NCBI GenBank assembly: GCA_033763315.1
Contig: JANRKS010000016.1
Location: 64,001-128,000, forward strand
DNA: 64,000 bases
DNA from: Deltaproteobacteria bacterium
Lineage (GTDB): Bacteria; Myxococcota_A; Polyangia; Fen-1088
Direction of reading: 5' to 3'
The notes below the pieces were generated by a model. The model was not told the DNA's origin, did not search any database, and saw only the letters and a list, made by a program, of their open reading frames with translations. This document shows, one piece after another, positions 1 through 64,000 of this stretch; position 1 is the stretch's first letter; every line of letters starts with the position of its first letter. The position numbers were made by a program, and so were the translations under genes.

Positions 1-284
1 GGGGCATCGGCCGGGGCATCTGCGTCCGCTTCGTCTTCATCATCGAGTTCCACCTCGGGCTCGTCTTCCACGACGGCTTTGGCTTTGCTCTTGGCCTTTG
101 CCTTGGCTGCGGGGGCTTTGGCAACAGTGACGGCCTTCGCCGCGGCTTTGGCCGCCGGGGCCTTCGCGGCCGCTTTAGGCTTGGCTTTGGTGGCCACAGC
201 TTTCACCGCAGGCTTGGACATGGTTTCCGTGTCGCCTTCGGGTAAGGAAGCTTTTGTCTTCGTCTCAGCTTTTTTGGTGGCCAT
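1..284 (-). CDS. 5' part of a gene running off the window; Lys/Ala-rich then acidic N-terminus, probably DNA topoisomerase I
   Basis: Hand translation from ATG at 284: MATKKAETKTKASLPEGDTETMSKPAVKAVATKAKPKAAAKAPAAK...EDEPEVELDDEDE. Overlaps the dprA stop; dprA-topA is a common synteny. No catalytic domain is visible. Confidence 0.5.
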   Translation of the reverse strand, partial: MATKKAETKTKASLPEGDTETMSKPAVKAVATKAKPKAAAKAPAAKAAAKAVTVAKAPAAKAKAKSKAKAVVEDEPEVELDDEDEADADAPADA

Positions 285-1113
285 AAATTACCTCGTACTG
301 GGCGCCCGCTCCGCGGCCGATAAAGCCGTCCATCTCCGCTTCAACCAAAGCGGCCATGACATCGGACAAGGGCAACCCTAAATAAAGCGACATCGCGCCG
401 GGCGTGGTCATACCTGCCGCGATCGCCCCAACAATAGATGATGCAGGTTCCGGCAACGACGCCGGGCCGGGGCCCAACGCTCGCTGGCCCTGCAGGGCGG
501 CCAACAATTCGCCGTGGTTGGACACCGGCCACGCCAAACCGTTACGCAAAAGCGCGTCGGTGCCCACAGAACCAGGAACGGCAAGCAGCCTACGCCCTTG
601 CTTGTGCGCAAGTTTGGCGGTGACCAGCGCGCCCGAGCGCAGCTGGGCTTCCATCACCACCACGGCTTCTGCCAGTCCTACGATCAGCCGGTTCCGAACG
701 GGGAATTGCCCTGGCCGCGGTTGCGTCCCAGGCGGATATTCAGATAGCAGCCCGCCTTGTTGAGACACGCGAGCAAACAGGTCGGCGTGGCGGTCGGGGT
801 AAACCACATCAACACCACAGCCCAGAACCGCGAAGGTGGACCCTCCCGCAGCCAAGGCACCTGCGTGAGCCGCGGCATCCACACCCAATGCGCCGCCTGA
901 AACCACTTGATACCCGGCCTGCGTTAGCTGCCTCGACCACGCATAGGCCGCGCGGGTTCCGTCGCCGGTGGCGGCGCGGGCCCCCACCACCGCCACGGAT
1001 CGTTTGGACGCGCACGGCAGTTGGCCGCTCACCCACAAGCCCGCGGGCGGCCGCGGGATTTGCCGCAGCGTTGAAGGGAAATCTACGGAATCAAATGCGA
1101 TGAACGAGGGCAT
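265..1113 (-). CDS. dprA: DNA-processing protein DprA/Smf
   Basis: VAVVGAR, VVSGGALGVD, LLSEYPPG..P....FP.RNRLI and SGALVTA motifs; likely start MPSFIAF at 1113. Confidence 0.93.
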   Translation of the reverse strand: MPSFIAFDSVDFPSTLRQIPRPPAGLWVSGQLPCASKRSVAVVGARAATGDGTRAAYAWSRQLTQAGYQVVSGGALGVDAAAHAGALAAGGSTFAVLGCGVDVVYPDRHADLFARVSQQGGLLSEYPPGTQPRPGQFPVRNRLIVGLAEAVVVMEAQLRSGALVTAKLAHKQGRRLLAVPGSVGTDALLRNGLAWPVSNHGELLAALQGQRALGPGPASLPEPASSIVGAIAAGMTTPGAMSLYLGLPLSDVMAALVEAEMDGFIGRGAGAQYEVIYGHQKS

Positions 1114-1427
1114 CACTGGCGTTTTCGGCGCCAGCCGCCCAAAAGGTTCGCGCAAAATACCCTCGTCCGCGCCCAGCCCAGTGTCCGCGCGGCGTGAGGG
1201 GACGGCCGATGAAACTTTGGCAAGGGCGGGCAAAAGCGCCCACCCAACGGCGTCATTCTGCGTCGCGGCGGCCAAGAACATCAGGACGGCAAGAGGTAGC
1301 GCCGACGCCCTCCGGGGTCAAGGCCGAGCCCCGAAGTGCCCAGGAATGCTGAGAAAGTGTTGCGCCGCCCGGTTCGCGCGGCGTCCGTTTCTCTGCGCAT
1401 TCGGGCCGCGGCGGCCCGCCTGGTGAG

Positions 1428-2768
1428 CTAATAGCCGCGTCGCGTTTCGGTCCGCTCGCCCACCTGGATCTCCTTGGTGGAGCGCTCGACCCAGGCCACA
1501 GCCGCCTCCTCGTGCACGTCCACAACCAGCAGCTGGGCCACGATTTCTTTCGGATACCCATCGTCGTAAGCGGGATCCCGCTCCATGCGCGGCCGGTAGC
1601 CGTCTCCCTTGCGAATGACGTACGAACGGTTGCCCACTTTGATACCGTCTTTTGAGCCACGGGACAGCACAACGAAGTCTTGCTCCGCCAACAAACCGCG
1701 GGGGGCGAATGAAGCCACAATACGGGCCTCTAGGCTCACATCGCTGGCCACCGGCTTAACGCGACGGAAGGGCTGCACACGCTTACTGATGAAATACCCC
1801 CGTTCAACCGGCGCCGAAAGCTCTGCAAAGGTGCCGCGCCCCGAGGTGTCATCGGCCACTTGGTTCACCACGATGTCGCCGTAGATCTTCACCAAGTAGC
1901 CCACGATCTTGCTCGGGTCCTTCGGGTTGCGAATCGGCGCGTCCTTATCCACCGTGAACACGGTGTATCGCTCGCCTGCCACCAAACGTTTGTCCTTCGG
2001 AAACGCCACGTAGGCTGAGTCTCCCGAAGACAACATGATCTTCTCCTCGCGCGAGCCGCTGATCTTGCCTGCGGCGACGAGATCGGCCGAGCTCAAAAAA
2101 CCGGTCTCACGCAAATTGACGGCGCCGTCTTGCGCCGCTCCTTGTGAAACCTTCGGCCCGAGATCCGACGCGTCTGCCACCGCCAACGAAGCGCCACTGC
2201 CGGACTTCAGGCGAAGGGCGTCCCCGGTGAAGATCCAGTGCGGGTTGGTGATTTGCGGGTTGAGCGCCCACAGTTGAGGCCACTTGTAGGGATCGCGAAA
2301 ATAGAAATTGCACACCGACCACAAGGTGTCGCCCTTCTTCACCTGGTGTGTCTCTGGCACTTCGGGCGGCGGGCCTTCATCGGGGTTGTAAGAGCTATCT
2401 TCACTTTCGTCGGCGGCTTCGCTGCGCGTGACAGATTCGGAATCGGCGGCGGCACCGGCGGAGGGCTCGTCGGCCTGGGCTTTCGGGGGGGCCTTGCGAG
2501 TGAGGCCCGGGAAGCTCGCCGAGGCCGACGGCGATTCGCCTCGCTCGATGGCGGCCACATCGGGCAAAGGCGCGGGCTCTTGGTCTGTGATGCCCTTTAC
2601 CGTGTCTTTGAACGAGCCGGTTTGGGCCAGCGCCGGCGACGTCACCAGCGTTGCCAACCCCAAAGACAAAGCGGTGTTCCGAACACCGTGGCGCCATTTT
2701 AACTTCTCCATCGCTTCTCCTTCACGGACTCTGCGAGCCTGCCAACGGGGCATCATCGTGTTTGCCAT
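1428..2768 (-). CDS. Exported LysM-domain protein
   Basis: Signal-like segment; LysM motif HQVKKGDTLW...WPQLWALNPQITNPHWIFTGD. Start uncertain (possibly 2711). Confidence 0.85.
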   Translation of the reverse strand: MANTMMPRWQARRVREGEAMEKLKWRHGVRNTALSLGLATLVTSPALAQTGSFKDTVKGITDQEPAPLPDVAAIERGESPSASASFPGLTRKAPPKAQADEPSAGAAADSESVTRSEAADESEDSSYNPDEGPPPEVPETHQVKKGDTLWSVCNFYFRDPYKWPQLWALNPQITNPHWIFTGDALRLKSGSGASLAVADASDLGPKVSQGAAQDGAVNLRETGFLSSADLVAAGKISGSREEKIMLSSGDSAYVAFPKDKRLVAGERYTVFTVDKDAPIRNPKDPSKIVGYLVKIYGDIVVNQVADDTSGRGTFAELSAPVERGYFISKRVQPFRRVKPVASDVSLEARIVASFAPRGLLAEQDFVVLSRGSKDGIKVGNRSYVIRKGDGYRPRMERDPAYDDGYPKEIVAQLLVVDVHEEAAVAWVERSTKEIQVGERTETRRGY

Positions 2769-3684
2769 CCAGTTCGCTCATTCGCTCAGCGGCCACCTTG
2801 GCGGCGGTGTGGGTGGGAAAACTCTTTTGCAATTCGGTCAGCGTGCCGCGGCCAGCAGCCTCATTACCCAAAAGCAAGTATCCGAGGCCCGCCTTCAAAA
2901 GTGCGTCTGGCACTTTGTTGCCTTGCGGGTAAACGTCCACCACGCGCCGAAATTCGCGCACCGCTGTGACGAAATCCTTTAGATCGTAGTAACACTCGGC
3001 CAACCAGTACTGCGCGTTGTCGGCATAGTCGTGTTGCGGAAACCTTCGCAGAAATTCTCGGAAGCCCGCCGCGGCGTCAGCGTGACGGCTGGCTTTGAGA
3101 TGATCAAGCGACTGTTTGTACAGCAACAAGGGAACCCCATCGGGGTTGTGAATCGGCACCCGACGCGGCTCGCTGTTCGCAACACCGGGCCCACGGCGCG
3201 AAGGTGCCGCACGCGTCGGTTCATCGGCGGCGACCGGCTCGTCGTCGGATTGGGCTTGCGTGATGACGTCATTGCCGTTGCCCACCAGACGCAAGACAGG
3301 ACGGCTCTTCGAAGGCTTCGCCGCCTCGCCCACATATTCAACCTCGCTGTCCTCGCCGAACGAATAGGTCGCGCTTTGGCCTTCGTCGGGAGCGGGGGCT
3401 GATTGCCCCGGCGTCAACGTGACCTTGGGCAGCCGCGGCGGCGCCACTCGCGCTTCGTTGACGCTGCGGCTGTCCGCCTTATCGCCCAGGATGAACACCT
3501 GGTTTTCCAGCTCTTCGATCTGCCGCCGCTGCTCGACGTTTTGTGCTTTTAGCGAGGCGATCGTTCGGTTGAGCTCGTCGACCTTCACCTGCGAGGGCGG
3601 CGGTGTGCACGCCACAGCCCCCAGCCAAGCCGCGGCCGCACAACGAACACCGACTGAAACCCACAGCGTCTTCATTTTGATCAA
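2722..3684 (-). CDS. cpoB: Tol-Pal associated TPR lipoprotein YbgF/CpoB
   Basis: Lipobox AVAC, coiled coil, and C-terminal TPRs (YADNAQYWLAECYY, YPQGNKVPDALLKAG). Confidence 0.85.
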   Translation of the reverse strand: MIKMKTLWVSVGVRCAAAAWLGAVACTPPPSQVKVDELNRTIASLKAQNVEQRRQIEELENQVFILGDKADSRSVNEARVAPPRLPKVTLTPGQSAPAPDEGQSATYSFGEDSEVEYVGEAAKPSKSRPVLRLVGNGNDVITQAQSDDEPVAADEPTRAAPSRRGPGVANSEPRRVPIHNPDGVPLLLYKQSLDHLKASRHADAAAGFREFLRRFPQHDYADNAQYWLAECYYDLKDFVTAVREFRRVVDVYPQGNKVPDALLKAGLGYLLLGNEAAGRGTLTELQKSFPTHTAAKVAAERMSELDGKHDDAPLAGSQSP

Positions 3685-3810
3685 GTACGAATCTTAAGAC
3701 ACCTTACACAAGGGCCCAAAAACACGTGCTTAGACGCACGCACCTTCTCCCGCTTGGGGGATCGGTACTTTGGCGCGCGGGCTTGAGCTCGGGCGCCAGC
3801 GATTTGACGA

Positions 3811-4743
3811 TCAACCGTTATCGAGATCGGCGAGGATCGCGTCGGCGCCCTTGATGAGCAGTGCTTTTGCGGTTTCGGTGCCCAGGAGCGAGGCCTTGCT
3901 AACCTCGCCTTCGCGAACCACCTGCAAAATGTCCGTACCGTCGGGCCGGCCGACCAGGCCCGTCAACGTGAGCTTGGTGCCGCTGACAACCGCATAACCG
4001 CCCACGGGCGTCCGGCACGAGCCGCCAAGGCCCGCCATCAAAGCGCGCTCTGCGATCACCGCGGTGCGTGTCTCGGCGTGATCGAGTTTCGCCACCAATG
4101 GAGCCACGCGCGGATCGCCGAACCGCGTTTCGATGGCCATGCAGCCTTGGCCAATGGCCGGCAACATCACGTCGGCGGGCAAACGCTGTGTGATGCGCCC
4201 GCCGTGCCCCAGCCGGTCCAGACCGGCACACGCCAAGATGGCGGCGTCCACGTCACCTTCGTCGAGCTTACGCAAACGGGTGTCCACGTTGCCGCGCAGC
4301 AGTTCCACCTTGAGGTCTGGACGCTTTGCTCGCAATTGGCAGCTGCGGCGCAAGCTTGAGGTGCCCACGCGCGAACCCGCAGGCAATTCCATAAGCGAGG
4401 CCCCCTTGCGGGAAAGCCAAGCGTCACGCGCGTCGGCGCGTTCGGGATACGCAGCCAACATGAGACCGTCAGGCAAACTGGCCGGCACGTCCTTGAGGCT
4501 GTGCACCGCCAGATCCACCTTGCCGGCGAGCAACGCTTCTTCCAGCTCTTTGACCCACACGGCCTTGCCACCCACATCGGCCACGGGGCCCGTTTGAAAA
4601 CGATCGCCGCTGGTCACGATGGTCTCAAGCACGACCTCTAGCTCCGGGTGCAGCTTGCGGATTTGCTCAGCCACAAAATTCGCCTGCCACAACGCCAAAG
4701 CGCTGCCTCGCGTGCCTATCACCAAACGCTTCAACGTCGTCAT
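3811..4743 (-). CDS. hemC: Hydroxymethylbilane synthase
   Basis: IGTRGSALALWQA, AVHSLKDVP, GTSSLRR and LRGNVDTRL motifs. Confidence 0.97.
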   Translation of the reverse strand: MTTLKRLVIGTRGSALALWQANFVAEQIRKLHPELEVVLETIVTSGDRFQTGPVADVGGKAVWVKELEEALLAGKVDLAVHSLKDVPASLPDGLMLAAYPERADARDAWLSRKGASLMELPAGSRVGTSSLRRSCQLRAKRPDLKVELLRGNVDTRLRKLDEGDVDAAILACAGLDRLGHGGRITQRLPADVMLPAIGQGCMAIETRFGDPRVAPLVAKLDHAETRTAVIAERALMAGLGGSCRTPVGGYAVVSGTKLTLTGLVGRPDGTDILQVVREGEVSKASLLGTETAKALLIKGADAILADLDNG

Positions 4744-6074
4744 GTTTTTGCCTGGGGGTTCGAGGGTTCGTCACTGGACTGGGGTGGCTCGGGGGCCACA
4801 GCGGGAAGATCAAAAAGCTGCGCGAGGGCGCTCGTCAGAACGTCAGCCATATCACCTGCGGCTTCTTTCTTTAAGACCACTTGCGGGTTGTGCAGCAGTT
4901 TGGCGGCGATGCTTTCCGCCAAACGGGTGATGGTTTTGCGCGTGCGCTCATCGGCCTCAGGCACTTGGCTCAAGGCCTTGTCGGCTTCTGCGGCGGCCAC
5001 GCTTAAAAAGCGTGAGCGCAAAGCCGAGATCGTTGGCGCCACGCCCCGGCCGCGCTGGGTTTGCAGGTAGCGCAGCACTTCGTCTTCGACGATTTGCTCT
5101 GCCTTTTCTGCTTCTTGGCGACGGCCCGACAGAGCCGATGCGGCCTCTTTTTGCAGGTCATCAATGTCCCACAGATAAACGCCTGGGATCGCAGAAGCGC
5201 CCGCTTCCACGTCGCGAGGCACAGCGATGTCCACGATGACGAGCGAGCGGTTGCGCCGCGTTTTTTGAATGCGCGCCAACGCTGCCTGAGTGAGGATGGG
5301 TTGCCGCGCGCCGGTGGAAGAAATAACAATGTCAGCGCGGCCAATCGCTTGATCGAGCTCTTCGAACGGTTCGACGGCGAAGCCTAAACGCTGACCAAAC
5401 TCTTCCGCACGCGCGCGCGTGCGGTTGGTGACCGCCACCGTGGCGCCTTGTGCCTTCAAAGCGCGCCCCGCCAGATCGGCCATTTTCCCCGCGCCGATCA
5501 GCAGCACGCGGCGCCCTTCAAAACCAGCAAACACCTGCCGCGCCAGATCGACGGCCACGGAAGACACAGAGACCGATTGGCGCGCTATTTCGGTGTCGCG
5601 ACGCACGCGACGAGCGATGCGAAACGCTCGGGGAAAGCAATCGCCAAGCAACGGCCCCGCCGCGCCCGACCTCGTGGCCAAATCATAGGCGTCCTTGACC
5701 TGCCCTAGAATTTGCGGCTCGCCCACCACGAGTGAGTCCAAACTGGAAGCCACACGAAACAGGTGATGCACGGCCGCGCGCCCCGCCCGCCGGTACAAAT
5801 GCGTTTCAAGCTCGCCCACGCCGCCTGCGTCCGCTGGCAAACGCCCCGCCAGATACGTTCGCAGCGCATCGAACGCCGCCACACGATCCGTGGCCCCCGC
5901 ATAGATCTCCACGCGGTTGCATGTGGACACCACAGTGGCCTCGCCGATGCCCGGCAACGCGATCAAAGTTTTCACGAAGCCTTCCGCTTCGTTTGGATCG
6001 ACGGCCAAACATTCGCGCATCGCCACTGGTGCCGTGCGATGAGACAAGCCAAGAACAATGAGTTCAAGCCCCAT
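4740..6074 (-). CDS. hemA: Glutamyl-tRNA reductase
   Basis: GLSHRTAPV, STCNRVE, SLDSLVVGEPQILGQVK, IGAGKM and DIAVPRD motifs. Confidence 0.97.
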   Translation of the reverse strand: MGLELIVLGLSHRTAPVAMRECLAVDPNEAEGFVKTLIALPGIGEATVVSTCNRVEIYAGATDRVAAFDALRTYLAGRLPADAGGVGELETHLYRRAGRAAVHHLFRVASSLDSLVVGEPQILGQVKDAYDLATRSGAAGPLLGDCFPRAFRIARRVRRDTEIARQSVSVSSVAVDLARQVFAGFEGRRVLLIGAGKMADLAGRALKAQGATVAVTNRTRARAEEFGQRLGFAVEPFEELDQAIGRADIVISSTGARQPILTQAALARIQKTRRNRSLVIVDIAVPRDVEAGASAIPGVYLWDIDDLQKEAASALSGRRQEAEKAEQIVEDEVLRYLQTQRGRGVAPTISALRSRFLSVAAAEADKALSQVPEADERTRKTITRLAESIAAKLLHNPQVVLKKEAAGDMADVLTSALAQLFDLPAVAPEPPQSSDEPSNPQAKT

Positions 6075-6137
6075 GACTGTGACTGCCCGCAAAGGCGTTG
6101 ATCAGTCGGCAACGATCGGCGCGGCTTAAACGTTGCA

Positions 6138-6938
6138 CTACGCCAGATCCCGCAGAAAATAGGCCAGCAGCACCAGCAGGGCGCCACCGAAACCGGCCAA
6201 GGTCACCCAGGCCGCGCGCCGTCCCTGCCAGCCCGCACCCCGGCGCGCGACAATCAGACCGCCATACGCCAACCACGAAGCCACGGCCAAAACATATTCA
6301 GGCCGCACGTTTCCTGCTTTGTGCAGCAGCCCCAAGCGCGCCACCAATACGGCGCCCGTGACGATCGCCAACGTAAAGATCGGAAAGCCGAACGACACAC
6401 AACGAGCCGCCAAGTGATCCAAGGTTTCGAGCGGCGCCGCGCCGCTGCGCATTTTCGCAAAGTCTTTCCGTTTAAGCCGCCGCTCTTGGATGAGGTATAG
6501 CGTGGCCAAAATGGCGGCAAGCGCAAAGAAGGCTTCACCCACTGTGGACAACAAGATGTGCGTTGTGGCTAAGGGGCCTCGCAAGCCCGACGCTTCGCCT
6601 TGGGGCAGCACGCGCGCCAACACCAACAGAACAAGCACGGTCGGCGCCGCGAAAGCGCCAATGGCCGGCAGGCGGTTGCGCGTGGTCGCCGCCAGAAAAC
6701 CGAACGCAAGCAACCAAGCCACGAACGCGGTGGCTTCGGCGGTGGAAGACAGCGGATGCTGGCTGCGAAAGCAGCGCGCGCCGATGTCGGCGAAGTGAAT
6801 CACAAATCCAATGATGAAAATCCAACGGCCCCAGCGTGCCACGGTTGGACCCGCGCCCAAGTGAAAGCCCAGGTAGAGGCCCGAGGCCAACCCGTACGCG
6901 CCGATTTGCGCGATCTCAAGAGCGGAAGAAAGATTCAC
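6138..6938 (-). CDS. ccsA: Cytochrome c assembly-family (CcsA/HemX-like) membrane protein
   Basis: Multiple TM helices, QER.LK.K and GWQGRRAA motifs; directly upstream of hemA. Confidence 0.8.
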   Translation of the reverse strand: MNLSSALEIAQIGAYGLASGLYLGFHLGAGPTVARWGRWIFIIGFVIHFADIGARCFRSQHPLSSTAEATAFVAWLLAFGFLAATTRNRLPAIGAFAAPTVLVLLVLARVLPQGEASGLRGPLATTHILLSTVGEAFFALAAILATLYLIQERRLKRKDFAKMRSGAAPLETLDHLAARCVSFGFPIFTLAIVTGAVLVARLGLLHKAGNVRPEYVLAVASWLAYGGLIVARRGAGWQGRRAAWVTLAGFGGALLVLLAYFLRDLA

Positions 6939-7289
6939 TTAGCCTCGGGCCGCAGAGATGGCCGCCATCAACGTGGCGGTGGTCGCGGTGGGCGTTTCAG
7001 ATGTGGCGACAAAACCTGGTTCAACGTCGTATGCCGCCTCGCCCACGACGACCGAAGACATATAAGCTTCACCCCCCAAGGCGTTGATCGCAAACTGATC
7101 TTTCACTTTGCCCACCAAGCCGTGCACGTCGGCGGAACCGCCGGCCGCCGCCTTGAAGAACGCCGCGGGCGCCAAGCGCAGCCGCAGCCCATCGGGCCGA
7201 AGCGTGATGTACTCGCCTTGCAGGTCCACCCTGTCGGTGGCCACCCAATCGTCGATGGTCATCTGCGACAGAAAAACCTTAAAGCTCAT
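6939..7289 (-). CDS. Hypothetical protein (116 aa)
   Basis: MSFKVFLSQ...LVGKVK...LGGEAYMSSVVVGEAAYDVEPGF; abuts the ccsA start. The longer ORF-track call overlaps trxA. Confidence 0.7.
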   Translation of the reverse strand: MSFKVFLSQMTIDDWVATDRVDLQGEYITLRPDGLRLRLAPAAFFKAAAGGSADVHGLVGKVKDQFAINALGGEAYMSSVVVGEAAYDVEPGFVATSETPTATTATLMAAISAARG

Positions 7290-7481
7290 AGAACCGCTCC
7301 TTACCTTTTGCGCAACGTGCGAAACGGCCAAAAACTTAGCATCGTGCACATGTCCCCGCCAAGAACCGGACGTGAAACCAAAGCCCCCCTGCACGAATCC
7401 AAGCCTAAACAAAGGGCGAGGGTTTCTACGACGGCCGAACGCTATCCACCCTCGCTCCCATATGGTAAAGGTTGAAAATCC

Positions 7482-7811
7482 ATGGCAAGCGCGAACGTAA
7501 TTGAAGTCACCGACGACAACTTTGCAGCCGACGTCCTGCAATCCACAGAACCCGTTTTGGTGGATTTCTGGGCCGCTTGGTGCGCGCCTTGCCGGGCCAT
7601 CGCGCCACATGTAGAGGCCTTGGCTGACCAATACAAAGGCCAAGTGAAGGTGGGCAAGTGCGACATCGACGCCAACCCTCAGGTGCCTTCGCAGTTTGAG
7701 GTGCGCAGCATCCCCACGTTGCTGATGTTCAAGGGCGGGCAGGTGGTGGGCCAATTGGTGGGTGCGGTGCCGCGTCCGAAGCTTGAGGACTTCATTAAGA
7801 AGGCCCTCTAA
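7482..7811 (+). CDS. trxA: Thioredoxin
   Basis: VLVDFWAAWCAPC and SIPTLL motifs. Confidence 0.96.
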   Translation: MASANVIEVTDDNFAADVLQSTEPVLVDFWAAWCAPCRAIAPHVEALADQYKGQVKVGKCDIDANPQVPSQFEVRSIPTLLMFKGGQVVGQLVGAVPRPKLEDFIKKAL

Positions 7812-7831
7812 TCTATCACTCGTGACCGAGA

Positions 7832-9256
7832 TCAGCCGCCGCGGAACAACACGGCGGCGATCGCCACGCCCAAAGCCAAGGCGCCCACGAAGACGCCGAC
7901 AATGACAAGCCCCTTCCCCTTGCGCGGGTCGGTGGTCGGCACATTCGCTGGGGCGGCCGTGGCAGTGGCTGGCGCGGCCGGCACAGTCGGCAGCTGAGGC
8001 TGCGACGGAGGGCCACCGACGCGTCGGTTGTCTGAAGGCGCGGCAGCCACAGGATGGCTGGGCACGGGCGCCGAAGGAATCGAATCGGTCGCGCGGAGCT
8101 CAGAAGGCACGCCCTGGCCTTGCGTGGCGGTGCGGCGGTTGCCGGTTTTACGCCACGGCCAATCCGTATCGTTGGCCCACGCACGCGGATCGATCAAGTC
8201 GCCCGTCATGCGCGGCAAAGCAGCCGAAGCCCCCGCCTCAGGATCTTCGAAATCCATTGAGGTGAAGGCGCGAATCTGTTCTTGCAGAACCGCATCGACG
8301 ATGTTGCCGCGTGGCTTTTTGCCCGCACCAGACAACGTCATCTGATCTTCCATGCACCGCCGCACAAGCTCAGAGATGTCGCGCTGGATCATCTTGAGGC
8401 CCCGCGAAAACAGGTAGTGCGCGAGCGCGTCCTGCAAATCCGTGGCGGATTGAAAACGGTCTTCGAGCCTACGCGCCAACGACTTACGGACGATGTCCTC
8501 AAGCTCGGGCTCGACTTCTGGGTTTTGTGCACCGATCGGCGGAATGCGCGCGGCGCGCACGAGTTCCACCGTTTGGTAATCGCTCTCGCCGTAGAACAAC
8601 CGGCGGTTCGTGAGCATCTCGTAAAGCAAAATGCCGACGGCGAAGATATCTGCCTGTTGATCCACCTCTTCACCGCGCGCGGCTTCAGGCGACAGATAAC
8701 TCATCTTGCCCTTGACCACGCCGGGATCGGTGTGTTCCACCTGCACAGCCGCTTTGGCCAGGCCGAAATCAGTGAGTTTAATTTCACCGTTTTTCGACAA
8801 GAGGACGTTCGGCGGCGAAACGTCGCGGTGAACGATGCCCAGCGGTTTGCCCGTTTCAGGATGAGGCAAATCGTGGGCGTAATTGAGACCTTTGCAGATC
8901 TCCATGATCACGTAGACGGTCTGCCCAATCGTGAGCGGCTTATTGATCCGCCGGCGCCACTCCAGGATCGCCTTGAGGTCAACGCCATCCACGAACTCCA
9001 TCACGATGAAGTACGTGTCGTCGACATGGCCGATGTCGAACACTTGAACGATGTTGGCGTGCTGCAGGCTTAGCGAAAGCCGCGCCTCATCCAAAAACAT
9101 CGCGATGAACTTCTTGTTCTTCGTGAGCGATGGAAGAATGCGTTTAACGGCTACGTTCTTGCGGAATCCCTGGAGCGACTCGGCGACGCCCCTGAAAACT
9201 TCCGCCATGCCCCCTGCGGCAATGCGTTCAACGATTCTGTACCGGCTATCAGGCAT
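7832..9256 (-). CDS. Hanks-type Ser/Thr protein kinase with C-terminal TM
   Basis: GGMAEVF, VAVK, HRDVSPPN, DFG and SYLSPE motifs. Confidence 0.95.
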   Translation of the reverse strand: MPDSRYRIVERIAAGGMAEVFRGVAESLQGFRKNVAVKRILPSLTKNKKFIAMFLDEARLSLSLQHANIVQVFDIGHVDDTYFIVMEFVDGVDLKAILEWRRRINKPLTIGQTVYVIMEICKGLNYAHDLPHPETGKPLGIVHRDVSPPNVLLSKNGEIKLTDFGLAKAAVQVEHTDPGVVKGKMSYLSPEAARGEEVDQQADIFAVGILLYEMLTNRRLFYGESDYQTVELVRAARIPPIGAQNPEVEPELEDIVRKSLARRLEDRFQSATDLQDALAHYLFSRGLKMIQRDISELVRRCMEDQMTLSGAGKKPRGNIVDAVLQEQIRAFTSMDFEDPEAGASAALPRMTGDLIDPRAWANDTDWPWRKTGNRRTATQGQGVPSELRATDSIPSAPVPSHPVAAAPSDNRRVGGPPSQPQLPTVPAAPATATAAPANVPTTDPRKGKGLVIVGVFVGALALGVAIAAVLFRGG

Positions 9257-9364
9257 GGGTAGGGCGTCAAGAGCCCTGCGTCACGGACTATAGCAGAGAG
9301 GCCGGCCCACACAATGCGTGGGGTCCGGTCTCTCGCCTCGACCGCGCAAGGGTTGCGTCGGCCT

Positions 9365-9799
9365 TTATTCGTCGGACGAAGTGGCCGGCGCGTCAGACAA
9401 GTCGGCGTCCAAGACGCCGCCACGCCCAGCTTGCGACAAAGCCGCTTCCTCGCGCTCGGAAATTTCCTTGCAGTCGATGCATAAGGTGGTGACCGGGCGG
9501 GCCATCAGGCGGCGAAACGGAATCGGTTCGCCACAATCCTCACACACATCGATCTCGTCCGCGTCGAGGCGAACGAGCTGCTTCGTGATCTTGCGCAGCA
9601 GGTACTTTTCGCGATCGTGTAGCCGCATCTCAGTGGAGAACAGCTCTTCTTCCATCGATTCGTCGATCGAATCACGGCCGATGTTTCTTTCGTGGCTCAT
9701 CGAAAACGACAGCGCACTTTGGCCGGTCTTCGCAAGCCTCCCACGCTCCTCTTCCAACACACGGCGAATCTCAACCTTTTCGCTTTTGGAAAGCATCAA
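9365..9799 (-). CDS. DksA/TraR family C4 zinc-finger protein
   Basis: CEDCGEPIPFRRLMARPVTTLCIDCK with DSID at the coiled-coil tip. Confidence 0.88.
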   Translation of the reverse strand: MMLSKSEKVEIRRVLEEERGRLAKTGQSALSFSMSHERNIGRDSIDESMEEELFSTEMRLHDREKYLLRKITKQLVRLDADEIDVCEDCGEPIPFRRLMARPVTTLCIDCKEISEREEAALSQAGRGGVLDADLSDAPATSSDE

Positions 9800-9988
9800 C
9801 GCTCCTCTTCCAATCGTCTCGAATGCAGGGAAAAACCTAAACGACCACCGGACTTCTCAAGCTCTGCATCCTTTGCCTTGAGGCAATTGCAGATTCCGGG
9901 CCCAGAGTTTTAGCACTCTGTGGCAGCAACGTAAGCGCCAAAGTGCAACGTTTGACGGTCAAACGACCTCGGCGGTCATTAAGGGCCT

Positions 9989-11194
9989 CTAAGAGGCTTT
10001 CTTTTCGCGCACAAGCTGTGGGCGCCCGCGCGACACCACCACATCTTTGTTCACCACGCACTCGGTGACACCGGTCAGGGAGGGGATGTCGTACATCACG
10101 TCCAGCATCACTTCCTCGAGGATGGCGCGCAAACCACGAGCCCCGGCGTTACGCCGAGCCGCTTCTTCGGCAACGCTTAACAGCGCGTCATCATTGAATC
10201 GTAGTTTCACGCCTTCCATGTCGAACAGGCGTTGGTACTGCTTGACCAGCGCGTTCTTGGGGCGCCACAAAACCTCAACCAGCGCGGGCACGTCGAGCTC
10301 GTCGGCCGACACGATGATAGGCAAGCGACCCATGAATTCGGGGATCATCCCGAACTTCGTGAGATCTTCGGTGCGGGCCAAAGAACGCAGCTCGTTCTTC
10401 GATTGGTCGCTCTTATCGATGCGCGCGCCAAACCCCATGCCGCCCGAGCCCACACGGCGGCGCACCAGCTCTTCGATGCCGTTGAAGGCGCCCGTGCACA
10501 CAAACAAGATGTTCGAAGTATCAACCGTGATCAGCTCTTGCTGCGGGCGGTTGCGTGAACCGTCAGGCGTGATGCTGCAGCTTTTGCCCTCCAGCAATTT
10601 CAAGAGCGCCTGCTGCACGCCTTCGCCTGAGACGTCACGCGAGACGGACGGGCCGCCTCCGCGCCGTGCAATCTTATCGATTTCGTCGATGCAGATGATG
10701 CCACGTGACGCCTTTTCCACGTCGCCACCGGCGTTGCGGTAGAGCGCCTTGACAACGCTGTCGACGTCTTCACCGACGTAGCCGGCCTCGGTGAGCGTGG
10801 TGGCATCCGCAATGGCGAACGGGACGTCGAGTTTGCGCGCCAACGTTTGCACCAGGAGGGTCTTGCCGCATCCAGAGGGCCCCACCAAAAGGATGTTGCC
10901 CTTTTGAATCTCGACCTCGGAGGACTTCCCCCGCTGAGCGACGCGCTTGTAGTGGTTGTAAACCGAGACAGACAACGCTTTTTTCGCGCGATCTTGCCCG
11001 ACGACGTACTTGTTGAGTTCGTCGTAGATCTCTTTGGGGCGTGGATATTTCGGACGTTCCGACGCTTCTTCTTTGGCGATGATGTCGTTGCACAAAGCAA
11101 CGCATTCGTCACAGATGAACACGCGCGGCCCTGAGATCAGTTTTCTGACCTCTCGTCGTCGTTTTCCACAGAAGGAACAGTGGAAGTCGTCCAT
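9989..11194 (-). CDS. clpX: ATP-dependent Clp protease ATPase ClpX
   Basis: Zn finger CSFCGK...ICDEC, Walker A GPSGCGKT, TEAGYVGED, RDVSGEGVQQALLK. Confidence 0.95.
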   Translation of the reverse strand: MDDFHCSFCGKRRREVRKLISGPRVFICDECVALCNDIIAKEEASERPKYPRPKEIYDELNKYVVGQDRAKKALSVSVYNHYKRVAQRGKSSEVEIQKGNILLVGPSGCGKTLLVQTLARKLDVPFAIADATTLTEAGYVGEDVDSVVKALYRNAGGDVEKASRGIICIDEIDKIARRGGGPSVSRDVSGEGVQQALLKLLEGKSCSITPDGSRNRPQQELITVDTSNILFVCTGAFNGIEELVRRRVGSGGMGFGARIDKSDQSKNELRSLARTEDLTKFGMIPEFMGRLPIIVSADELDVPALVEVLWRPKNALVKQYQRLFDMEGVKLRFNDDALLSVAEEAARRNAGARGLRAILEEVMLDVMYDIPSLTGVTECVVNKDVVVSRGRPQLVREKKAS

Positions 11195-11322
11195 CTTGGG
11201 GGAAGAGTATTGCATTGGCGCCGCGAAGCCGCCAAGCACTGGAGTGAGAAAAAAAAACTTGCTCTGTTTCCGCGGTTCTAAGGCTGCCGAGCAAGTGCCG
11301 CCTTATATATTGTTATCGGCGG

Positions 11323-12282
11323 TTGCCCCAAATGCTTGCGATCACTTTAGGAGACCCCACAGGAATTGGCCCCGAGGTGGTTGTGAAGGCACTGGCGCTG
11401 CGCCCGGCGCTGGCGGTGAAGATCTTTGGCGACGAGGACGCCGTCCGTGAGGCGGCGGGGGCGGCGGGGGTAACGCTGGCAAGCGGTGTCGAGGTGGTGC
11501 CCATCACGCGGTTGGCAGCTCAGGATCGGCGCCCGGGTCACCCGAATGACGAGGCTGGCCGCGCGCAGGTGGCGTATCTCGTGGCGGCAACCCGGGCCGC
11601 CCTTGCGGGGGACGTGGCGGGGATCGTGACCGCGCCCATATCCAAGACGTGGGCCGGGCGCGCTGGATTCGCCTTCCCCGGGCACACGGAATATTTGGCG
11701 GAGGCCAGCCAAGCCCCTGAAATCGCGATGATGTTGGCGGGGCCAGGGCTTAAGACAACCGTCGCCACGACGCACATCGCGCTGCGTGACGTGCCGGCCT
11801 CACTGAGTGTAGAGGGCATCGCGCGCGCGGTTCGGCTGACCGTGGTTGCGCTGCAGGATCACTTTGGCGTACGCAAGCCGCGGGTGGCGGTTGCGGCCTT
11901 GAATCCACACGCAGGGGAAGACAGTCGCTTCGGGGACGAGGAGCCGCGTTTGATCCTGCCCGCGATCCGATTGGCCGAACGCGAACTGGCGACCGCTGGT
12001 CGTGATTGTGTGTTGTCGGGGCCCGCGGTCCCGGACGTTGTGTTTCGGCAGGCGACGCAAGGGATGTTCGACGCGGTGGTGGCGATGTACCACGATCAGG
12101 GGCTCATCCCCGTGAAGCTGCACGATTTTGATCGGACAGTGAACGTAACGCTGGGGCTGCCGTTTGTCCGCACCTCGCCCGACCACGGTACGGCCTACGA
12201 CATCGCCGGGCGAGGGGAGGCGCGGCCCGATAGTTTCTTGGCGGCGCTCGATTTGGCCACCTCGATGGTTTCGCGGCGCTGA
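11323..12282 (+). CDS. pdxA: 4-hydroxythreonine-4-phosphate dehydrogenase
   Basis: GDPTGIGPE, GHTEYL, LNPHAGE, MYHDQG and RTSPDHGTA motifs. Confidence 0.96.
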   Translation: MPQMLAITLGDPTGIGPEVVVKALALRPALAVKIFGDEDAVREAAGAAGVTLASGVEVVPITRLAAQDRRPGHPNDEAGRAQVAYLVAATRAALAGDVAGIVTAPISKTWAGRAGFAFPGHTEYLAEASQAPEIAMMLAGPGLKTTVATTHIALRDVPASLSVEGIARAVRLTVVALQDHFGVRKPRVAVAALNPHAGEDSRFGDEEPRLILPAIRLAERELATAGRDCVLSGPAVPDVVFRQATQGMFDAVVAMYHDQGLIPVKLHDFDRTVNVTLGLPFVRTSPDHGTAYDIAGRGEARPDSFLAALDLATSMVSRR

Positions 12283-12345
12283 AGCGTCGCGCGCTTCGAT
12301 TGCGCATTTCACGCAACGAAACGCTACCCACGCCGATAAGAGGGC

Positions 12346-12591
12346 ATGGGAAAACAACGACACAAAAAGCACAGCCGCCAACGCAACCGTTCGCATTTGC
12401 CGCGGGGCCTAGGCGCGCTGGATCTTTCGCGACTCCACCACACCGACAACGACGACTGCCCGGTGTGCGCGGCCTTGGCATCGCGGCCGCCAACTCACGA
12501 ATTGCCGGGCGGGTTCACCGCTCATGCACTCGATGACGACTTGATGGCGCTTTTGCTGAGTTTAATGACGCCCGTCCGCCAAGCTTCATAA
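12346..12591 (+). CDS. Small hypothetical protein with CxxC
   Basis: AGAGG before ATG; basic N-terminus and DDCPVC; fills the pdxA-glmS gap. Confidence 0.4.
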   Translation: MGKQRHKKHSRQRNRSHLPRGLGALDLSRLHHTDNDDCPVCAALASRPPTHELPGGFTAHALDDDLMALLLSLMTPVRQAS

Positions 12592-12637
12592 TGCCGCCGC
12601 CCTTTCTAAGGCGCCGTTGACCAAGTAACCTGCGCCC

Positions 12638-14461
12638 ATGTGCGGAATTGTTGCTTACATCGGTCGTCGCCAAGCCATTCCTGTGTTGATTGGCGGCTTA
12701 AAGAGGCTTGAGTACCGCGGGTATGACTCGGCCGGTGTGGCGGTGGCGGAGCGCGATGGCGTCAAAGTGTTGCGCTGCCGAGGCAAGCTGGCGAACTTAG
12801 AAGCGCTGCTGGCGAAAGAGCCGCTTACGGGCAGCGTGGGCATTGGCCACACGCGCTGGGCCACGCATGGACGGCCTTCGGATGAGAACGCGCACCCTCA
12901 CCGCGTGGGCGCTGTGTCGGTGGTTCACAACGGCATCATTGAGAACCATGTGGGTTTGCGCGCCCGCTTGCGCGCCACGGGGCGCACATTTACGTCTGAG
13001 ACAGACACTGAGATCGTGGCGCACCTTGTGGACGAAGCCATCAAGCAAGGGGCGAAGTCACTCCTTGAGGCGAGCCGCAAAGCTTTGCGTCAAGTGGAGG
13101 GCGCTTACGCCATCGTCGTGATCTCGGAAGATCACCTAGGAGAACTCGTGGCGGCCAAGAATGCGTCGCCCATGGTGTTGGGCGTTGGCGAAGGCGAAAC
13201 GATCGTGGCCTCGGATGCGCCCGCGCTGCTCGAGCACACGCGCAACGTTGTGTTTTTGGATGAAGGCGACGTTGTGCACCTGACCTTGAAAGGCTTCACG
13301 ATCACGGGCCTCGATGGCGCGGCCCGCGATCGCCCGCAACGCACGCTGAATTGGAGTTCAGAGCAGGCTGAAAAGGCGGGCTACCCGCACTTCATGCTCA
13401 AAGAGATCTTCGAGCAACCCACGGCGGTGACGAACACGCTCCGGGGCCGCTTGCTTGTGCCTGAAAACGACGTGAGCCTGGACGGGCAAGAGATCGACAC
13501 GCGGTCTCTGTCGCGCGTGGTGATCGTGGCCTGCGGCACGTCGTATCACGCAGGCCTCGTGGGCAAGTTCATGATCGAATCCTCGGCGCGCTTGCCAGTG
13601 GAAGTGGATTACGCCAGCGAATTCCGTTACCGCGATCCGGTGGTAGGTCCCCATGATCTGGTCGTGGCGATCTCGCAAAGTGGCGAAACGGCTGACACGT
13701 TGGCGGCGCTTCGGGAGGCAAAATCGCGCGGCGCGCGCACGTTGGCCATCTCCAACGTATTGGATTCAGCGATCCCGCGCACGGCGGATTTCACGCTTTA
13801 TACGCACGCTGGGATCGAGATCGGCGTGGCGTCGACGAAGTGTTTTACGGCGCAATTGGCGGCGCTGGCGCTGTTGTCGATTCATTTGGGGCGACGCACG
13901 GGCACGCTTTCCCCGGCCAACGCCCAAGAGCTGATCAGTGAACTCTTGCAGATCCCGCAGAAGATGGAGCACGCCCTGCATGAGCTGGGAGATCTGAAGG
14001 CGCTTGCCGAACGTTATAAGGACGTGACCGGTTTCTTGTTCTTAGGGCGTGGCACGAATTATCCGATCGCGCTCGAAGGCGCCCTCAAGCTCAAAGAGAT
14101 TTCATACATTCACGCTGAAGGCTATGCCGCGGGCGAGATGAAGCACGGCCCCATCGCACTCATCGACGATGGCATCCCGGTGGTGGTGATCGCGCCGAAA
14201 GGCCCTGGCTACGAAAAGGTGCTTTCGAATATGGCGGAAGTGCGCGCCCGCGAAGGTCAGGTGATCGCGGTGGCCACGCAGGGTGACAAGATCATCGCTG
14301 AGCAATGCCAGTCGGTGCTGTGGGTGCCCGACGCGCCCAGCCTGCTGCAACCACTGCTGACGGTGCTGCCACTGCAACTGTTGTCCTATGCTGTTTCGCT
14401 GGCACGGGGCAACGACGTGGATCAACCGCGCAACCTCGCCAAAAGCGTCACGGTCGAATAG
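12638..14461 (+). CDS. glmS: Glutamine--fructose-6-phosphate aminotransferase
   Basis: MCGIV, LEYRGYDSAG, HTRWATHG, SQSGETADT and PRNLAKSVTVE motifs. Confidence 0.98.
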   Translation: MCGIVAYIGRRQAIPVLIGGLKRLEYRGYDSAGVAVAERDGVKVLRCRGKLANLEALLAKEPLTGSVGIGHTRWATHGRPSDENAHPHRVGAVSVVHNGIIENHVGLRARLRATGRTFTSETDTEIVAHLVDEAIKQGAKSLLEASRKALRQVEGAYAIVVISEDHLGELVAAKNASPMVLGVGEGETIVASDAPALLEHTRNVVFLDEGDVVHLTLKGFTITGLDGAARDRPQRTLNWSSEQAEKAGYPHFMLKEIFEQPTAVTNTLRGRLLVPENDVSLDGQEIDTRSLSRVVIVACGTSYHAGLVGKFMIESSARLPVEVDYASEFRYRDPVVGPHDLVVAISQSGETADTLAALREAKSRGARTLAISNVLDSAIPRTADFTLYTHAGIEIGVASTKCFTAQLAALALLSIHLGRRTGTLSPANAQELISELLQIPQKMEHALHELGDLKALAERYKDVTGFLFLGRGTNYPIALEGALKLKEISYIHAEGYAAGEMKHGPIALIDDGIPVVVIAPKGPGYEKVLSNMAEVRAREGQVIAVATQGDKIIAEQCQSVLWVPDAPSLLQPLLTVLPLQLLSYAVSLARGNDVDQPRNLAKSVTVE

Positions 14462-14536
14462 TGATTTGGGCCGCTTGCCGTGCCCCAATTTTCGCGGGCG
14501 TGGTGGCGGCCGAGCCGCTTGTGTTAGCGTCCCGGC

Positions 14537-15760
14537 ATGAAGTTTGGTCGGCGCACTCTTTTGCAAGCGGCATTGGCAGGTTCCGTGGGCACGTTGGGCA
14601 AAGCCCACGCGTCGCTCAAGAAGATGAAGATCACGCGTGTGCGGTTTTACGAAGTGCCCGACGCCGGGCCACTGTTTAACCAAAGCATGCACATCGTTAC
14701 CGTCGAGACCGACGCCGGCATCACCGGCATTGGCGAGGGCGGCCATCACGATACCGTCATGCAATGTGCGGGCATGCTGATCGATCAAGATCCAAGCCGC
14801 ATTGAACATCTGTGGCAGTTGATGTTCCGCGGGTATTTTTATCCGGCGGGCCGAGAGAAACTGCATGGCCTCGGGGCCCTCGATTTGGCCTTGTGGGACA
14901 TCAAGGGCAAAGCTTTGGGGGTGCCTGTGCACCAGCTGATGGGCGGCTTGAGCCGTGATTACGTTGAGTGCTACAGCACCGGCTTTCCGATGCAGGGCAA
15001 GAGTGTGGAGAACACCGCGCGCGCTTGTATCAAGGCGGGTTTTCGCGCTTTCCGCACGGCGGTCACGGGGCCCTCGGAGAATTGGTCCACGTTCTCACAA
15101 CAAGCCTCTGTGGCCAAAACGATCGAGCATTGCAAAGAGATACGCAAAGGCGTGGGCCCGAGCGGCGATTGGGCGATCGATTACCACACGCGCATCGACT
15201 TTCCGGATGCCGTGCGGCTATCGAAGGGGCTCGAGCCATTGGAGCCGCTGTTTTGTGAAGATCTTGTGCGATCGGAGGCCCCTGCCGTCTACAAGCAACT
15301 GCGGCCGCTTGTGAAGGTGCCCATCGCTGTGGGTGAACAATTCGGCGCGCGTTGGGACATCAACGAGCTTGTGGAGCAGCACCTGATTGATTATTCGCGC
15401 GTCACCATTCCAAATGTGGGTGGCATCACCGAGATGCTCAAACTGGCGGCGTTGTGCGAAACGCACTATGTGGGCTTGGTGCCGCACTTTACCGGGCAAT
15501 GCAGCGTGGCGGCTCTGGTGCACGTGCTCGGCTGCTTTGGTGGCAACGCTTTGATGGAGATGGGGAAGGACGGCCCGCAGGCAAAGCCGCATTTGATTAA
15601 GTCGTGCGACTTTAAGAACGGCAAACTTTACCCCAACGATCGGCCGGGCCTGGGCGTGGAGGTGGATTTGTCAAAGCTAAAGATGACGGGCGAAGTCACC
15701 AAGGCCGCGAACGATTACCACGTATACAAGCGACCTGACGGCTCGTTCACCAATTGGTAG
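14537..15760 (+). CDS. Mandelate racemase/galactonate dehydratase-like enolase-superfamily enzyme with Tat signal
   Basis: GRRTLL signal; LDLALWDIKGKALGVPV, PIAVGE and PGLGVE motifs. Confidence 0.88.
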   Translation: MKFGRRTLLQAALAGSVGTLGKAHASLKKMKITRVRFYEVPDAGPLFNQSMHIVTVETDAGITGIGEGGHHDTVMQCAGMLIDQDPSRIEHLWQLMFRGYFYPAGREKLHGLGALDLALWDIKGKALGVPVHQLMGGLSRDYVECYSTGFPMQGKSVENTARACIKAGFRAFRTAVTGPSENWSTFSQQASVAKTIEHCKEIRKGVGPSGDWAIDYHTRIDFPDAVRLSKGLEPLEPLFCEDLVRSEAPAVYKQLRPLVKVPIAVGEQFGARWDINELVEQHLIDYSRVTIPNVGGITEMLKLAALCETHYVGLVPHFTGQCSVAALVHVLGCFGGNALMEMGKDGPQAKPHLIKSCDFKNGKLYPNDRPGLGVEVDLSKLKMTGEVTKAANDYHVYKRPDGSFTNW

Positions 15761-15761
15761 G

Positions 15762-17147
15762 TCAATGCCCAGCGGCGCTGGCACGCCGCTGTTCAGGGCT
15801 GGGATCGTTTTGGTTAAATGGCGCCAAGAAGGCAAGAACAACGGGCGGGATGGAAGCGAACAGCACCAACGTGAAAAACGTTTTGTAGCCGACGCTCTCT
15901 TGCAGAACGCCGCTGATCATTCCTGTGACCGTGCGGCACAGGCCCATGATGCCCGTGGCAAAAGCGTAATGCGCCGTTTGGTAAGGGCCCGGCGACACCT
16001 GTTGCATCATGTACAACATGTGTCCCACTGAACCGAACCCGAACCCGAATTTTTCAAGCGTTACAACGGCGCTGATCAAGAGCGTGCTGTGTGGCAACGC
16101 GTGGCTCAAGAAGAAGTAGGTGACGTGTGGCACGTTCAGTGCCAGCGCCAACACAACGAACGAACGGCGCAAGGTTAGCTTGGCGGCGAACAACCCGCCC
16201 AACAAAGCGCCCACGATGAAACCGAGTGTGCCATACGTGCCGTTGATCGCGCCAAGCGCGACGTTGTCTAGACCCAACCCGCCGACGCTACGTTGATCCA
16301 GCAGAAAGAGCGGCCCGATCTTCTCGATGAGGCCTTCGCCAAAGCGGTAAAAGAAGATCACGGCGATCATGATCCAAATGTCTTTCTTGGCGAAAAAGCT
16401 GGCGAAGGCGTCGATGAAGGTGCGGGCCGCGGCGGCCACGCTTGGCGGCGCGTCGGCCGAGCGGCTGCCCGTGGGCAACATGCGGCTGTGCCACAGCGAC
16501 GCCAACAACATAATCGCCGAGATGATGCCCATCACAATCATCCACGACTGCACCCAAGACAGCTGGCGGGTGCCATGAAGGTAGCCCGTCAACGACACCA
16601 ACAGGCCCGATGAAATGATGGCGCCCGCGTTCCAAAAGATCCCCTGCACGCCCACGTACGCCGCTTGCTCCTTGGGCGTGGTTGACGTGATGTACACGCC
16701 GTCAGCGGCGATGTCTTGCGTGGCTGAGGCGAAGCCGGTGATCCAAAACGCAGCCAAGGTCAGCGGCATGAAGCTGGGCAGCGGCAGCGCCAACGCCACG
16801 CAGCCCAAGCTCACCATCATGATCATCTCCATCGTGACAACGAAGAATTTCTTGCTGCGAAACATTTCGAGCAGCGGCGACCAAAACGGCTTAAGCGTCC
16901 ATGGCAGCGACATCAGGCCCGTGTGAAAAGCAATCGCGCTGTTGGAGACGCCCATGTTCTTGTACATGATGGCGGCCACGACGCTGACCGTGATCATGGG
17001 CGTGCCCATGGCGAAGTAAAGCGAGGGCACCCAGAGCAAGGGGTGTCGGCGGCGCGCCGCGGGCGGCGAGGCAGCGGTGGCAATAAGCGGCGAAGGGGCG
17101 GCCAGATCTGGGTTCATGAGGGCTCCGGGTGCAGGCAAACGCAACAA
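15762..17147 (-). CDS. AmpG-like MFS transporter
   Basis: LPWTLKPFWSP, SATQDIAADG and about 12 TM helices. Confidence 0.85.
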   Translation of the reverse strand: MLRLPAPGALMNPDLAAPSPLIATAASPPAARRRHPLLWVPSLYFAMGTPMITVSVVAAIMYKNMGVSNSAIAFHTGLMSLPWTLKPFWSPLLEMFRSKKFFVVTMEMIMMVSLGCVALALPLPSFMPLTLAAFWITGFASATQDIAADGVYITSTTPKEQAAYVGVQGIFWNAGAIISSGLLVSLTGYLHGTRQLSWVQSWMIVMGIISAIMLLASLWHSRMLPTGSRSADAPPSVAAAARTFIDAFASFFAKKDIWIMIAVIFFYRFGEGLIEKIGPLFLLDQRSVGGLGLDNVALGAINGTYGTLGFIVGALLGGLFAAKLTLRRSFVVLALALNVPHVTYFFLSHALPHSTLLISAVVTLEKFGFGFGSVGHMLYMMQQVSPGPYQTAHYAFATGIMGLCRTVTGMISGVLQESVGYKTFFTLVLFASIPPVVLAFLAPFNQNDPSPEQRRASAAGH

Positions 17148-17249
17148 AAGGTGAACACCAGGCGCCCCAAATGCGGGAAAGACCAGCCGCCCCCCAAGGA
17201 TGCCGGCCCCCGCTAACAGCGGCGATGCGATCTATGGCAATGTCTTCGC

Positions 17250-18032
17250 ATGGCGACGAGGACAAGAGTGAAGAGGTTGGCGCTGTGCGCCTTATTGCTT
17301 GGCGCATGCGAGGACGAGGACAGCAAGACGCCGACGGATGCCGCTGTTGTCACGGGTGGCAACGCCGACGCTGGCGGCAATGATGTGAAGGCAGCCATCG
17401 ACGCACCGGCAGACGCAGCCGCGGATGTGGCCACGGCTGACGCGGCTAATGACGCCCCCAGCGACACAGCACCTCTGCTCCCGGGCGCGGTAACGCCTTA
17501 CAACTACCTCAAAGCTGGCGACTCGCCCTTTGGCAACGTTGTATTCGATTGGTCTTACCTGGAAGACTTTGAGGATCACGTCTTCGATGTGCCGGGGGTG
17601 TCCACGGGTGGTGGCCGCCTTTCAAGCACGTTTGGCCCCACGCTCATTGACTCGGTCGATGGCGACGATGGCAACGTCAGCGATAACCGTTGCATTAAAT
17701 CAGTGGGCACCTGCGATGCGTGGTGGGGCGCGGGCTCGCTTCGTTTCACATTCAACGCAACTGTCTTGGGCAGCTTGCCCACCCATGTTGGCCTCGTGTG
17801 GACCGATGGTGGGGGCAAGGTTAGTTTCGAGGCCTTCGATGCCGAAGGCATATCCCTGTACAAGTTTGGCCCGTTTTCCGAGCCGGGTTTTCCCGACGAC
17901 ACTGTGAACAGTTCAACGGCTGAGGATCGCTTCTTCGGTGCCTATGCACCGGGGGGCATAGGCAGCGTGCTGATCTCCAACACCGCGGGTGGGATCGAGA
18001 TCGATCACTTGCAATACGGCAAGCGACGCTGA
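17250..18032 (+). CDS. Hypothetical lipoprotein
   Basis: Lipobox LLGAC, Asp/Ala-rich linker and beta-rich domain. Confidence 0.7.
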   Translation: MATRTRVKRLALCALLLGACEDEDSKTPTDAAVVTGGNADAGGNDVKAAIDAPADAAADVATADAANDAPSDTAPLLPGAVTPYNYLKAGDSPFGNVVFDWSYLEDFEDHVFDVPGVSTGGGRLSSTFGPTLIDSVDGDDGNVSDNRCIKSVGTCDAWWGAGSLRFTFNATVLGSLPTHVGLVWTDGGGKVSFEAFDAEGISLYKFGPFSEPGFPDDTVNSSTAEDRFFGAYAPGGIGSVLISNTAGGIEIDHLQYGKRR

Positions 18033-18117
18033 CAAAATATCCATTCCTTCTGGGTTTTGGCCTCAAAAGTCCATATCGCCCGTCAACCTGGACGGCAGGC
18101 ATCGTTAGACTACGATC

Positions 18118-20037
18118 ATGTCGGCAGCCAAAGATTCCCTGGGAATGCAGTCTCGAATCGCGCGACGCGACTTCCTTAACCACACGTTGGTTGGGTCAGG
18201 AGCTGCCCTGCTGGGCGGGCTCAACCCCCGTCAGGCTTTGGGGCAAGGGCTGGGCTGGGAAGGCTTTTCAGGCGTCGGAGACTATAAGGACGCCAACGGC
18301 AACACCGAGCCCGTGATCAACGGCGCCCACTCAATGCGCGACGGCAACTACGATCAGTCGCCGGCAGACACTGAAGATCTGAGCGAGACCTACGACTTGG
18401 TTGTTGTGGGTGGGGGCATCGCGGGCTTGACAGCCGCCTTGCTGGCGCGGGCGCGGCACAAGCAGCCCTTGCGTATCTTGATCCTCGAGAACCATCCGAT
18501 CTTTGGCGGCGAGGCTCGTCGCAATGATTTCATCGTCGACGGCGTTCGGTTGGAGGCACCCCAGGGCTCCAACTTTTTGACCACGCAAAGGCCAGGAAAC
18601 CTAATCGATCAAGTCTACAAGGCGATCGATCTCGATCCGCATTCCTTCACTTACCAAGACTGGAAGGGCCCCGAGCCGAAGCTCAAACTAAGCCGTCACA
18701 ACTACGAGCAGCTGTTCTCAATGAAGCAGAACTTCGGCTTTTATTTTGGCGGGCGGTTCGGCCAACCAGATGGCCTGTGGGTCAAAGACCCCATGAACAA
18801 CTTGGGCAAGTGCCCGTGGCCAGCATCGCTGGGCGACGACATGACCAAGTTTGCGGCGTTCACGAAAAAAGGCTGGGCCCACAAGGACTGGCATGATCTC
18901 ACGCCGCACGAAGAAGCTCATCTGGACGGGATCACCGACGAACAACGCTGGCAGGAACAAGCTGGCATGTCGGTGGAAGGCATTCGCACGATCGTTTCGC
19001 CGATGGTCGCGCAAATGGTGGGTCTTGGCGCCGACGCGGTGTCAGGGCTCTATATGTATACATGGCACAAATCCCAAGGTGACGATCCCGATCCCAACGA
19101 TCCCGAGAGCGAGCACTGTTTCCCCGGCGGCAACGCAGGCGTAACACGTCATCTAGTGAAAGCCCTGATCCCTGATTCGATCGAAGGGCCTGCCACGCTG
19201 TCCGGCATTTGGAAAGGGCGCGTTCGTTTTGGCGCGCTTGATCGAAAAGGAGCACCCGTGCAACTGCGCGTGGGCTCGATGGTTGTTCGCGTGGAGCACG
19301 ATGGTGAACCAGCGAAGGCCGAACGCGTTTTGGTGACCTACGCGAAGAATGGCAAGACCTACCGCGTTCGCGCCCGCGCGACGATCATGGCTGGCGGCGG
19401 GTGGGCGGCGCGACGTGCAATTCGTGACTTGCCGAAGAGCCACAAAGACGCGTACGGAACGTTTTCGTATTCAGCGTTCTTGGTTGCCAACGTCGCGGTT
19501 CGCAATTGGCGGTACCTGCACAAGATGGGCCTGATGGGCGGCCGTTGGTTCGAAGGTTTTGGCCACTGGACTGAGGTTCGCACGCACGCCAAGTTCGCCG
19601 CCGCGCGACCCACGATCGGTCCCGATTCGCCAACCGTGCTCACCTTCTATCATCCGATGATGTATCCGGGGTCCGGCCTTTCGGCGCGCGACCAAGGAAC
19701 CCGAGGTCGCACCGAACTTATAGGCACGCCGTATGTGGCTTTCGAGAAATCGATCCGCGAGCATCTGACGCAGTTGTTTGGGCGCGCGGGCTTCAATGCC
19801 AAGCGCGACATCGCCGGCATCGTGCTTAACCGTTGGGGCCACGCGTTTGTGACCCCGGCGCCCGGCTTCTTCGTTGGCAGAAACGGTGCACCCGCACCGC
19901 GCGATGTGCTTCGCAAAACCCCGCATGGCCGCATTGCCTTTTCGCACGGCGATCTCGCCGGCACGGTGAACCACATGCATTCGATCACCGAGAGCAGCCG
20001 CGCGGTGGATCAAGTGTTGCGTGTGCTGCAGGCGTAA
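18118..20037 (+). CDS. Tat-exported FAD oxidoreductase, spermidine dehydrogenase (SpdH)-like
   Basis: RRDFLN signal; VVVGGGIAGL, ENHPIFGGEARRN, FPGGN and NRWGH motifs. Confidence 0.8.
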   Translation: MSAAKDSLGMQSRIARRDFLNHTLVGSGAALLGGLNPRQALGQGLGWEGFSGVGDYKDANGNTEPVINGAHSMRDGNYDQSPADTEDLSETYDLVVVGGGIAGLTAALLARARHKQPLRILILENHPIFGGEARRNDFIVDGVRLEAPQGSNFLTTQRPGNLIDQVYKAIDLDPHSFTYQDWKGPEPKLKLSRHNYEQLFSMKQNFGFYFGGRFGQPDGLWVKDPMNNLGKCPWPASLGDDMTKFAAFTKKGWAHKDWHDLTPHEEAHLDGITDEQRWQEQAGMSVEGIRTIVSPMVAQMVGLGADAVSGLYMYTWHKSQGDDPDPNDPESEHCFPGGNAGVTRHLVKALIPDSIEGPATLSGIWKGRVRFGALDRKGAPVQLRVGSMVVRVEHDGEPAKAERVLVTYAKNGKTYRVRARATIMAGGGWAARRAIRDLPKSHKDAYGTFSYSAFLVANVAVRNWRYLHKMGLMGGRWFEGFGHWTEVRTHAKFAAARPTIGPDSPTVLTFYHPMMYPGSGLSARDQGTRGRTELIGTPYVAFEKSIREHLTQLFGRAGFNAKRDIAGIVLNRWGHAFVTPAPGFFVGRNGAPAPRDVLRKTPHGRIAFSHGDLAGTVNHMHSITESSRAVDQVLRVLQA

Positions 20038-20049
20038 CGATTTACGCCA

Positions 20050-20763
20050 TCAGGGGCAAAGCAGTTCGCGTAGAAACTCTGTGCTCGGATGCGCGGCCAC
20101 ATCCGGCAAGGGGCCTTGCTGCACCACGCGGCCGGCCGCCAGGGCCACAACCCAAGCGTCGTTCGTCGCAAAGGCTTGCACGTCACGAACGTCATGCGTG
20201 ACAACCAACGTGGCGCGCGTGCGCATCTGCTCTGCAAGCCAACTTCGCAAACCGGCGCGCGTGCCCAGATCGATCGCAGACAACGGTTCATCCAAGAGCA
20301 AAACGCGTGCGTCAGCCGCAAGCGCGCGCGCTAAAGCCACGCGTTGGCTTTCGCCCCCCGAAAGCGTGTGCGGCATTTGGTGCGCCAAGGCCTCGACATG
20401 CGCCTCTCGCAAAGCGGCCCGCGCAAGCGCTCTTGCCTGAGCAAGCTTGGCGCCGCGCGCGCGTGGCCCGAAAGCGACGTTATCCAGCACATTAAGATGT
20501 GAGAACAACGTGCGTTGCTGCGGCAAGTGCCCCACCAAACGATCTTCGGGCGGCGGCGAGCGGCGTTTGTCTCGCGCCATAAGCACGCGCCCCTGCACCT
20601 GCACCTCGCCGTTGATAGGTAGATCTGCGCCGGCGATCGCGCGCACCAATGTGCTTTTTCCCGCGCCATTTTCACCCACGACCACAAGCACGCGGCATGC
20701 GGTTGCAATCTGCACGTCGAACGTCAGACGCCCCAGTTGGCCCTGCAGCGCCACGTTCCACAT
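20050..20763 (-). CDS. modC: Molybdate ABC transporter ATPase
   Basis: GENGAGKS, LSGGE and LLLDEP; start overlaps the modB stop. Confidence 0.88.
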   Translation of the reverse strand: MWNVALQGQLGRLTFDVQIATACRVLVVVGENGAGKSTLVRAIAGADLPINGEVQVQGRVLMARDKRRSPPPEDRLVGHLPQQRTLFSHLNVLDNVAFGPRARGAKLAQARALARAALREAHVEALAHQMPHTLSGGESQRVALARALAADARVLLLDEPLSAIDLGTRAGLRSWLAEQMRTRATLVVTHDVRDVQAFATNDAWVVALAAGRVVQQGPLPDVAAHPSTEFLRELLCP

Positions 20764-21557
20764 CAGCGAGCGCCTCGCTGCAATGCCCACGCCAGCACGC
20801 GGCCCACCGCCACGCCAAGCAACGCCAACCCAACCAACACCAGCGCCAGCGCCTTGGCCAAACCCACGTCGCTTTCAAGCGCCGCGTAGATCGCCAACGG
20901 CATCGTTTGCGTGCGGCCCGGCAGATTTCCCGCGAAGAACAGCGTGGCGCCAAACTCGCCCAAGGCGCGCGCCCAAGCCATCGCGGCGCCCGACATCAAC
21001 GCCGGCAATGCCAATGGCACAAGCACATGCGTGAACACGCGGCGTTGCGACGCGCCCAGCGTGCGCGCCACAAGCAGCGCATCATCATCGATCGCTGCGA
21101 AGCCCAGTTGCGCGGCGGCCACAAAAAATGGCACCGCCACGATCGTTTGCGCCAACACCACCGCGGTGGTGGTAAACGCCACGTGAATGCCGGCGCGAGC
21201 GAACCAGCCTCCCAGCACCCCTTGAGAGCCGAACGCCAGCAGCAAAGCGAAGCCCATCACCGCCGGGGGAAGCAGCACAGGCAAACGCAACAAACCGGTT
21301 ATCGCCTTGACCAGGTTCGAGTTGTGTTTGCGCGACAACCACCAAGCCAACGGCGTTCCCGCGGCGATGATGAGCGCCAGGCTGATCGATGTGGTCTTCA
21401 AACTCACCAACAACGCCTGCAACAACGCGGGTGAACGCCACGCCGCAATCACATCAGCGAGCGAGGCGGACCACACCATCGCCAATAGCGGCAACGCCAA
21501 CAGCGCCACCAAGAGGGCCGCCAGCGTGCGGCCTCCTTGTCGCAGCCACGTGTTCAT
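20763..21557 (-). CDS. modB: Molybdate ABC transporter permease
   Basis: LPVLLPPAV and ARALGEFGAT..FAGNLPGRTQTMPLAIY motifs. Confidence 0.92.
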   Translation of the reverse strand: MNTWLRQGGRTLAALLVALLALPLLAMVWSASLADVIAAWRSPALLQALLVSLKTTSISLALIIAAGTPLAWWLSRKHNSNLVKAITGLLRLPVLLPPAVMGFALLLAFGSQGVLGGWFARAGIHVAFTTTAVVLAQTIVAVPFFVAAAQLGFAAIDDDALLVARTLGASQRRVFTHVLVPLALPALMSGAAMAWARALGEFGATLFFAGNLPGRTQTMPLAIYAALESDVGLAKALALVLVGLALLGVAVGRVLAWALQRGAR

Positions 21558-22333
21558 GGCGCGTCCACGGCCAAAAAGCCGCGCTTGCGCAAGAGCGCCT
21601 GACCTTGTGACGATAACAAGAAACGCATGAACGCACCCGTCGACTGCAGCGTATGCGTGCGCAAGACCTTGGCGACGACGTACCGCGTGGGCGCGACCAA
21701 CGCCTCGGGCAACGCGATCGCTTTTGCACCACCGCCCTCGCGCACATCCGTGTTGTAAACAAAGGCCGCATCGACTTCGCCCAGTTGCACCTTCGCCAAC
21801 GCCAAGCGCACATTCGCTTCGTAAGAAATCACATGCCGGTTCACGGCGTCCACGAACTCGTCGCCGTACGTTTCTCGCGCGCGCTCAAGCAACTCTTTGG
21901 TGTAGGCGCCAATCGGAACATTGGGGGCGCCCATCACAATGCGCGGTGTGCGCGCCAGATCTTCAAAGCCTTCGACATTGGCGGGATTGTTCCGCGGCAC
22001 CGCAATCACCAAGGTGTTTTGCGCAAACACCGCCACGTCATCCACCCTGCCCGCTTGCACCAACGCGTCCATTTGCGCTTCGTTGGCGGACGCAAAGACA
22101 TCGGCCGGCGCTCCTTGTTCGATTTGCAGGCGCAGCACCTGGCTGCCCGCAAAGTTCAGCAGCACCGTGACCTCGGGATGCTGCGCTTCGAACGCCGCCG
22201 CCACGTCTGTAAATCCTTCCGTCAACGACGACGCGGCCAGCACGCGTAGCTCTTCATGCACGACCGGCGTTTGCTTGTGGCACGCGCCGAGGCTCAGCCA
22301 GCCGAACGTGATCCAGGCCAACCCGCGCCACAT
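21554..22333 (-). CDS. modA: Molybdate-binding lipoprotein
   Basis: AASSL, FAGSQ.L..QIEQGAPADVFASA and GEVDAAFVY motifs. Confidence 0.92.
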   Translation of the reverse strand: MWRGLAWITFGWLSLGACHKQTPVVHEELRVLAASSLTEGFTDVAAAFEAQHPEVTVLLNFAGSQVLRLQIEQGAPADVFASANEAQMDALVQAGRVDDVAVFAQNTLVIAVPRNNPANVEGFEDLARTPRIVMGAPNVPIGAYTKELLERARETYGDEFVDAVNRHVISYEANVRLALAKVQLGEVDAAFVYNTDVREGGGAKAIALPEALVAPTRYVVAKVLRTHTLQSTGAFMRFLLSSQGQALLRKRGFLAVDAP

Positions 22334-22340
22334 GCCATCC

Positions 22341-24080
22341 CTACATTTGTTGCGGGGCACCGATGCCAAGCAGGCTCAGCCCCTGCGCTAACACGCGCGC
22401 CGTAAGCCCACACAAAGCCAAGCGCGAACTGCGCGTGTCGCCCTCAGACTTTAACACCGGGCACTTTTCGTAAAACCCGCTGAACAAGCTGGCCAAGTCA
22501 TAAAGGTAGAGGCACACGCGGTGCGGCTGCAACGATTCGGCGGTTTTTTCCACCACGCTGCCGAAGCCCAGCAAGTGCAAGCCCAGCGCTCTTTCTTCGG
22601 GCGCTGCCAAGGTCACTTGCAAGTTGGTTTCTTCGCCGTTCGCCAGGCCCGCTTTGCGCAAGATCGAACGAATGCGCGCGTGCGCGTACATCAGATAGGG
22701 TGCCGTGTTGCCTTCGAAGGCCAGCATGCGATCCCAATCAAACACATAGTCTTTGATGCGATCGTTAGACAGATCGGCGTACTTGATGGCGCCCAATCCG
22801 ACTTGCTCGGCGATCTGTTGCTGCTCTGTCGCTGGCAACTCCGGCGATTTTTCAGACACCACCTTGCGGGCACGCTCGATCGCTTCATCGCACAGCGACG
22901 ACAAGCTGATGGAGTCACCCGAGCGGGTTTTATACATCTTTTTGTCTTGGCCAAGCACCGAACCAAAAGCCACGTGCTCAAGACGCAGCGAGGGTGGCGC
23001 CCAGCCCGCCAAGCGCGCCACCGCAAACACCATCGCCAAGTGTTGGCTTTGCGGCGCGCCCACCACGATGATGATGCGAGCCGCGTGCAATGTGTTTACG
23101 CGGTAGCGCACGGCCGCAAGATCGGTGGTGGCATAACCATAACCACCGTCTTGTTTACGCACGATCAGCGGCACGGGCTCGCCTTCACGACCCGTAAAGC
23201 CTTCCGGAAACACGCACATCGCGTTTTCGCTTTCACGCGCCAAACCCAGCGCCTGCAGATCAGATACGACCGCAGGCAGATCGGCATTGTAGGCACTTTC
23301 CCCTCGCACATCCGCGGGCCCAAGGGTGATGCCCATGCGCTGGTATTGCGACGTCATGTAGTCAACAGACGCGTCGACGAGGCGCCGCCACAGGCGCAAC
23401 GTCTCGGCGTCACCCTGCTGCAACAACACCACACGCTGACGAGCACGCTCGGCAAACGCAGGGTCGGCATCGAACTTGGCGCGCGCCGCTTTGTAGAGCA
23501 GCACCAAGGCACGCACGCTGTCGTCGTTGCCGGTTTGTTGTTCGTCCAGCATGTGCTCGATCAACATGCCGAACGGCGTGCCCCAATCACCGATGTGGTT
23601 TTGGCGAATAACGTTGTGGCCCAAGAACGACAACAAACGCACGATCGCGTCGCCGATGATCGTGCTGCGCAAATGCCCCACGTGCATCTCTTTGGCGACG
23701 TTGGGCGAGGAGTAATCCACCACCACGTTCTCGGGCGCGAGCACGGGCGGCACGCCCAAGCGTTCGTCCGCCGCCATTTGGTTCACCACGCGGTTGAGGA
23801 ACGCAGGCTGCAGGGTGATGTTGATAAATCCCGGCCCCGACACGTCCACGGCGGCGATCACATCGTCGGACGGCAAATGCGCCACCAAAGCTGTGGCCAC
23901 ATCGCGCGGGCTGCGCTTGAGCTTGCGGGCCAACGCCATTGCCACATCGGCTTGGTAATCCGCATGGGCTGACCGGTGAATGGCGGGATCGGCGCCGACG
24001 CCATCGCCACCAAAGGCGGCAGACAAGGCCGCCGCAAAACGCTCGCGCAGAAAATTATGGGGATCGATCACAAGGCCCAA
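22341..24080 (-). CDS. argS: Arginine--tRNA ligase
   Basis: VDYSSPNVAKEMHVGHLRST, NHIGDWG and GNTAPYLMYAHARI motifs. Confidence 0.97.
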   Translation of the reverse strand: MGLVIDPHNFLRERFAAALSAAFGGDGVGADPAIHRSAHADYQADVAMALARKLKRSPRDVATALVAHLPSDDVIAAVDVSGPGFINITLQPAFLNRVVNQMAADERLGVPPVLAPENVVVDYSSPNVAKEMHVGHLRSTIIGDAIVRLLSFLGHNVIRQNHIGDWGTPFGMLIEHMLDEQQTGNDDSVRALVLLYKAARAKFDADPAFAERARQRVVLLQQGDAETLRLWRRLVDASVDYMTSQYQRMGITLGPADVRGESAYNADLPAVVSDLQALGLARESENAMCVFPEGFTGREGEPVPLIVRKQDGGYGYATTDLAAVRYRVNTLHAARIIIVVGAPQSQHLAMVFAVARLAGWAPPSLRLEHVAFGSVLGQDKKMYKTRSGDSISLSSLCDEAIERARKVVSEKSPELPATEQQQIAEQVGLGAIKYADLSNDRIKDYVFDWDRMLAFEGNTAPYLMYAHARIRSILRKAGLANGEETNLQVTLAAPEERALGLHLLGFGSVVEKTAESLQPHRVCLYLYDLASLFSGFYEKCPVLKSEGDTRSSRLALCGLTARVLAQGLSLLGIGAPQQM

Positions 24081-24171
24081 GTCGTACCATTTGTGGCCCG
24101 CGCTTGCACCATCCCTGCTTCATCGCACGAATGGGCATTGCAAAGCGGGCATAGTGTGCTGAGTTTGCGGG

Positions 24172-25437
24172 ATGGCAGCGCATCGCCCCTTCGCGGGATT
24201 GGACTTTGGCACCACCAACACTGCGCTGGGTTTGGTGCACGACACCGGCGACATTGCGTTGGCCCCCCTCCCCAACCCGGGCAGACCGGACGGAAGCACG
24301 TGGCGAACGGTGCTGTTCTTCGAGCCCGACGCGCCCCCCAGCGCCGGCAACGTGGCCATCGACCGGTTCATGCAAGCAGGCGGCGAAGGGCGCCTCATCC
24401 AATCGATCAAGTCCCACTTGGCGAGTGCGGCTTTCAAGAAAACCGTGATTTTGGGGCGCGCCTACAGCCTTGAGACGTTGATCGCCACGTACCTGCGCCA
24501 CTTCATTGCCGCGGTGAAATTGGCACCTGAAACCAAGGTGGTGGTGGGCCGGCCCGTTCGGTATTGGGGCGCGCAAGACGACAACGACGAGGCCCTGGCG
24601 CTCGAGCGCATGCGTGACGCGCTGGCTTCTGCCGGCTTTGGCGAAGCGGTGTTTGAGTATGAACCCGTGGCCGCGGCGCTGCGCTACGCAGCCAAGTTGG
24701 ATCACGAAGAGCTGATCATGGTGGCCGACTTCGGCGGCGGCACGAGCGACTTTTCTTTGGTGCGCGTGGGGCCCAAGGTGGAACCTGGTGAGCGCAAGGC
24801 CATTTTGGCCACGTCCGGCTTGGGCGTGGGCGGCGACAGCTTTGATGCGCGCGTGATCGACGCCGCCGTGGCCCCGCAGCTGGGCCTGCACACCACTTAT
24901 AAGGATGAATTCGGCGCGGAAACGCCTGTGCCTGCCGCGCTGTTCGGCAAGCTGCGCCGCTGGCACTACCTTTCGTTCCTCAAGGACGCGCGCACGCTGC
25001 AACTGCTCGAGCGCATTGAGCACGGCACCCACGACAAGCAGAAGATCGGGCGCATGCTGAGCTTGGTGCGCGATGAATTGGGCCTGCCGCTTCACCGCGC
25101 CGTGGAGCAAGCCAAAGTGCAGCTGTCCGCGGCCGCCTCAGGCGCCCTGCAGTTTCCGGACGTGGATCTAGACGTACCTCTGCTGCGCCAGGATTTCGAG
25201 CAGTGGATCGTGGAGGAGCTGGGTGCCATCGACACAACCATCGACGACATGCTGGCCAAAGCGGGCATCTCCGCGGCCGACGTCGACACCGTGTTCGCCA
25301 CGGGCGGATCGTCCCTGGTACCCGTTGTGCGGCAACGGCTGGCCGCACGCTTTGGGGCGCAAAAGTTGTTGGGCGGCGAAGAGCTCACCTCGGTTGCCTG
25401 GGGCCTGGCCGCGCGGGCGCGCGACGTGTTCGCTTGA
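24172..25437 (+). CDS. Hsp70-family protein, YegD-like
   Basis: GLDFGTTN, EPVAAA, DFGGGTSDF and TGGSS motifs. Confidence 0.9.
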   Translation: MAAHRPFAGLDFGTTNTALGLVHDTGDIALAPLPNPGRPDGSTWRTVLFFEPDAPPSAGNVAIDRFMQAGGEGRLIQSIKSHLASAAFKKTVILGRAYSLETLIATYLRHFIAAVKLAPETKVVVGRPVRYWGAQDDNDEALALERMRDALASAGFGEAVFEYEPVAAALRYAAKLDHEELIMVADFGGGTSDFSLVRVGPKVEPGERKAILATSGLGVGGDSFDARVIDAAVAPQLGLHTTYKDEFGAETPVPAALFGKLRRWHYLSFLKDARTLQLLERIEHGTHDKQKIGRMLSLVRDELGLPLHRAVEQAKVQLSAAASGALQFPDVDLDVPLLRQDFEQWIVEELGAIDTTIDDMLAKAGISAADVDTVFATGGSSLVPVVRQRLAARFGAQKLLGGEELTSVAWGLAARARDVFA

Positions 25438-25489
25438 CCAGGAGGGCGCATCGCTTGCCCGCGTGGCCCCCAGCGGCCACAATGGCGCC

Positions 25490-25948
25490 ATGGATCTCTT
25501 CGCGGAGTTGACCGAGTTGCTGCTGCAGATGCGGCAGCGGCACGTTGACTACGCCATCTGTGGGGGCATCGCGCTGGCAGTACACGGCGTGCCACGGGCA
25601 ACCCAAGACATCGATATCCTCATCCCCGAAACGTTCGTGCCTGCGGTGCGGGAGAGCGCGCGCGCTTGCGGCTTTATCTTTGAGACGGAGCCGCTTGAGT
25701 TTACCGCGAGCGGCGTCACGATTATTCGCTTCACGAAGGTCTTGCCAGACGGGCAACCTCTAATGCTCGACGCACTTTTGGCAAACGGACCGCTTTATCG
25801 CATCTGGGAAGGCCGCGAGACTTTGGAGTTTGAGGGCGGTGCCGTTGTGGTGGTCTCTAAGCAAGGCCTGATTTCGCTCAAGCTGGCTGCGGGTCGTCCG
25901 CAGGACATCGCTGATGTGCAGAAGCTGACGGAGGCCAGCCGTGGTTGA
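25490..25948 (+). CDS. Pol-beta superfamily nucleotidyltransferase
   Basis: GG.A...HG..RATQDID and LK..AGRPQD..D motifs; ATG at 25490. Confidence 0.8.
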   Translation: MDLFAELTELLLQMRQRHVDYAICGGIALAVHGVPRATQDIDILIPETFVPAVRESARACGFIFETEPLEFTASGVTIIRFTKVLPDGQPLMLDALLANGPLYRIWEGRETLEFEGGAVVVVSKQGLISLKLAAGRPQDIADVQKLTEASRG

Positions 25949-26153
25949 TATGAGCTGCAAAGCCATCACTGAGCGCCTAAAGCTCATGGCGGCCCTGCAG
26001 CAACAACGAGGATCCGTGGTTAAAGGGGTCGATATGTCGGCGGCCGGGGTTACCCGGCGTCTGAAAATGCAAAGCGCCTTGAGCAGCCTCTGCTTCAAGT
26101 TGGCAAAGGCCCACGCGCCTCCCGCTTCGCAGCGACCATCGCGGCAGGGTTAA
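25941..26153 (+). CDS. Small protein with two VDMS...T.RLK repeats, coupled to the nucleotidyltransferase
   Basis: GGAGG before GTG; overlaps the upstream stop. Confidence 0.65.
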   Translation: MVDMSCKAITERLKLMAALQQQRGSVVKGVDMSAAGVTRRLKMQSALSSLCFKLAKAHAPPASQRPSRQG

Positions 26154-26512
26154 TCGACAAAGGGGCCCGGGGGCCGCATTCCCAACGCGATTCGCAACGC
26201 AGCAGGGTTTGAACCCCTGTCCGCAAACCATGAAATGGCAGGTTTGTGTCTAAAACCTCACTTTCCGCCACTGCGATGTCCCAGGGACTCCCTGTTTCGG
26301 CAGAAATCTCACGTTTACGGTGCGGCCTGTGACGACTTTTTGCAAAATTGGACAGAGAAAGAGCACATTCAAAAGACACATCGCGTCTCAAAAGCAAAAA
26401 TGGCTGTCGAAAACCGCGTTTTGCTTTGACACGCTCAAAAACGGGAGTACCTTCCAATCCCTGGGGTGCCCTTGGGCACTCGTACCGTTCACCGTTTAGC
26501 GAAGGAAAAATC

Positions 26513-28300
26513 ATGTCGGACACCACAGCACGCGCACCCGCCCCTCCAACCGCAGCCCGGTCAGAGTCGACGGTCGCTGTAAAGGCACCGGCAAAGACGC
26601 TGACGGGCGGCGAGCGAGTGATCCAGTTCCTTGAAAAAGAAGGCGTGGAATACATCTTCGGCCTCTCGGGCGGCGCCGCCATGCCGCTTTTCGACGCGTT
26701 GATCGATTCCAAGATCAAGCTCATCCTCACCCGGCACGAGCAGGGCGCCACGCACATGGCCGATGGCTATGCGCGCGCCACGGGTCGCCCGGGCGTGGCC
26801 TTGGTGACCTCGGGTCCTGGCGCCACCAACGCCGTGACCGGTCTGCTCACCGCGATCATGGACTCGGTGCCGATGATTGTGCTGACGGGCCAAACCATCA
26901 CGCCGATGTTGGGCAAGGACGCTTTCCAAGAAGCAGACGTCACCGGCATCACCTACCCGGTGGTGAAGCACAGCTACTTGGTGAAGAACCCCAACGACAT
27001 CCCCCGCGTGATGCGCGAAGCGTTCTACATCGCCACCACGGGCCGCCCTGGTCCTGTGTTGATCGATCTTCCGAAGGACGTCACCAGCGCGCCTTGCACG
27101 GCGCCTGATGTGGCTTCCGTGACGCTGCCTGGATACCACATCCCTTCGCGGGCCGATGAGTTGTCGGTGCGCAAGGCAGCGGCGCTCATGTCGGCAGCCA
27201 AGCGCCCCGTGCTTTACGTGGGCCACGGCTCGGTGATCGCGAACGCGGGCGAAGCCATCTATAAATTGGCTGAAAAGCTGCAAGCACCGATCGTGAACAC
27301 GCTTTTGGGCAAAGGCGCCGTTCCCGAAGACAAGCCTTTGCACTTGGGCATGTTGGGTATGCACGGCACGGCGTATGCCAATAAGGCTGTGGCCGATACG
27401 GATTGCATCGTGGCCATTGGCGCACGTTGGGACGATCGCATCACAGGCAAGCTCAGCGAGTTCTGCCCCACCGCAACCAAGATCCACATCGACATCGATC
27501 CGGCGGAATTCAACAAGATCATCCGCCCCGATGTGAGCCTGGCGGGCGACGCTCGTTTGGTGGTGGAGGATATCTTGCCGCACGTCACTCAGTGCGACAG
27601 CGCCGCGTGGCTTGAGCAAGTGGCTTCGTGGCGCAAGCAATTCCCGCTCAAATACAGCAAAAAAGGCGGGTTGCGCGCGCAGCACGTGTTGGATCGTTTG
27701 GACGCGCTCGGCGGCCGCGACGCCATCATCACCACCGACGTGGGCCAACACCAAATGTGGGCCGCGCAGTTCTGCTTGACCACGAAGAACCGTCACTGGT
27801 TGTCTTCAGGGGGCGCAGGCACGATGGGCTTCGGTTTCCCCTCGGCCATCGGCGCGCAATTCGCTTTCCCGAACAAGCAAGTGTGGACGGTGGTTGGCGA
27901 TGGCGGCTTTCAGATGACGTTGTGTGAATTGGCCACGGCCGCTTTGCACAAGTTGCCTGTGAAGATCCTCATCATCAACAACGCATATCTCGGCATGATT
28001 CGCCAATGGCAAGAGTTGTTCTATGACAACCGTCTTTCCGGTGCCGACTTGGAAGGCAACCCTGACTTCGTGAAGTTGGGTCAAGCCTATGGCGTCAAGG
28101 GCTTCCGCATCACCCGCCCCGGCGATGTGGATCGCGTGCTCAAGGCCGCCATGGCTTACAACGATGGCCCGTGCATCATCGACGCCGAAGTGGTCAAGGA
28201 GGACAACGTGTTCCCCATGATCCCCGCTGGCGCCGCCTTAAAGGACATGTTGATCGAGCGGCCCAAGACCAAGCTCGCGAAACCTGAAGGTTCAACATAG
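26513..28300 (+). CDS. ilvB: Acetolactate synthase large subunit
   Basis: [22 protein letters not shown] and GDGGFQM; GAAGG before ATG at 26513. Confidence 0.96.
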
Positions 28301-28311
28301 GAGCTTAGACC

Positions 28312-28860
28312 ATGACCACTTTAACAAGTTTAACAGCCCTTCCGCTTTCGCATTTTGCGCCTGAAGATCAGCCGCTTCACACCATTTCGTTGTTGGTTCG
28401 TAACCAACCTGGCGTTCTGGTGCGCGTGGCTTTGGTGTTCTCACGCCGTGGTTACAACATCGAAAGCTTGGTGGTTTCACCAGGCATTGAAGACACGTTG
28501 TACTCGCGCATGACGATCACCTGCCGCGGCGAGACCAACACGCTTGAGCAGATCATCAAGCAGCTGTTCAAGCTGATCGACGTTGTTCAAGCCGTGGATC
28601 ACACGGGTCAGTCCGTCGTGGAAACAGAGATCGCGTTGATCAAGATCAAGGCTTCTTTGAACGCTCGCACGGAAGTTCTGCAGATTGCGGAACACTACAA
28701 GGCGAACATCAAGGATTACCAGGCCGATTCGTTGATCATTCAGGTGTCGGGCCAAACCGATAAACTTGATACCTTCATCGATCTGCTGCGCCCCTTCGGC
28801 GTGGTTGAGCTGGTTCGCTCAGGCAAGCTGCTGATGGCCCGCGGCGCCGACGCGACGTAG
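28312..28860 (+). CDS. ilvH: Acetolactate synthase regulatory subunit
   Basis: LVRNQPGVLVRV..VFSRRGYNIESL and ELVRSG motifs. Confidence 0.94.
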   Translation: MTTLTSLTALPLSHFAPEDQPLHTISLLVRNQPGVLVRVALVFSRRGYNIESLVVSPGIEDTLYSRMTITCRGETNTLEQIIKQLFKLIDVVQAVDHTGQSVVETEIALIKIKASLNARTEVLQIAEHYKANIKDYQADSLIIQVSGQTDKLDTFIDLLRPFGVVELVRSGKLLMARGADAT

Positions 28861-28961
28861 CATCAGCAATCAACTCGCGGCAGCGCTCGCACCCTATGGG
28901 TCGGGCGCTGTTTGCGTTTGCGGGAAGCGGCACGCGGCCAGGGACGTTGCATAATGGGCGC

Positions 28962-29270
28962 ATGGCTTCGATCACGCCGAACCCCGAGACCATTCGCGAC
29001 TTCCCGAACGCCGCTGCTTTTGAGCGGTGGCTCAAAGCGAACCACAACAAAGCCACCGAGCTGTGGCTCAAGATCCACAAGAAGGGCTCGGGCTTAGCCG
29101 CTTTGGATAAGGCACCTAAAGCGAAAGCCCATTTCGCAAAGCTCAACAGCGCCAACCGTTACGCCATCTGCTTTCGGTTGCACAACACCAAGACGGCCGC
29201 GGCCCGCGTCAAGAAGTTAGCTGAGTTCATTGCCATGTTGGCCAAAGGGCAACAGATCCACCCGCAGTAG
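28962..29270 (+). CDS. YdeI/OmdA-like protein, apparently internally shortened (102 aa)
   Basis: FERWL..NH....ELWLKIHKKGSG joined directly to F..LNSANRYAI.FRLH..K...R. Confidence 0.65.
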   Translation: MASITPNPETIRDFPNAAAFERWLKANHNKATELWLKIHKKGSGLAALDKAPKAKAHFAKLNSANRYAICFRLHNTKTAAARVKKLAEFIAMLAKGQQIHPQ

Positions 29271-29421
29271 GCGCCGCCTCCGGCGGGTGTCACGCCACTT
29301 CAGAAACCGCGGCGCGACGAGATCACGACAGCGCTGTCGTTGCTCAGCGTGGTTTTGCCGAAAGAATCTGCCGATCCGGGCGGCTTTTCTCGCTGGTCCG
29401 AGCGTTGCAGAAGCGCAACGC

Positions 29422-30006
29422 ATGAAGTTCAAACAAAGCCCTTGGCTTACGTGCGTTGCTGGCGCGGCACTGTTGGCAAACCTCACCGGCGTTGCGTATG
29501 CGGAAGCCACACCGGATCAACCTCACCGCCCGCGTGCGTGGGCGATGGCCACCACGATCGGCGCCGTGGTGGCTGCGAACGTGGTTTTGGCCGCAGGTGC
29601 AAAAGACGCAAAAGGCGCCCCTTCCGAGGTGAGCGCCGCTGTCGCGGGAGGGCTGTTCGGGTACGCCTTGGTGCTGGGCCCTTTGCCGGGGCATATGCTT
29701 GCGGATCGGACGGGCTACGGCGCTGCCGCGGCGCTTGGCCGCTTGGCGTTGATTGGGGCCGGGCTCGGACTGGACTACGCCTTATTCCTGCGCCATTCCG
29801 ATGGCGGCGACCCCATCCCTGCTTTCACTTTGTTGGCCACGTGTGCATCGGTGGCATGGACGGTGGTGGATCTCGTAAAGCTGCCCTCGGTTTATCCTGA
29901 CGCGCGCGTGGCCCACAAAACACAAAGCTTTGCTTTTGCACCCACGATCGGAGCTTCGCCGCACACCGTGACTTCAGCGGGCGTGAGCATGATGGGCCGG
30001 TTCTAG
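29422..30006 (+). CDS. Hypothetical membrane/exported protein
   Basis: Signal peptide, several hydrophobic helices and C-terminal GRF. Confidence 0.6.
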   Translation: MKFKQSPWLTCVAGAALLANLTGVAYAEATPDQPHRPRAWAMATTIGAVVAANVVLAAGAKDAKGAPSEVSAAVAGGLFGYALVLGPLPGHMLADRTGYGAAAALGRLALIGAGLGLDYALFLRHSDGGDPIPAFTLLATCASVAWTVVDLVKLPSVYPDARVAHKTQSFAFAPTIGASPHTVTSAGVSMMGRF

Positions 30007-30123
30007 CCTTTGCGCGCGCCGCCTTGCTTCCCTAAGGCCCACGCCATTAGTGAGGCTTAAGGCACCCCCGGTGCCCATACACGTCTGTGGTATTCTGGCG
30101 GGCTCAACTGACCGCCGAGACGT

Positions 30124-32970
30124 ATGAGTAAAATCGTTATCAAGGGTGCGCGCACCCATAACCTGAAGAACATCGACCTTGAGATCCCACGCGACAAATT
30201 GGTGGTGATCACGGGGCTTTCAGGGTCAGGTAAATCGTCGTTGGCGTTTGATACGATATTCGCCGAGGGGCAACGGCGTTACGTTGAATCACTTTCGGCG
30301 TATGCGCGGCAGTTCTTGGACCAGATGGACAAGCCGGACGTCGATAGCATCGACGGACTTTCACCCGCCATCGCCATCGAGCAAAAGACGGCACCGCGCA
30401 ACCCACGCTCCAGCGTGGGCACCATCACCGAGATCTACGATCACCTGCGCCTGTTGTGGGCACGCGTGGGCAAGATCTATTGCTGGAACTGCGGCACGTT
30501 GATCGCGCCGTTCAGCATTTCGCAAATGGTGGATCAGGTGTTGGCGCTGCCTGCCGGTGCACGATTTTCTGTATTGGCACCCGTGGTACGCAACGAAAAG
30601 GGCGATTTCGCCAAGGCGCTTGCAGGATGGGCGAAAGAAGGCTTCGTGCGCGCGGATGTAGATGGCGAATTGATTGAGCTTTCGGATCCACCGAAACTTG
30701 ATCCACAAGCCGCGCACACGATCGAGATCTACGTGGATCGTCTTGTGCTGAAAGACGGCATTCGCCAGCGCCTGGCAGATTCGATTGAGCTGGCGGCGAA
30801 GCTTTCAGGTGGCCTTGTGAAAGTGGCGCCGCTTGAAGGTGACGATCGCCTATTTTCGGAGCGTTGCGTGTGCCCGAACTGCAACACCACGTATCCCGAG
30901 ATCACGCCCAAGCTATTCTCGTTCAACAGCCCCGCGGGCGCGTGCCCTGCGTGTGATGGCTTGGGCGCGTCGCTGCTGTTCGATCCAGATCTCATCGTGC
31001 GCGATGGCGAGCTTTCCCTGCGCGAAGGTGCGATCGAAGCGTGGGAACGCCGCAACAGCACATATTTTCAACAAATGCTGGCCACGATCTCCGAACACTA
31101 CAAGTTCGATCTGGATACGCCGTGGAACAAGCTGACGTCGAAGGTGCGCAAGGTGATCTTGGAGGGCTCGGGCAAGACTGAGTTCGATTTCGTGGTGGAA
31201 CGCAACGGCCGCACGCAATCGTTCACGCGTCCGTTTGAAGGCGTGTTGCCGAACCTGCAACGCCGATTCGAAGACTACATCCGCCGGCAGCGCGAACAAG
31301 GCCGCGTGGGCGACGAAGACTTCGAGGCGGTGTTCGATGAGTTTCACCGCTATATGCGCGAGGTTCCGTGCACGGAATGCGGCGGCACACGGTTGCGCAA
31401 GGAAGCGCGGCACGTGCGCATCGGCGACAAACGCGTCACAGACGTCACACGGATGACCGTGGGCGAATGTGTGGCCTTTTTTGATGGCATTGAACTAAGC
31501 CGCAAAGATCGCTTGATCGCGGATCGCGTGCTGCGCGAGATCGGCAACCGGCTTAAGTTCTTGGCCTCGGTGGGCGTTGATTACCTGTCGCTTGATCGCA
31601 GCGCGGCCACGTTATCGGGCGGCGAGGCGCAGCGGATCCGTTTGGCCACGCAGATTGGCAGCGGCCTGGTGGGCGTTCTCTATATTCTGGATGAGCCTTC
31701 GATTGGGTTGCACCAACGCGACAATGAACGCTTGTTGCAAACGCTGCTGCGTCTGCGCGATCTGGGCAACACGGTTTTGGTGGTGGAGCACGATGAAGAC
31801 ACGATTCGTGCTTCGGACTGGGTGGTGGATATGGGACCGAAGGCGGGTGAACACGGCGGCCGCGTGGTGGCCGCGGGTACGCCTGAGGCGATCAGTAAAA
31901 ACGAAGCTTCATTGACGGGCGATTACCTTTCGGGTCGCCGGTTCATCGCGATTCCAAAGCGGCGGCGCATCTCGAAGGCGAAGCACCTAAGCTTGGTGGG
32001 CGCGCGGACCCATAACCTGAAGAACATTTCGGTGAAGATTCCGCTAGGATCGTTTACGTGCGTGACGGGTGTTTCTGGGTCGGGCAAAAGCAGCCTGATC
32101 ATCGACACGCTTCTGCCGGCGCTCAAAGCGGCGCTTTATAAATCGAAGCCACCTGCGGTGCCATACGACGGCCTCGAAGGCCTGGTGCACGTGGATCGCG
32201 TGATCGACATTGATCAAAGCCCGATCGGCCGCACGCCGCGTTCGAACCCGGCCACTTACACGGGTTTGTTTGGCTTTATTCGCGAGTTGTTTGCGGAGCT
32301 ACCAGAATCAAAAGCCCGTGGCTATAAGTCGGGGCGCTATTCCTTCAACATCAAAGGCGGCCGCTGCGAAACGTGCCAAGGCGATGGCATCATCCGCATC
32401 GAAATGCACTTTCTGCCCGATGTGTATGTGCAGTGCGATGCGTGCCAAGGCCGCCGCTATAACCGCGAAACGTTGGACATCAAGTACCGCAACGCCTCGA
32501 TCGCAGACGTGCTTGATATGACTGTGGCGCAAGCGTGCCCCTTCCTTGAGAACATTCCGAAGATCAGGCAAAAGCTTGAGACGTTGCGCGAAGTGGGCCT
32601 GGGCTATATCAAGCTTGGCCAGGCGGCCAACACACTCTCGGGCGGCGAGGCCCAGCGCATGAAGCTGGCGAAAGAGCTGGCCAAGAAATCGACGGGCAGC
32701 ACCGTTTACATCTTGGATGAACCCACCACAGGTTTGCATTTGGCCGACATCGATCAACTGCTAGGCGTACTGCAACGTTTGGTGGACGCGGGCAACACGG
32801 TGGTGGTGATCGAACACGATCTGAACGTTATCAAAACGGCGGACTGGGTGATCGACATGGGCCCCGAAGGCGGGCCGAGCGGCGGCCAAGTGGTGGCCGA
32901 GGGGACCCCGGAGGATGTGGCGAAAGTGTCAGCGAGTTTGACGGGGCAGTATTTGAAGCGCGTGTTGTGA
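30124..32970 (+). CDS. uvrA: Excinuclease ABC subunit A
   Basis: Two ABC domains ([32 protein letters not shown] twice) and zinc fingers. Confidence 0.98.
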
Positions 32971-33287
32971 GTGCCGTGTGGTGGTGAGTTGCAACAACGT
33001 GTGATGGCGAAGCACTTGTTGGGCATGCTGCTGTGAGCACGACGAGTTTGCCGCCACGATCCTAATCGCGCCCGCTGTGCATTTGGATTCGGTTGTCACG
33101 CCTGCGCGTCTGCACGAATAAATGGCGTTAACTCGAACACCAATATTGGATTCGCCACACTTACGGTTCAGGATTTTAGTTTATCGACACTTCGAACTGA
33201 ACAAGAACGAGCCGATTCGCGACGGGTTTGGGAATGAGGCCGCTGCCAAAGTCGACGACATGGGATATCCTGAACGGTACAAAACGA

Positions 33288-33731
33288 GTTGGCCAGACAC
33301 GTAACAAAGCCTGGAAGTTACGGCCATGAGCGGGCCGCGATCCAAATCGCGCTTTCTTTCTAAGCCGCTCAGGCAGAACCACACATCTACGAAGGCCACC
33401 TTGGGCAACGTCTGCTCACTGGCCTAACGGGCGTGTCGCACGCGCGAGCTCGGTACCGGTGAATCGTTGATGGTGTTGTGGCGCCGTCGGGCCAAGCACC
33501 TCTCCTTTCGTTGTGGCTCATGCTCGCAACCCGGGATGTACGCGCGGGCTCAGTAGGCGCTGCTCAGTGGTTGGCGACGGGCAACTGCGACTCGATACTC
33601 AACGACACGAAGGGGCACGCGCCGACGCAGGGTTGCTGCGAGTTGCGGCGCTGGCATATTGTCACCAGGCCACCAACACGACGATCGGAAAAGTACCGCG
33701 GCGTTGTCCCATCAGGGGATTCACCTCCGCT
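33288..33731 (+). other. Gene-less cassette 1 (body)
   Basis: Begins GTTGGCCAG and ends before CTGTCCAAC; homologous to 33851-34294 with frame-breaking indels. Confidence 0.7.
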
Positions 33732-33857
33732 GTCCAACTGATCGTTTCAGCTGACAAAGAGCACAGGCCAACTAAAACCTAGACACGCCCGTGTGGTGCG
33801 AGCCAGAATGCGGTCTTGTGCCTCAGGGCCTTTGCAGCTGAACTGGGCACGTTGTGC
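33732..33857 (+). repeat. attC site 1
   Basis: R'' GTCCAAC, L'' GTTTCAGCTGACAAAG pairing with L' CTTTGCAGCTGAAC (two extra bases), R' GTTGTGC. Confidence 0.88.
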
Positions 33858-34294
33858 AGACACGCGGCTCAGTCTGGGAACAGGCTTGCATGAGCTGGCC
33901 GCGAAACAAATCGCGCGGTCTGTGTCAGTGGCTCAGGCAGAACCACCAAGCTGCGAAGGCTTTCTTGCGCAAGGCGGGTTCACAGGTCTAACGGGGCGTG
34001 CAGGACGCGCGGGCTCGGTACGGGTGCAAGGGCGGTGAAGTGGCAACGCCAGCCGGCCAACAAACGCCCTTGGTGTTGACTCGCCACCGGGCATGCACCA
34101 GTGCACGTTCGAGCTCAGTATGCGGGGGTCAGCGGGCCGCATGTGCCGTCGATGCTGCAAGCTCAACAACAAGAAGGGGCGCGCGGCAACAGGGTATTGC
34201 TGCGCGCAATGGCAGTGGCGCTGTGTGACCCGGCCACCGAGGTCGTGCTCGGGCATGTATCGGACCTCATCGCGCCCGTGTTTGTAGCCCCGCT
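33851..34294 (+). other. Gene-less cassette 2 (body)
   Basis: Begins GTTGTGCAG and ends CTGCACAAC; no credible ORF. Confidence 0.72.
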
Positions 34295-34421
34295 GCACAA
34301 CCGCTCGTTGCATCTGACAAAGCGTGGGCGCCATCTAAAACCTAGACACGTCCGTGGCTTTCCAGCACCATTGGGGTTGTGCACGCTGCTGAGCTTTGCA
34401 GCTGAACTTCACACGTTAGCC
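34295..34421 (+). repeat. attC site 2
   Basis: GCACAAC...CATCTGACAAAG...CTTTGCAGCTGAAC...GTTAGCC. Confidence 0.88.
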
Positions 34422-34432
34422 GGACGAACGAG

Positions 34433-34912
34433 ATGCACGAGATTCAAGTACTGATCGGCGGGAAAGAAACGACGGAGGCGTTTGCGGCAACATGCAGCGA
34501 AGCGCTTCGCCGAGAGCTAACGTCCGAGCTATTTATGATTCCTCTCACCGAGGCGCTGGTTCTCCAAATGACTAGCCAAGCTCTGCGGCTGCCAGACCTA
34601 GAAGATCCTGATGAAGCGAAAGAGCTGGCTAGCGCCCTGCAACCTGTAGTGACGTCACTACTCGATGCAAATTTGGTTGGGCGTCTCGGGGTCGTTCTGA
34701 CTCAGTACTTTGGAGGCTCTGGAAATCAAGCGGCTTTGCTAGTCGAGAATGGAACTGTCAGCCATGGCCCCTTTGTAGGCGAAGGATCGATCAACAGGAT
34801 TCTTGCACGGCTCGGCGTATGCCGCGATGACAAAACCGGGCGCGACGAATTCGCGGTCGTCGGCTTAGACCGATGGCGTTCGAGCGATCAGATCATTGGC
34901 GGCGCCGGCTAA
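34433..34912 (+). CDS. Cassette hypothetical protein (YFGG.G.Q, IN..L..LGV, DEF..VGL..WRS)
   Basis: ORF fills the cassette; stop TAA lies in the R'' box. Confidence 0.85.
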   Translation: MHEIQVLIGGKETTEAFAATCSEALRRELTSELFMIPLTEALVLQMTSQALRLPDLEDPDEAKELASALQPVVTSLLDANLVGRLGVVLTQYFGGSGNQAALLVENGTVSHGPFVGEGSINRILARLGVCRDDKTGRDEFAVVGLDRWRSSDQIIGGAG

Positions 34913-35035
34913 CAGATCGTTCCAGCTGACAGTGCCGCGAGCGTCACTTTGAACCTAGACATGGCAGCGGTGTGCGAGCGACAATGCGGTCTTGGTGCCT
35001 TGTTGGGCACCGCAGCTGAACTTTACACGTTAGCC
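34907..35035 (+). repeat. attC site 3
   Basis: GGCTAAC...CAGCTGAC...GCAGCTGAAC...GTTAGCC. Confidence 0.92.
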
Positions 35036-35047
35036 GGACGGAGAACT

Positions 35048-35893
35048 ATGGACCCAGCTACAGGTCTCACAATTTTAGGAGGAGCCGTTGGATCGGCGAA
35101 GGTGCTCGAGAAGCTGCTTGGTCCAACAGCGGACTATCTTGGCTGCGGGTTCAAGGATTGGACAGAACGCGGATTCAAGAATGTTGGGCGAATTTTCGAA
35201 ATAGCTAAACTTCGCCTCGGCCCGAAGATTGATGACCCCGGAGGAGTTCCGCCGAGAGTGTTGAAGGAAGTTCTCAGCGAGGGGCCCTTCTGCGAGGATG
35301 AACTGTGGGCCGAATACTTTGGAGGGGTTCTAGCCTCGTCGCGCTCCGAAGTTGAGCGCGACGATCGCGGTGCCCGCTTCGCGTCGATAATCAGCCGATT
35401 GAGCACGTACCAAGTTCGTTGCCACTTTGTGCTCTATCGCCTTTTCAAGACGCTCTTTGACGGCGTCGAGGACACAGTGTCAACCGACGACGGACGTCGA
35501 TCCCTAGAAATGTTCGTACCGTTTGCGGCATTCGTGTCCGCTATGGAGCTGACAGGAGCAGAGAAGATCGATATCATTCTCAGCCACACAATAGTTGGGC
35601 TGGCTGGCGAGTCGCTCCTTGACCCCCAATACAAATTTGGTGGTGCCGAGTTCATCAAGACGAACGGTTTTCCGGGTGCGGCCCAGGATGGGATGCTCGT
35701 CCGCCCCTCGACGTTGGGGGCCGAACTCTTCCACTGGGCCCATGGACTCGGCAACGTTCATACCGGTAAATTTCTAGACCCGGCATGTACGTTTCCTTCG
35801 ACGATCATCGTGACTGTAATGCCCGGCGTATGCGCTTCACAGAGGCCGGACCGCAAATTGGATCAGCTGGTTAAGCCAAGTGGGCCCGCATGA
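35048..35893 (+). CDS. Cassette protein, Abi-alpha (DUF4393)-like, 281 aa
   Basis: GGAG then ATG at 35048. VPPRVL..VL.EG..CEDE...EYFGGVLASS...F..II.RLS resembles Abi-alpha proteins (from memory, no search run). Confidence 0.65.
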   Translation: MDPATGLTILGGAVGSAKVLEKLLGPTADYLGCGFKDWTERGFKNVGRIFEIAKLRLGPKIDDPGGVPPRVLKEVLSEGPFCEDELWAEYFGGVLASSRSEVERDDRGARFASIISRLSTYQVRCHFVLYRLFKTLFDGVEDTVSTDDGRRSLEMFVPFAAFVSAMELTGAEKIDIILSHTIVGLAGESLLDPQYKFGGAEFIKTNGFPGAAQDGMLVRPSTLGAELFHWAHGLGNVHTGKFLDPACTFPSTIIVTVMPGVCASQRPDRKLDQLVKPSGPA

Positions 35894-35905
35894 CCGGAAC
35901 GCGCC

Positions 35906-36035
35906 GGCTAACTCATCGTTCAAGTCTGACAGCGCCACGGACGCCATCTTGATCCTAGACACGTTAGTGGCTCGCGATCGACAATGCGGTCTTGCGGCGT
36001 TAGTAGGCGCTGCAGCTTAACTTTACACGTTAGAC
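35906..36035 (+). repeat. attC site 4
   Basis: GGCTAAC...CAAGTCTGACAGCGCC...GGCGCTGCAGCTTAAC...GTTAGAC. Confidence 0.92.
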
Positions 36036-36269
36036 GCACGGAGAGCTATGGACCCAGCAACAGGCCTAACAATTCTTGGTAGCGCAATCGGATCTGCGAA
36101 GGTGCTCGAAAAGTTGCTCGGTCCTACGGCGGATTATCTCGGCGCCGGACTTAAGGATTGGACGGAACGCAGCTTCAAGAATGTCGGCCGTATCGTTGAG
36201 AGAGCTAAGTTTCGGCTTGGCCCAAAGATAGATGAGCCTGGGCTTGACCCGTTTTCGCGGACAGTTGGG

Positions 36270-38993
36270 TTAAGCGGATCGTTTCTTCAAAGAATGTAGC
36301 AGCTCAAACTCGACGGGCGTTCGGTAGTTGATGGAAGAGTGACGCCGACGATAATTGTAGTTCGCGATGAATTGTTTCGCTGACAGTGTGCCAATGGCCG
36401 GCGTTTCGAGCGTGTCCGCATTGTGCATTTCCCGCTTGAGCGTGGCAAAGAAACTTTCTGCGACGGCATTGTCCCAGCAGTCGCCCTTGCGGCTCATACT
36501 GCACTCGATAGCTCCCTCACGTAGTGCCCTGCGGTAAGCATCGGCAGTGTACGTGCTGCCGCGGTCCGAGTGATGTACAAGGCCCGGCCCAGGCCTGCGT
36601 GATTGTATAGCCATTTCAAGAGCTGCGAGGGCAAGGTTGCAGTCCACGGTTTGGCTTGTCGCCCAGCCAACAATCCGCCGCGAAAACAGGTCCAAGATGA
36701 CTGCGAGATAAAGCCATCCCTGGGTTGTGTGTAGATAGGGGTAAGTAGGCCGGGGCATTTCAGCCCCAGCCCCTCTCAGAACCGGACGTGAACCTCTCGG
36801 CTCATCCGGCTCCCATCATCGAACCGCCGGGATAGATCCCACGTTCCCAATGTACGAAGGATTTCGGAGCGACTGCGGCAATTCGCCCAAGCTCCTTAAT
36901 TGCTCGGCGTACGTGCCGAGCGAGGTGCTTGTACTTTCGCCGAAGCCACCGCACAAGGTATTCATTGACGTGCCGCCACAATGGCTTCAACGCCGACGCG
37001 TAGAACCGACCGTAGTAGTTAGCCCATCCACGAAGGATGGGATTAAACATGTTTGAGAGATCGTCCAGGGACTTGTCGCACTTCAGTTGAAGATGCCATC
37101 CGCGAATTTCTCGCCGCATCGCGCGGAGCGCATCACGGCTCACCCCGGGAGAAAAATTCACGTATAGACGGCCATACCTGTCCCGCGATCTTCGCGGGCG
37201 AAATGTATAACCGAGAAACGTGAATTGTATCGTTGGATATGCGCTCTGCCGATTGATGTCTTTGCAGTACGCTATCCGCGTTTTCTCTGGATGCAGTTCG
37301 AGTCCGCATTCCTTTAAGCGCTCTCCGATCATCCGCAACGCAAGCCGCGCCTGCTCTTCGCTCTTGCAGTGGACAACGCCGTCGTCTGCGTATCGGCAAA
37401 GTTGCACGCTTCGCAGCTCTCGGCGCATCCAAATATCAAGCGCGTAATGCAGAAACAGATTCGCAAGCAACGGGCTGACGACACCCCCTTGTGGGGTCCC
37501 TCGTGTGCGCGCCACCTGCGTTCCATCCTCGATCACCATCGGTGCCTTAAGCCATCTCTCGATGTACAAAAGGACCCAAGGTGTCTTGCAATGCTTGCGA
37601 ACGGCCCGGAGAAGCAGTTCGTGATCAATTGTGTCGAATAGGGCTTTGACGTCAAACTCGACGACCCAGTCATATTTCCAACTTCGCCGCCTAACCATTT
37701 TGATCGCATCCAAGGCAGAGCGCCCCGGACGGTACCCAAACGAATTGTCGTCGAAAATCGGCTCGAGCATTGGCTCAAGGACCATCTTGACCGCGGTTTG
37801 TGCGATCCGATCTGCAACCGTTGGTATCCCCAACATCCGCGTTCCACCCGTTCGTTTTGGGATCGACACGCTCTTAACCGGCGGCGGAAAGTAGCTGCCG
37901 GAGATCATGCGGTTCCAAATCTTATACAGGTTGTCACTTAGGTTTCTCTCAAATACTTCGATCGATTCGCCGTCTACCCCGGCAGATCCTCCTTTGGCCT
38001 TCACCGTCTGGAATGCCTTCCAGATCAGTTGTTTGGGAATTTCAAACGGCTTTGTCATGAGCCGACGCTCCTCCTGCTTGCGCAGTTGACGGCGGTGCAT
38101 GACGCGATGACGCGACCCCTTCGCTCCATCACCATTACAGTGACTTCCTCACTACTACGAGTCGCTCCGTCCCTTGGCTGCACATCAGTACTGTCGGCCT
38201 TGCGTTTTGCGCTTGTACCTTTCCCTTTACATTGCAGCCGAAGGTTCCTGCAGTTCAACATAGGAGCCCGAATCGCGCTGGCGCTGTCTCTATGCCGGAC
38301 GCCGCATGGCCAATAGACAGGCTCCCGCCATGCTGATCCTGGGCAACATCAACTCCCAGTTTCGACGTCATTTGGTTATTTCGACAATTGGACGACAGTT
38401 CACTTTTGTTCGCCTTCTTCGATTCACACCTGACGCCTTACGACGCCTTTTCCGCAACGCTCACGACCGGGGCTTTTGACCCAGGCCGCTTGCGGTGGTT
38501 TGCGACCTGCTCCTGTAAGCCGGTCGCGAGGGGCCAGTTAGATTTTTTTTTCTTACATCCCTCATCTCCTACGCTGCTTCTGCAGCACACTGATGTCCGT
38601 GACCCAGGCCCTGTTGGGACCCGCGGCTGTAAAGTCCCTCTGCAGAAGGTTGGGGGCGATAGGGTGCCCGTGTTTGGAATCTGTGGTCGCCTTGAATCGG
38701 CGTCGAGTGAGTGCTTTGAGCCCGGTTTGTCGCATCAATCGTGCGACGCGCTTACGTGCGACCCGTTGTCCGCTCGCCTTAAGGTCCGCGTGAATTCTAG
38801 GGCTTCCGTAGTTGTAACCGCTGGCCACATGCAGCGCATGAATGCGTCGCGCGAGTTCGGCATCACCTTTTGAGTGACGTGATTCTTTGCGCTGCACGCT
38901 CGCATAAAAGCCACTCGTCGAAACGCCCAGAAGCCTACAAAGCGCCGCCACGGGAAAGGCCACCCTCTGCTCTTGGATGAATGCAAACTTCAT
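36270..38993 (-). CDS. IS3 OrfB DDE transposase in two exons (38993-38591 and 36739-36270; 290 aa spliced)
   Basis: Removing the intron gives WVTDI-TYLHTTQGWLYLAVILD...HHSDRGS...CWDNAVAESFF. Confidence 0.9.
36740..38590 (-). mobile_element. Group II intron (RmInt1-like, class D/IIB), 1851 nt
   Basis: 5' end GTGTGCTGCAGA; domain V GAGCCGGATGAGCCGAGAGGTTCACGTCCGGTTC; domain VI ending CCTACTTACC; EBS1 loop UGAUGUU (38345-51) complementary to the 5' exon end GACAUCA. Confidence 0.93.
36802..38058 (-). CDS. ltrA: Group II intron reverse transcriptase/maturase lacking endonuclease domain (418 aa)
   Basis: LGIPTVADR, SFGYRP, GTPQGGVVSPLLAN, RYADD and domain X GWANYY; no HNH. Confidence 0.95.
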   Translation of the reverse strand: MTKPFEIPKQLIWKAFQTVKAKGGSAGVDGESIEVFERNLSDNLYKIWNRMISGSYFPPPVKSVSIPKRTGGTRMLGIPTVADRIAQTAVKMVLEPMLEPIFDDNSFGYRPGRSALDAIKMVRRRSWKYDWVVEFDVKALFDTIDHELLLRAVRKHCKTPWVLLYIERWLKAPMVIEDGTQVARTRGTPQGGVVSPLLANLFLHYALDIWMRRELRSVQLCRYADDGVVHCKSEEQARLALRMIGERLKECGLELHPEKTRIAYCKDINRQSAYPTIQFTFLGYTFRPRRSRDRYGRLYVNFSPGVSRDALRAMRREIRGWHLQLKCDKSLDDLSNMFNPILRGWANYYGRFYASALKPLWRHVNEYLVRWLRRKYKHLARHVRRAIKELGRIAAVAPKSFVHWERGIYPGGSMMGAG

Positions 38994-39298
38994 GCATTCT
39001 CCTTCGCGAAGAAGGTGGCCGCACGTTTTAAAATCTCACGCTCCATGCGCAGTGTCTTGACCTCGCGGCGCAGGTGCGAAAGCTCTTCCTTCTCTGATGC
39101 TGTTAAGGCAACTGGTGTGTCCGCGCCCTGAGCGCCGCCGCTTTGCCTAAGCCACTTGCGTATGAGGCTGTCGGCGACATCGAGTTCTCGGGATGCCTCC
39201 GGAACCGTTTTGGCCCCGCTCTGTATCAATTGCACCACCTCCGCCTTGAACTGCCGCCCATGCGTGCGCCGCGGTTTTACTGCCTTCGATTTCCTCAT
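38990..39298 (-). CDS. IS3 OrfA (HTH plus leucine zipper)
   Basis: FKAEVV...IRKW...LRREVKTLRMEREILKRAATFFAKE; ATGA overlap with orfB. Confidence 0.93.
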   Translation of the reverse strand: MRKSKAVKPRRTHGRQFKAEVVQLIQSGAKTVPEASRELDVADSLIRKWLRQSGGAQGADTPVALTASEKEELSHLRREVKTLRMEREILKRAATFFAKENA

Positions 39299-39988
39299 AT
39301 GGATACCTTTCTACGCTCTTTTCTCTGAGCGTGGGTGTCCACGAAAGCGGGTCAACCTCAGCCTGGGGGAATCCCTCCTCGAGTTGTCCACAAACTTCTT
39401 ACGGAAGGTCCTTTCATCGAGGACGAGGTTGGGGCTGAGTATTTCGGGGGAGTGCTCGCGTCCTCTAGGTCGGAATCATTTCGAGACGACCGCGCCAATT
39501 ATTACCTAGGGCAGATTAGCCGACTTTCATGCTACCAGTTGCGGGCACACTACGTCTTCTACGCCTGCTTCCAGCGCATTTATCTCGGGATCAAGCGGGA
39601 CCTTGGAAACTCGGATCACACAAGTCACGCTTACGTTTTCATTTCCATGTCTGCATTCTCAACCGCGATGAAATTCACCGAGAAAGAGGATCCCGCCAAA
39701 ATCATCGGCCATATCCTGTTTGGTCTCCACCGCGAAGGACTGATTTCGGCGTATGCGTCCGGAAACAAAGAAACAGTGGTTGGCATTGCAAGCACCGCAG
39801 CTTCTGATGGTGTCGCCTTTGTGTTAACGCCTGGAGGTGTTGAACTCTTTCTGTGGGCACACGGGCTGCAAGACTCGGATCTGAACGACATCATCACTGC
39901 CGATTCCCCTTTCGAACCGTTCGACGACGTACAGCTCCCGCCGCCCACTGAGTACTACGGTCCGAGCGGGCCGAATTCGCGAGGCGGC

Positions 39989-40117
39989 GCCTAACTATGC
40001 GTTCAAGCTGCCAAAGCTGCGGAGGTCACCTTGAACCTAGACACGGCAACGCTATGCCAGCAAAAATGCGGTCTTGCGCGTTTGTGAGCTTTGCAGCTTA
40101 ACGGCGCCACGTTAGTC
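39989..40117 (+). repeat. attC site 5
   Basis: GCCTAAC...CAAGCTGCCAAAGCT...AGCTTTGCAGCTTAAC...GTTAGTC. Confidence 0.92.
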
Positions 40118-40131
40118 AGACACGGAAGCAA

Positions 40132-40734
40132 ATGCACCCAGACACGAGAGAAGTTGCTGAGCATATGCGGGAATTTGGACTCAATGTGATCGCGCGGGCG
40201 ATTTACGATGTGACCTTTGCGGAGTTCAGTAGGCCATTCGCCCACGCTTTGGCTGTGATACATGCCGCACACGGTGCCGAGATTGTTCTGAAGGCGCGGA
40301 TTGCTGAGGAGCACCCGCTTCTCATATTCAAGAAACTTCCACAGTCATCTTCAACGGAAGAATCACTGACGATTGCGGAGCTTTTTGAGTTTGGCCGAAG
40401 TGTTGACTACGACGACCTTCCGGAACTGCTTTGGGCGACCACAGGCATTCGAATCGAAAGAAGGGACAGGTACCAGGAGTTCGGCCGCTTGCGAAACAAG
40501 ATCATGCATTTTGCCGTTCCGGAGATGGATCATTCTCACGAGGTACTGTCATTCTGTATTGAGGTCCTTGAGCCATTGGTTTTTGCGTTCTGGCAAGAGT
40601 CTGCGGTGCCACTTGCGGCCCACTGGGACGAAGTGATTCTGTCGGATGGCTATCTCGACGACCAGCTAACCGCCCACGTAATTGACGTTCCGCTGCACGT
40701 TCGACAAATCCTCGACGAAGCCAAAGAATCGTAG
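40132..40734 (+). CDS. Cassette protein with HEPN-type RxxxxH motif
   Basis: HAAHGAEIVLKARI...HPLLIF and LRNKIMHF. Confidence 0.75.
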   Translation: MHPDTREVAEHMREFGLNVIARAIYDVTFAEFSRPFAHALAVIHAAHGAEIVLKARIAEEHPLLIFKKLPQSSSTEESLTIAELFEFGRSVDYDDLPELLWATTGIRIERRDRYQEFGRLRNKIMHFAVPEMDHSHEVLSFCIEVLEPLVFAFWQESAVPLAAHWDEVILSDGYLDDQLTAHVIDVPLHVRQILDEAKES

Positions 40735-40744
40735 GGCGTCTGCT

Positions 40745-40874
40745 GGCTAACCGGGCCTTGAAGACAGACAAAGCGCGGAGCACACTTTGAACCTACACAT
40801 GGCAGCGTGATGCGAGCGACAATGGTGTCTCGGCCATTGATGAGCTTTGCGGGTTAACGCCAAGCACGTTAGCC
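40745..40874 (+). repeat. attC site 6
   Basis: GGCTAAC...GACAAAGC...GCTTTGCGGGTTAAC...GTTAGCC. Confidence 0.85.
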
Positions 40875-40901
40875 GTACTGTGGCCTCTGTCAGGAGCTGA
40901 T

Positions 40902-41444
40902 TTGTCGGGAGGTAAGAAAAGCACCCGCTTGGATGTCATTGCGGCGATCCTCGCCGTCAATCTGGCCGGGAGTTGTCACCACGTACGGACGTCGTCTGCT
41001 TCATGTCACGACCGGCAGCGAAATCATGTTGGTGGGAAGGTCGAAGATATGGAGAGCAATACACGTTCAGCATGCATCGACGTGCGCGAGAACGATGACG
41101 TCGGACCCGTCCTCGATGCAATTGACGAACCAAGCCGCGAGCCTCAGACAGAGGTCGAGGTCTGCTGGGAATCACGCTGCGAGTGCATCCTCGCACCCAA
41201 ACGGATAAAGGAGGACGCAGCACAAAAAGTCTTCAGTGTCGTTCGCAGCAGGACCAAAGATAGAGTTGTAGTGATCCTTGGCCGATTCGGATTGAGAGAA
41301 GGACGACCTTGTCCACTTGGTGAACTAGATGTCTTGACGGTGACGCCCGACGGAACCAAGGGGTTCACCTACACCTTGGTAAAGAGCGATGGCGAATGGA
41401 AGCTCCATTCCATAGATGCGTTGTTCGCGAAAACAGACGGCTAA
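40902..41444 (+). CDS. Cassette hypothetical lipoprotein
   Basis: AGGAG before TTG; LAGSC lipobox; stop in the R'' box. Confidence 0.7.
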   Translation: MSGGKKSTRLDVIAAILAVNLAGSCHHVRTSSASCHDRQRNHVGGKVEDMESNTRSACIDVRENDDVGPVLDAIDEPSREPQTEVEVCWESRCECILAPKRIKEDAAQKVFSVVRSRTKDRVVVILGRFGLREGRPCPLGELDVLTVTPDGTKGFTYTLVKSDGEWKLHSIDALFAKTDG

Positions 41445-41572
41445 CCCAGGCTTGAAGCTGCCGAAGCCCACTGCCTCGGTGGAGAACCTGAACGCACGGA
41501 GGCTCTTGAGGCGCTGAGGGGGTTGTGAGACTCTTGCGAAGGGCTTCGCAGCTTAAGCCGAGCACGTTATGC
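41439..41572 (+). repeat. attC site 7 (divergent central region)
   Basis: GGCTAAC...GAAGCTGCCGAAGCCC...GGGCTTCGCAGCTTAA...GTTATGC. Confidence 0.88.
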
Positions 41573-41597
41573 GTACAGTGCGTGTTTCGTTCGAAGG

Positions 41598-41628
41598 TTG
41601 CTAGCTGTGTATATTGAGGTAATATACA
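41598..41628 (+). promoter_or_regulatory. Putative leaderless TA promoter with operator palindrome
   Basis: TTGCTA-N16-TAATAT 6 nt before GTG at 41632; inverted repeat TGTATATT-N5-AATATACA overlaps the -10. Confidence 0.6.
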
Positions 41629-41631
41629 GCA

Positions 41632-41949
41632 GTGGCGAGGTTTCCGGATGAGCTTACGGCGTGTACAGGATTTGAATGGGATGAGGGCAATGCGGACAAG
41701 AATTGGGAGTTGCACCAGGTCTCGCGCGGCGAGGCCGAGGATGCGTTCTTCAATCGGCCCTTTGTCATCGCTCCCGATTTCCGACACTCCAACAAGGAGC
41801 CTCGGTACGCGGCATTGGGGTTCACTTCTGCTGGTCGCAAGCTGACGGTTATCTTCACCGTGCGACGAACGCTGATCCGGATCATTTCGGTGCGAGACAT
41901 GAGCAGACAAGAAAGGAGGGTCTATGACCAAGCGAGCAGCAAAAAGTAA
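41632..41949 (+). CDS. brnT: BrnT family toxin
   Basis: FEWDEGNA.KNW..H.V...EAE..F, HS..E.R...LG and IRIISVRDMSRQER motifs. Confidence 0.9.
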   Translation: MARFPDELTACTGFEWDEGNADKNWELHQVSRGEAEDAFFNRPFVIAPDFRHSNKEPRYAALGFTSAGRKLTVIFTVRRTLIRIISVRDMSRQERRVYDQASSKK

Positions 41950-42220
41950 GAGACCGATCCCAATCTTCGCGAACGAAGATGACGAACGACAGTTTTGGTC
42001 AAAAAATGATGCGAGCGCCTTCTTTGATTGGGAACACTCAGTTCAAGTTGCGATGCCGGACCTGAAACCCACCACGGCATCGATTTCCTTACGCCTGCCT
42101 GTTTCCATGCTTGAAGAACTCAAGGCATTGGCCAACAAACGCGACGTACCATATCAATCGTTGATGAAGGTGTATCTGTCTCAGCAGATCATGCGCGAGC
42201 GGAACAAGAAGGCATCATGA
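41924..42220 (+). CDS. BrnA/CopG-type antitoxin
   Basis: IP.F.NED.ER.FW and ISLRLP..ML..LK..A.KRDVPYQSLMK motifs. Confidence 0.88.
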   Translation: MTKRAAKSKRPIPIFANEDDERQFWSKNDASAFFDWEHSVQVAMPDLKPTTASISLRLPVSMLEELKALANKRDVPYQSLMKVYLSQQIMRERNKKAS

Positions 42221-42221
42221 C

Positions 42222-42336
42222 GCATAACAAGGCGTTCAAGGCTGACAGTGCCGCGAGCATCACTTTGAACCTAGGCATGGTAGTGGGATGCGGGCGACAA
42301 TGCGGTTTTGGTGCCGCACTGGGCTTCGCAAGTTAA
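42222..42336 (+). repeat. attC site 8 (R' end lost)
   Basis: GCATAAC...CAAGGCTGAC...CGCAAGTTAA, then fused to coding sequence. Confidence 0.78.
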
Positions 42337-42447
42337 GGTTACCGCGCCATTCGGCTCAGTGATGCATACAGGGCCATTTACATCGAGCGAAGCGACGGGG
42401 CGGTCGAGGCCGTCTACGTTGAAGAGGTGAACAAGCATGACTACTAA
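42337..42447 (+). pseudogene. 3' remnant of a RelE/HigB-like toxin
   Basis: GYRAIRLSDAYRAIYIERSDGAVEAVYVEEVNKHDY*; preceded by an in-frame TAA; overlaps the antitoxin start. Confidence 0.72.
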
Positions 42448-42763
42448 GCGGGCAAAGCGAGCTCAAGGGAACGCGTCAGGATACCTCGTGAAGCTTATGA
42501 AAGGGCCGCTGACTCTTGGCGACGCGCTGTCCGCCATCCGCGAGGCCGAAGAAATGAGCCTCTCCGAGTTCGCAGCGGAGCTTGGCGTGTCGCGTTCCCA
42601 TCTTTGTGACATCGAACAGGGTCGCAGAGCTGTCAGTCCAGAGCGCGCCGCCCGGTTAGCTCAGGCACTCAAACAGCATGAAGCTCAGTTCGTGCGCCTT
42701 GCTTTGCAGGACCAAGTGCGTGCGGCGGGCTTGAACTTGAAGGTGGATGTCCACGCCGCATGA
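42437..42763 (+). CDS. Xre/HigA-like HTH antitoxin
   Basis: IRE..EMS..EFA.ELGVSRSHLCDIEQGRR.VS.ERA motif. Confidence 0.85.
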   Translation: MTTKRAKRAQGNASGYLVKLMKGPLTLGDALSAIREAEEMSLSEFAAELGVSRSHLCDIEQGRRAVSPERAARLAQALKQHEAQFVRLALQDQVRAAGLNLKVDVHAA

Positions 42764-42783
42764 CCGTCTGAGGAGGTGCGTCC

Positions 42784-42918
42784 GCCGAACCCGGCGTTGC
42801 ACCCGCCAAACCCGCGCGAGTCAAGGCAAAACCTAGACACGCCAGCGGCCGGTATGCACCATAGGGGATGTGGACTCCACCGATATGGCTTTGCATGTGA
42901 ACGCCACACACGTTAGCC
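42784..42918 (+). repeat. attC site 9
   Basis: GCCGAAC...AACCTAGACAC...CTTTGCATGTGAAC...GTTAGCC. Confidence 0.8.
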
Positions 42919-42929
42919 AGTCATAACAC

Positions 42930-43223
42930 ATGAAACCGGCACCGCTACAGATAGGAGGGGCCAGGGTAGTGGCATACACAGCCATCGACCATCGGCATCG
43001 TGCCACTGGACGTACGAAACAGATCGTCGACGGCGTGCAGGTCGGCCCAGCCGCAGGTCTTGCGATCTGCCAATACGAGAACGACGTGGCCTTCTACCTA
43101 TTCGGGTGCGACGTCAATTGGAAGAGCGTTACCGACACCTGGCATCAAAGTATCGGCGATGCGAGGGACCAAGCTGAGTTCGAGTATGCAGGATCCTCTC
43201 AGACATGGGTTGATGTCGGCTAA
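42930..43223 (+). CDS. Cassette hypothetical protein (97 aa)
   Basis: LAICQY....YLFGCD.NW...DTWH....A..QAEFEY; stop in GGCTAAC. Confidence 0.8.
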   Translation: MKPAPLQIGGARVVAYTAIDHRHRATGRTKQIVDGVQVGPAAGLAICQYENDVAFYLFGCDVNWKSVTDTWHQSIGDARDQAEFEYAGSSQTWVDVG

Positions 43224-43675
43224 CTCATTGTGGGGTGTCTTGATCGCTGGCGACTGTCCCGTGTGTCCGGTTTGGCGCCGCTGTTGCAGTCGCGTCGGTG
43301 CAGACTGGTAAACTGTTCTTCGCTTGTCCTGCTTGTGGGTGCGCCTGGATAAACCGCCGGACGGTTCTATCGATTCGGTGGACCCACCCTTTCGCTTTGC
43401 ACCTGCAGGCTTTCGGCTTGCAGTGCCCGGAGATTTCGAGCGCGCGAACCTGCTATTGCTGATTGTGCGCACTGAGCCCTTTGGCGGAATCCATGATGAT
43501 TTTGAAAGAGTTGACGGCTTCGACCGCGGCGGCCGCTGTATGTTGACCTCCTAAGCCGACAAACAAAGCCCGCAGACGCCTCCGCAAACCTAGACAGTCA
43601 AGATCTGTACAGGCACCATAGGTGTCGTGGACGTTCGCAATATGCGCTTTGCAGGTTAACGCCAGCACGTTATCC
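43218..43675 (+). repeat. attC site 10, split by about 320 bp of unrelated DNA
   Basis: GGCTAACTCATTG at 43218; remainder TAAGCCGACAAA...AACCTAGACA...CTTTGCAGGTTAAC...GTTATCC at about 43551-43675. Confidence 0.65.
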
Positions 43676-43684
43676 AGACTGAAC

Positions 43685-44338
43685 ATGAAGTCACTTTCTG
43701 ATGGTCTAGAAGACGACGTTCCGAGCCCGATCGACTTGCGGGATCCGTCGGACGCCAACGCTTGGGTTGCCGCGTCTGATCGCACGCGTCCATGGCGGGC
43801 TGAGGTTCGGATGGCGATCGCGGAGCTGTTGCGCGGCACCAATCCGGCGCCGCGCCGCGTGCTGGAGCTCGGCTCTGGGCCCGGCCTGCTGGCAGACGCG
43901 ATTTTGAAAGTCTGCGACTTGGATAACTACACGCTATTCGATTTCTCGCTTCCGATGCTCGACATGAGTCGGAAGAAGCTTGCTAGTCACCCATCGGCCG
44001 AGTTCGTTTGTGGTGATTTCAAGCATAAGGATTGGACCGCATCGCTCGTTCCCTCTTTTGACGTTGTTGTTGCGATGCAGGCTGTCCACGAAATCCGCCA
44101 CAAGCGTCACGTGCCTGAACTGTACCGACAAAGCTGTAGTGTTCTGCGACCAGGTGGTTTGCTGGTGGTGTGCGATCACACGCCGCCGGCGCCGAACAGT
44201 CCTTTGGCTAGGCTACACTCTACCGAAGACGAGCAACTTGCCGCGTTTGCCGCCGCTGGTTTCGTGGACGTCAGAACGCATCTCAATTTAAAAGGGTTGT
44301 ATGTTTGTACGGGGCTAAGGCCATACGACGCTGGCTAA
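43685..44338 (+). CDS. Class I SAM-dependent methyltransferase (cassette)
   Basis: VLELGSGPG, DFS..ML and LRPGG motifs; ATG at 43685 follows the R' site. Confidence 0.88.
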   Translation: MKSLSDGLEDDVPSPIDLRDPSDANAWVAASDRTRPWRAEVRMAIAELLRGTNPAPRRVLELGSGPGLLADAILKVCDLDNYTLFDFSLPMLDMSRKKLASHPSAEFVCGDFKHKDWTASLVPSFDVVVAMQAVHEIRHKRHVPELYRQSCSVLRPGGLLVVCDHTPPAPNSPLARLHSTEDEQLAAFAAAGFVDVRTHLNLKGLYVCTGLRPYDAG

Positions 44339-44455
44339 CCATACTTTGCCAATGACAAAGTATGGAGGTCTTGAAGCTAGACATGGCAGCATGATGCCGG
44401 CACCATCTGGTTATGGCGGTCAGTGAGCTTTGCAGCTGAACGTCACAAGTTAGCC
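44333..44455 (+). repeat. attC site 11
   Basis: GGCTAAC...GACAAAG...CTTTGCAGCTGAAC...GTTAGCC. Confidence 0.82.
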
Positions 44456-44469
44456 AAACTGGCCACATA

Positions 44470-44550
44470 TGAGGTTTCGAATACCCTTACTCGCCGCCGC
44501 CTGTGCTGTTGTTCGGGCTGTATGCCACCGTCATGGGGCGCGGGAGCTCT
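44470..44550 (+). pseudogene. 5' fragment of a second copy of the alpha/beta hydrolase cassette
   Basis: Near-identical to 48651-48733 (CTCGCCGCCGCCTGTGCTGTTGTT-CGGGCTGTATGCCACCGTCATGGGGCGCGGG) with a 1-nt deletion, then truncated. Confidence 0.8.
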
Positions 44551-44578
44551 GGACAGCACGGGCAGGCTGGTATCTCTG

Positions 44579-46114
44579 CTACGGCGTTGCCCGCCCGTAA
44601 AGGCTGGGCAAGAGACGTACGGCCTCGATCTGTCCGTGCAAAAGCGGGTCTTGGAACACGCACCGTGCCTCATCGAGCTGAGGGCACAGGGGTGGCACGA
44701 TGACGTCTCGCAACTCGCTGATGAGCTCGTTCGTCATTGGCCGGCCTGCGCCTTGCGTATGTCGAGCATGAATAAAACGCGAGAGCAGCAAGGGAGTAAT
44801 CCAGGACGTGGTGGTCTGAGTGATCGGAAAAATGTCGACCCCGTATTCATCCACTTGGAGCAGTGGGGTGTCGTTGTATGGAAATGGTCTTTGCGCCAGC
44901 ACGCCGCTGTTTAGATAAACGTCCACGTTTGATCGTGCAGGCCACGCTGAATCGACTGGGAAAGTGCCCCGTCCCGAAGGGTCGAGCCCGGAGGCCAAAG
45001 CCGTAAAGTAGCCGGCGCGCATTCGATTTGAGTACTGCGGCGCTGGCCAATCATAGGGAAAGGATTCTCTGTCGCTGGCATTGATCGCAGCATTCGCCGC
45101 AAAGACGCCTGGCGTACCGAAGAGGCTTGTCATGATGGGTTCGTACGCTCCCAGCCGTGCGTCCAGGACGTCGGTCCCCGCCAAAGGGACACTGCAGTGC
45201 CGCTGCCAATCCGATTGCACGCTCGCCCTCGTCTGCCCCGCGCTGAAGTTTACGAAGTGCACTCCTAGTTCCTTCATCACGCGGCGAAGATCGTCCGCCA
45301 CCCGCCGGGCAAGCGTGCGCAGGCGAACCGTTGCCTCGGGATCGCCAGAGGCGCAGAAGTCGGTTGGGGCAAGCTTCGCTAGACTGATCTGATCCACCAA
45401 CACCAGCCCGTGGTGAGGGTTCGCTTCGACCAACATCGAAAGCACCTGGCTGCCATGTCCTGTGGCGTCCGCCCCGTGCCGTCCAAAGGCGTTGACGATC
45501 GGCTCGCGTAACGAACCTAGGCTCTTCGCTGAAATAAACTGGGCCGTAGCGAAGCGGGTAAGAACCTCGTGCAAGGCAACGGGAACCCGCCACACCGCCC
45601 GCACAGCCTCAAAACGTCCTGACGGCGAGGCACGCAGGAATGCCTTGATCCGATTCTGGTAGCGAATGGCAAACGTCGGCAGAGTGGAAAAGTCGTCGAC
45701 CACGAGGATGGCCTCGCGGGTGTCTTGAGCAATGGAGAAGCGCGTCGGGGAATACTCGAAGTCGCCCCAGTCACACATCGAAACATCGGCACGGCGAAAG
45801 CACGTCTCTGCGCTAAGACGTTCAATGGCTCCAGCAATCGCCGTACCAAGCGAATCGGGCGGGGGCCCTCCGTCTGCGTTCGCGTCGACTCCCGAGCCAT
45901 CAGGCAGCCACAGCCTTCCGTCGATCTCTTCGCCTCCGTCAGCGCGGTTCAGCGCATCGAGCGCCGCGTCTACGACACCGGGCCCGGTCTGATCGTCGCA
46001 AGCACAGACGCCGATTGCCGCCGCAAAGCCGAAGCTCAGAAGCCATTTGGTAGCTGGGACAAGCTTGGCCGTTTGCGAAGGGGCTGTTTTTCGCTGCTGG
46101 TAAATGTGGCCCAT
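44579..46114 (-). CDS. Lipoprotein with divergent subtilisin (S8)-like motifs
   Basis: VCAC lipobox; ILVVDD, GHGSQV, VNFSAG, NAAIN and TTSWITP in subtilase order. Confidence 0.65.
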   Translation of the reverse strand: MGHIYQQRKTAPSQTAKLVPATKWLLSFGFAAAIGVCACDDQTGPGVVDAALDALNRADGGEEIDGRLWLPDGSGVDANADGGPPPDSLGTAIAGAIERLSAETCFRRADVSMCDWGDFEYSPTRFSIAQDTREAILVVDDFSTLPTFAIRYQNRIKAFLRASPSGRFEAVRAVWRVPVALHEVLTRFATAQFISAKSLGSLREPIVNAFGRHGADATGHGSQVLSMLVEANPHHGLVLVDQISLAKLAPTDFCASGDPEATVRLRTLARRVADDLRRVMKELGVHFVNFSAGQTRASVQSDWQRHCSVPLAGTDVLDARLGAYEPIMTSLFGTPGVFAANAAINASDRESFPYDWPAPQYSNRMRAGYFTALASGLDPSGRGTFPVDSAWPARSNVDVYLNSGVLAQRPFPYNDTPLLQVDEYGVDIFPITQTTTSWITPLLLSRFIHARHTQGAGRPMTNELISELRDVIVPPLCPQLDEARCVFQDPLLHGQIEAVRLLPSLYGRATP

Positions 46115-46466
46115 CGTTTCCCCTGCTTAAGTTTGTTATTCGATGAATATAGTGGCCATCACACGCACCGGGAGTCACTCGCGTCGTTTCCGTAGCCCAA
46201 GGGGGTGCGCGCAGATTGCAGCGACGGTTGTCGGTTCACGAGTGCGGGCAGCGAGGCTCTCCAAATTCGGCGATGGCAGTTGCTACAACCGCGGTTGTTC
46301 CATGTGCTCGCGAATTTCCGAGGCTGCGAACCCGTTGTGTCCCTTCCGCGATGGCGGCGCTGATCGTTTCTGCATGTTCATGCAAGCCAAGATTTCGGGT
46401 ATTCTTGCGTAACCCACGCCTCAAGGTTGAGCCGGTCCTTCCATTGTGACTAGCCGGACTGATACG

Positions 46467-46820
46467 ATGACAAATCCTATGGCCCAAAGCTGGTTGGATG
46501 CTGCGGAGGACCTCGGTATTCGCGTTGTGCACCCCTTTCGGTTCACCACCGCGTCGGCTGTCGCGGCAGAGACAGTCGGTGTCTTCTTACCTGACTTCGG
46601 ATCTGAAGATGGCATGCTTCTAACGTGCCGCTTCGATCCCGACGAAATGTCCGAACTCGTTGACGACACCCCCTATCGCACTTCAGGTCTCAGTCCTCGC
46701 TACTACGAACCTTACTCGCGCACTCGGTTCATACAGACACTTTCCGATTGGGGGTGGTTCGGGCCCGAAGGCCAACGGCCGCATTGGTACGATCCAGATT
46801 GGCGCAACAGATCAGGTTAG
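46467..46820 (+). CDS. Cassette hypothetical protein
   Basis: Follows degenerate R' GACTAGCCGGAC; WL.AA.DLGI.V..PF...F..TL.DWGWFG...P.WY. Confidence 0.75.
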   Translation: MTNPMAQSWLDAAEDLGIRVVHPFRFTTASAVAAETVGVFLPDFGSEDGMLLTCRFDPDEMSELVDDTPYRTSGLSPRYYEPYSRTRFIQTLSDWGWFGPEGQRPHWYDPDWRNRSG

Positions 46821-46842
46821 AGCGAGATGCCGCTTTGACGCT

Positions 46843-46978
46843 GACGAACTGATCATTCTGATCATTGCAGCTGACAATGCATGGAGGTCACTTTGAACAT
46901 AGACACGGGGGTGGTATGCGGGCGACAATCTGACCTTAAGGCTTGCTGGGCTTTGCGGCTGAATTTTTCATGTTGGGC
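46843..46978 (+). repeat. attC site 12
   Basis: GACGAAC, CTGATCATT duplicated, CAGCTGAC...CTTTGCGGCTGAA...GTTGGGC. Confidence 0.78.
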
Positions 46979-47053
46979 AGACAATCGAGATGCTCGAAAC
47001 AGTCGATCAGATTGAGTCGTCGCGACTTCAGAAGCCGGTGGACGTATTACACG

Positions 47054-47144
47054 GTGACATGGCAGTGATGTGCAAGCGACAATGCGGTCTTGGTGCCTTA
47101 GGCGTGCACCTCTGGGCACTGTAGCTGAACTTCACACGTTAGCC
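47054..47144 (+). repeat. Right half of an attC site (cassette internally deleted)
   Basis: GACATGGCAG...GACAATGCGGTCTTGGTGCC...GTAGCTGAACTTCACACGTTAGCC. Confidence 0.8.
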
Positions 47145-47160
47145 GGACTCGAGGATCATT

Positions 47161-47682
47161 GTGGTGACGGAAAACCGCGTCAGTTCGCGATCTCAAGCGG
47201 GCTCCGAACCGCCGGAGTGTGCAGCCGCTTTCCTGTTAGCGATCCCTGCTCAGGTGCTGGCGTTGTCGTTGGTGTGGCTTTACATGAGTCATCCACACCG
47301 CGCTTCTGTGGTGCTTCCTCGCTGGTGGGGTCTCTGTCCGTACACCCCAGTGTTCGTCCTACCCTTCTGGTCGGCGGTGTACCGGTACAAGCTAAATCGC
47401 TGGCCGCTGATCAGTCCCCTCTTACGCCGTATTGGAGTGGTACTTCTCATCATCGTCCCCTACCTGGGCGTGCTGAGTACTCCGCGAGGGCGGCGGCCCG
47501 CGCCCGAAGTATGGCTGATCTGCATCCCCGTCGCTGCGAATCTCGCCGCGCTTGCTGTCCTTGACGGCGCTGGCCGAACAAACTTCCGCCGGTCCATGAG
47601 ATATCTGTTCTATTTTTTGGGAGGTTTTCTGTTCGCAGCGTTGGTGGGGGAATGTGCCGGAGTGGGTGCCGCCCTGGGCTGA
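47161..47682 (+). CDS. Cassette membrane protein
   Basis: About 5 hydrophobic segments; cassette bounded by GTTAGCCGG and CCGGCTAAC (R'' at 47711-17). Confidence 0.65.
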   Translation: MVTENRVSSRSQAGSEPPECAAAFLLAIPAQVLALSLVWLYMSHPHRASVVLPRWWGLCPYTPVFVLPFWSAVYRYKLNRWPLISPLLRRIGVVLLIIVPYLGVLSTPRGRRPAPEVWLICIPVAANLAALAVLDGAGRTNFRRSMRYLFYFLGGFLFAALVGECAGVGAALG

Positions 47683-47840
47683 CGGCTATCTCGAAACGAC
47701 TGGCCGTGCCGGCTAACTCATCGTTTGGGGGAACCAATGTACTTTCCTGATCTTGGAACAAAGACGCAGATTTACCTATGTGAGCAAGTGGGGGCAATCG
47801 GTGTTCGCCTCTGAACCACGAGTGACCTCGGACACAAACG

Positions 47841-48413
47841 ATGACGGCTGAGAAGACACATACCGGGTGGGCAATGCCGCGGCTAGAAGGGGAACGCTGC
47901 GTGCTCCGACCACTCACGTTTGATGACGCTTCGTCTGTCATCCAAATCTTGGGTGATGACGACGCTCTTCGTTATTGGGCGGGTGAGCTTGTGACCACGA
48001 CAGCCGCAGCAACGCAGTTTATCGAGAGTGTTCTCGAAGCGTGCCAACAACATCGTTTCATGCAGTGGGCGGTCGAGACGCCCGCGGCGGCGATGGCCAT
48101 AGGGCTATGCAAGATCTACGATCTGAAGGCATCGCACAAGGTGGCTGCCATCGGCTTTACTTTGCGACGCGCTGACTGGGGACATGGCATCATGTCAGAC
48201 GCACTAAACGCCCTCCTTCGCTTCGCCTTCGAGCAGCTGCACCTGCGAAGAGTGGAAGCGTTTACCCATCCTGATAATGACCGCGCTCTGCGTCTTCTCT
48301 CCCGCCAGGGGTTTGTGGTTGAGGGACGGTTACGCGAGAAATACATGGGGCGCGGGGGAGCTCAGGACGCATTGGCGCTTGCACTACTGAAGTCGGATTG
48401 GGCAGCAAGATAA
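47841..48413 (+). CDS. RimJ/RimL-type GNAT acetyltransferase
   Basis: LRPL...D, IGF.L....WG.G.M, N.RA..LL...GF..EG.LRE motifs. Confidence 0.88.
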   Translation: MTAEKTHTGWAMPRLEGERCVLRPLTFDDASSVIQILGDDDALRYWAGELVTTTAAATQFIESVLEACQQHRFMQWAVETPAAAMAIGLCKIYDLKASHKVAAIGFTLRRADWGHGIMSDALNALLRFAFEQLHLRRVEAFTHPDNDRALRLLSRQGFVVEGRLREKYMGRGGAQDALALALLKSDWAAR

Positions 48414-48446
48414 ATCTGCCGCGGCAGTTCACAAGCCATTGGCGCC

Positions 48447-48579
48447 GCCCATGCAGGCTTGCAGCTGCCAAAGCCGGGAGCGCTTTCGAAAAATCAGATG
48501 CACCTGTGGTACTTGAAGCGCCAAAGCGGTTGTGCAACCCTGCCGAAGGGCGTTGCAGATGAGGCCGCACACGTTGGAC
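48447..48579 (+). repeat. Degenerate attC site
   Basis: GCAGCTGCCAAAGCC...GTTGCAGATGA...CACACGTTGGAC; R'' mutated. Confidence 0.6.
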
Positions 48580-48650
48580 GGATTAACAGATGCACGAGAT
48601 TCAGGCGCTGATCGGTCTGAACTTTGCGCGTTGTCCCGACAGGCCACCAC

Positions 48651-49496
48651 ATGAGGCTTCAATTACTCTTGCTCGCCGCCGCCTGTGCTGTTGTTACGGG
48701 CTGTATGCCACCGTCATGGGGCGCGGGGGCTCTTCTGCACCCTTCTCGCAGTCAGGTTCACAAGCGGCCGATACGAGCTGTGGAAGAAGTCGATATTCAG
48801 GGTCAGGGAGTGAAACTGCGGGCTTGGTGGTTCCGCGCGGAGGGAGAGCGCCGGGGGACAGTCATCTACCTGCATGGAGTGGCAGACAACCGCGGGTCGA
48901 GCATTTCAATTGCGGATCGGTTCGTTCCCCAAGGCTTCGATGTCCTTGCGTACGATAGCCGCGCGCATGGCGAATCAACCGGCGACGCCTGCACCTACGG
49001 TTTCTATGAAAAACGCGACCTCATGCATGTTCTCAACAAGGTGGACGCGAGACCCATCATCGTTATCGGAACGTCCTTAGGTGCAGCGGTTGCGATACAA
49101 GCGGCCGCCGATGATGACAGGATTGATCTGGTCGTCGCTGTTGCAACCTTCTCCGATCTTAGGACTGTGGCCAATGAACGGGCTCCCTTTTTTGCGAGTA
49201 AGGCAAACATAGATGAAGCCCTCAGAATTGCGGAACAACGCGGATCCTTCAAAGTGAACGAGGTCAGTCCGGTCTTGGCCGCGGGCAAAGTGGGCGTGCC
49301 GGTGCTCGTGATTCATGGCGAGAAGGACCACGAAACGCCACCCGTTCACTCACGCCGAGTACACGCCGCACTCCGATCGCCTAAACGCCTGATTGTCGTC
49401 CCAAACGCCGGACACAATGATTGCCTCACGTCTGAGGTATGGATCGAGATCGAGAAGTGGCTTGCGGCCGCGCTGCAGGGCAAGCGGGCGGGCTAA
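48651..49496 (+). CDS. Alpha/beta hydrolase lipoprotein (cassette)
   Basis: YLHG, YDSRAHGES, GTSLG, IHGEKD and AGHND motifs; follows R' GTTGTCC at 48630. Confidence 0.9.
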   Translation: MRLQLLLLAAACAVVTGCMPPSWGAGALLHPSRSQVHKRPIRAVEEVDIQGQGVKLRAWWFRAEGERRGTVIYLHGVADNRGSSISIADRFVPQGFDVLAYDSRAHGESTGDACTYGFYEKRDLMHVLNKVDARPIIVIGTSLGAAVAIQAAADDDRIDLVVAVATFSDLRTVANERAPFFASKANIDEALRIAEQRGSFKVNEVSPVLAAGKVGVPVLVIHGEKDHETPPVHSRRVHAALRSPKRLIVVPNAGHNDCLTSEVWIEIEKWLAAALQGKRAG

Positions 49497-49510
49497 ACCG
49501 TAACCGTCCG

Positions 49511-49536
49511 AGCTGCGACCGACGCAGCTTTTGTTT
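49511..49536 (+). terminator. Possible intrinsic terminator (or collapsed attC arms)
   Basis: AGCTGCG-ACCGA-CGCAGCT followed by TTTGTTT. Confidence 0.35.
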
Positions 49537-49549
49537 ATCGGGAAGAAAC

Positions 49550-49963
49550 ATGAAAGACCAACACCCCAATTTCATTCAAAGCTATTTCCACGGCACCAAA
49601 TGCAATCTAAGCATCGGAGATCTTATCGTCCCCGGACACAATGCCAATTACGGTGAACGGAAGGCGAAATTCGTGTATGCATCGTCGAATTTGAATGTGG
49701 CGATATGGGGAGCAGAGCTGGCCGTTGGCGATGGGCCCGGTAGGGTTTACGTTGTTGAACCCTTGGATACGATTGAGAACGATCCCAATCTCACCGACAA
49801 AAAGTTTCCCGGAAATCCCACGAACTCATTTCGATCAAGGGAAGGCTTCAGGGTGGTTGCTGAAGTAAAGGATTGGCAGGGACACCCTCCTGACGAAATC
49901 AAAGCCGCTAGAGAAAAAGTCGACCTGGCTTTGACGAACGGTGCTCCAATCATTGAAGACTAG
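49550..49963 (+). CDS. arr: NAD+--rifamycin ADP-ribosyltransferase
   Basis: FHGTK, WGAELA, Y.VEP, ENDPNLTDKKFPGNPT.S.RS and W.GH motifs typical of Arr. Confidence 0.93.
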   Translation: MKDQHPNFIQSYFHGTKCNLSIGDLIVPGHNANYGERKAKFVYASSNLNVAIWGAELAVGDGPGRVYVVEPLDTIENDPNLTDKKFPGNPTNSFRSREGFRVVAEVKDWQGHPPDEIKAAREKVDLALTNGAPIIED

Positions 49964-50286
49964 AAGCGCGTACACTCATCGAGTATTGGTTGGTGCAAGT
50001 CGTTTAGCGCCGCCCAAGCGATCGTTTCCGATTTTTGAACTACGACTAGGTGGAGGTGGTCGTTGATGATGCGGCCCAAGCCTCCGTTGGCGGCACACGC
50101 GATCTCTCACGTCGTACGTATGAGCTACGCTTTATTCCCTGCGTTTTTATACTTCCGTAAGCCGATAAAATTCGCCGGCTGTCTCACTCTTGTCGCTTGA
50201 CGATGGCCCTAGCAAAGTGATGTCATGCGCTGGCGCAGATGGTTCATCACGTGCTGCGAAGGTTCTTGTGACGACGGAGGTTCACC

Positions 50287-51396
50287 ATGATTCGTGTTGC
50301 AACGTTCAATGTAGAGAACTTGTTTTGTCGGCCTCTAGCCATGGACTTGGATGACTGGAGCGAGGGACAACCGGCCATTGATGCGGCGGCGCAGTTGAAC
50401 AGCCTGTTCAATCAGCCGATCTACTCGGATGCCGACAAGAAAACCATGTTGGCCCTACTGGAACAATGGGGGCTGCTTTCTTCGAGGCCCAACAACAGGT
50501 TCCTCGAGTTTCGTAAGATCCGTGGTGACCTGTTTCGCCTGCCAAGCGATGAACCGCCGGAAATTGTTGCGAACGGGCGCGCGAGCTGGGTCGGTTGGGT
50601 CGAGCTCAAGGAAGCGCCCGTCAATGACGAAGCGATCAAGAACACGGCACGCGTGATCTCCGAGGTTAATGCCGACATAATTTGTCTTGTTGAAGTCGAC
50701 AGCCGCATTGCGCTCCAGCGATTTTACGATGCCTTCATCGTGCCGCTGCAAACGAAGAGTGGCCAGAAGCCGTACCCGTACAACATGGCAATTGATGGCA
50801 ACGATCAGCGCGGCATCGACGTTGCAATTCTGAGTCGCTACCCGATCACTTCGATGCGGTCACACATTGATGCCGAAATCGACGGCAAAAAGGTCTTCAG
50901 CCGTGACTGCCCCGAGTATTACGTTCAGTTGCCATCCGGCGAAGAACTCGTGCTACTCCCCAACCATTTCGCGAGTAAAGGCAGCGATGTTTACGGCGAG
51001 CGGCGCCGGGTTCAAAGCAAAGCAGTTGCCGAGATTTATGAGGCTGTCAGAGAGACCCATGAGCAAGTGATCATCGCCGGGGATTTAAACGATCATCCAG
51101 CTGGCGAATCGCTCGACGACCTACTCAAACACCCCGAATTGGTGGATGTCATGGCCATGCCTCAGTACAAGCAAACGGATCTTCCGGGCACGTACAAAAC
51201 AGGCACAGCGGCTCAGAAACTTGACTACCTCTTGCTCTCGCCGCATTTACAAAAGCGGGTCAAAGCCGTCGAGGTCTTCCGCAAAGGCTCTTACGCGCCC
51301 CAGAAGTGGGCCTCCTTCGAGAACATCAATAAGGACACCCGCTATCGATACCAGGCCTCCGATCATCAATGCGTGTGGGCCGATCTAGACATCTAG
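50287..51396 (+). CDS. Endonuclease/exonuclease/phosphatase family protein
   Basis: ATFNVENLF, GND.RGIDV, NHF.SK, AGDLND, LDY and ASDH motifs; GGAGG RBS. Confidence 0.9.
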   Translation: MIRVATFNVENLFCRPLAMDLDDWSEGQPAIDAAAQLNSLFNQPIYSDADKKTMLALLEQWGLLSSRPNNRFLEFRKIRGDLFRLPSDEPPEIVANGRASWVGWVELKEAPVNDEAIKNTARVISEVNADIICLVEVDSRIALQRFYDAFIVPLQTKSGQKPYPYNMAIDGNDQRGIDVAILSRYPITSMRSHIDAEIDGKKVFSRDCPEYYVQLPSGEELVLLPNHFASKGSDVYGERRRVQSKAVAEIYEAVRETHEQVIIAGDLNDHPAGESLDDLLKHPELVDVMAMPQYKQTDLPGTYKTGTAAQKLDYLLLSPHLQKRVKAVEVFRKGSYAPQKWASFENINKDTRYRYQASDHQCVWADLDI

Positions 51397-51483
51397 CTCC
51401 GTGAAGCGGTTTGGTGTCGGCAGCGAGCGAAATCAAGCAATGCTGCCGCGCCTTCTTCTCAGATACGTGAGAAAATCCCAGTC

Positions 51484-51843
51484 GTGGATCTGTTCACGAT
51501 TTACGGACTCGGACCGCTTTTTGTTCTCGTCAGTCTGCCCCTGGCGCTGGGCAAGATTCCCCCAAATGGCCTTTACGGAATCCGGCTGCCTTCGATCATG
51601 GAAGACCCGGCGTTATGGTATCCCGTCAACCGGGGCGTTGGCCGTGAGATGGTCTACCTTGGTGTTGCACAAACCGTCGTCATGCTGACCATTGGTTTGG
51701 GCGCCTCACGATGGGGAGTGCCACAAAGGACGGTGGTGAACATTGGTGCCGGGCTTGCCCTCGTCTTTACCCTCTGCCTCGTTGTGCGCTCCCTGCAGTG
51801 GAGTCGCAAAGTGCGTGCTGCACACCGCGATGATTCTGTTTGA
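51484..51843 (+). CDS. SdpI/YfhL-family membrane protein
   Basis: KIPPNGLYGIR...W...N motif between TM helices. Confidence 0.78.
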   Translation: MDLFTIYGLGPLFVLVSLPLALGKIPPNGLYGIRLPSIMEDPALWYPVNRGVGREMVYLGVAQTVVMLTIGLGASRWGVPQRTVVNIGAGLALVFTLCLVVRSLQWSRKVRAAHRDDSV

Positions 51844-52181
51844 TGGTCATCCAGCACGCGGAGCACGGAGTGGTTTCGTTCTGGAGGTATCCACAAGGCG
51901 CCGTCGTGACGTCGTGCTTGCTCGTTGCGGCTGAGGCGGTGGTCCTTTGGTTGATCATGTGTAGGTCGCGAACACCGCGGCTTTGGCGGCGGTCTCTGAT
52001 TTGCGTTATGTTGACAGTGCCAGCCGCCCTGATCGCAATGATGCTGCTCATGCATGCACCGCCACATTTCGGTTACCATGCCATCTGGCTTGCTAACGTC
52101 GCGGCCCTGTCGCTCGCAACCTTTCTTCTCACCGGCATCGCCCGTTTGTGTCTTTGGGTCGGCGGCAGGTCGCGTCCTTAG
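51840..52181 (+). CDS. Small hypothetical membrane protein
   Basis: Three hydrophobic segments; overlaps the upstream stop. Confidence 0.45.
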   Translation: MMVIQHAEHGVVSFWRYPQGAVVTSCLLVAAEAVVLWLIMCRSRTPRLWRRSLICVMLTVPAALIAMMLLMHAPPHFGYHAIWLANVAALSLATFLLTGIARLCLWVGGRSRP

Positions 52182-52251
52182 CGGACGGATGCAACGCAGT
52201 CGCCCTCCTCGTACCACGCTCGTGCTATCGTGTTCCTCAAGCGAAGCTGTC

Positions 52252-52566
52252 ATGTACGTTTTCATCCGAGCGAACAACCCACGCCCAACTTTCCTTGTAG
52301 ACATGACAACTGAGGAGCGCGCAGCAATGCAACGGCACGTTGCGTATTGGACTGAAAAGGCTGCGCAGGGCATCGCCATTGTATTCGGTCCGGTCGCTGA
52401 TCCCAAAGGGGTGTGGGGGATGGGGGTCTATCGAGTAGACGATCTTGCGCATATGCAGCGCATGCTTGATGCGGATCCGGCCCGCCACATTCTGACCTAC
52501 GATGCCTTCGAAATGCCTCGTGGTGTTCTGGGCCCCGGTGAGCCGGGCGTACACCCCTTTCCCTGA
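52252..52566 (+). CDS. YCII-related domain protein
   Basis: PRPTF..DMT.EERA.MQ.H..YW and FGPV.DP.G.WG motifs. Confidence 0.8.
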   Translation: MYVFIRANNPRPTFLVDMTTEERAAMQRHVAYWTEKAAQGIAIVFGPVADPKGVWGMGVYRVDDLAHMQRMLDADPARHILTYDAFEMPRGVLGPGEPGVHPFP

Positions 52567-52611
52567 CCGCGGTCGTCGCACGCGCGGTTCTTCTTGCTGG
52601 CTTCCCTTTGT

Positions 52612-52835
52612 GCGAGAGCAGCAAGGGAGTAATCCACGACGTGGTGGTCTGAGTAATCGGAAAAATGTCGACCCCGTATTCATCCACTTGGAGCAGTGGG
52701 GTGTCGTTGTATGGGAATGGTCTTTGCGCCAGCACGCCGCTGTTTAGATAGACGTCCACGTTTTATCGCGCAGGCCGCGCTGAATCGACCGGGAAAGTGA
52801 CCCGTCCCCAAGGGTCGAGCCCGGAGGCCAAAGCC
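52612..52835 (-). repeat. 224-bp diverged copy of 44779-45002 (subtilase-like gene fragment)
   Basis: Direct alignment shows about 10 substitutions and no indels. Confidence 0.9.
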
Positions 52836-52855
52836 ACATTCGGCGATGGCAGTTG

Positions 52856-53150
52856 CTACAACCGCGCAAACGTCGGTATGCAAAAGCGCTTGCGGTATGC
52901 CCCCGGCGCCATGCCTGTGATGCGCTTGAACAGACGGCGGAAAAAGGCGGCGTCCTCGTAGCCGACGCGCCAACTGATCTCGTCGATGGGCGCATCGGTG
53001 CGTTCAAGACGGCGTTTGGCGTCTTCGATTCGCAGGCGTTGCACATAGTCGGTGGGCGCAGACCCGTGGCGGCCGGGAAGCGACGTTTGAAGGTGCGCTC
53101 TGCAAGCTTCGAACGCTTGATCATTTCTTCAACTGGGTGCGCCATGGCGT
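52856..53150 (-). pseudogene. C-terminal fragment of a GlxA-like AraC regulator, frameshifted
   Basis: ERTFKRRF..ATG in one frame and QRLRIEDAKRRLE...VGYEDAAFFRRLFKR.TG..P.AYR in another. Confidence 0.78.
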
Positions 53151-53523
53151 AGTTCTTACTGAGCCGATGGCCGAATACAGATACAGATACCCATGTCGTA
53201 TCGGGCCTCCGTGAGGATCTACTGACCTCGGGCGCATCCACAACCTTACTACACAGGATCCAAGCTTATTTGCTGTGCCCACGCAATATCGGAAGGCGGT
53301 GAGCTGTTTTTAGGAAGGCAGGTTTTACTCACTTTCGGCGCACAGCCGAAACCCCGTTCAACTTGATCCTCGAAGCCCGGGTTTAAGGGTGGATCAAGGG
53401 CGGCACGCCCTTTGACATCGATGCGGCTTGGTCGATCCGGCTCTAAGCATCAGCGTCGAAGCCAAAAATATGTGAGCAGCGATCCCCTCGCCAGGACACT
53501 ACGGGGAGAGGACGAGGTCATAA

Positions 53524-53790
53524 GTGGAGTATACGGAGGCGGACCACACCGCAGACTTTCTCGACCGCGGCGCATTCGTCTCTCTCATTTGGCCTTGGGC
53601 CGTCGTCGCTTACTACTGTGCCCTCGAGGCACCAAAGGACCCGATCAAATGGGAATCTCCGCAGGCCCGCCAAGCAGTCCTAGACTGGTTAAGGCGCTAT
53701 GCCGGGGACGGAGGTCGGACCCTACGCTGGATCGAAGGACGGGAAAATGGCGAGCCGTTGTGGGTCCAAGCAACTTTGGATCTCCCATGA
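53524..53790 (+). CDS. Hypothetical protein (88 aa)
   Basis: GAGG before GTG; ordinary globular composition. Confidence 0.4.
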   Translation: MEYTEADHTADFLDRGAFVSLIWPWAVVAYYCALEAPKDPIKWESPQARQAVLDWLRRYAGDGGRTLRWIEGRENGEPLWVQATLDLP

Positions 53791-53811
53791 TGAACCCCTG
53801 CTCCTGCTTGG

Positions 53812-54720
53812 TCATAGGCGCTTTGGGGCACGCTTGGGGTTCGGGGCAAGTGGATACATGGGTTCGATCAAAGTGGTAAGCCCGTCCAGAAAGACACGAA
53901 CTTTGGCAGGTAAGAACTGACGGCTGGGAAAAACCACATGCACATCGCTGCGTTTCGCGGGCGACGGACCAAAAAGCACCCGCAGCCGGCCACTGGCAAC
54001 CGCTTTGCGGCAGACGATCGAGGGCACAAGGGCCACACCGATCCCGGCAACGGCGGTTTCGCAGGCCACCTCCAGGTCGTTCACCAACAGCACGGGTTTG
54101 ATTTTGAATGTCTCTCCCTGAAGTTCCCAGGTCTCAGCGGCTCTGGTGCCGATGCAAGGCGCAGCCCTAAGTCCCGCCGCAGTCTTCACAACATGTTTGG
54201 CCAAGAACGCAGGGCTTGCCACATAATAGACGTGCCCGTCGCCCAGTTTTCGGGCGGTAAGCGTGGAGTCATCAAGCGGCCCGATACGAATCGCGAGGTC
54301 GACGCTCTCTTCAATCAGGTGAACGCGTCTATCGGCCAACATCAGGTCCACACTCGTCTTCGGGTGCCGTTGAAGAAACCGTGTGACCACAGGAGCAAGA
54401 TAACGGCGCCCGTATAGAACAGGGGCCGACACCCGCAACAAACCCACAGGTTCAGCTTGGCGTTGCTGCACCTCCAGGTTTGCCTCGTCAACCTGAGTGG
54501 CGATCGCGTCGCACCTTTTGAAATACACGGCTCCCGCTTCGGTCACGCGAAGCGTGCGAGTCGTCCGCTCGAGCAAGCGCACCCCCAGGCTTTCTTCAAG
54601 CTTGGCGATGCGTTCACTGGTCGACTGTTTGGTGATGCCCACAAGCTTTGCTGCGCGCGTAAAACTGCCTTCGCGCACAACAGCCGCAAACAACAACATA
54701 TCCGCGGGCGATGTCATCAT
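53812..54720 (-). CDS. LysR-family regulator
   Basis: F.AVV.EGSFT.AA...LEE.LGVRLL.RTTR and DLAIR motifs; divergent from the pirin gene. Confidence 0.93.
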   Translation of the reverse strand: MMTSPADMLLFAAVVREGSFTRAAKLVGITKQSTSERIAKLEESLGVRLLERTTRTLRVTEAGAVYFKRCDAIATQVDEANLEVQQRQAEPVGLLRVSAPVLYGRRYLAPVVTRFLQRHPKTSVDLMLADRRVHLIEESVDLAIRIGPLDDSTLTARKLGDGHVYYVASPAFLAKHVVKTAAGLRAAPCIGTRAAETWELQGETFKIKPVLLVNDLEVACETAVAGIGVALVPSIVCRKAVASGRLRVLFGPSPAKRSDVHVVFPSRQFLPAKVRVFLDGLTTLIEPMYPLAPNPKRAPKRL

Positions 54721-54865
54721 TGTCCATTTATACTGACAAACTGTCGTATCACACGCCATTGTCTGGGGACGGACTGGGGCACATGATTTGGCTCATGAAG
54801 AACGAAACTCGTGACAAGGGCTTCCCCGTTTTGCAAACGCGGACCGGCGCGATCTTAAGGAGGAT

Positions 54866-55720
54866 GTGATGGATAAGGTGCGATCCGTACGCGGTAGAAC
54901 CAGCGTTTCTCACAGCCGGATGTCACAGGGCTTCGACACCTACGGACTGCGCGGCATCCCAGGCTCTGCCATCGACCCGTTCTTGAACGTGGACGACTTC
55001 CGCATGTCCGAGCCAACATTTCCCCCGCACCCGCACGCGGGTTTTTCAGCCGTCACGTACATGTTCGAGGACTCGAAGGGATCGTTCGTCAACCGCGATA
55101 GTCTTGGCGACCGTAGCGTCATCGGGCCTGGGGCGTTCCATTGGACCCAAGCGGCCAGGGGCATGATGCACGAGGAGGTTCCACAGCTGCCTGGCATCGA
55201 GTGTCACGGTCTGCAGATCTTTGTGAACCTTCGCTCTGATCATAAACACGAACCACCGCGCGCGTTTCATCTGGAAGCCGCTGACATCCCGGTCGTTGCG
55301 CTTGGGAATGGCTCGCGTGCGCGCGTCTTAGCTGGCCGCGTGATGGGAACATCGTCGCCAATGACCGGCTTGCTCACACCGGTACTCCTACTTGACGTAC
55401 GCATCGCTGCTGGCGATCGGATTCGCATCCCCGTGGAACGCGATTGGAACTGCTTCGTGATGTCGATATCCGGCGCAGGTGAAACCGGGCCCGAGGCTGC
55501 CCGCCAGTCTCTACAAGCCCATGAGGCCCTCGGCTTTGGCGTTGATGGCGATGCTGTTGAACTTGTGGCCGGGGCCGCGGGGCTTCAGATCTTGCTTGGG
55601 GCCGGGCAACCCATCGGCGAGCCCGTCGTTTTTGGTGGGCCGTTCGCCATGACGAACGCGAATGACATCGCGGCTGCCCAGCAACGATACAGAAGGGGAG
55701 AGATGGGTCGACTGGTTTGA
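54866..55720 (+). CDS. Pirin-family protein
   Basis: DPFL..D, FPPHPHAG, RDSLG, HEE, QIFVNL and GPFAM motifs. Confidence 0.92.
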   Translation: MMDKVRSVRGRTSVSHSRMSQGFDTYGLRGIPGSAIDPFLNVDDFRMSEPTFPPHPHAGFSAVTYMFEDSKGSFVNRDSLGDRSVIGPGAFHWTQAARGMMHEEVPQLPGIECHGLQIFVNLRSDHKHEPPRAFHLEAADIPVVALGNGSRARVLAGRVMGTSSPMTGLLTPVLLLDVRIAAGDRIRIPVERDWNCFVMSISGAGETGPEAARQSLQAHEALGFGVDGDAVELVAGAAGLQILLGAGQPIGEPVVFGGPFAMTNANDIAAAQQRYRRGEMGRLV

Positions 55721-56113
55721 AGGGGTGGCCCTAAGTCCAAGGGAACGCGCAACATCAACACTCCCTTGCTCAATAACAGTGACTGCCGGCGGGTAGGGGT
55801 TAGCGTCAGCGCGGGTTCGTTCTGGAGCGCCTTCGTAATTTGCGAGCGTCTCTAGAGCGTATCTAGGTATCGCTGTCGACTAAAGCGTTTCCGAAAGACT
55901 TGGACGCTGGTGTGCACATGCCCTCCGTCAACGCGCGCCAAACCCTGGTGACATTGCTGTCGATGCCCACCGCACCATGAAGTATGCTGACCTCGCAAAG
56001 CACCATGTAGATGGCACTAGCACGTCACTGATCGCCTGGCATTTCTGCCTTTGGATCAGTATGGTCGCTTCCACGGCCTCGTGTTTCGACAAAAGAATTC
56101 GTAGGATGCCGGC

Positions 56114-56464
56114 ATGCACACTATGAAGCGAGCCGGCCTATGCATGCTGACAGTCTTGCTGTTGGCGAACTGCGGTCGTTCAAAGCAGATCGTTCAGGTC
56201 GATGGCATCAGCATTTATTTGGCGGAGTGGGAGAAGACAAAGTCCGAACTTGCAAGTCGAATGAGGTTCGACGCCAATTGTGCAAGCCCAAATTTGCGTT
56301 ACACCCTGTTTGCAAAATCGTATCGCTATCCCACTGAAGTTGGTGTTGCTGGATGTGGCAAGAAGGTCGTATACATCCGCGAATACATCGGCAGAATGAA
56401 CCTGTATCTCACACCCTGGTATGCAAACACTGTCACGCAAGGCGTGTCATCGTCCCCGCGTTGA
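56114..56464 (+). CDS. Small hypothetical lipoprotein
   Basis: LLANC lipobox; FD..C and GV.GCGK...Y. Confidence 0.6.
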   Translation: MHTMKRAGLCMLTVLLLANCGRSKQIVQVDGISIYLAEWEKTKSELASRMRFDANCASPNLRYTLFAKSYRYPTEVGVAGCGKKVVYIREYIGRMNLYLTPWYANTVTQGVSSSPR

Positions 56465-56489
56465 CTGGCGTGGTTGACTTGGCGCAACC

Positions 56490-58856
56490 GTGAAGCGTTC
56501 GCGAAGATACAACGCCTGTAAATTCGGAAACGAAAAGGTGGCGCGACGCTGGTGTTTAGCCATTTTGGCTTATTGCCTTTGCGGGTTGTGGGGCCCGCAC
56601 GTCTTTGCCCAGGCCGCCTCACCTGCAAGCCAGCCACGGCCGCAAACGCGCGCGCTGCGTGTGGCTGAAGGGGCCATCACCGTTGATGGCAGGCTCACGG
56701 AACCCGCGTGGGCTCTCGTGCCGGCGGCCAGTGGATTTCGCCAGCGCGAGCCCTTCGATGGGCCGCCAGCCACTGAAGACACGCAGGTGCAGGTGGCCTA
56801 CGATGACGCCAACCTTTACATCGGCATCCGCGCCCACGATCGCTTCGCCGAACACATTGTGTCGCGCATTCGCGAGCGTGATCAAGTGATGGTGGATCGG
56901 GGCGAAGCGTTTGGCTTTGCCAGCGATGATGCGGTGGCCGTGTTGCTTGATCCGTTTTTGGATGGGCGCAACGCCATGTTGTTCGCCACGAACCCCAACG
57001 GCGCTGAATTCGATGCACTGATCACAGATGAATCGGGCAGCTTCAACCAGAATTGGCGAACCGTGTTCAGCGTGGCCGCCACACGCGATGACGGCGGTTA
57101 TAGCGTTGAGTTTGCCATCCCCTTTCGATCGCTTCGCTATCCCGCCAACAGCGGGCCGCAAACGTGGGGATTCAATGTGGCGCGCGTGGTGCGGCGGCTG
57201 CATGAAGAAACGCTTTGGTCGGCGTGGTCACGCGTGGATGGGGGCCTGGCGCGTGTGAGCCGTGCCGGCACGCTGCAAGGCCTGGAAGCCCTGCCCCGCT
57301 TTCCAATCAATCTTGAAGTGAAGCCTTACGCGCTGCTGGGGCGGGACCAAGCGCGGGCCGACGCAGACGCACAGCTTGTGGGCAACACGCAAACGCAAGT
57401 GGGCCTTGATGCCAAATGGGAAGCCAAACCGGGCCTTGTGCTGGATGCCACCGTCAATCCGGATTTTTCGCAAGCCGAGCTCGATCAGCTGCGCGTGAAC
57501 TTGTCGCGCTTTGCACTGTTCTATCCCGAGAAGCGCGAGTTCTTTCTTGAAAACGCAGGCGTGTTTGATTTTGGAACGTACGGCTACTACGACGAAGCCC
57601 CGCCCTATTTGATGTTTTTTTCTCGTCGCATTGGAGCGGCCGATCCAGAAACGGGCCAGGGGCCTACGCCTGTGCGTGGGGGTTTGCGGCTTTCGGGCCG
57701 CGTGGGACAGCAAACCGTGGGCGCGATGACCATGGTTACCCAAGGCAGTGTGGCAGGGCAACCATCACAACCATTGACGAATCACGCGGTTCTGCGGTGG
57801 AAACGGGATGTGACCACGAAGCGCGGCAATGGCTATGTGGGCTTCATGCTCACGGACACGCGTGCGCCATGGGAGTCTGCTCCCAACGACGCGCAAGCTC
57901 TCTCGGCCGCTTCCACATCCTTGGGCATCGATGGTGGCGCATTCTTTGGAGATTCAACGCGCCTCTCGTCGTTTTACGCGCGCAATGTGGTGATCAACGA
58001 ACAAGGGTTGCAGGGGGCCACGCAAGCCTTGGACGCAGCCAACGATGCCTACCGCGTGGCGGTTGAACACGATGATGGACGCTGGAAACTTTTGGCTGAA
58101 GCCACAACGTTGGGCAGCCGTGTGCGTGCCGGATCCGGCTTTGTGCCGCGGCCTGATATGCGGAGGTTCGCCGCTTACGGTGGCCCCACGTTTCGCCCCC
58201 GTGTGCTTGGTTTGCGTAAGCTGACGATCGCAGCTGGCCCTTGGGTGCTTACTGGCCACGATTGGCGCAAACAAGATCTGTGGGTGGGTGGCGACTTGAC
58301 GTTGGAATGGAACTCGAACGACACCTTCACCTTGACCGGCGCTCTGGGCCACAACGTGGCCGACGCCCCTTGGCTTGTTTCAGCGCGCGTCGGCGTGCCA
58401 GCCGGCGACTATGATTACAAGCAATCGCAGGTGGTTTTTGCCTCTAACCCTAGCCGCCGGCTTTCGGTGGTGTTGTTGAACAACGTGGAATGGATGTGGG
58501 GCGGGCGCTTTTGGCAGGCAAGTGCGGGCGTTAACGTTGTGTGGGGCGGGCGCCTAAGCACCGGCGCTTCGGTCACGCGTGTTGATGTGGACGTCCCTGC
58601 AGGCAAGCTGCTTTCCTACGTCAACGAATTGCGCGTAAGCCTGCCCTTGACCACACGCTGGGTGTTTTCCTTTTATGGCCAGCACCGCCAGCTTGACGAT
58701 CGCATTGCGCTTTACGGTCGCATGGTTTACACGTGGCGACCCGGCAGCGATGTGTTTCTTGTTGTGGCTGATGAACGCGGCTTCGATGGCGTGCCTGGAC
58801 GGTTGGCACAACAGAATCTGGTGGCGAAGATAAGTTACTTGGCACGCTTGTTTTGA
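56490..58856 (+). CDS. CBM9-like/DUF5916-type outer-membrane protein
   Basis: VDG.L.E..W, EFAIPF.SLRY, TVNPDFSQ.E.D, EKR.FFLE and FFSRRIG motifs; C-terminal Phe. Confidence 0.85.
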   Translation: MKRSRRYNACKFGNEKVARRWCLAILAYCLCGLWGPHVFAQAASPASQPRPQTRALRVAEGAITVDGRLTEPAWALVPAASGFRQREPFDGPPATEDTQVQVAYDDANLYIGIRAHDRFAEHIVSRIRERDQVMVDRGEAFGFASDDAVAVLLDPFLDGRNAMLFATNPNGAEFDALITDESGSFNQNWRTVFSVAATRDDGGYSVEFAIPFRSLRYPANSGPQTWGFNVARVVRRLHEETLWSAWSRVDGGLARVSRAGTLQGLEALPRFPINLEVKPYALLGRDQARADADAQLVGNTQTQVGLDAKWEAKPGLVLDATVNPDFSQAELDQLRVNLSRFALFYPEKREFFLENAGVFDFGTYGYYDEAPPYLMFFSRRIGAADPETGQGPTPVRGGLRLSGRVGQQTVGAMTMVTQGSVAGQPSQPLTNHAVLRWKRDVTTKRGNGYVGFMLTDTRAPWESAPNDAQALSAASTSLGIDGGAFFGDSTRLSSFYARNVVINEQGLQGATQALDAANDAYRVAVEHDDGRWKLLAEATTLGSRVRAGSGFVPRPDMRRFAAYGGPTFRPRVLGLRKLTIAAGPWVLTGHDWRKQDLWVGGDLTLEWNSNDTFTLTGALGHNVADAPWLVSARVGVPAGDYDYKQSQVVFASNPSRRLSVVLLNNVEWMWGGRFWQASAGVNVVWGGRLSTGASVTRVDVDVPAGKLLSYVNELRVSLPLTTRWVFSFYGQHRQLDDRIALYGRMVYTWRPGSDVFLVVADERGFDGVPGRLAQQNLVAKISYLARLF

Positions 58857-59093
58857 TCCCGCTCATACCGCGCCTAAAACGATCGATCTTGCATCGGCGC
58901 AACTCGCTCTTCTTTCGTACACAGCATGGTGCTCACCTGGGCGACGCTTGCCCATGGGACACTGCCGTCGTTGTGGTGGGGGCCGTCGTTCGAATATCGA
59001 AAGATCAAAAAGGCGTGCGACAAGCCGGCGAGCGCGCGTCATCGGGGGAGTGGGCAGATGGTTCTGCCCGAGACTTCGATAAGGGATACTCAG

Positions 59094-61394
59094 ATGCATA
59101 AACTCGTTCGTTCTCACGGCACGAAAAAATTCTCCAGATTGGCGCTCGTTGGTTCCTGTCTTTTCGGTATGTTGGCGGTCGGATGCGGGGAGGGCGGATC
59201 GAAAGACGATTCGCTTGAAGACGTCGAAGTTTCGACGTCAGCGCTGACGACGTCGGTCGGAACGGTCGCGATCGACTACCAAATGTATCAGGGCACGCCG
59301 GTTGAGAGTATGGTTGGCTTGGACAGTATCCAACGTCCCCCATTCTACAGAATCGTGCTGGATGGCTGTGGCTCCCACATGCCAGGACGTACCATTCAGA
59401 CCTATATGTGGGAGGCCACTCCCGCTGGGATCACCGGGTTGGACTTGAACGCGAGAAATGTTGTTAACACCGAATTCGTCGCAAAGGCTCAGACCACCAC
59501 TTGCCGATCCCCGGTTTTCGGATTCACGAGCCTGAACAACGTGACCGTGAAACTCACCTTGGTGGCCACTGATGGGGTGCAACTTTCCGAAACCAAGAGG
59601 CTGTATCCCAAGGATATTCTGGTTGTGAGTATGGGGGATTCCTTTGCGTCCGGTGAAGGTAATCCCGATACTCGTGCTCCTTTTTTTGCCCTTCCTGCGA
59701 AATGGGCGAACTCTACTTGTCATCGCTCGGCCCTTTCGTCCCACGTGCTCGCTGCGCGAAAATTGGAGGACCAAGATCCGCACTCCGTCGTGACGCTCTT
59801 CTCTACCACTTGCTCTGGGGCGAGCATCACGAATGGGTTGTTGGGCTCGCAGTCAAGAGGCGCATCTGTACTGTGGCCACAGGTCGATCAGATAAGGACC
59901 GCCATGAGTAATGTGGGGCGCCAAGTCGACGTTTTACTCTTGAGCATCGGCGGAAATGATTTGGGATTCTCATCCATCATTGTGGAGTTAGCGAAGGGGA
60001 ACACACCCAACGTAACCTCCAAGCTCGCCGAGTTGCCGTCGCGCTACGATCAGCTGGCAGTAGCGCTGCGCGAGAAAATTGGTGTTACTCCGAATCGGGT
60101 TTTTGTTTCTGAATATCCCGACATGCTCCGCCGCACCGATGGTTACATCTGTAACGAAGTTGTCTTCAAGGATGGGGTGTCAGATCACGAATATGTACCG
60201 GACGTTCTCGGGATAGACGCCAGCATCCCATCTTCACGGCTACTGTGGGCTCATGAACAAGTTGTCGTGCCGCTGAACAGAACGATCAGAGACAGGAGTT
60301 CTCAACATGGATGGTCGCTGGTTGGTGGCATTGTCGAAACTATGAGCCGCAATGGTTACTGCACACCGGCAAGTACCCGCATGGTACGCACGTACGACGA
60401 ATCAAAAGCTATCCAGCATGATATATCCGGAACGTTCCATCCGAACGAAGCTGGGCATCGAGCCGCGGCGGATCTGATCTTCAACCGAGTTCAGCAGTCA
60501 CTGAGCGGCAAGGTGCCTCCAGCCGTCTCATTCCAGGCGAACACTGGCGCGCTTTGGGTTGTCGAAAACGGCCTAGGCACCGACACCCGTCTTGGAATGA
60601 TGCCGGGAACGGTACCAAGTTCGGCGACGTTGCCAAACGGTGTGGCGGTCGTCGCATTTCAGGCAAACACCAGCTCGCTCTACATCAAGAAGGGCAACGT
60701 CATCACCAACACGGGTCTTGGCATGTTGCCGGGAACCAGCCCAAGCCTTACCTTGCTCCCGAACGGGCAGGTCGCCGTCGCATTCCAGGCCAACACAAAC
60801 CAACTTTGGACGTGGACAGAAGCCGCCGGTGCACGGAACCTCGGCTATGGCATGCGACCCGGTACCAGTCCGAGCATTGCAAGCAACCTCAACGGCAACC
60901 TGTCGATCGCATTCCAGGCAAATACGGGGACGTTGTGGAAATGGACCGAGGGCCTTGGTGGGAACAACGTGGGCGCCGGCATGAAAGCCGATACCAGTCC
61001 CAGCCTCGGCATCTTGCCGGACGGTCAACTTGCCATCGCGTTTCAGGGGTTCACAGGATCTCTCGCCACCTGGATAAACGGAACGCTGACAGACATCCGT
61101 CTGGGAATGATGCCGGGCACCAGCCCCAGCCTTCGTATCCTTCCGGGCGGGCAAAACCCGATTGGTATTGCGTTTCAGGCCAACACCTCGAGTCTCTGGC
61201 TGTACAAGCCGGCGGGAAGTTCGCCGGCCAGTTCATTCAACTCGGGATTGGGCATGAACCCCAAAGCAAGTCCCGTTCTGGATGTCATGGGTGATGGTTC
61301 CACCCAGATTGCGATGCAAGCCAATACCAACAGCCTTTGGTTGGTGACAAACACGACGCCGGTCGATATGCGCTTGGGCATGGCGGCTCTCTGA
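59094..61394 (+). CDS. Lipoprotein with SGNH/GDSL hydrolase domain and seven-repeat C-terminus
   Basis: LAVGC lipobox; GDSFASGEG, SIGGND and FHPN motifs; seven AFQANT..LW repeats. Confidence 0.85.
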   Translation: MHKLVRSHGTKKFSRLALVGSCLFGMLAVGCGEGGSKDDSLEDVEVSTSALTTSVGTVAIDYQMYQGTPVESMVGLDSIQRPPFYRIVLDGCGSHMPGRTIQTYMWEATPAGITGLDLNARNVVNTEFVAKAQTTTCRSPVFGFTSLNNVTVKLTLVATDGVQLSETKRLYPKDILVVSMGDSFASGEGNPDTRAPFFALPAKWANSTCHRSALSSHVLAARKLEDQDPHSVVTLFSTTCSGASITNGLLGSQSRGASVLWPQVDQIRTAMSNVGRQVDVLLLSIGGNDLGFSSIIVELAKGNTPNVTSKLAELPSRYDQLAVALREKIGVTPNRVFVSEYPDMLRRTDGYICNEVVFKDGVSDHEYVPDVLGIDASIPSSRLLWAHEQVVVPLNRTIRDRSSQHGWSLVGGIVETMSRNGYCTPASTRMVRTYDESKAIQHDISGTFHPNEAGHRAAADLIFNRVQQSLSGKVPPAVSFQANTGALWVVENGLGTDTRLGMMPGTVPSSATLPNGVAVVAFQANTSSLYIKKGNVITNTGLGMLPGTSPSLTLLPNGQVAVAFQANTNQLWTWTEAAGARNLGYGMRPGTSPSIASNLNGNLSIAFQANTGTLWKWTEGLGGNNVGAGMKADTSPSLGILPDGQLAIAFQGFTGSLATWINGTLTDIRLGMMPGTSPSLRILPGGQNPIGIAFQANTSSLWLYKPAGSSPASSFNSGLGMNPKASPVLDVMGDGSTQIAMQANTNSLWLVTNTTPVDMRLGMAAL

Positions 61395-61700
61395 TAGTCA
61401 AGAGGATGGTCGCAAACGATGGCCCTGGACAGTCCTCGTCCAGGGCCATTTTTCGCCGTGGTGTCCAGTTGCGCGGAACCAGTAAAATTCTACACATGCA
61501 GACGAGCCACCGCCCCGATGCGGGAATTGATCTCGGGGCCGTTGAGCCAAGATAACGCAGTGCACGTCGGGCGTTCCTCGGTGTTCGCTAAAGGTCGGAG
61601 GAGGGCGACGCATCGTATTGAAGCTAGACTCGCATAGCATTCGGTCGTTCGGACGATGGCGACTTGCATCTGCCGCGGCGATGACCTTGTATGTCCCTGC

Positions 61701-64000
61701 GTGTCCTTGGTTGTCAAAGCTGGCGTTCAAATTGCCTCCTACACCGTCATTCGTCGGTTGGGGTCTGGGGGGATGGGTGAGGTATTTCTTGCGCGCCACC
61801 GCGTGTTAGGGCGCATGACCGCCATCAAGGTGCTGCGTGAGACTGTTCATCAGTCCGCAGATGCGATCCCGCGCTTCTTGGCGGAGGCAAGGGCGGCGGC
61901 CCGAATTCTCCATCCCGGCATTGTCGAGATCCTCGACTGCGACGTACTCGACAACGCAAGGGCGTTTCTTGTTATGGAGTATCTTCGTGGCGAGAGCATG
62001 CGGGCGTTCATGGATCGCCAGATGCCAGCTCGCCGCGACGTCCGCTTCATCGCCGCCACAATTGGCCTTGTGGCCGATGCGTTGCGCGCGGCGCATGAGC
62101 GTAAAATCATTCACCGCGATCTTAAACCGGACAACATATTCTTTTCCCTTCCTTCGCCCGACGCAGAGAAGATTCAGGTCAAGGTCCTGGACTTCGGGGT
62201 TGCAAAACTACTCGACAGCGAAGGCCCAGGCTCGCAAACCCAAACGGGCGCGTTGTTGGGAACCCCCATGTACATGTCACCCGAACAATGCCGTGGAGCA
62301 CGCGACCTTGACGAACGCTCTGACATCTACTCATTGGGTTGCGTGGCATACGAGCTGGTGGCGGGGCACGTACCGTTTTCAGCCGACTCAGTCGTCATGA
62401 TGTTGATGGCGCACAACGCGAATGCTTTGCCCTCCTTGGCAAAAGCAGCACCTGCCACACCTACGCAGTTGGTGAACTTGATCGAATCCATGCTGGCAAA
62501 GAATCCGGATGACCGCCCGCAATCGATGGATGCTGTTGTGCATGCAATCGCCGAGTTTCTCGGCTGCGATGCCACGGAGCTTTCGCAGCGTTTGGTCGTT
62601 CCCGACGGATTTCCAGTCACCTCGTTCGAACCAGCGATAGAACCTCCAGGCTCTGAGGATCCGACGGCGCACGGGAGCTTGCAGCCCATGGCTACGGACG
62701 CTCAACGAAGCCCACGGACATTCTGGGGCCGGGGAGGCAAGCGATGGGCTGCAACCACTGCACTTTTTCTTGCGGCCATAGTGACGCTTGTCGGCGTTAC
62801 GCTGTGGCTCGCGCGCCGCCCGGGCAACAACGACTCGGCTTCCAAAACTTACAAATCGATTGCCGTTTTACCGTTTGACGCAGGCGGGGAAGACAAAAGC
62901 GCCCAGTATCTGGGTGACGGCATCAGTGAAGAGCTCATCAGCTTACTTACACAGATTCCGCAGTTGCGCGTTGTTGCCCGGGCAACGTCGTTTCGCTTTC
63001 GCGGCCGCGAACTTAATCTAAAGGAGGTTGGTGAGCGGTTGAACGCCGAGGTGCTTCTCGAAGGCAGCGTAGCGCGACACGAAGGTAAGTTGAAAGTGAA
63101 CGTTAGCGCCGTGGAGGCAGCCACTGGATTTAACATTTGGTCGCGAACCTTCGAAAAGCCTTTAGGGGACATCTTCGCGTTACAACGTGCGATTGCCGAA
63201 GATGTGGCGCAGCAAACTGGGGCTGGGCAACACGCTGCGCTTACAACGAATTACGAAACGCGAAACACTCAAAGCTACGATGCGTTTTTGAAGGGGCGCT
63301 TTCATTTCTACCGCCGCACTGGCGCCGACTTGGCTCTCGCTGTCGACTACTTTAAGCAAGCGTCGCAGGATGATTCCACCGCGGCCGAGCCATTGGCTTG
63401 GCTTTCTCAAAGCTACTCTCTGCTGTCGTACTATTCTTCCCTTACGCCCAAGGAAGCGTTCGAGCTTGCGCTAGATGCGGCTGATAGAGCGCTGCGCCTC
63501 AATCCGGAATCCCCCAGTGCAATCGCAGCGAAAGCCTTTGCCATCTACTTTTACCTTTGGGATTTTCCACGTGCCGACGCCATGTTTCGCAAAGCGAAGG
63601 CCCTCGATCCCTTAAATCCACAAATTCACCATTGGCATGCCCTTGTGCAGTTCGCGCTAGGCGACGGGAAAGCGTACGTTGATTCGATCGCTCGGGCCAG
63701 GGATCTGGATCCAATGTCGAGCATCTACAACACCGATGTTGGTGAATCCTTGTTGCTCAACGCTCGCAGTAAGGAAGGCCTCCGAACGATCGAGATGGTG
63801 GTCGAAATGGACCCAGGTTTCGCTCGAGGACATTTTGTCCTAGGCCTGTATCGCCTTGAGAGAAAAATGGTTGATAAAGCGCTGTCTGAGTTCCGCCGCG
63901 CACTGGAACTAACCCAGGGCAAGAACACGTATTACCGAGCCATGGTGGGGTACACGTTGGCCGTGGCCAATCAAACCACTGAGGCCCGCGAGATCCTCGC
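61701..64000 (+). CDS. Ser/Thr kinase with TM, TolB-N-like and TPR domains; runs off the window (absent from ORF track)
   Basis: Hand translation: LGSGGMGEVF, AIKVL, HRDLKPDN, DFG, GTPMYMSPEQ, SIAVLPF, LRVVARATSF. Start is GTG 61701 or ATG 61656. Confidence 0.88.
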   Translation, partial: MSLVVKAGVQIASYTVIRRLGSGGMGEVFLARHRVLGRMTAIKVLRETVHQSADAIPRFLAEARAAARILHPGIVEILDCDVLDNARAFLVMEYLRGESMRAFMDRQMPARRDVRFIAATIGLVADALRAAHERKIIHRDLKPDNIFFSLPSPDAEKIQVKVLDFGVAKLLDSEGPGSQTQTGALLGTPMYMSPEQCRGARDLDERSDIYSLGCVAYELVAGHVPFSADSVVMMLMAHNANALPSLAKAAPATPTQLVNLIESMLAKNPDDRPQSMDAVVHAIAEFLGCDATELSQRLVVPDGFPVTSFEPAIEPPGSEDPTAHGSLQPMATDAQRSPRTFWGRGGKRWAATTALFLAAIVTLVGVTLWLARRPGNNDSASKTYKSIAVLPFDAGGEDKSAQYLGDGISEELISLLTQIPQLRVVARATSFRFRGRELNLKEVGERLNAEVLLEGSVARHEGKLKVNVSAVEAATGFNIWSRTFEKPLGDIFALQRAIAEDVAQQTGAGQHAALTTNYETRNTQSYDAFLKGRFHFYRRTGADLALAVDYFKQASQDDSTAAEPLAWLSQSYSLLSYYSSLTPKEAFELALDAADRALRLNPESPSAIAAKAFAIYFYLWDFPRADAMFRKAKALDPLNPQIHHWHALVQFALGDGKAYVDSIARARDLDPMSSIYNTDVGESLLLNARSKEGLRTIEMVVEMDPGFARGHFVLGLYRLERKMVDKALSEFRRALELTQGKNTYYRAMVGYTLAVANQTTEAREIL

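Follow-up and report, generated by a model that had tools for sequence, protein, structure and literature searches.

A conserved two-part motif inside the long attC sites of an integron cassette array has the geometry of a possible outward-facing promoter

The window, a stretch of 64,000 nt, contains an integron cassette array between 33.7 and 48.6 kb, in which covariance model R1 places 14 attC sites of ∼140 nt each (Table 1). The array is tandem, with the 14 sites lying within 15 kb, a single short cassette between neighbors, and ORFs mostly co-oriented with the sites. The inverted core-site pair of R″ (RYYYAAC) and R′ (GTTRRRY) is present, for example as GGCTAAC ... GTTAGCC, and both helices covary: the R″/R′ helix is 77.7% paired, with four of seven pairs changed on both sides, while in the L″/L′ helix, which has unpaired columns inside L″, pairing reaches 89.1% and both partners have changed in 7 of 13 pairs (columns 39–144 read AU in 11 cases and CG in 11). 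The array sites are true attCs. The genome encodes an integron integrase (TIGR02249, 441.6 bits against a cutoff of 265) on contig C27, a different contig from that of the window, where the gene adjoins three attCs of the same long family. Upstream of the window array, neither intI nor Pc was found, and uvrA occupies that place. Of the 12 cassette intervals listed, 7 have an ORF whose start lies 6–24 nt past R′, too near to leave space for a promoter of its own. The group II intron of the window sits inside an IS3-like transposase gene, outside any attC.

Table 1. attC sites of the array and their hexamers (window coordinates)
Site	Position	Strand	R1 score (bits)	First hexamer	Spacer	Second hexamer	Remark
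attC 1	33724..33865	+	116.3	TAGACA 33780-33785	N18	CAGAAT 33804-33809	
attC 2	34287..34429	+	128.9	TAGACA 34343-34348	N17	CACCAT 34366-34371	
attC 3	34899..35043	+	145.3	TAGACA 34956-34961	N18	GACAAT 34980-34985	following ORF from 35048
attC 4	35898..36043	+	130.9	TAGACA 35956-35961	N18	GACAAT 35980-35985	
attC 5	39981..40125	+	132.9	TAGACA 40038-40043	N18	AAAAAT 40062-40067	
attC 6	40737..40882	+	119.2	TACACA 40794-40799	N18	GACAAT 40818-40823	
attC 7	41431..41580	+	80.5				divergent subfamily, without motif (aligned positions TGAACG ... GCTGAG)
attC 8	42214..42360	+	76.4	TAGGCA 42272-42277	N18	GACAAT 42296-42301	without R′
attC 9	42776..42926	+	94.7	TAGACA 42834-42839	N17	CACCAT 42857-42862	
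attC 10	43537..43683	+	64.8	TAGACA 43591-43596	N17	CACCAT 43614-43619	R″/L″ degenerate
attC 11	44325..44463	+	95.5	TAGACA 44378-44383	N17	CACCAT 44401-44406	
attC 12	46843..46986	+	103.8	TAGACA 46900-46905	N18	GACAAT 46924-46929	
attC 13	47014..47152	+	43.6	GTGACA 47054-47059	N18	GACAAT 47078-47083	5′ half gone, break just 5′ of first hexamer; hexamers by direct reading
attC 14	48439..48587	+	72.2				divergent subfamily, without motif

A sequence-only reading of this DNA had claimed two hexamers in 12 attCs, and we find them in 12 of the 14 window sites, each where that reading had put it: a TAGACA-like hexamer, 17 or 18 nt of spacer, and a second hexamer that is NANNAT in 12 of 12. The three variant motifs (40794, 42272, and 47054) were confirmed by direct reading, and three of the motif-bearing sites are truncated (42214–42360, 43537–43683, and 47014–47152). 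The pattern TAGACA-N17/18-NANNNT has nine exact plus-strand matches in the window, compared with 0.70 ± 0.90 in shuffled sequences, of which 0 of 100 reach nine. The motif had been described as lying outside the attC palindrome, and it does occupy the central variable part between L″ and L′, beyond the covarying R and L helices. Likewise borne out is the combination of fixed spacing with a variable spacer sequence, as both blocks are far less variable than the constant-length spacer between them. Because the motif copies are homologous, the 12 window sites are not 12 independent events.

Members of the long attC family come from three genomes of a single genus, from a few relatives, and from six metagenome contigs. 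Of the 89 genomes in the taxonomic family, just 9 give a match at E ≤ 1e-10, with one genus supplying most of the strong ones. Related genera have attCs of ∼78 nt whose L boxes are joined by a simple GC hairpin, in place of which ∼70 nt without a consistent fold stand in the long-attC genus, and the ∼140-nt family is specific to this lineage. Among 97 nonredundant long attCs, 75, drawn from five genomes and six metagenome contigs, retain an 11-mer, GAACCTAGACA, and 22 are without this block. The motif is thus absent from about a quarter of the family, and the proposal that it represents a general array design does not hold. TAGACA is indeed present as proposed, yet the conserved left element is the 11-mer and not the hexamer as a unit. 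NANNNT follows downstream in 70 of the 75 block-bearing attCs (N17, n = 21; N18, n = 49; other offsets are rare), so that the claimed invariance of −11A and −7T, true of all 12 window motifs, is lost in the wider family. One G001 subfamily reads TAGACA-N17-CGCCAT, without −11A, and the G026 attCs have the homologous letters GAACCTGTACA ... GACATGG, in which the first hexamer has lost its G and the second its T.

The degree of conservation differs sharply along the insert. In the N17 class (n = 21), mismatches to the class consensus run at 0.387 in the spacer, 0.056 in the second hexamer (7 of 126, all seven at a single position), and 0.381 in the following 10 nt, and in the N18 class (n = 49) the corresponding rates are 0.271, 0.082, and 0.165, with the qualification that the family sets were chosen by the block, and the mismatch-rate set additionally by A2/T6, which fixes those positions by choice of set. 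The copies represent perhaps five or six lineages rather than 70 independent samples. In the N18 class, GCGGTCTTG, which follows the second hexamer, is also conserved. Before any selection, in an initial set of 78 attCs, conservation of the second hexamer did not exceed that of the following 10 nt (0.85 versus 0.96 bits). Variation in the second hexamer falls at positions 1, 3, and 4 with A2, A5, and T6 kept, giving a spectrum of GACAAT, CACCAT, CACAAT, CACTAT, AACAAT, GATAAT, and others. Conserved bases that belong to no promoter consensus include GAACC ahead of the first hexamer (A and C in 50/50 and 49/50), GC ahead of the second hexamer, C at its position 3 (46/50), and GG at −4/−3.

Decayed copies are also found. 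Two truncated attCs retain only the first hexamer onward (window 47014–47152 and C40:3852–3888), and on contig C23 a degenerate attC standing alone has decayed in L′ and in the GTT of R′ but still carries GACAAT and 10 of 11 positions of the block. This remnant lies ∼25–45 nt upstream of an ORF read as lipoprotein-like. The remnant and the two truncated copies lend anecdotal support to a promoter reading.

Folding does not account for the motif. No consistent helix covers it, and mean pair probabilities above 0.25 are confined to the R and L helices; the single candidate helix, CCTAGAC/GTCTTGG, has 75% pairing, a value also attained by 112 of 500 shuffles, and a mutual-information scan of the attCs returned subfamily signal only. 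A single-strand (hairpin) promoter of the Frpo kind does not fit, as the hexamers lie in no helix above 0.25 mean probability on either strand and show no covariation. A cassette-body promoter or promoter cassette can also be set aside, as the module is placed within the attC, between L″ and L′, and not upstream of it. The attC anatomy, the differential conservation, the fixed spacing, and the orientation of the motif are direct observations, as is the lack of a structural, covariation-based explanation for it.

In orientation and geometry, the motif fits a sigma70-type promoter firing toward the next cassette, and judged from its letters a promoter reading is plausible. The terminal hexamer of the first block, TAGACA, matches the −35 consensus TTGACA at five of six positions; nearly every copy has A as its second base, and none has TTG. 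The second hexamer, 17 or 18 nt downstream, has the −11A, −8A, and −7T of a −10 element, and T at −12 is found in 0 of 70 attCs, the first base being G, C, or A. The overall match to the consensus is weak, at 8–9 of 12 positions. The spacer lies within the 17 ± 1 range, with N18 in 49 of 70 versus 16 nt in the rRNA promoters of the same genome, which are canonical (TTGACA-N16-TAAAGT) and make the sigma70 consensus applicable to this genome. Matches of equal quality are rare by chance, with 1720 across 15.27 million positions (0.016 per 145 nt per strand); 1129 of the 1720 lie inside crude gene calls, and the enrichment outside is only 1.7-fold. A promoter alone leaves GAACC, the GC before the −10 element, and the C at its third position unexplained. 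Taking fit and misfit together, we put the probability of a functional outward-facing promoter in the attC at about 0.45; that polymerase binds and transcribes at the motif is what we infer.

Within the insert, GAACCTAGACA and, past a variable stretch of fixed length, GC(G)ACNAT are the two constant blocks. In the mechanism that we propose, the housekeeping RNA polymerase most likely recognizes this module while the DNA is double-stranded and uses it as a weak outward promoter. The transcript would start ∼7 nt past the second hexamer, ∼40 nt ahead of R′, so it would hold only the 3′ arm of the attC before entering the next cassette. A broader and more doubtful proposal, which we rate below the presence of a promoter as such, is that the attC loop has been rebuilt as a portable promoter that drives the downstream neighbor, or a cassette's own gene in the excised circle, that keeps clusters without integrase or Pc live, and that outlives decayed boxes, in which case integrons would also disperse promoters across the genome. 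The C23 remnant suggests that, after decay of the recombination boxes, the module may survive as an ordinary gene promoter.

The alternative that survives best, though we consider it unlikely, is that the blocks form a sequence-specific site for recombination or its control (an integrase accessory site, the target of some host DNA-binding protein, or a tuner of attC folding or extrusion) and that the promoter likeness is incidental. The conserved 11-mer, and the 17-mer in the commonest class, both exceed promoter hexamers and contain nonconsensus bases, and the 10-mer is almost confined to attCs (18 of 20 genome matches). The left block is moreover an internal paralogue of the attC's own L′-spacer-R′ end (TGAACCTAGACATGGCAG versus TGAACCTTAACACGTTAG), with a profile score of 15.5 compared with 8.6 ± 1.5 and only 2 of 1000 column permutations reaching 15.5. 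In this paralogue, however, the counterpart of the R′ core has decayed and the spacer-like part is invariant, the opposite of what integrase binding predicts. The breaks of the two truncated copies fall exactly at the block, and VTS length is reported to govern recombination frequency (PMC8946536), but the block shows no covariation with L″ or the right arm, the solitary C23 remnant has lost its recombination boxes and kept the central blocks, and no factor of this kind is known.

Somewhat less likely again is a module without present function, in which the long attCs stem from a few templates of the genus's cassette-forming process and the promoter likeness arose by chance. A young and narrow family (9 of 89 family genomes at the above threshold), few attC subtypes that the mutual information merely mirrors, and the coexistence of block-less subfamilies in the same arrays are in keeping with this explanation, and a chance match of ∼0.016–0.03 per family consensus is not negligible when many windows are scanned. 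Shared templates fit poorly with the contrast between columns that adjoin in the same copies, at ∼0.05–0.4 bits in the spacer and 1.5–2 bits in the block, or with mismatch rates that set blocks and spacer 5- to 20-fold apart within classes. Spacer length is also constant, whereas indels occur past the right block, and the block is common to subtypes that are ∼55–60% alike elsewhere, as counted on the alignment. A regulated promoter or operator, at which either a paralogous or alternative sigma factor or else a transcription factor bound to GAACCTAGACA would make cassette expression conditional, is improbable: conserved bases do extend beyond the sigma70 hexamers (GAACC at −40 to −36, GC at −14/−13) and three long RpoD-like sigma factors are encoded in the genome, with no RpoS above the family cutoff, but visual comparison gave no fit to the general sigma54, sigma32, ECF, or LexA box consensus, and no candidate regulator was identified.

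The standard model treats cassettes as promoterless, with expression that drops the farther they lie from Pc, and regards large chromosomal arrays and attC clusters lacking an integrase as largely silent stores. An outward promoter within the attC, if real, would free expression from array position and platform, help account for the persistence of integrase-less clusters, and assign the attC a further role, as double-stranded DNA, that limits change in its "variable" part. The cassettes of this array might then not be silent, adding a new form to the known array-internal promoters. The prevailing view is that attC sites are recognized through structure alone; should the promoter reading fail, so sharp a conservation of a bipartite element would suggest that a further, sequence-specific player acts at these sites.

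Among known systems, Pc is a single platform promoter in or near intI whose effect falls with distance. The candidate promoter shares its direction, its presumed sigma70 type, and its task of expressing promoterless cassettes, but differs in that the module is repeated at each cassette of an array without an upstream intI. Sedentary chromosomal integrons have species-specific long attC repeats such as VCRs (review PMC8876359), which resemble the present sites as ∼120–140-nt repeats that are similar within a lineage and have a long variable terminal structure. That review's account of VCRs ascribes their likeness to descent and recombination and does not mention a central promoter, a distinction drawn from that description. 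Group IIC-attC introns, as reported, have outward-oriented promoters (Leon & Roy 2010, PMC3001079) and thus are also attC-associated elements that supply the promoter of the next cassette, but there the promoter belongs to the inserted intron.

Closer are the gene-less, promoter-bearing cassettes described for Vibrionaceae superintegrons (Blanco et al. 2024, PMC11014356), a study in which C7, a control cassette that carries its own attC, is reported to show no promoter activity, and the ORF-less cassettes with array-internal promoters described for Treponema (PMC6557892). As in our proposal, these promoters are array-internal, sense-oriented, and switch on promoterless downstream cassettes, but they are described as lying in the body of dedicated cassettes, whereas the candidate here lies inside the attC itself. 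In Vibrio sp. DAT722, a sigma70-type promoter is reported to bridge the attC between cassettes 20 and 21 (Michael & Labbate 2010, PMC2945992), and it is similarly an attC-overlapping promoter for a downstream cassette in a large chromosomal array. The DAT722 promoter, as described, is single, cassette-specific, and spans the recombination junction, whereas the module here lies centrally in the attC, would come with every cassette, and is common to most attCs of the family.

The two-hexamer module in the central part of the long attCs is a real feature of the array. The coordinates and hexamers that the sequence-only reading had assigned to it are exact for all the sites it listed, with the variants at 40794, 42272, and 47054 confirmed by direct reading of the sequence, and TAGACA-N17/18-NANNNT is found at nine window sites against 0.70 expected. 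Six N18 sites are recovered independently by a promoter-consensus scan, among its 14 matches in the window (shuffles, 7.4 ± 3.0). Three motif-bearing attCs are truncated, and the attCs at 41431-41580 and 48439-48587 lack the motif. A covariance model of the long attC (R1), built from 28 sites of the source genome, identifies 14 attCs spanning 33724-48587, on the + strand throughout. R''/R' (for example, GGCTAAC ... GTTAGCC) is paired in 78% of cells and L''/L' in 89%. In 4 and 7 pairs, respectively, both partners have changed, and sliding the partner columns makes the pairing collapse. These paired, covarying helices show that the window sites are true attCs.

The array lies on contig C16 of a 7.6-Mb genome of 61% G+C, which holds 34 attCs of the long family, most of them at the ends of their contigs (C16, C27, C32, C39, C40, C1, and C23). 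Because no integrase is present in the window's own array, we describe it as an attC cluster without a platform; contig C27 carries an integron integrase (TIGR02249, 441.6 bits) next to three long-family attCs. There (C27:1-5411, L001/L008), the integrase gene points the same way as the three attCs, not away from them, and is separated from them by a 309-aa second tyrosine-recombinase ORF and a transposase fragment that we take to be IS91-type; we read the layout as a "reverse" integron or else as a platform that has been disrupted.

The cassettes of the window array are typical. Of the 12 cassette intervals listed, 7 have an ORF that starts 6-24 nt past R'. Most cassette ORFs have no match in a family search, the three that do encoding an HTH protein, a methyltransferase, and a GNAT acetyltransferase. 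Two neighboring cassettes of ∼430 bp without a convincing ORF (33325-33495, which precedes the first attC of the array, and 33889-34060) share 70-77% identity (repeat families D9 and D16). Neither gives an Rfam match at the gathering threshold; they could represent cassettes without a gene, or else an RNA. The 48-nt starts of the cassettes after attC 11 (44466-44513) and attC 14 (48648-48695) are 88% identical (family D17), which suggests paralogous N-termini. One cassette houses an insertion sequence; the 5' end of this cassette (36048-36299) is paralogous to the 281-aa ORF at 35048-35893 but truncated. The insertion sequence has a putative IS3-like transposase gene, which a group II intron interrupts. 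The intron lies outside the attCs, and a link between the two was rejected.

Coordinates of annotated features in and beside the cassette array
Feature	Position	Strand	Remark
uvrA	30124-32970		upstream of integron cassette array
group II intron	within 36270-39298	-	Rfam RF01999 at 38428-38559, RF00029 at 36740-36814
intron RT ORF	36802-38100	-	inside group II intron
split orfB of IS	36270-36758 and 38562-38993	-	interrupted by intron
orfA of IS	38990-39298	-	presumed IS3-like

RNA polymerase would read the module as a weak sigma70-type promoter facing outward, and this is the best single explanation that we can offer from sequence, with a probability of about 0.45. It would account for the two-part form with its constant spacing of 17-18 nt, for the retention of A-11, A-8, and T-7, for the orientation, and for cassettes that are compact and promoterless. 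The textbook consensus applies in this genome, since its three tandem rRNA promoters, located before the 16S rRNA gene on C16 (L144:1620-2140, - strand), are canonical (TTGACA-N16-TAAAGT, each with an A-rich tract upstream). Against that consensus the attC module scores 8-9 of 12, never with T at -12 and never with TTG. At module quality (first hexamer ≥5/6, NANNNT ≥3/6, N17-18), there are 1720 matches in 15.27 million positions of the genome, and the chance of such a match in a given 145-nt consensus is ∼0.016 per strand. Sequence likeness alone predicts little, because 1129 of the 1720 matches fall inside crude gene calls and the enrichment outside them is a mere 1.7-fold, a rough figure given that the calls cover only 80% of the genome. 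The promoter reading does not account for all of the conserved bases; several that are strongly conserved depart from the consensus, namely the A and C of GAACC (50/50 and 49/50), the third -10 position (C in 46/50), GC directly before the -10 hexamer, and GG at -4/-3.

The blocks might instead be a recombination-related or host-factor site, which we regard as rather unlikely. By similarity, the L'-spacer-R' end of the attC has an internal paralogue in the left block (score of 15.5 vs 8.6 ± 1.5, reached by 2 of 1000 permutations). In this paralogue the R'-like part has decayed and the spacer-like part is invariant, which disfavors simple integrase binding at the left block. A nested or twin attC was rejected, as the right block does not resemble L'' significantly (p = 0.24) and no block-L'' covariation is visible by eye; it is retained solely as a possible origin. 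The claim that the motif lies outside the attC palindrome held up in pair probabilities, helix shuffles, and mutual information. With DNA parameters, over both strands of 50 sites, mean pair probability exceeds 0.25 for the R and L helices only, and the hexamer region is about half unpaired. The best candidate for a central helix, CCTAGAC/GTCTTGG (75% paired), was rejected since 112 of 500 shuffles reach this value; a mutual-information scan returned subfamily signal only and no central conserved helix, RNAalifold on 10 sites gave 7 weak pairs only, and MFE folds vary between sites. With no conserved helix over the hexamers, a hairpin-type single-strand promoter is unsupported. By eye, a small hairpin, CAYG...CRTG, is possible in the spacer.

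Reduced copies also bear on the role of the module. In a lone degenerate attC outside any array (L013:2099-2245, - strand; C23 at ∼133.1 kb), point changes have removed L' and the GTT of R', and GACAAT survives together with the block (10 of 11). The site is flanked by two ORFs of the same orientation and is ∼25-45 nt upstream of the start of the second, which we read as lipoprotein-like; the locus has no orthologue in the relatives G001, G002, G014, or G026. One cut-down copy, C40:3852-3888, is reduced to the two hexamers, the sequence between them, and a little beyond the second, and the window copy at 47014-47152 starts right at its first hexamer, GTGACA (5/6 to consensus). These three are anecdotes that would lean toward a function apart from recombination.

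At E ≤ 0.001, R1 matches occur in 32 of 61 relatives, and at E ≤ 1e-10 in 9 of 89 genomes of the taxonomic family. Most genera of that family have ∼78-nt attCs in which a plain GC hairpin joins the L boxes; the long form is found in the source genome and its congeners G001 and G002, plus a few copies in G014, G026, and G081. A metagenome scan with a 15-letter pattern gave at least 118 matching stretches, from which 80 loci were kept; 6 of these are arrays of the long family, with 24 R1 matches, many without the exact pattern, and the remainder are chance matches. IntI homologues of many phyla, with an identity of at most 64%, supplied 80 further loci, in which nhmmer gave 0 matches to the long family.

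The pooled set comprises 113 long attCs, 97 of them non-redundant at 90% identity. GAACCTAGACA is kept at ≥9 of 11 letters in 75 of the 97 and is followed by NANNNT in 70 (21 at 17 nt, 49 at 18 nt), the five exceptions reading CGCCAT, CGCTAT, CTTAAT, CTTAAA/TTAAAT, and CGACAT. The 22 attCs without the block form divergent subfamilies that also lack the second hexamer and show AAGATG, TGGATG, TGAACG, or (G026) TGTACA at the aligned place. A 10-mer is nearly confined to attCs (18 of 20 source-genome matches). G026 (L137-L141, L098) and G081 (L145, L146) represent two other genera, whose long attCs have related central sequences with different -10-like motifs, TGGTAG then three letters and T in most of seven G026 sites and GTGTATTATC in both G081 sites; relative to the attCs of the window's genus, the position of these motifs is shifted by a few nt.

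In an unselected alignment of 78 attCs, the 11-mer carries 1.1-1.8 bits per column and the spacer 0.1-1.3 (mean 0.69), but the second hexamer (mean 0.85) does not stand out from the following 10 nt (0.96). A split by spacer class takes away a register shift of 1 nt. Relative to the class consensus, the mismatch rate is then 0.387 in the spacer, 0.056 in the second hexamer, and 0.381 in the next 10 nt for N17 (n = 21, all 7 hexamer mismatches at a single position), and 0.271, 0.082, and 0.165 for N18 (n = 49); these sets were pre-chosen by block and A2/T6, and the four unselected hexamer positions show 7/84 and 24/196 mismatches, respectively. Common to all classes are GAACCTAGACA, 16 variable nt of constant length, and GC(G)ACNAT, followed in the commonest class by GCGGTCTTG. 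The module is significantly constrained, and attC structure does not explain it; that the blocks were inherited from a few templates, without function, seems improbable to us. A regulated or alternative-sigma promoter is very doubtful; by eye, the consensus sequences of sigma54, sigma32, ECF, LexA, and IHF boxes do not fit. The source genome has three long RpoD-like sigma factor genes (C19, C9, and C3; open frames of 545-643 aa) and no RpoS that exceeds the family cutoff.

Array-internal promoters as such are already established, and the published descriptions include promoter cassettes (PMC11014356; PMC6557892) and intron-borne promoters (PMC3001079). In work on Vibrio, promoter activity was absent from a control cassette that carried its own attC (PMC11014356). 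The literature searched, including PMC8876359, PMC8946536, PMC11014356, PMC2945992, and PMC6557892, gave no description of a family-wide promoter inside attCs, in line with the earlier statement that no description of such a general array design was known. The true L'-R' spacer (TTCACA or TTTACA) is itself -35-like, at window 47131-47159 and in other attCs, and the copy at 47131 is followed, after 17 nt and inside the next cassette, by GATCAT as its partner. This arrangement is of the "bridging" kind reported in Vibrio DAT722, where one promoter bridges an attC (PMC2945992).
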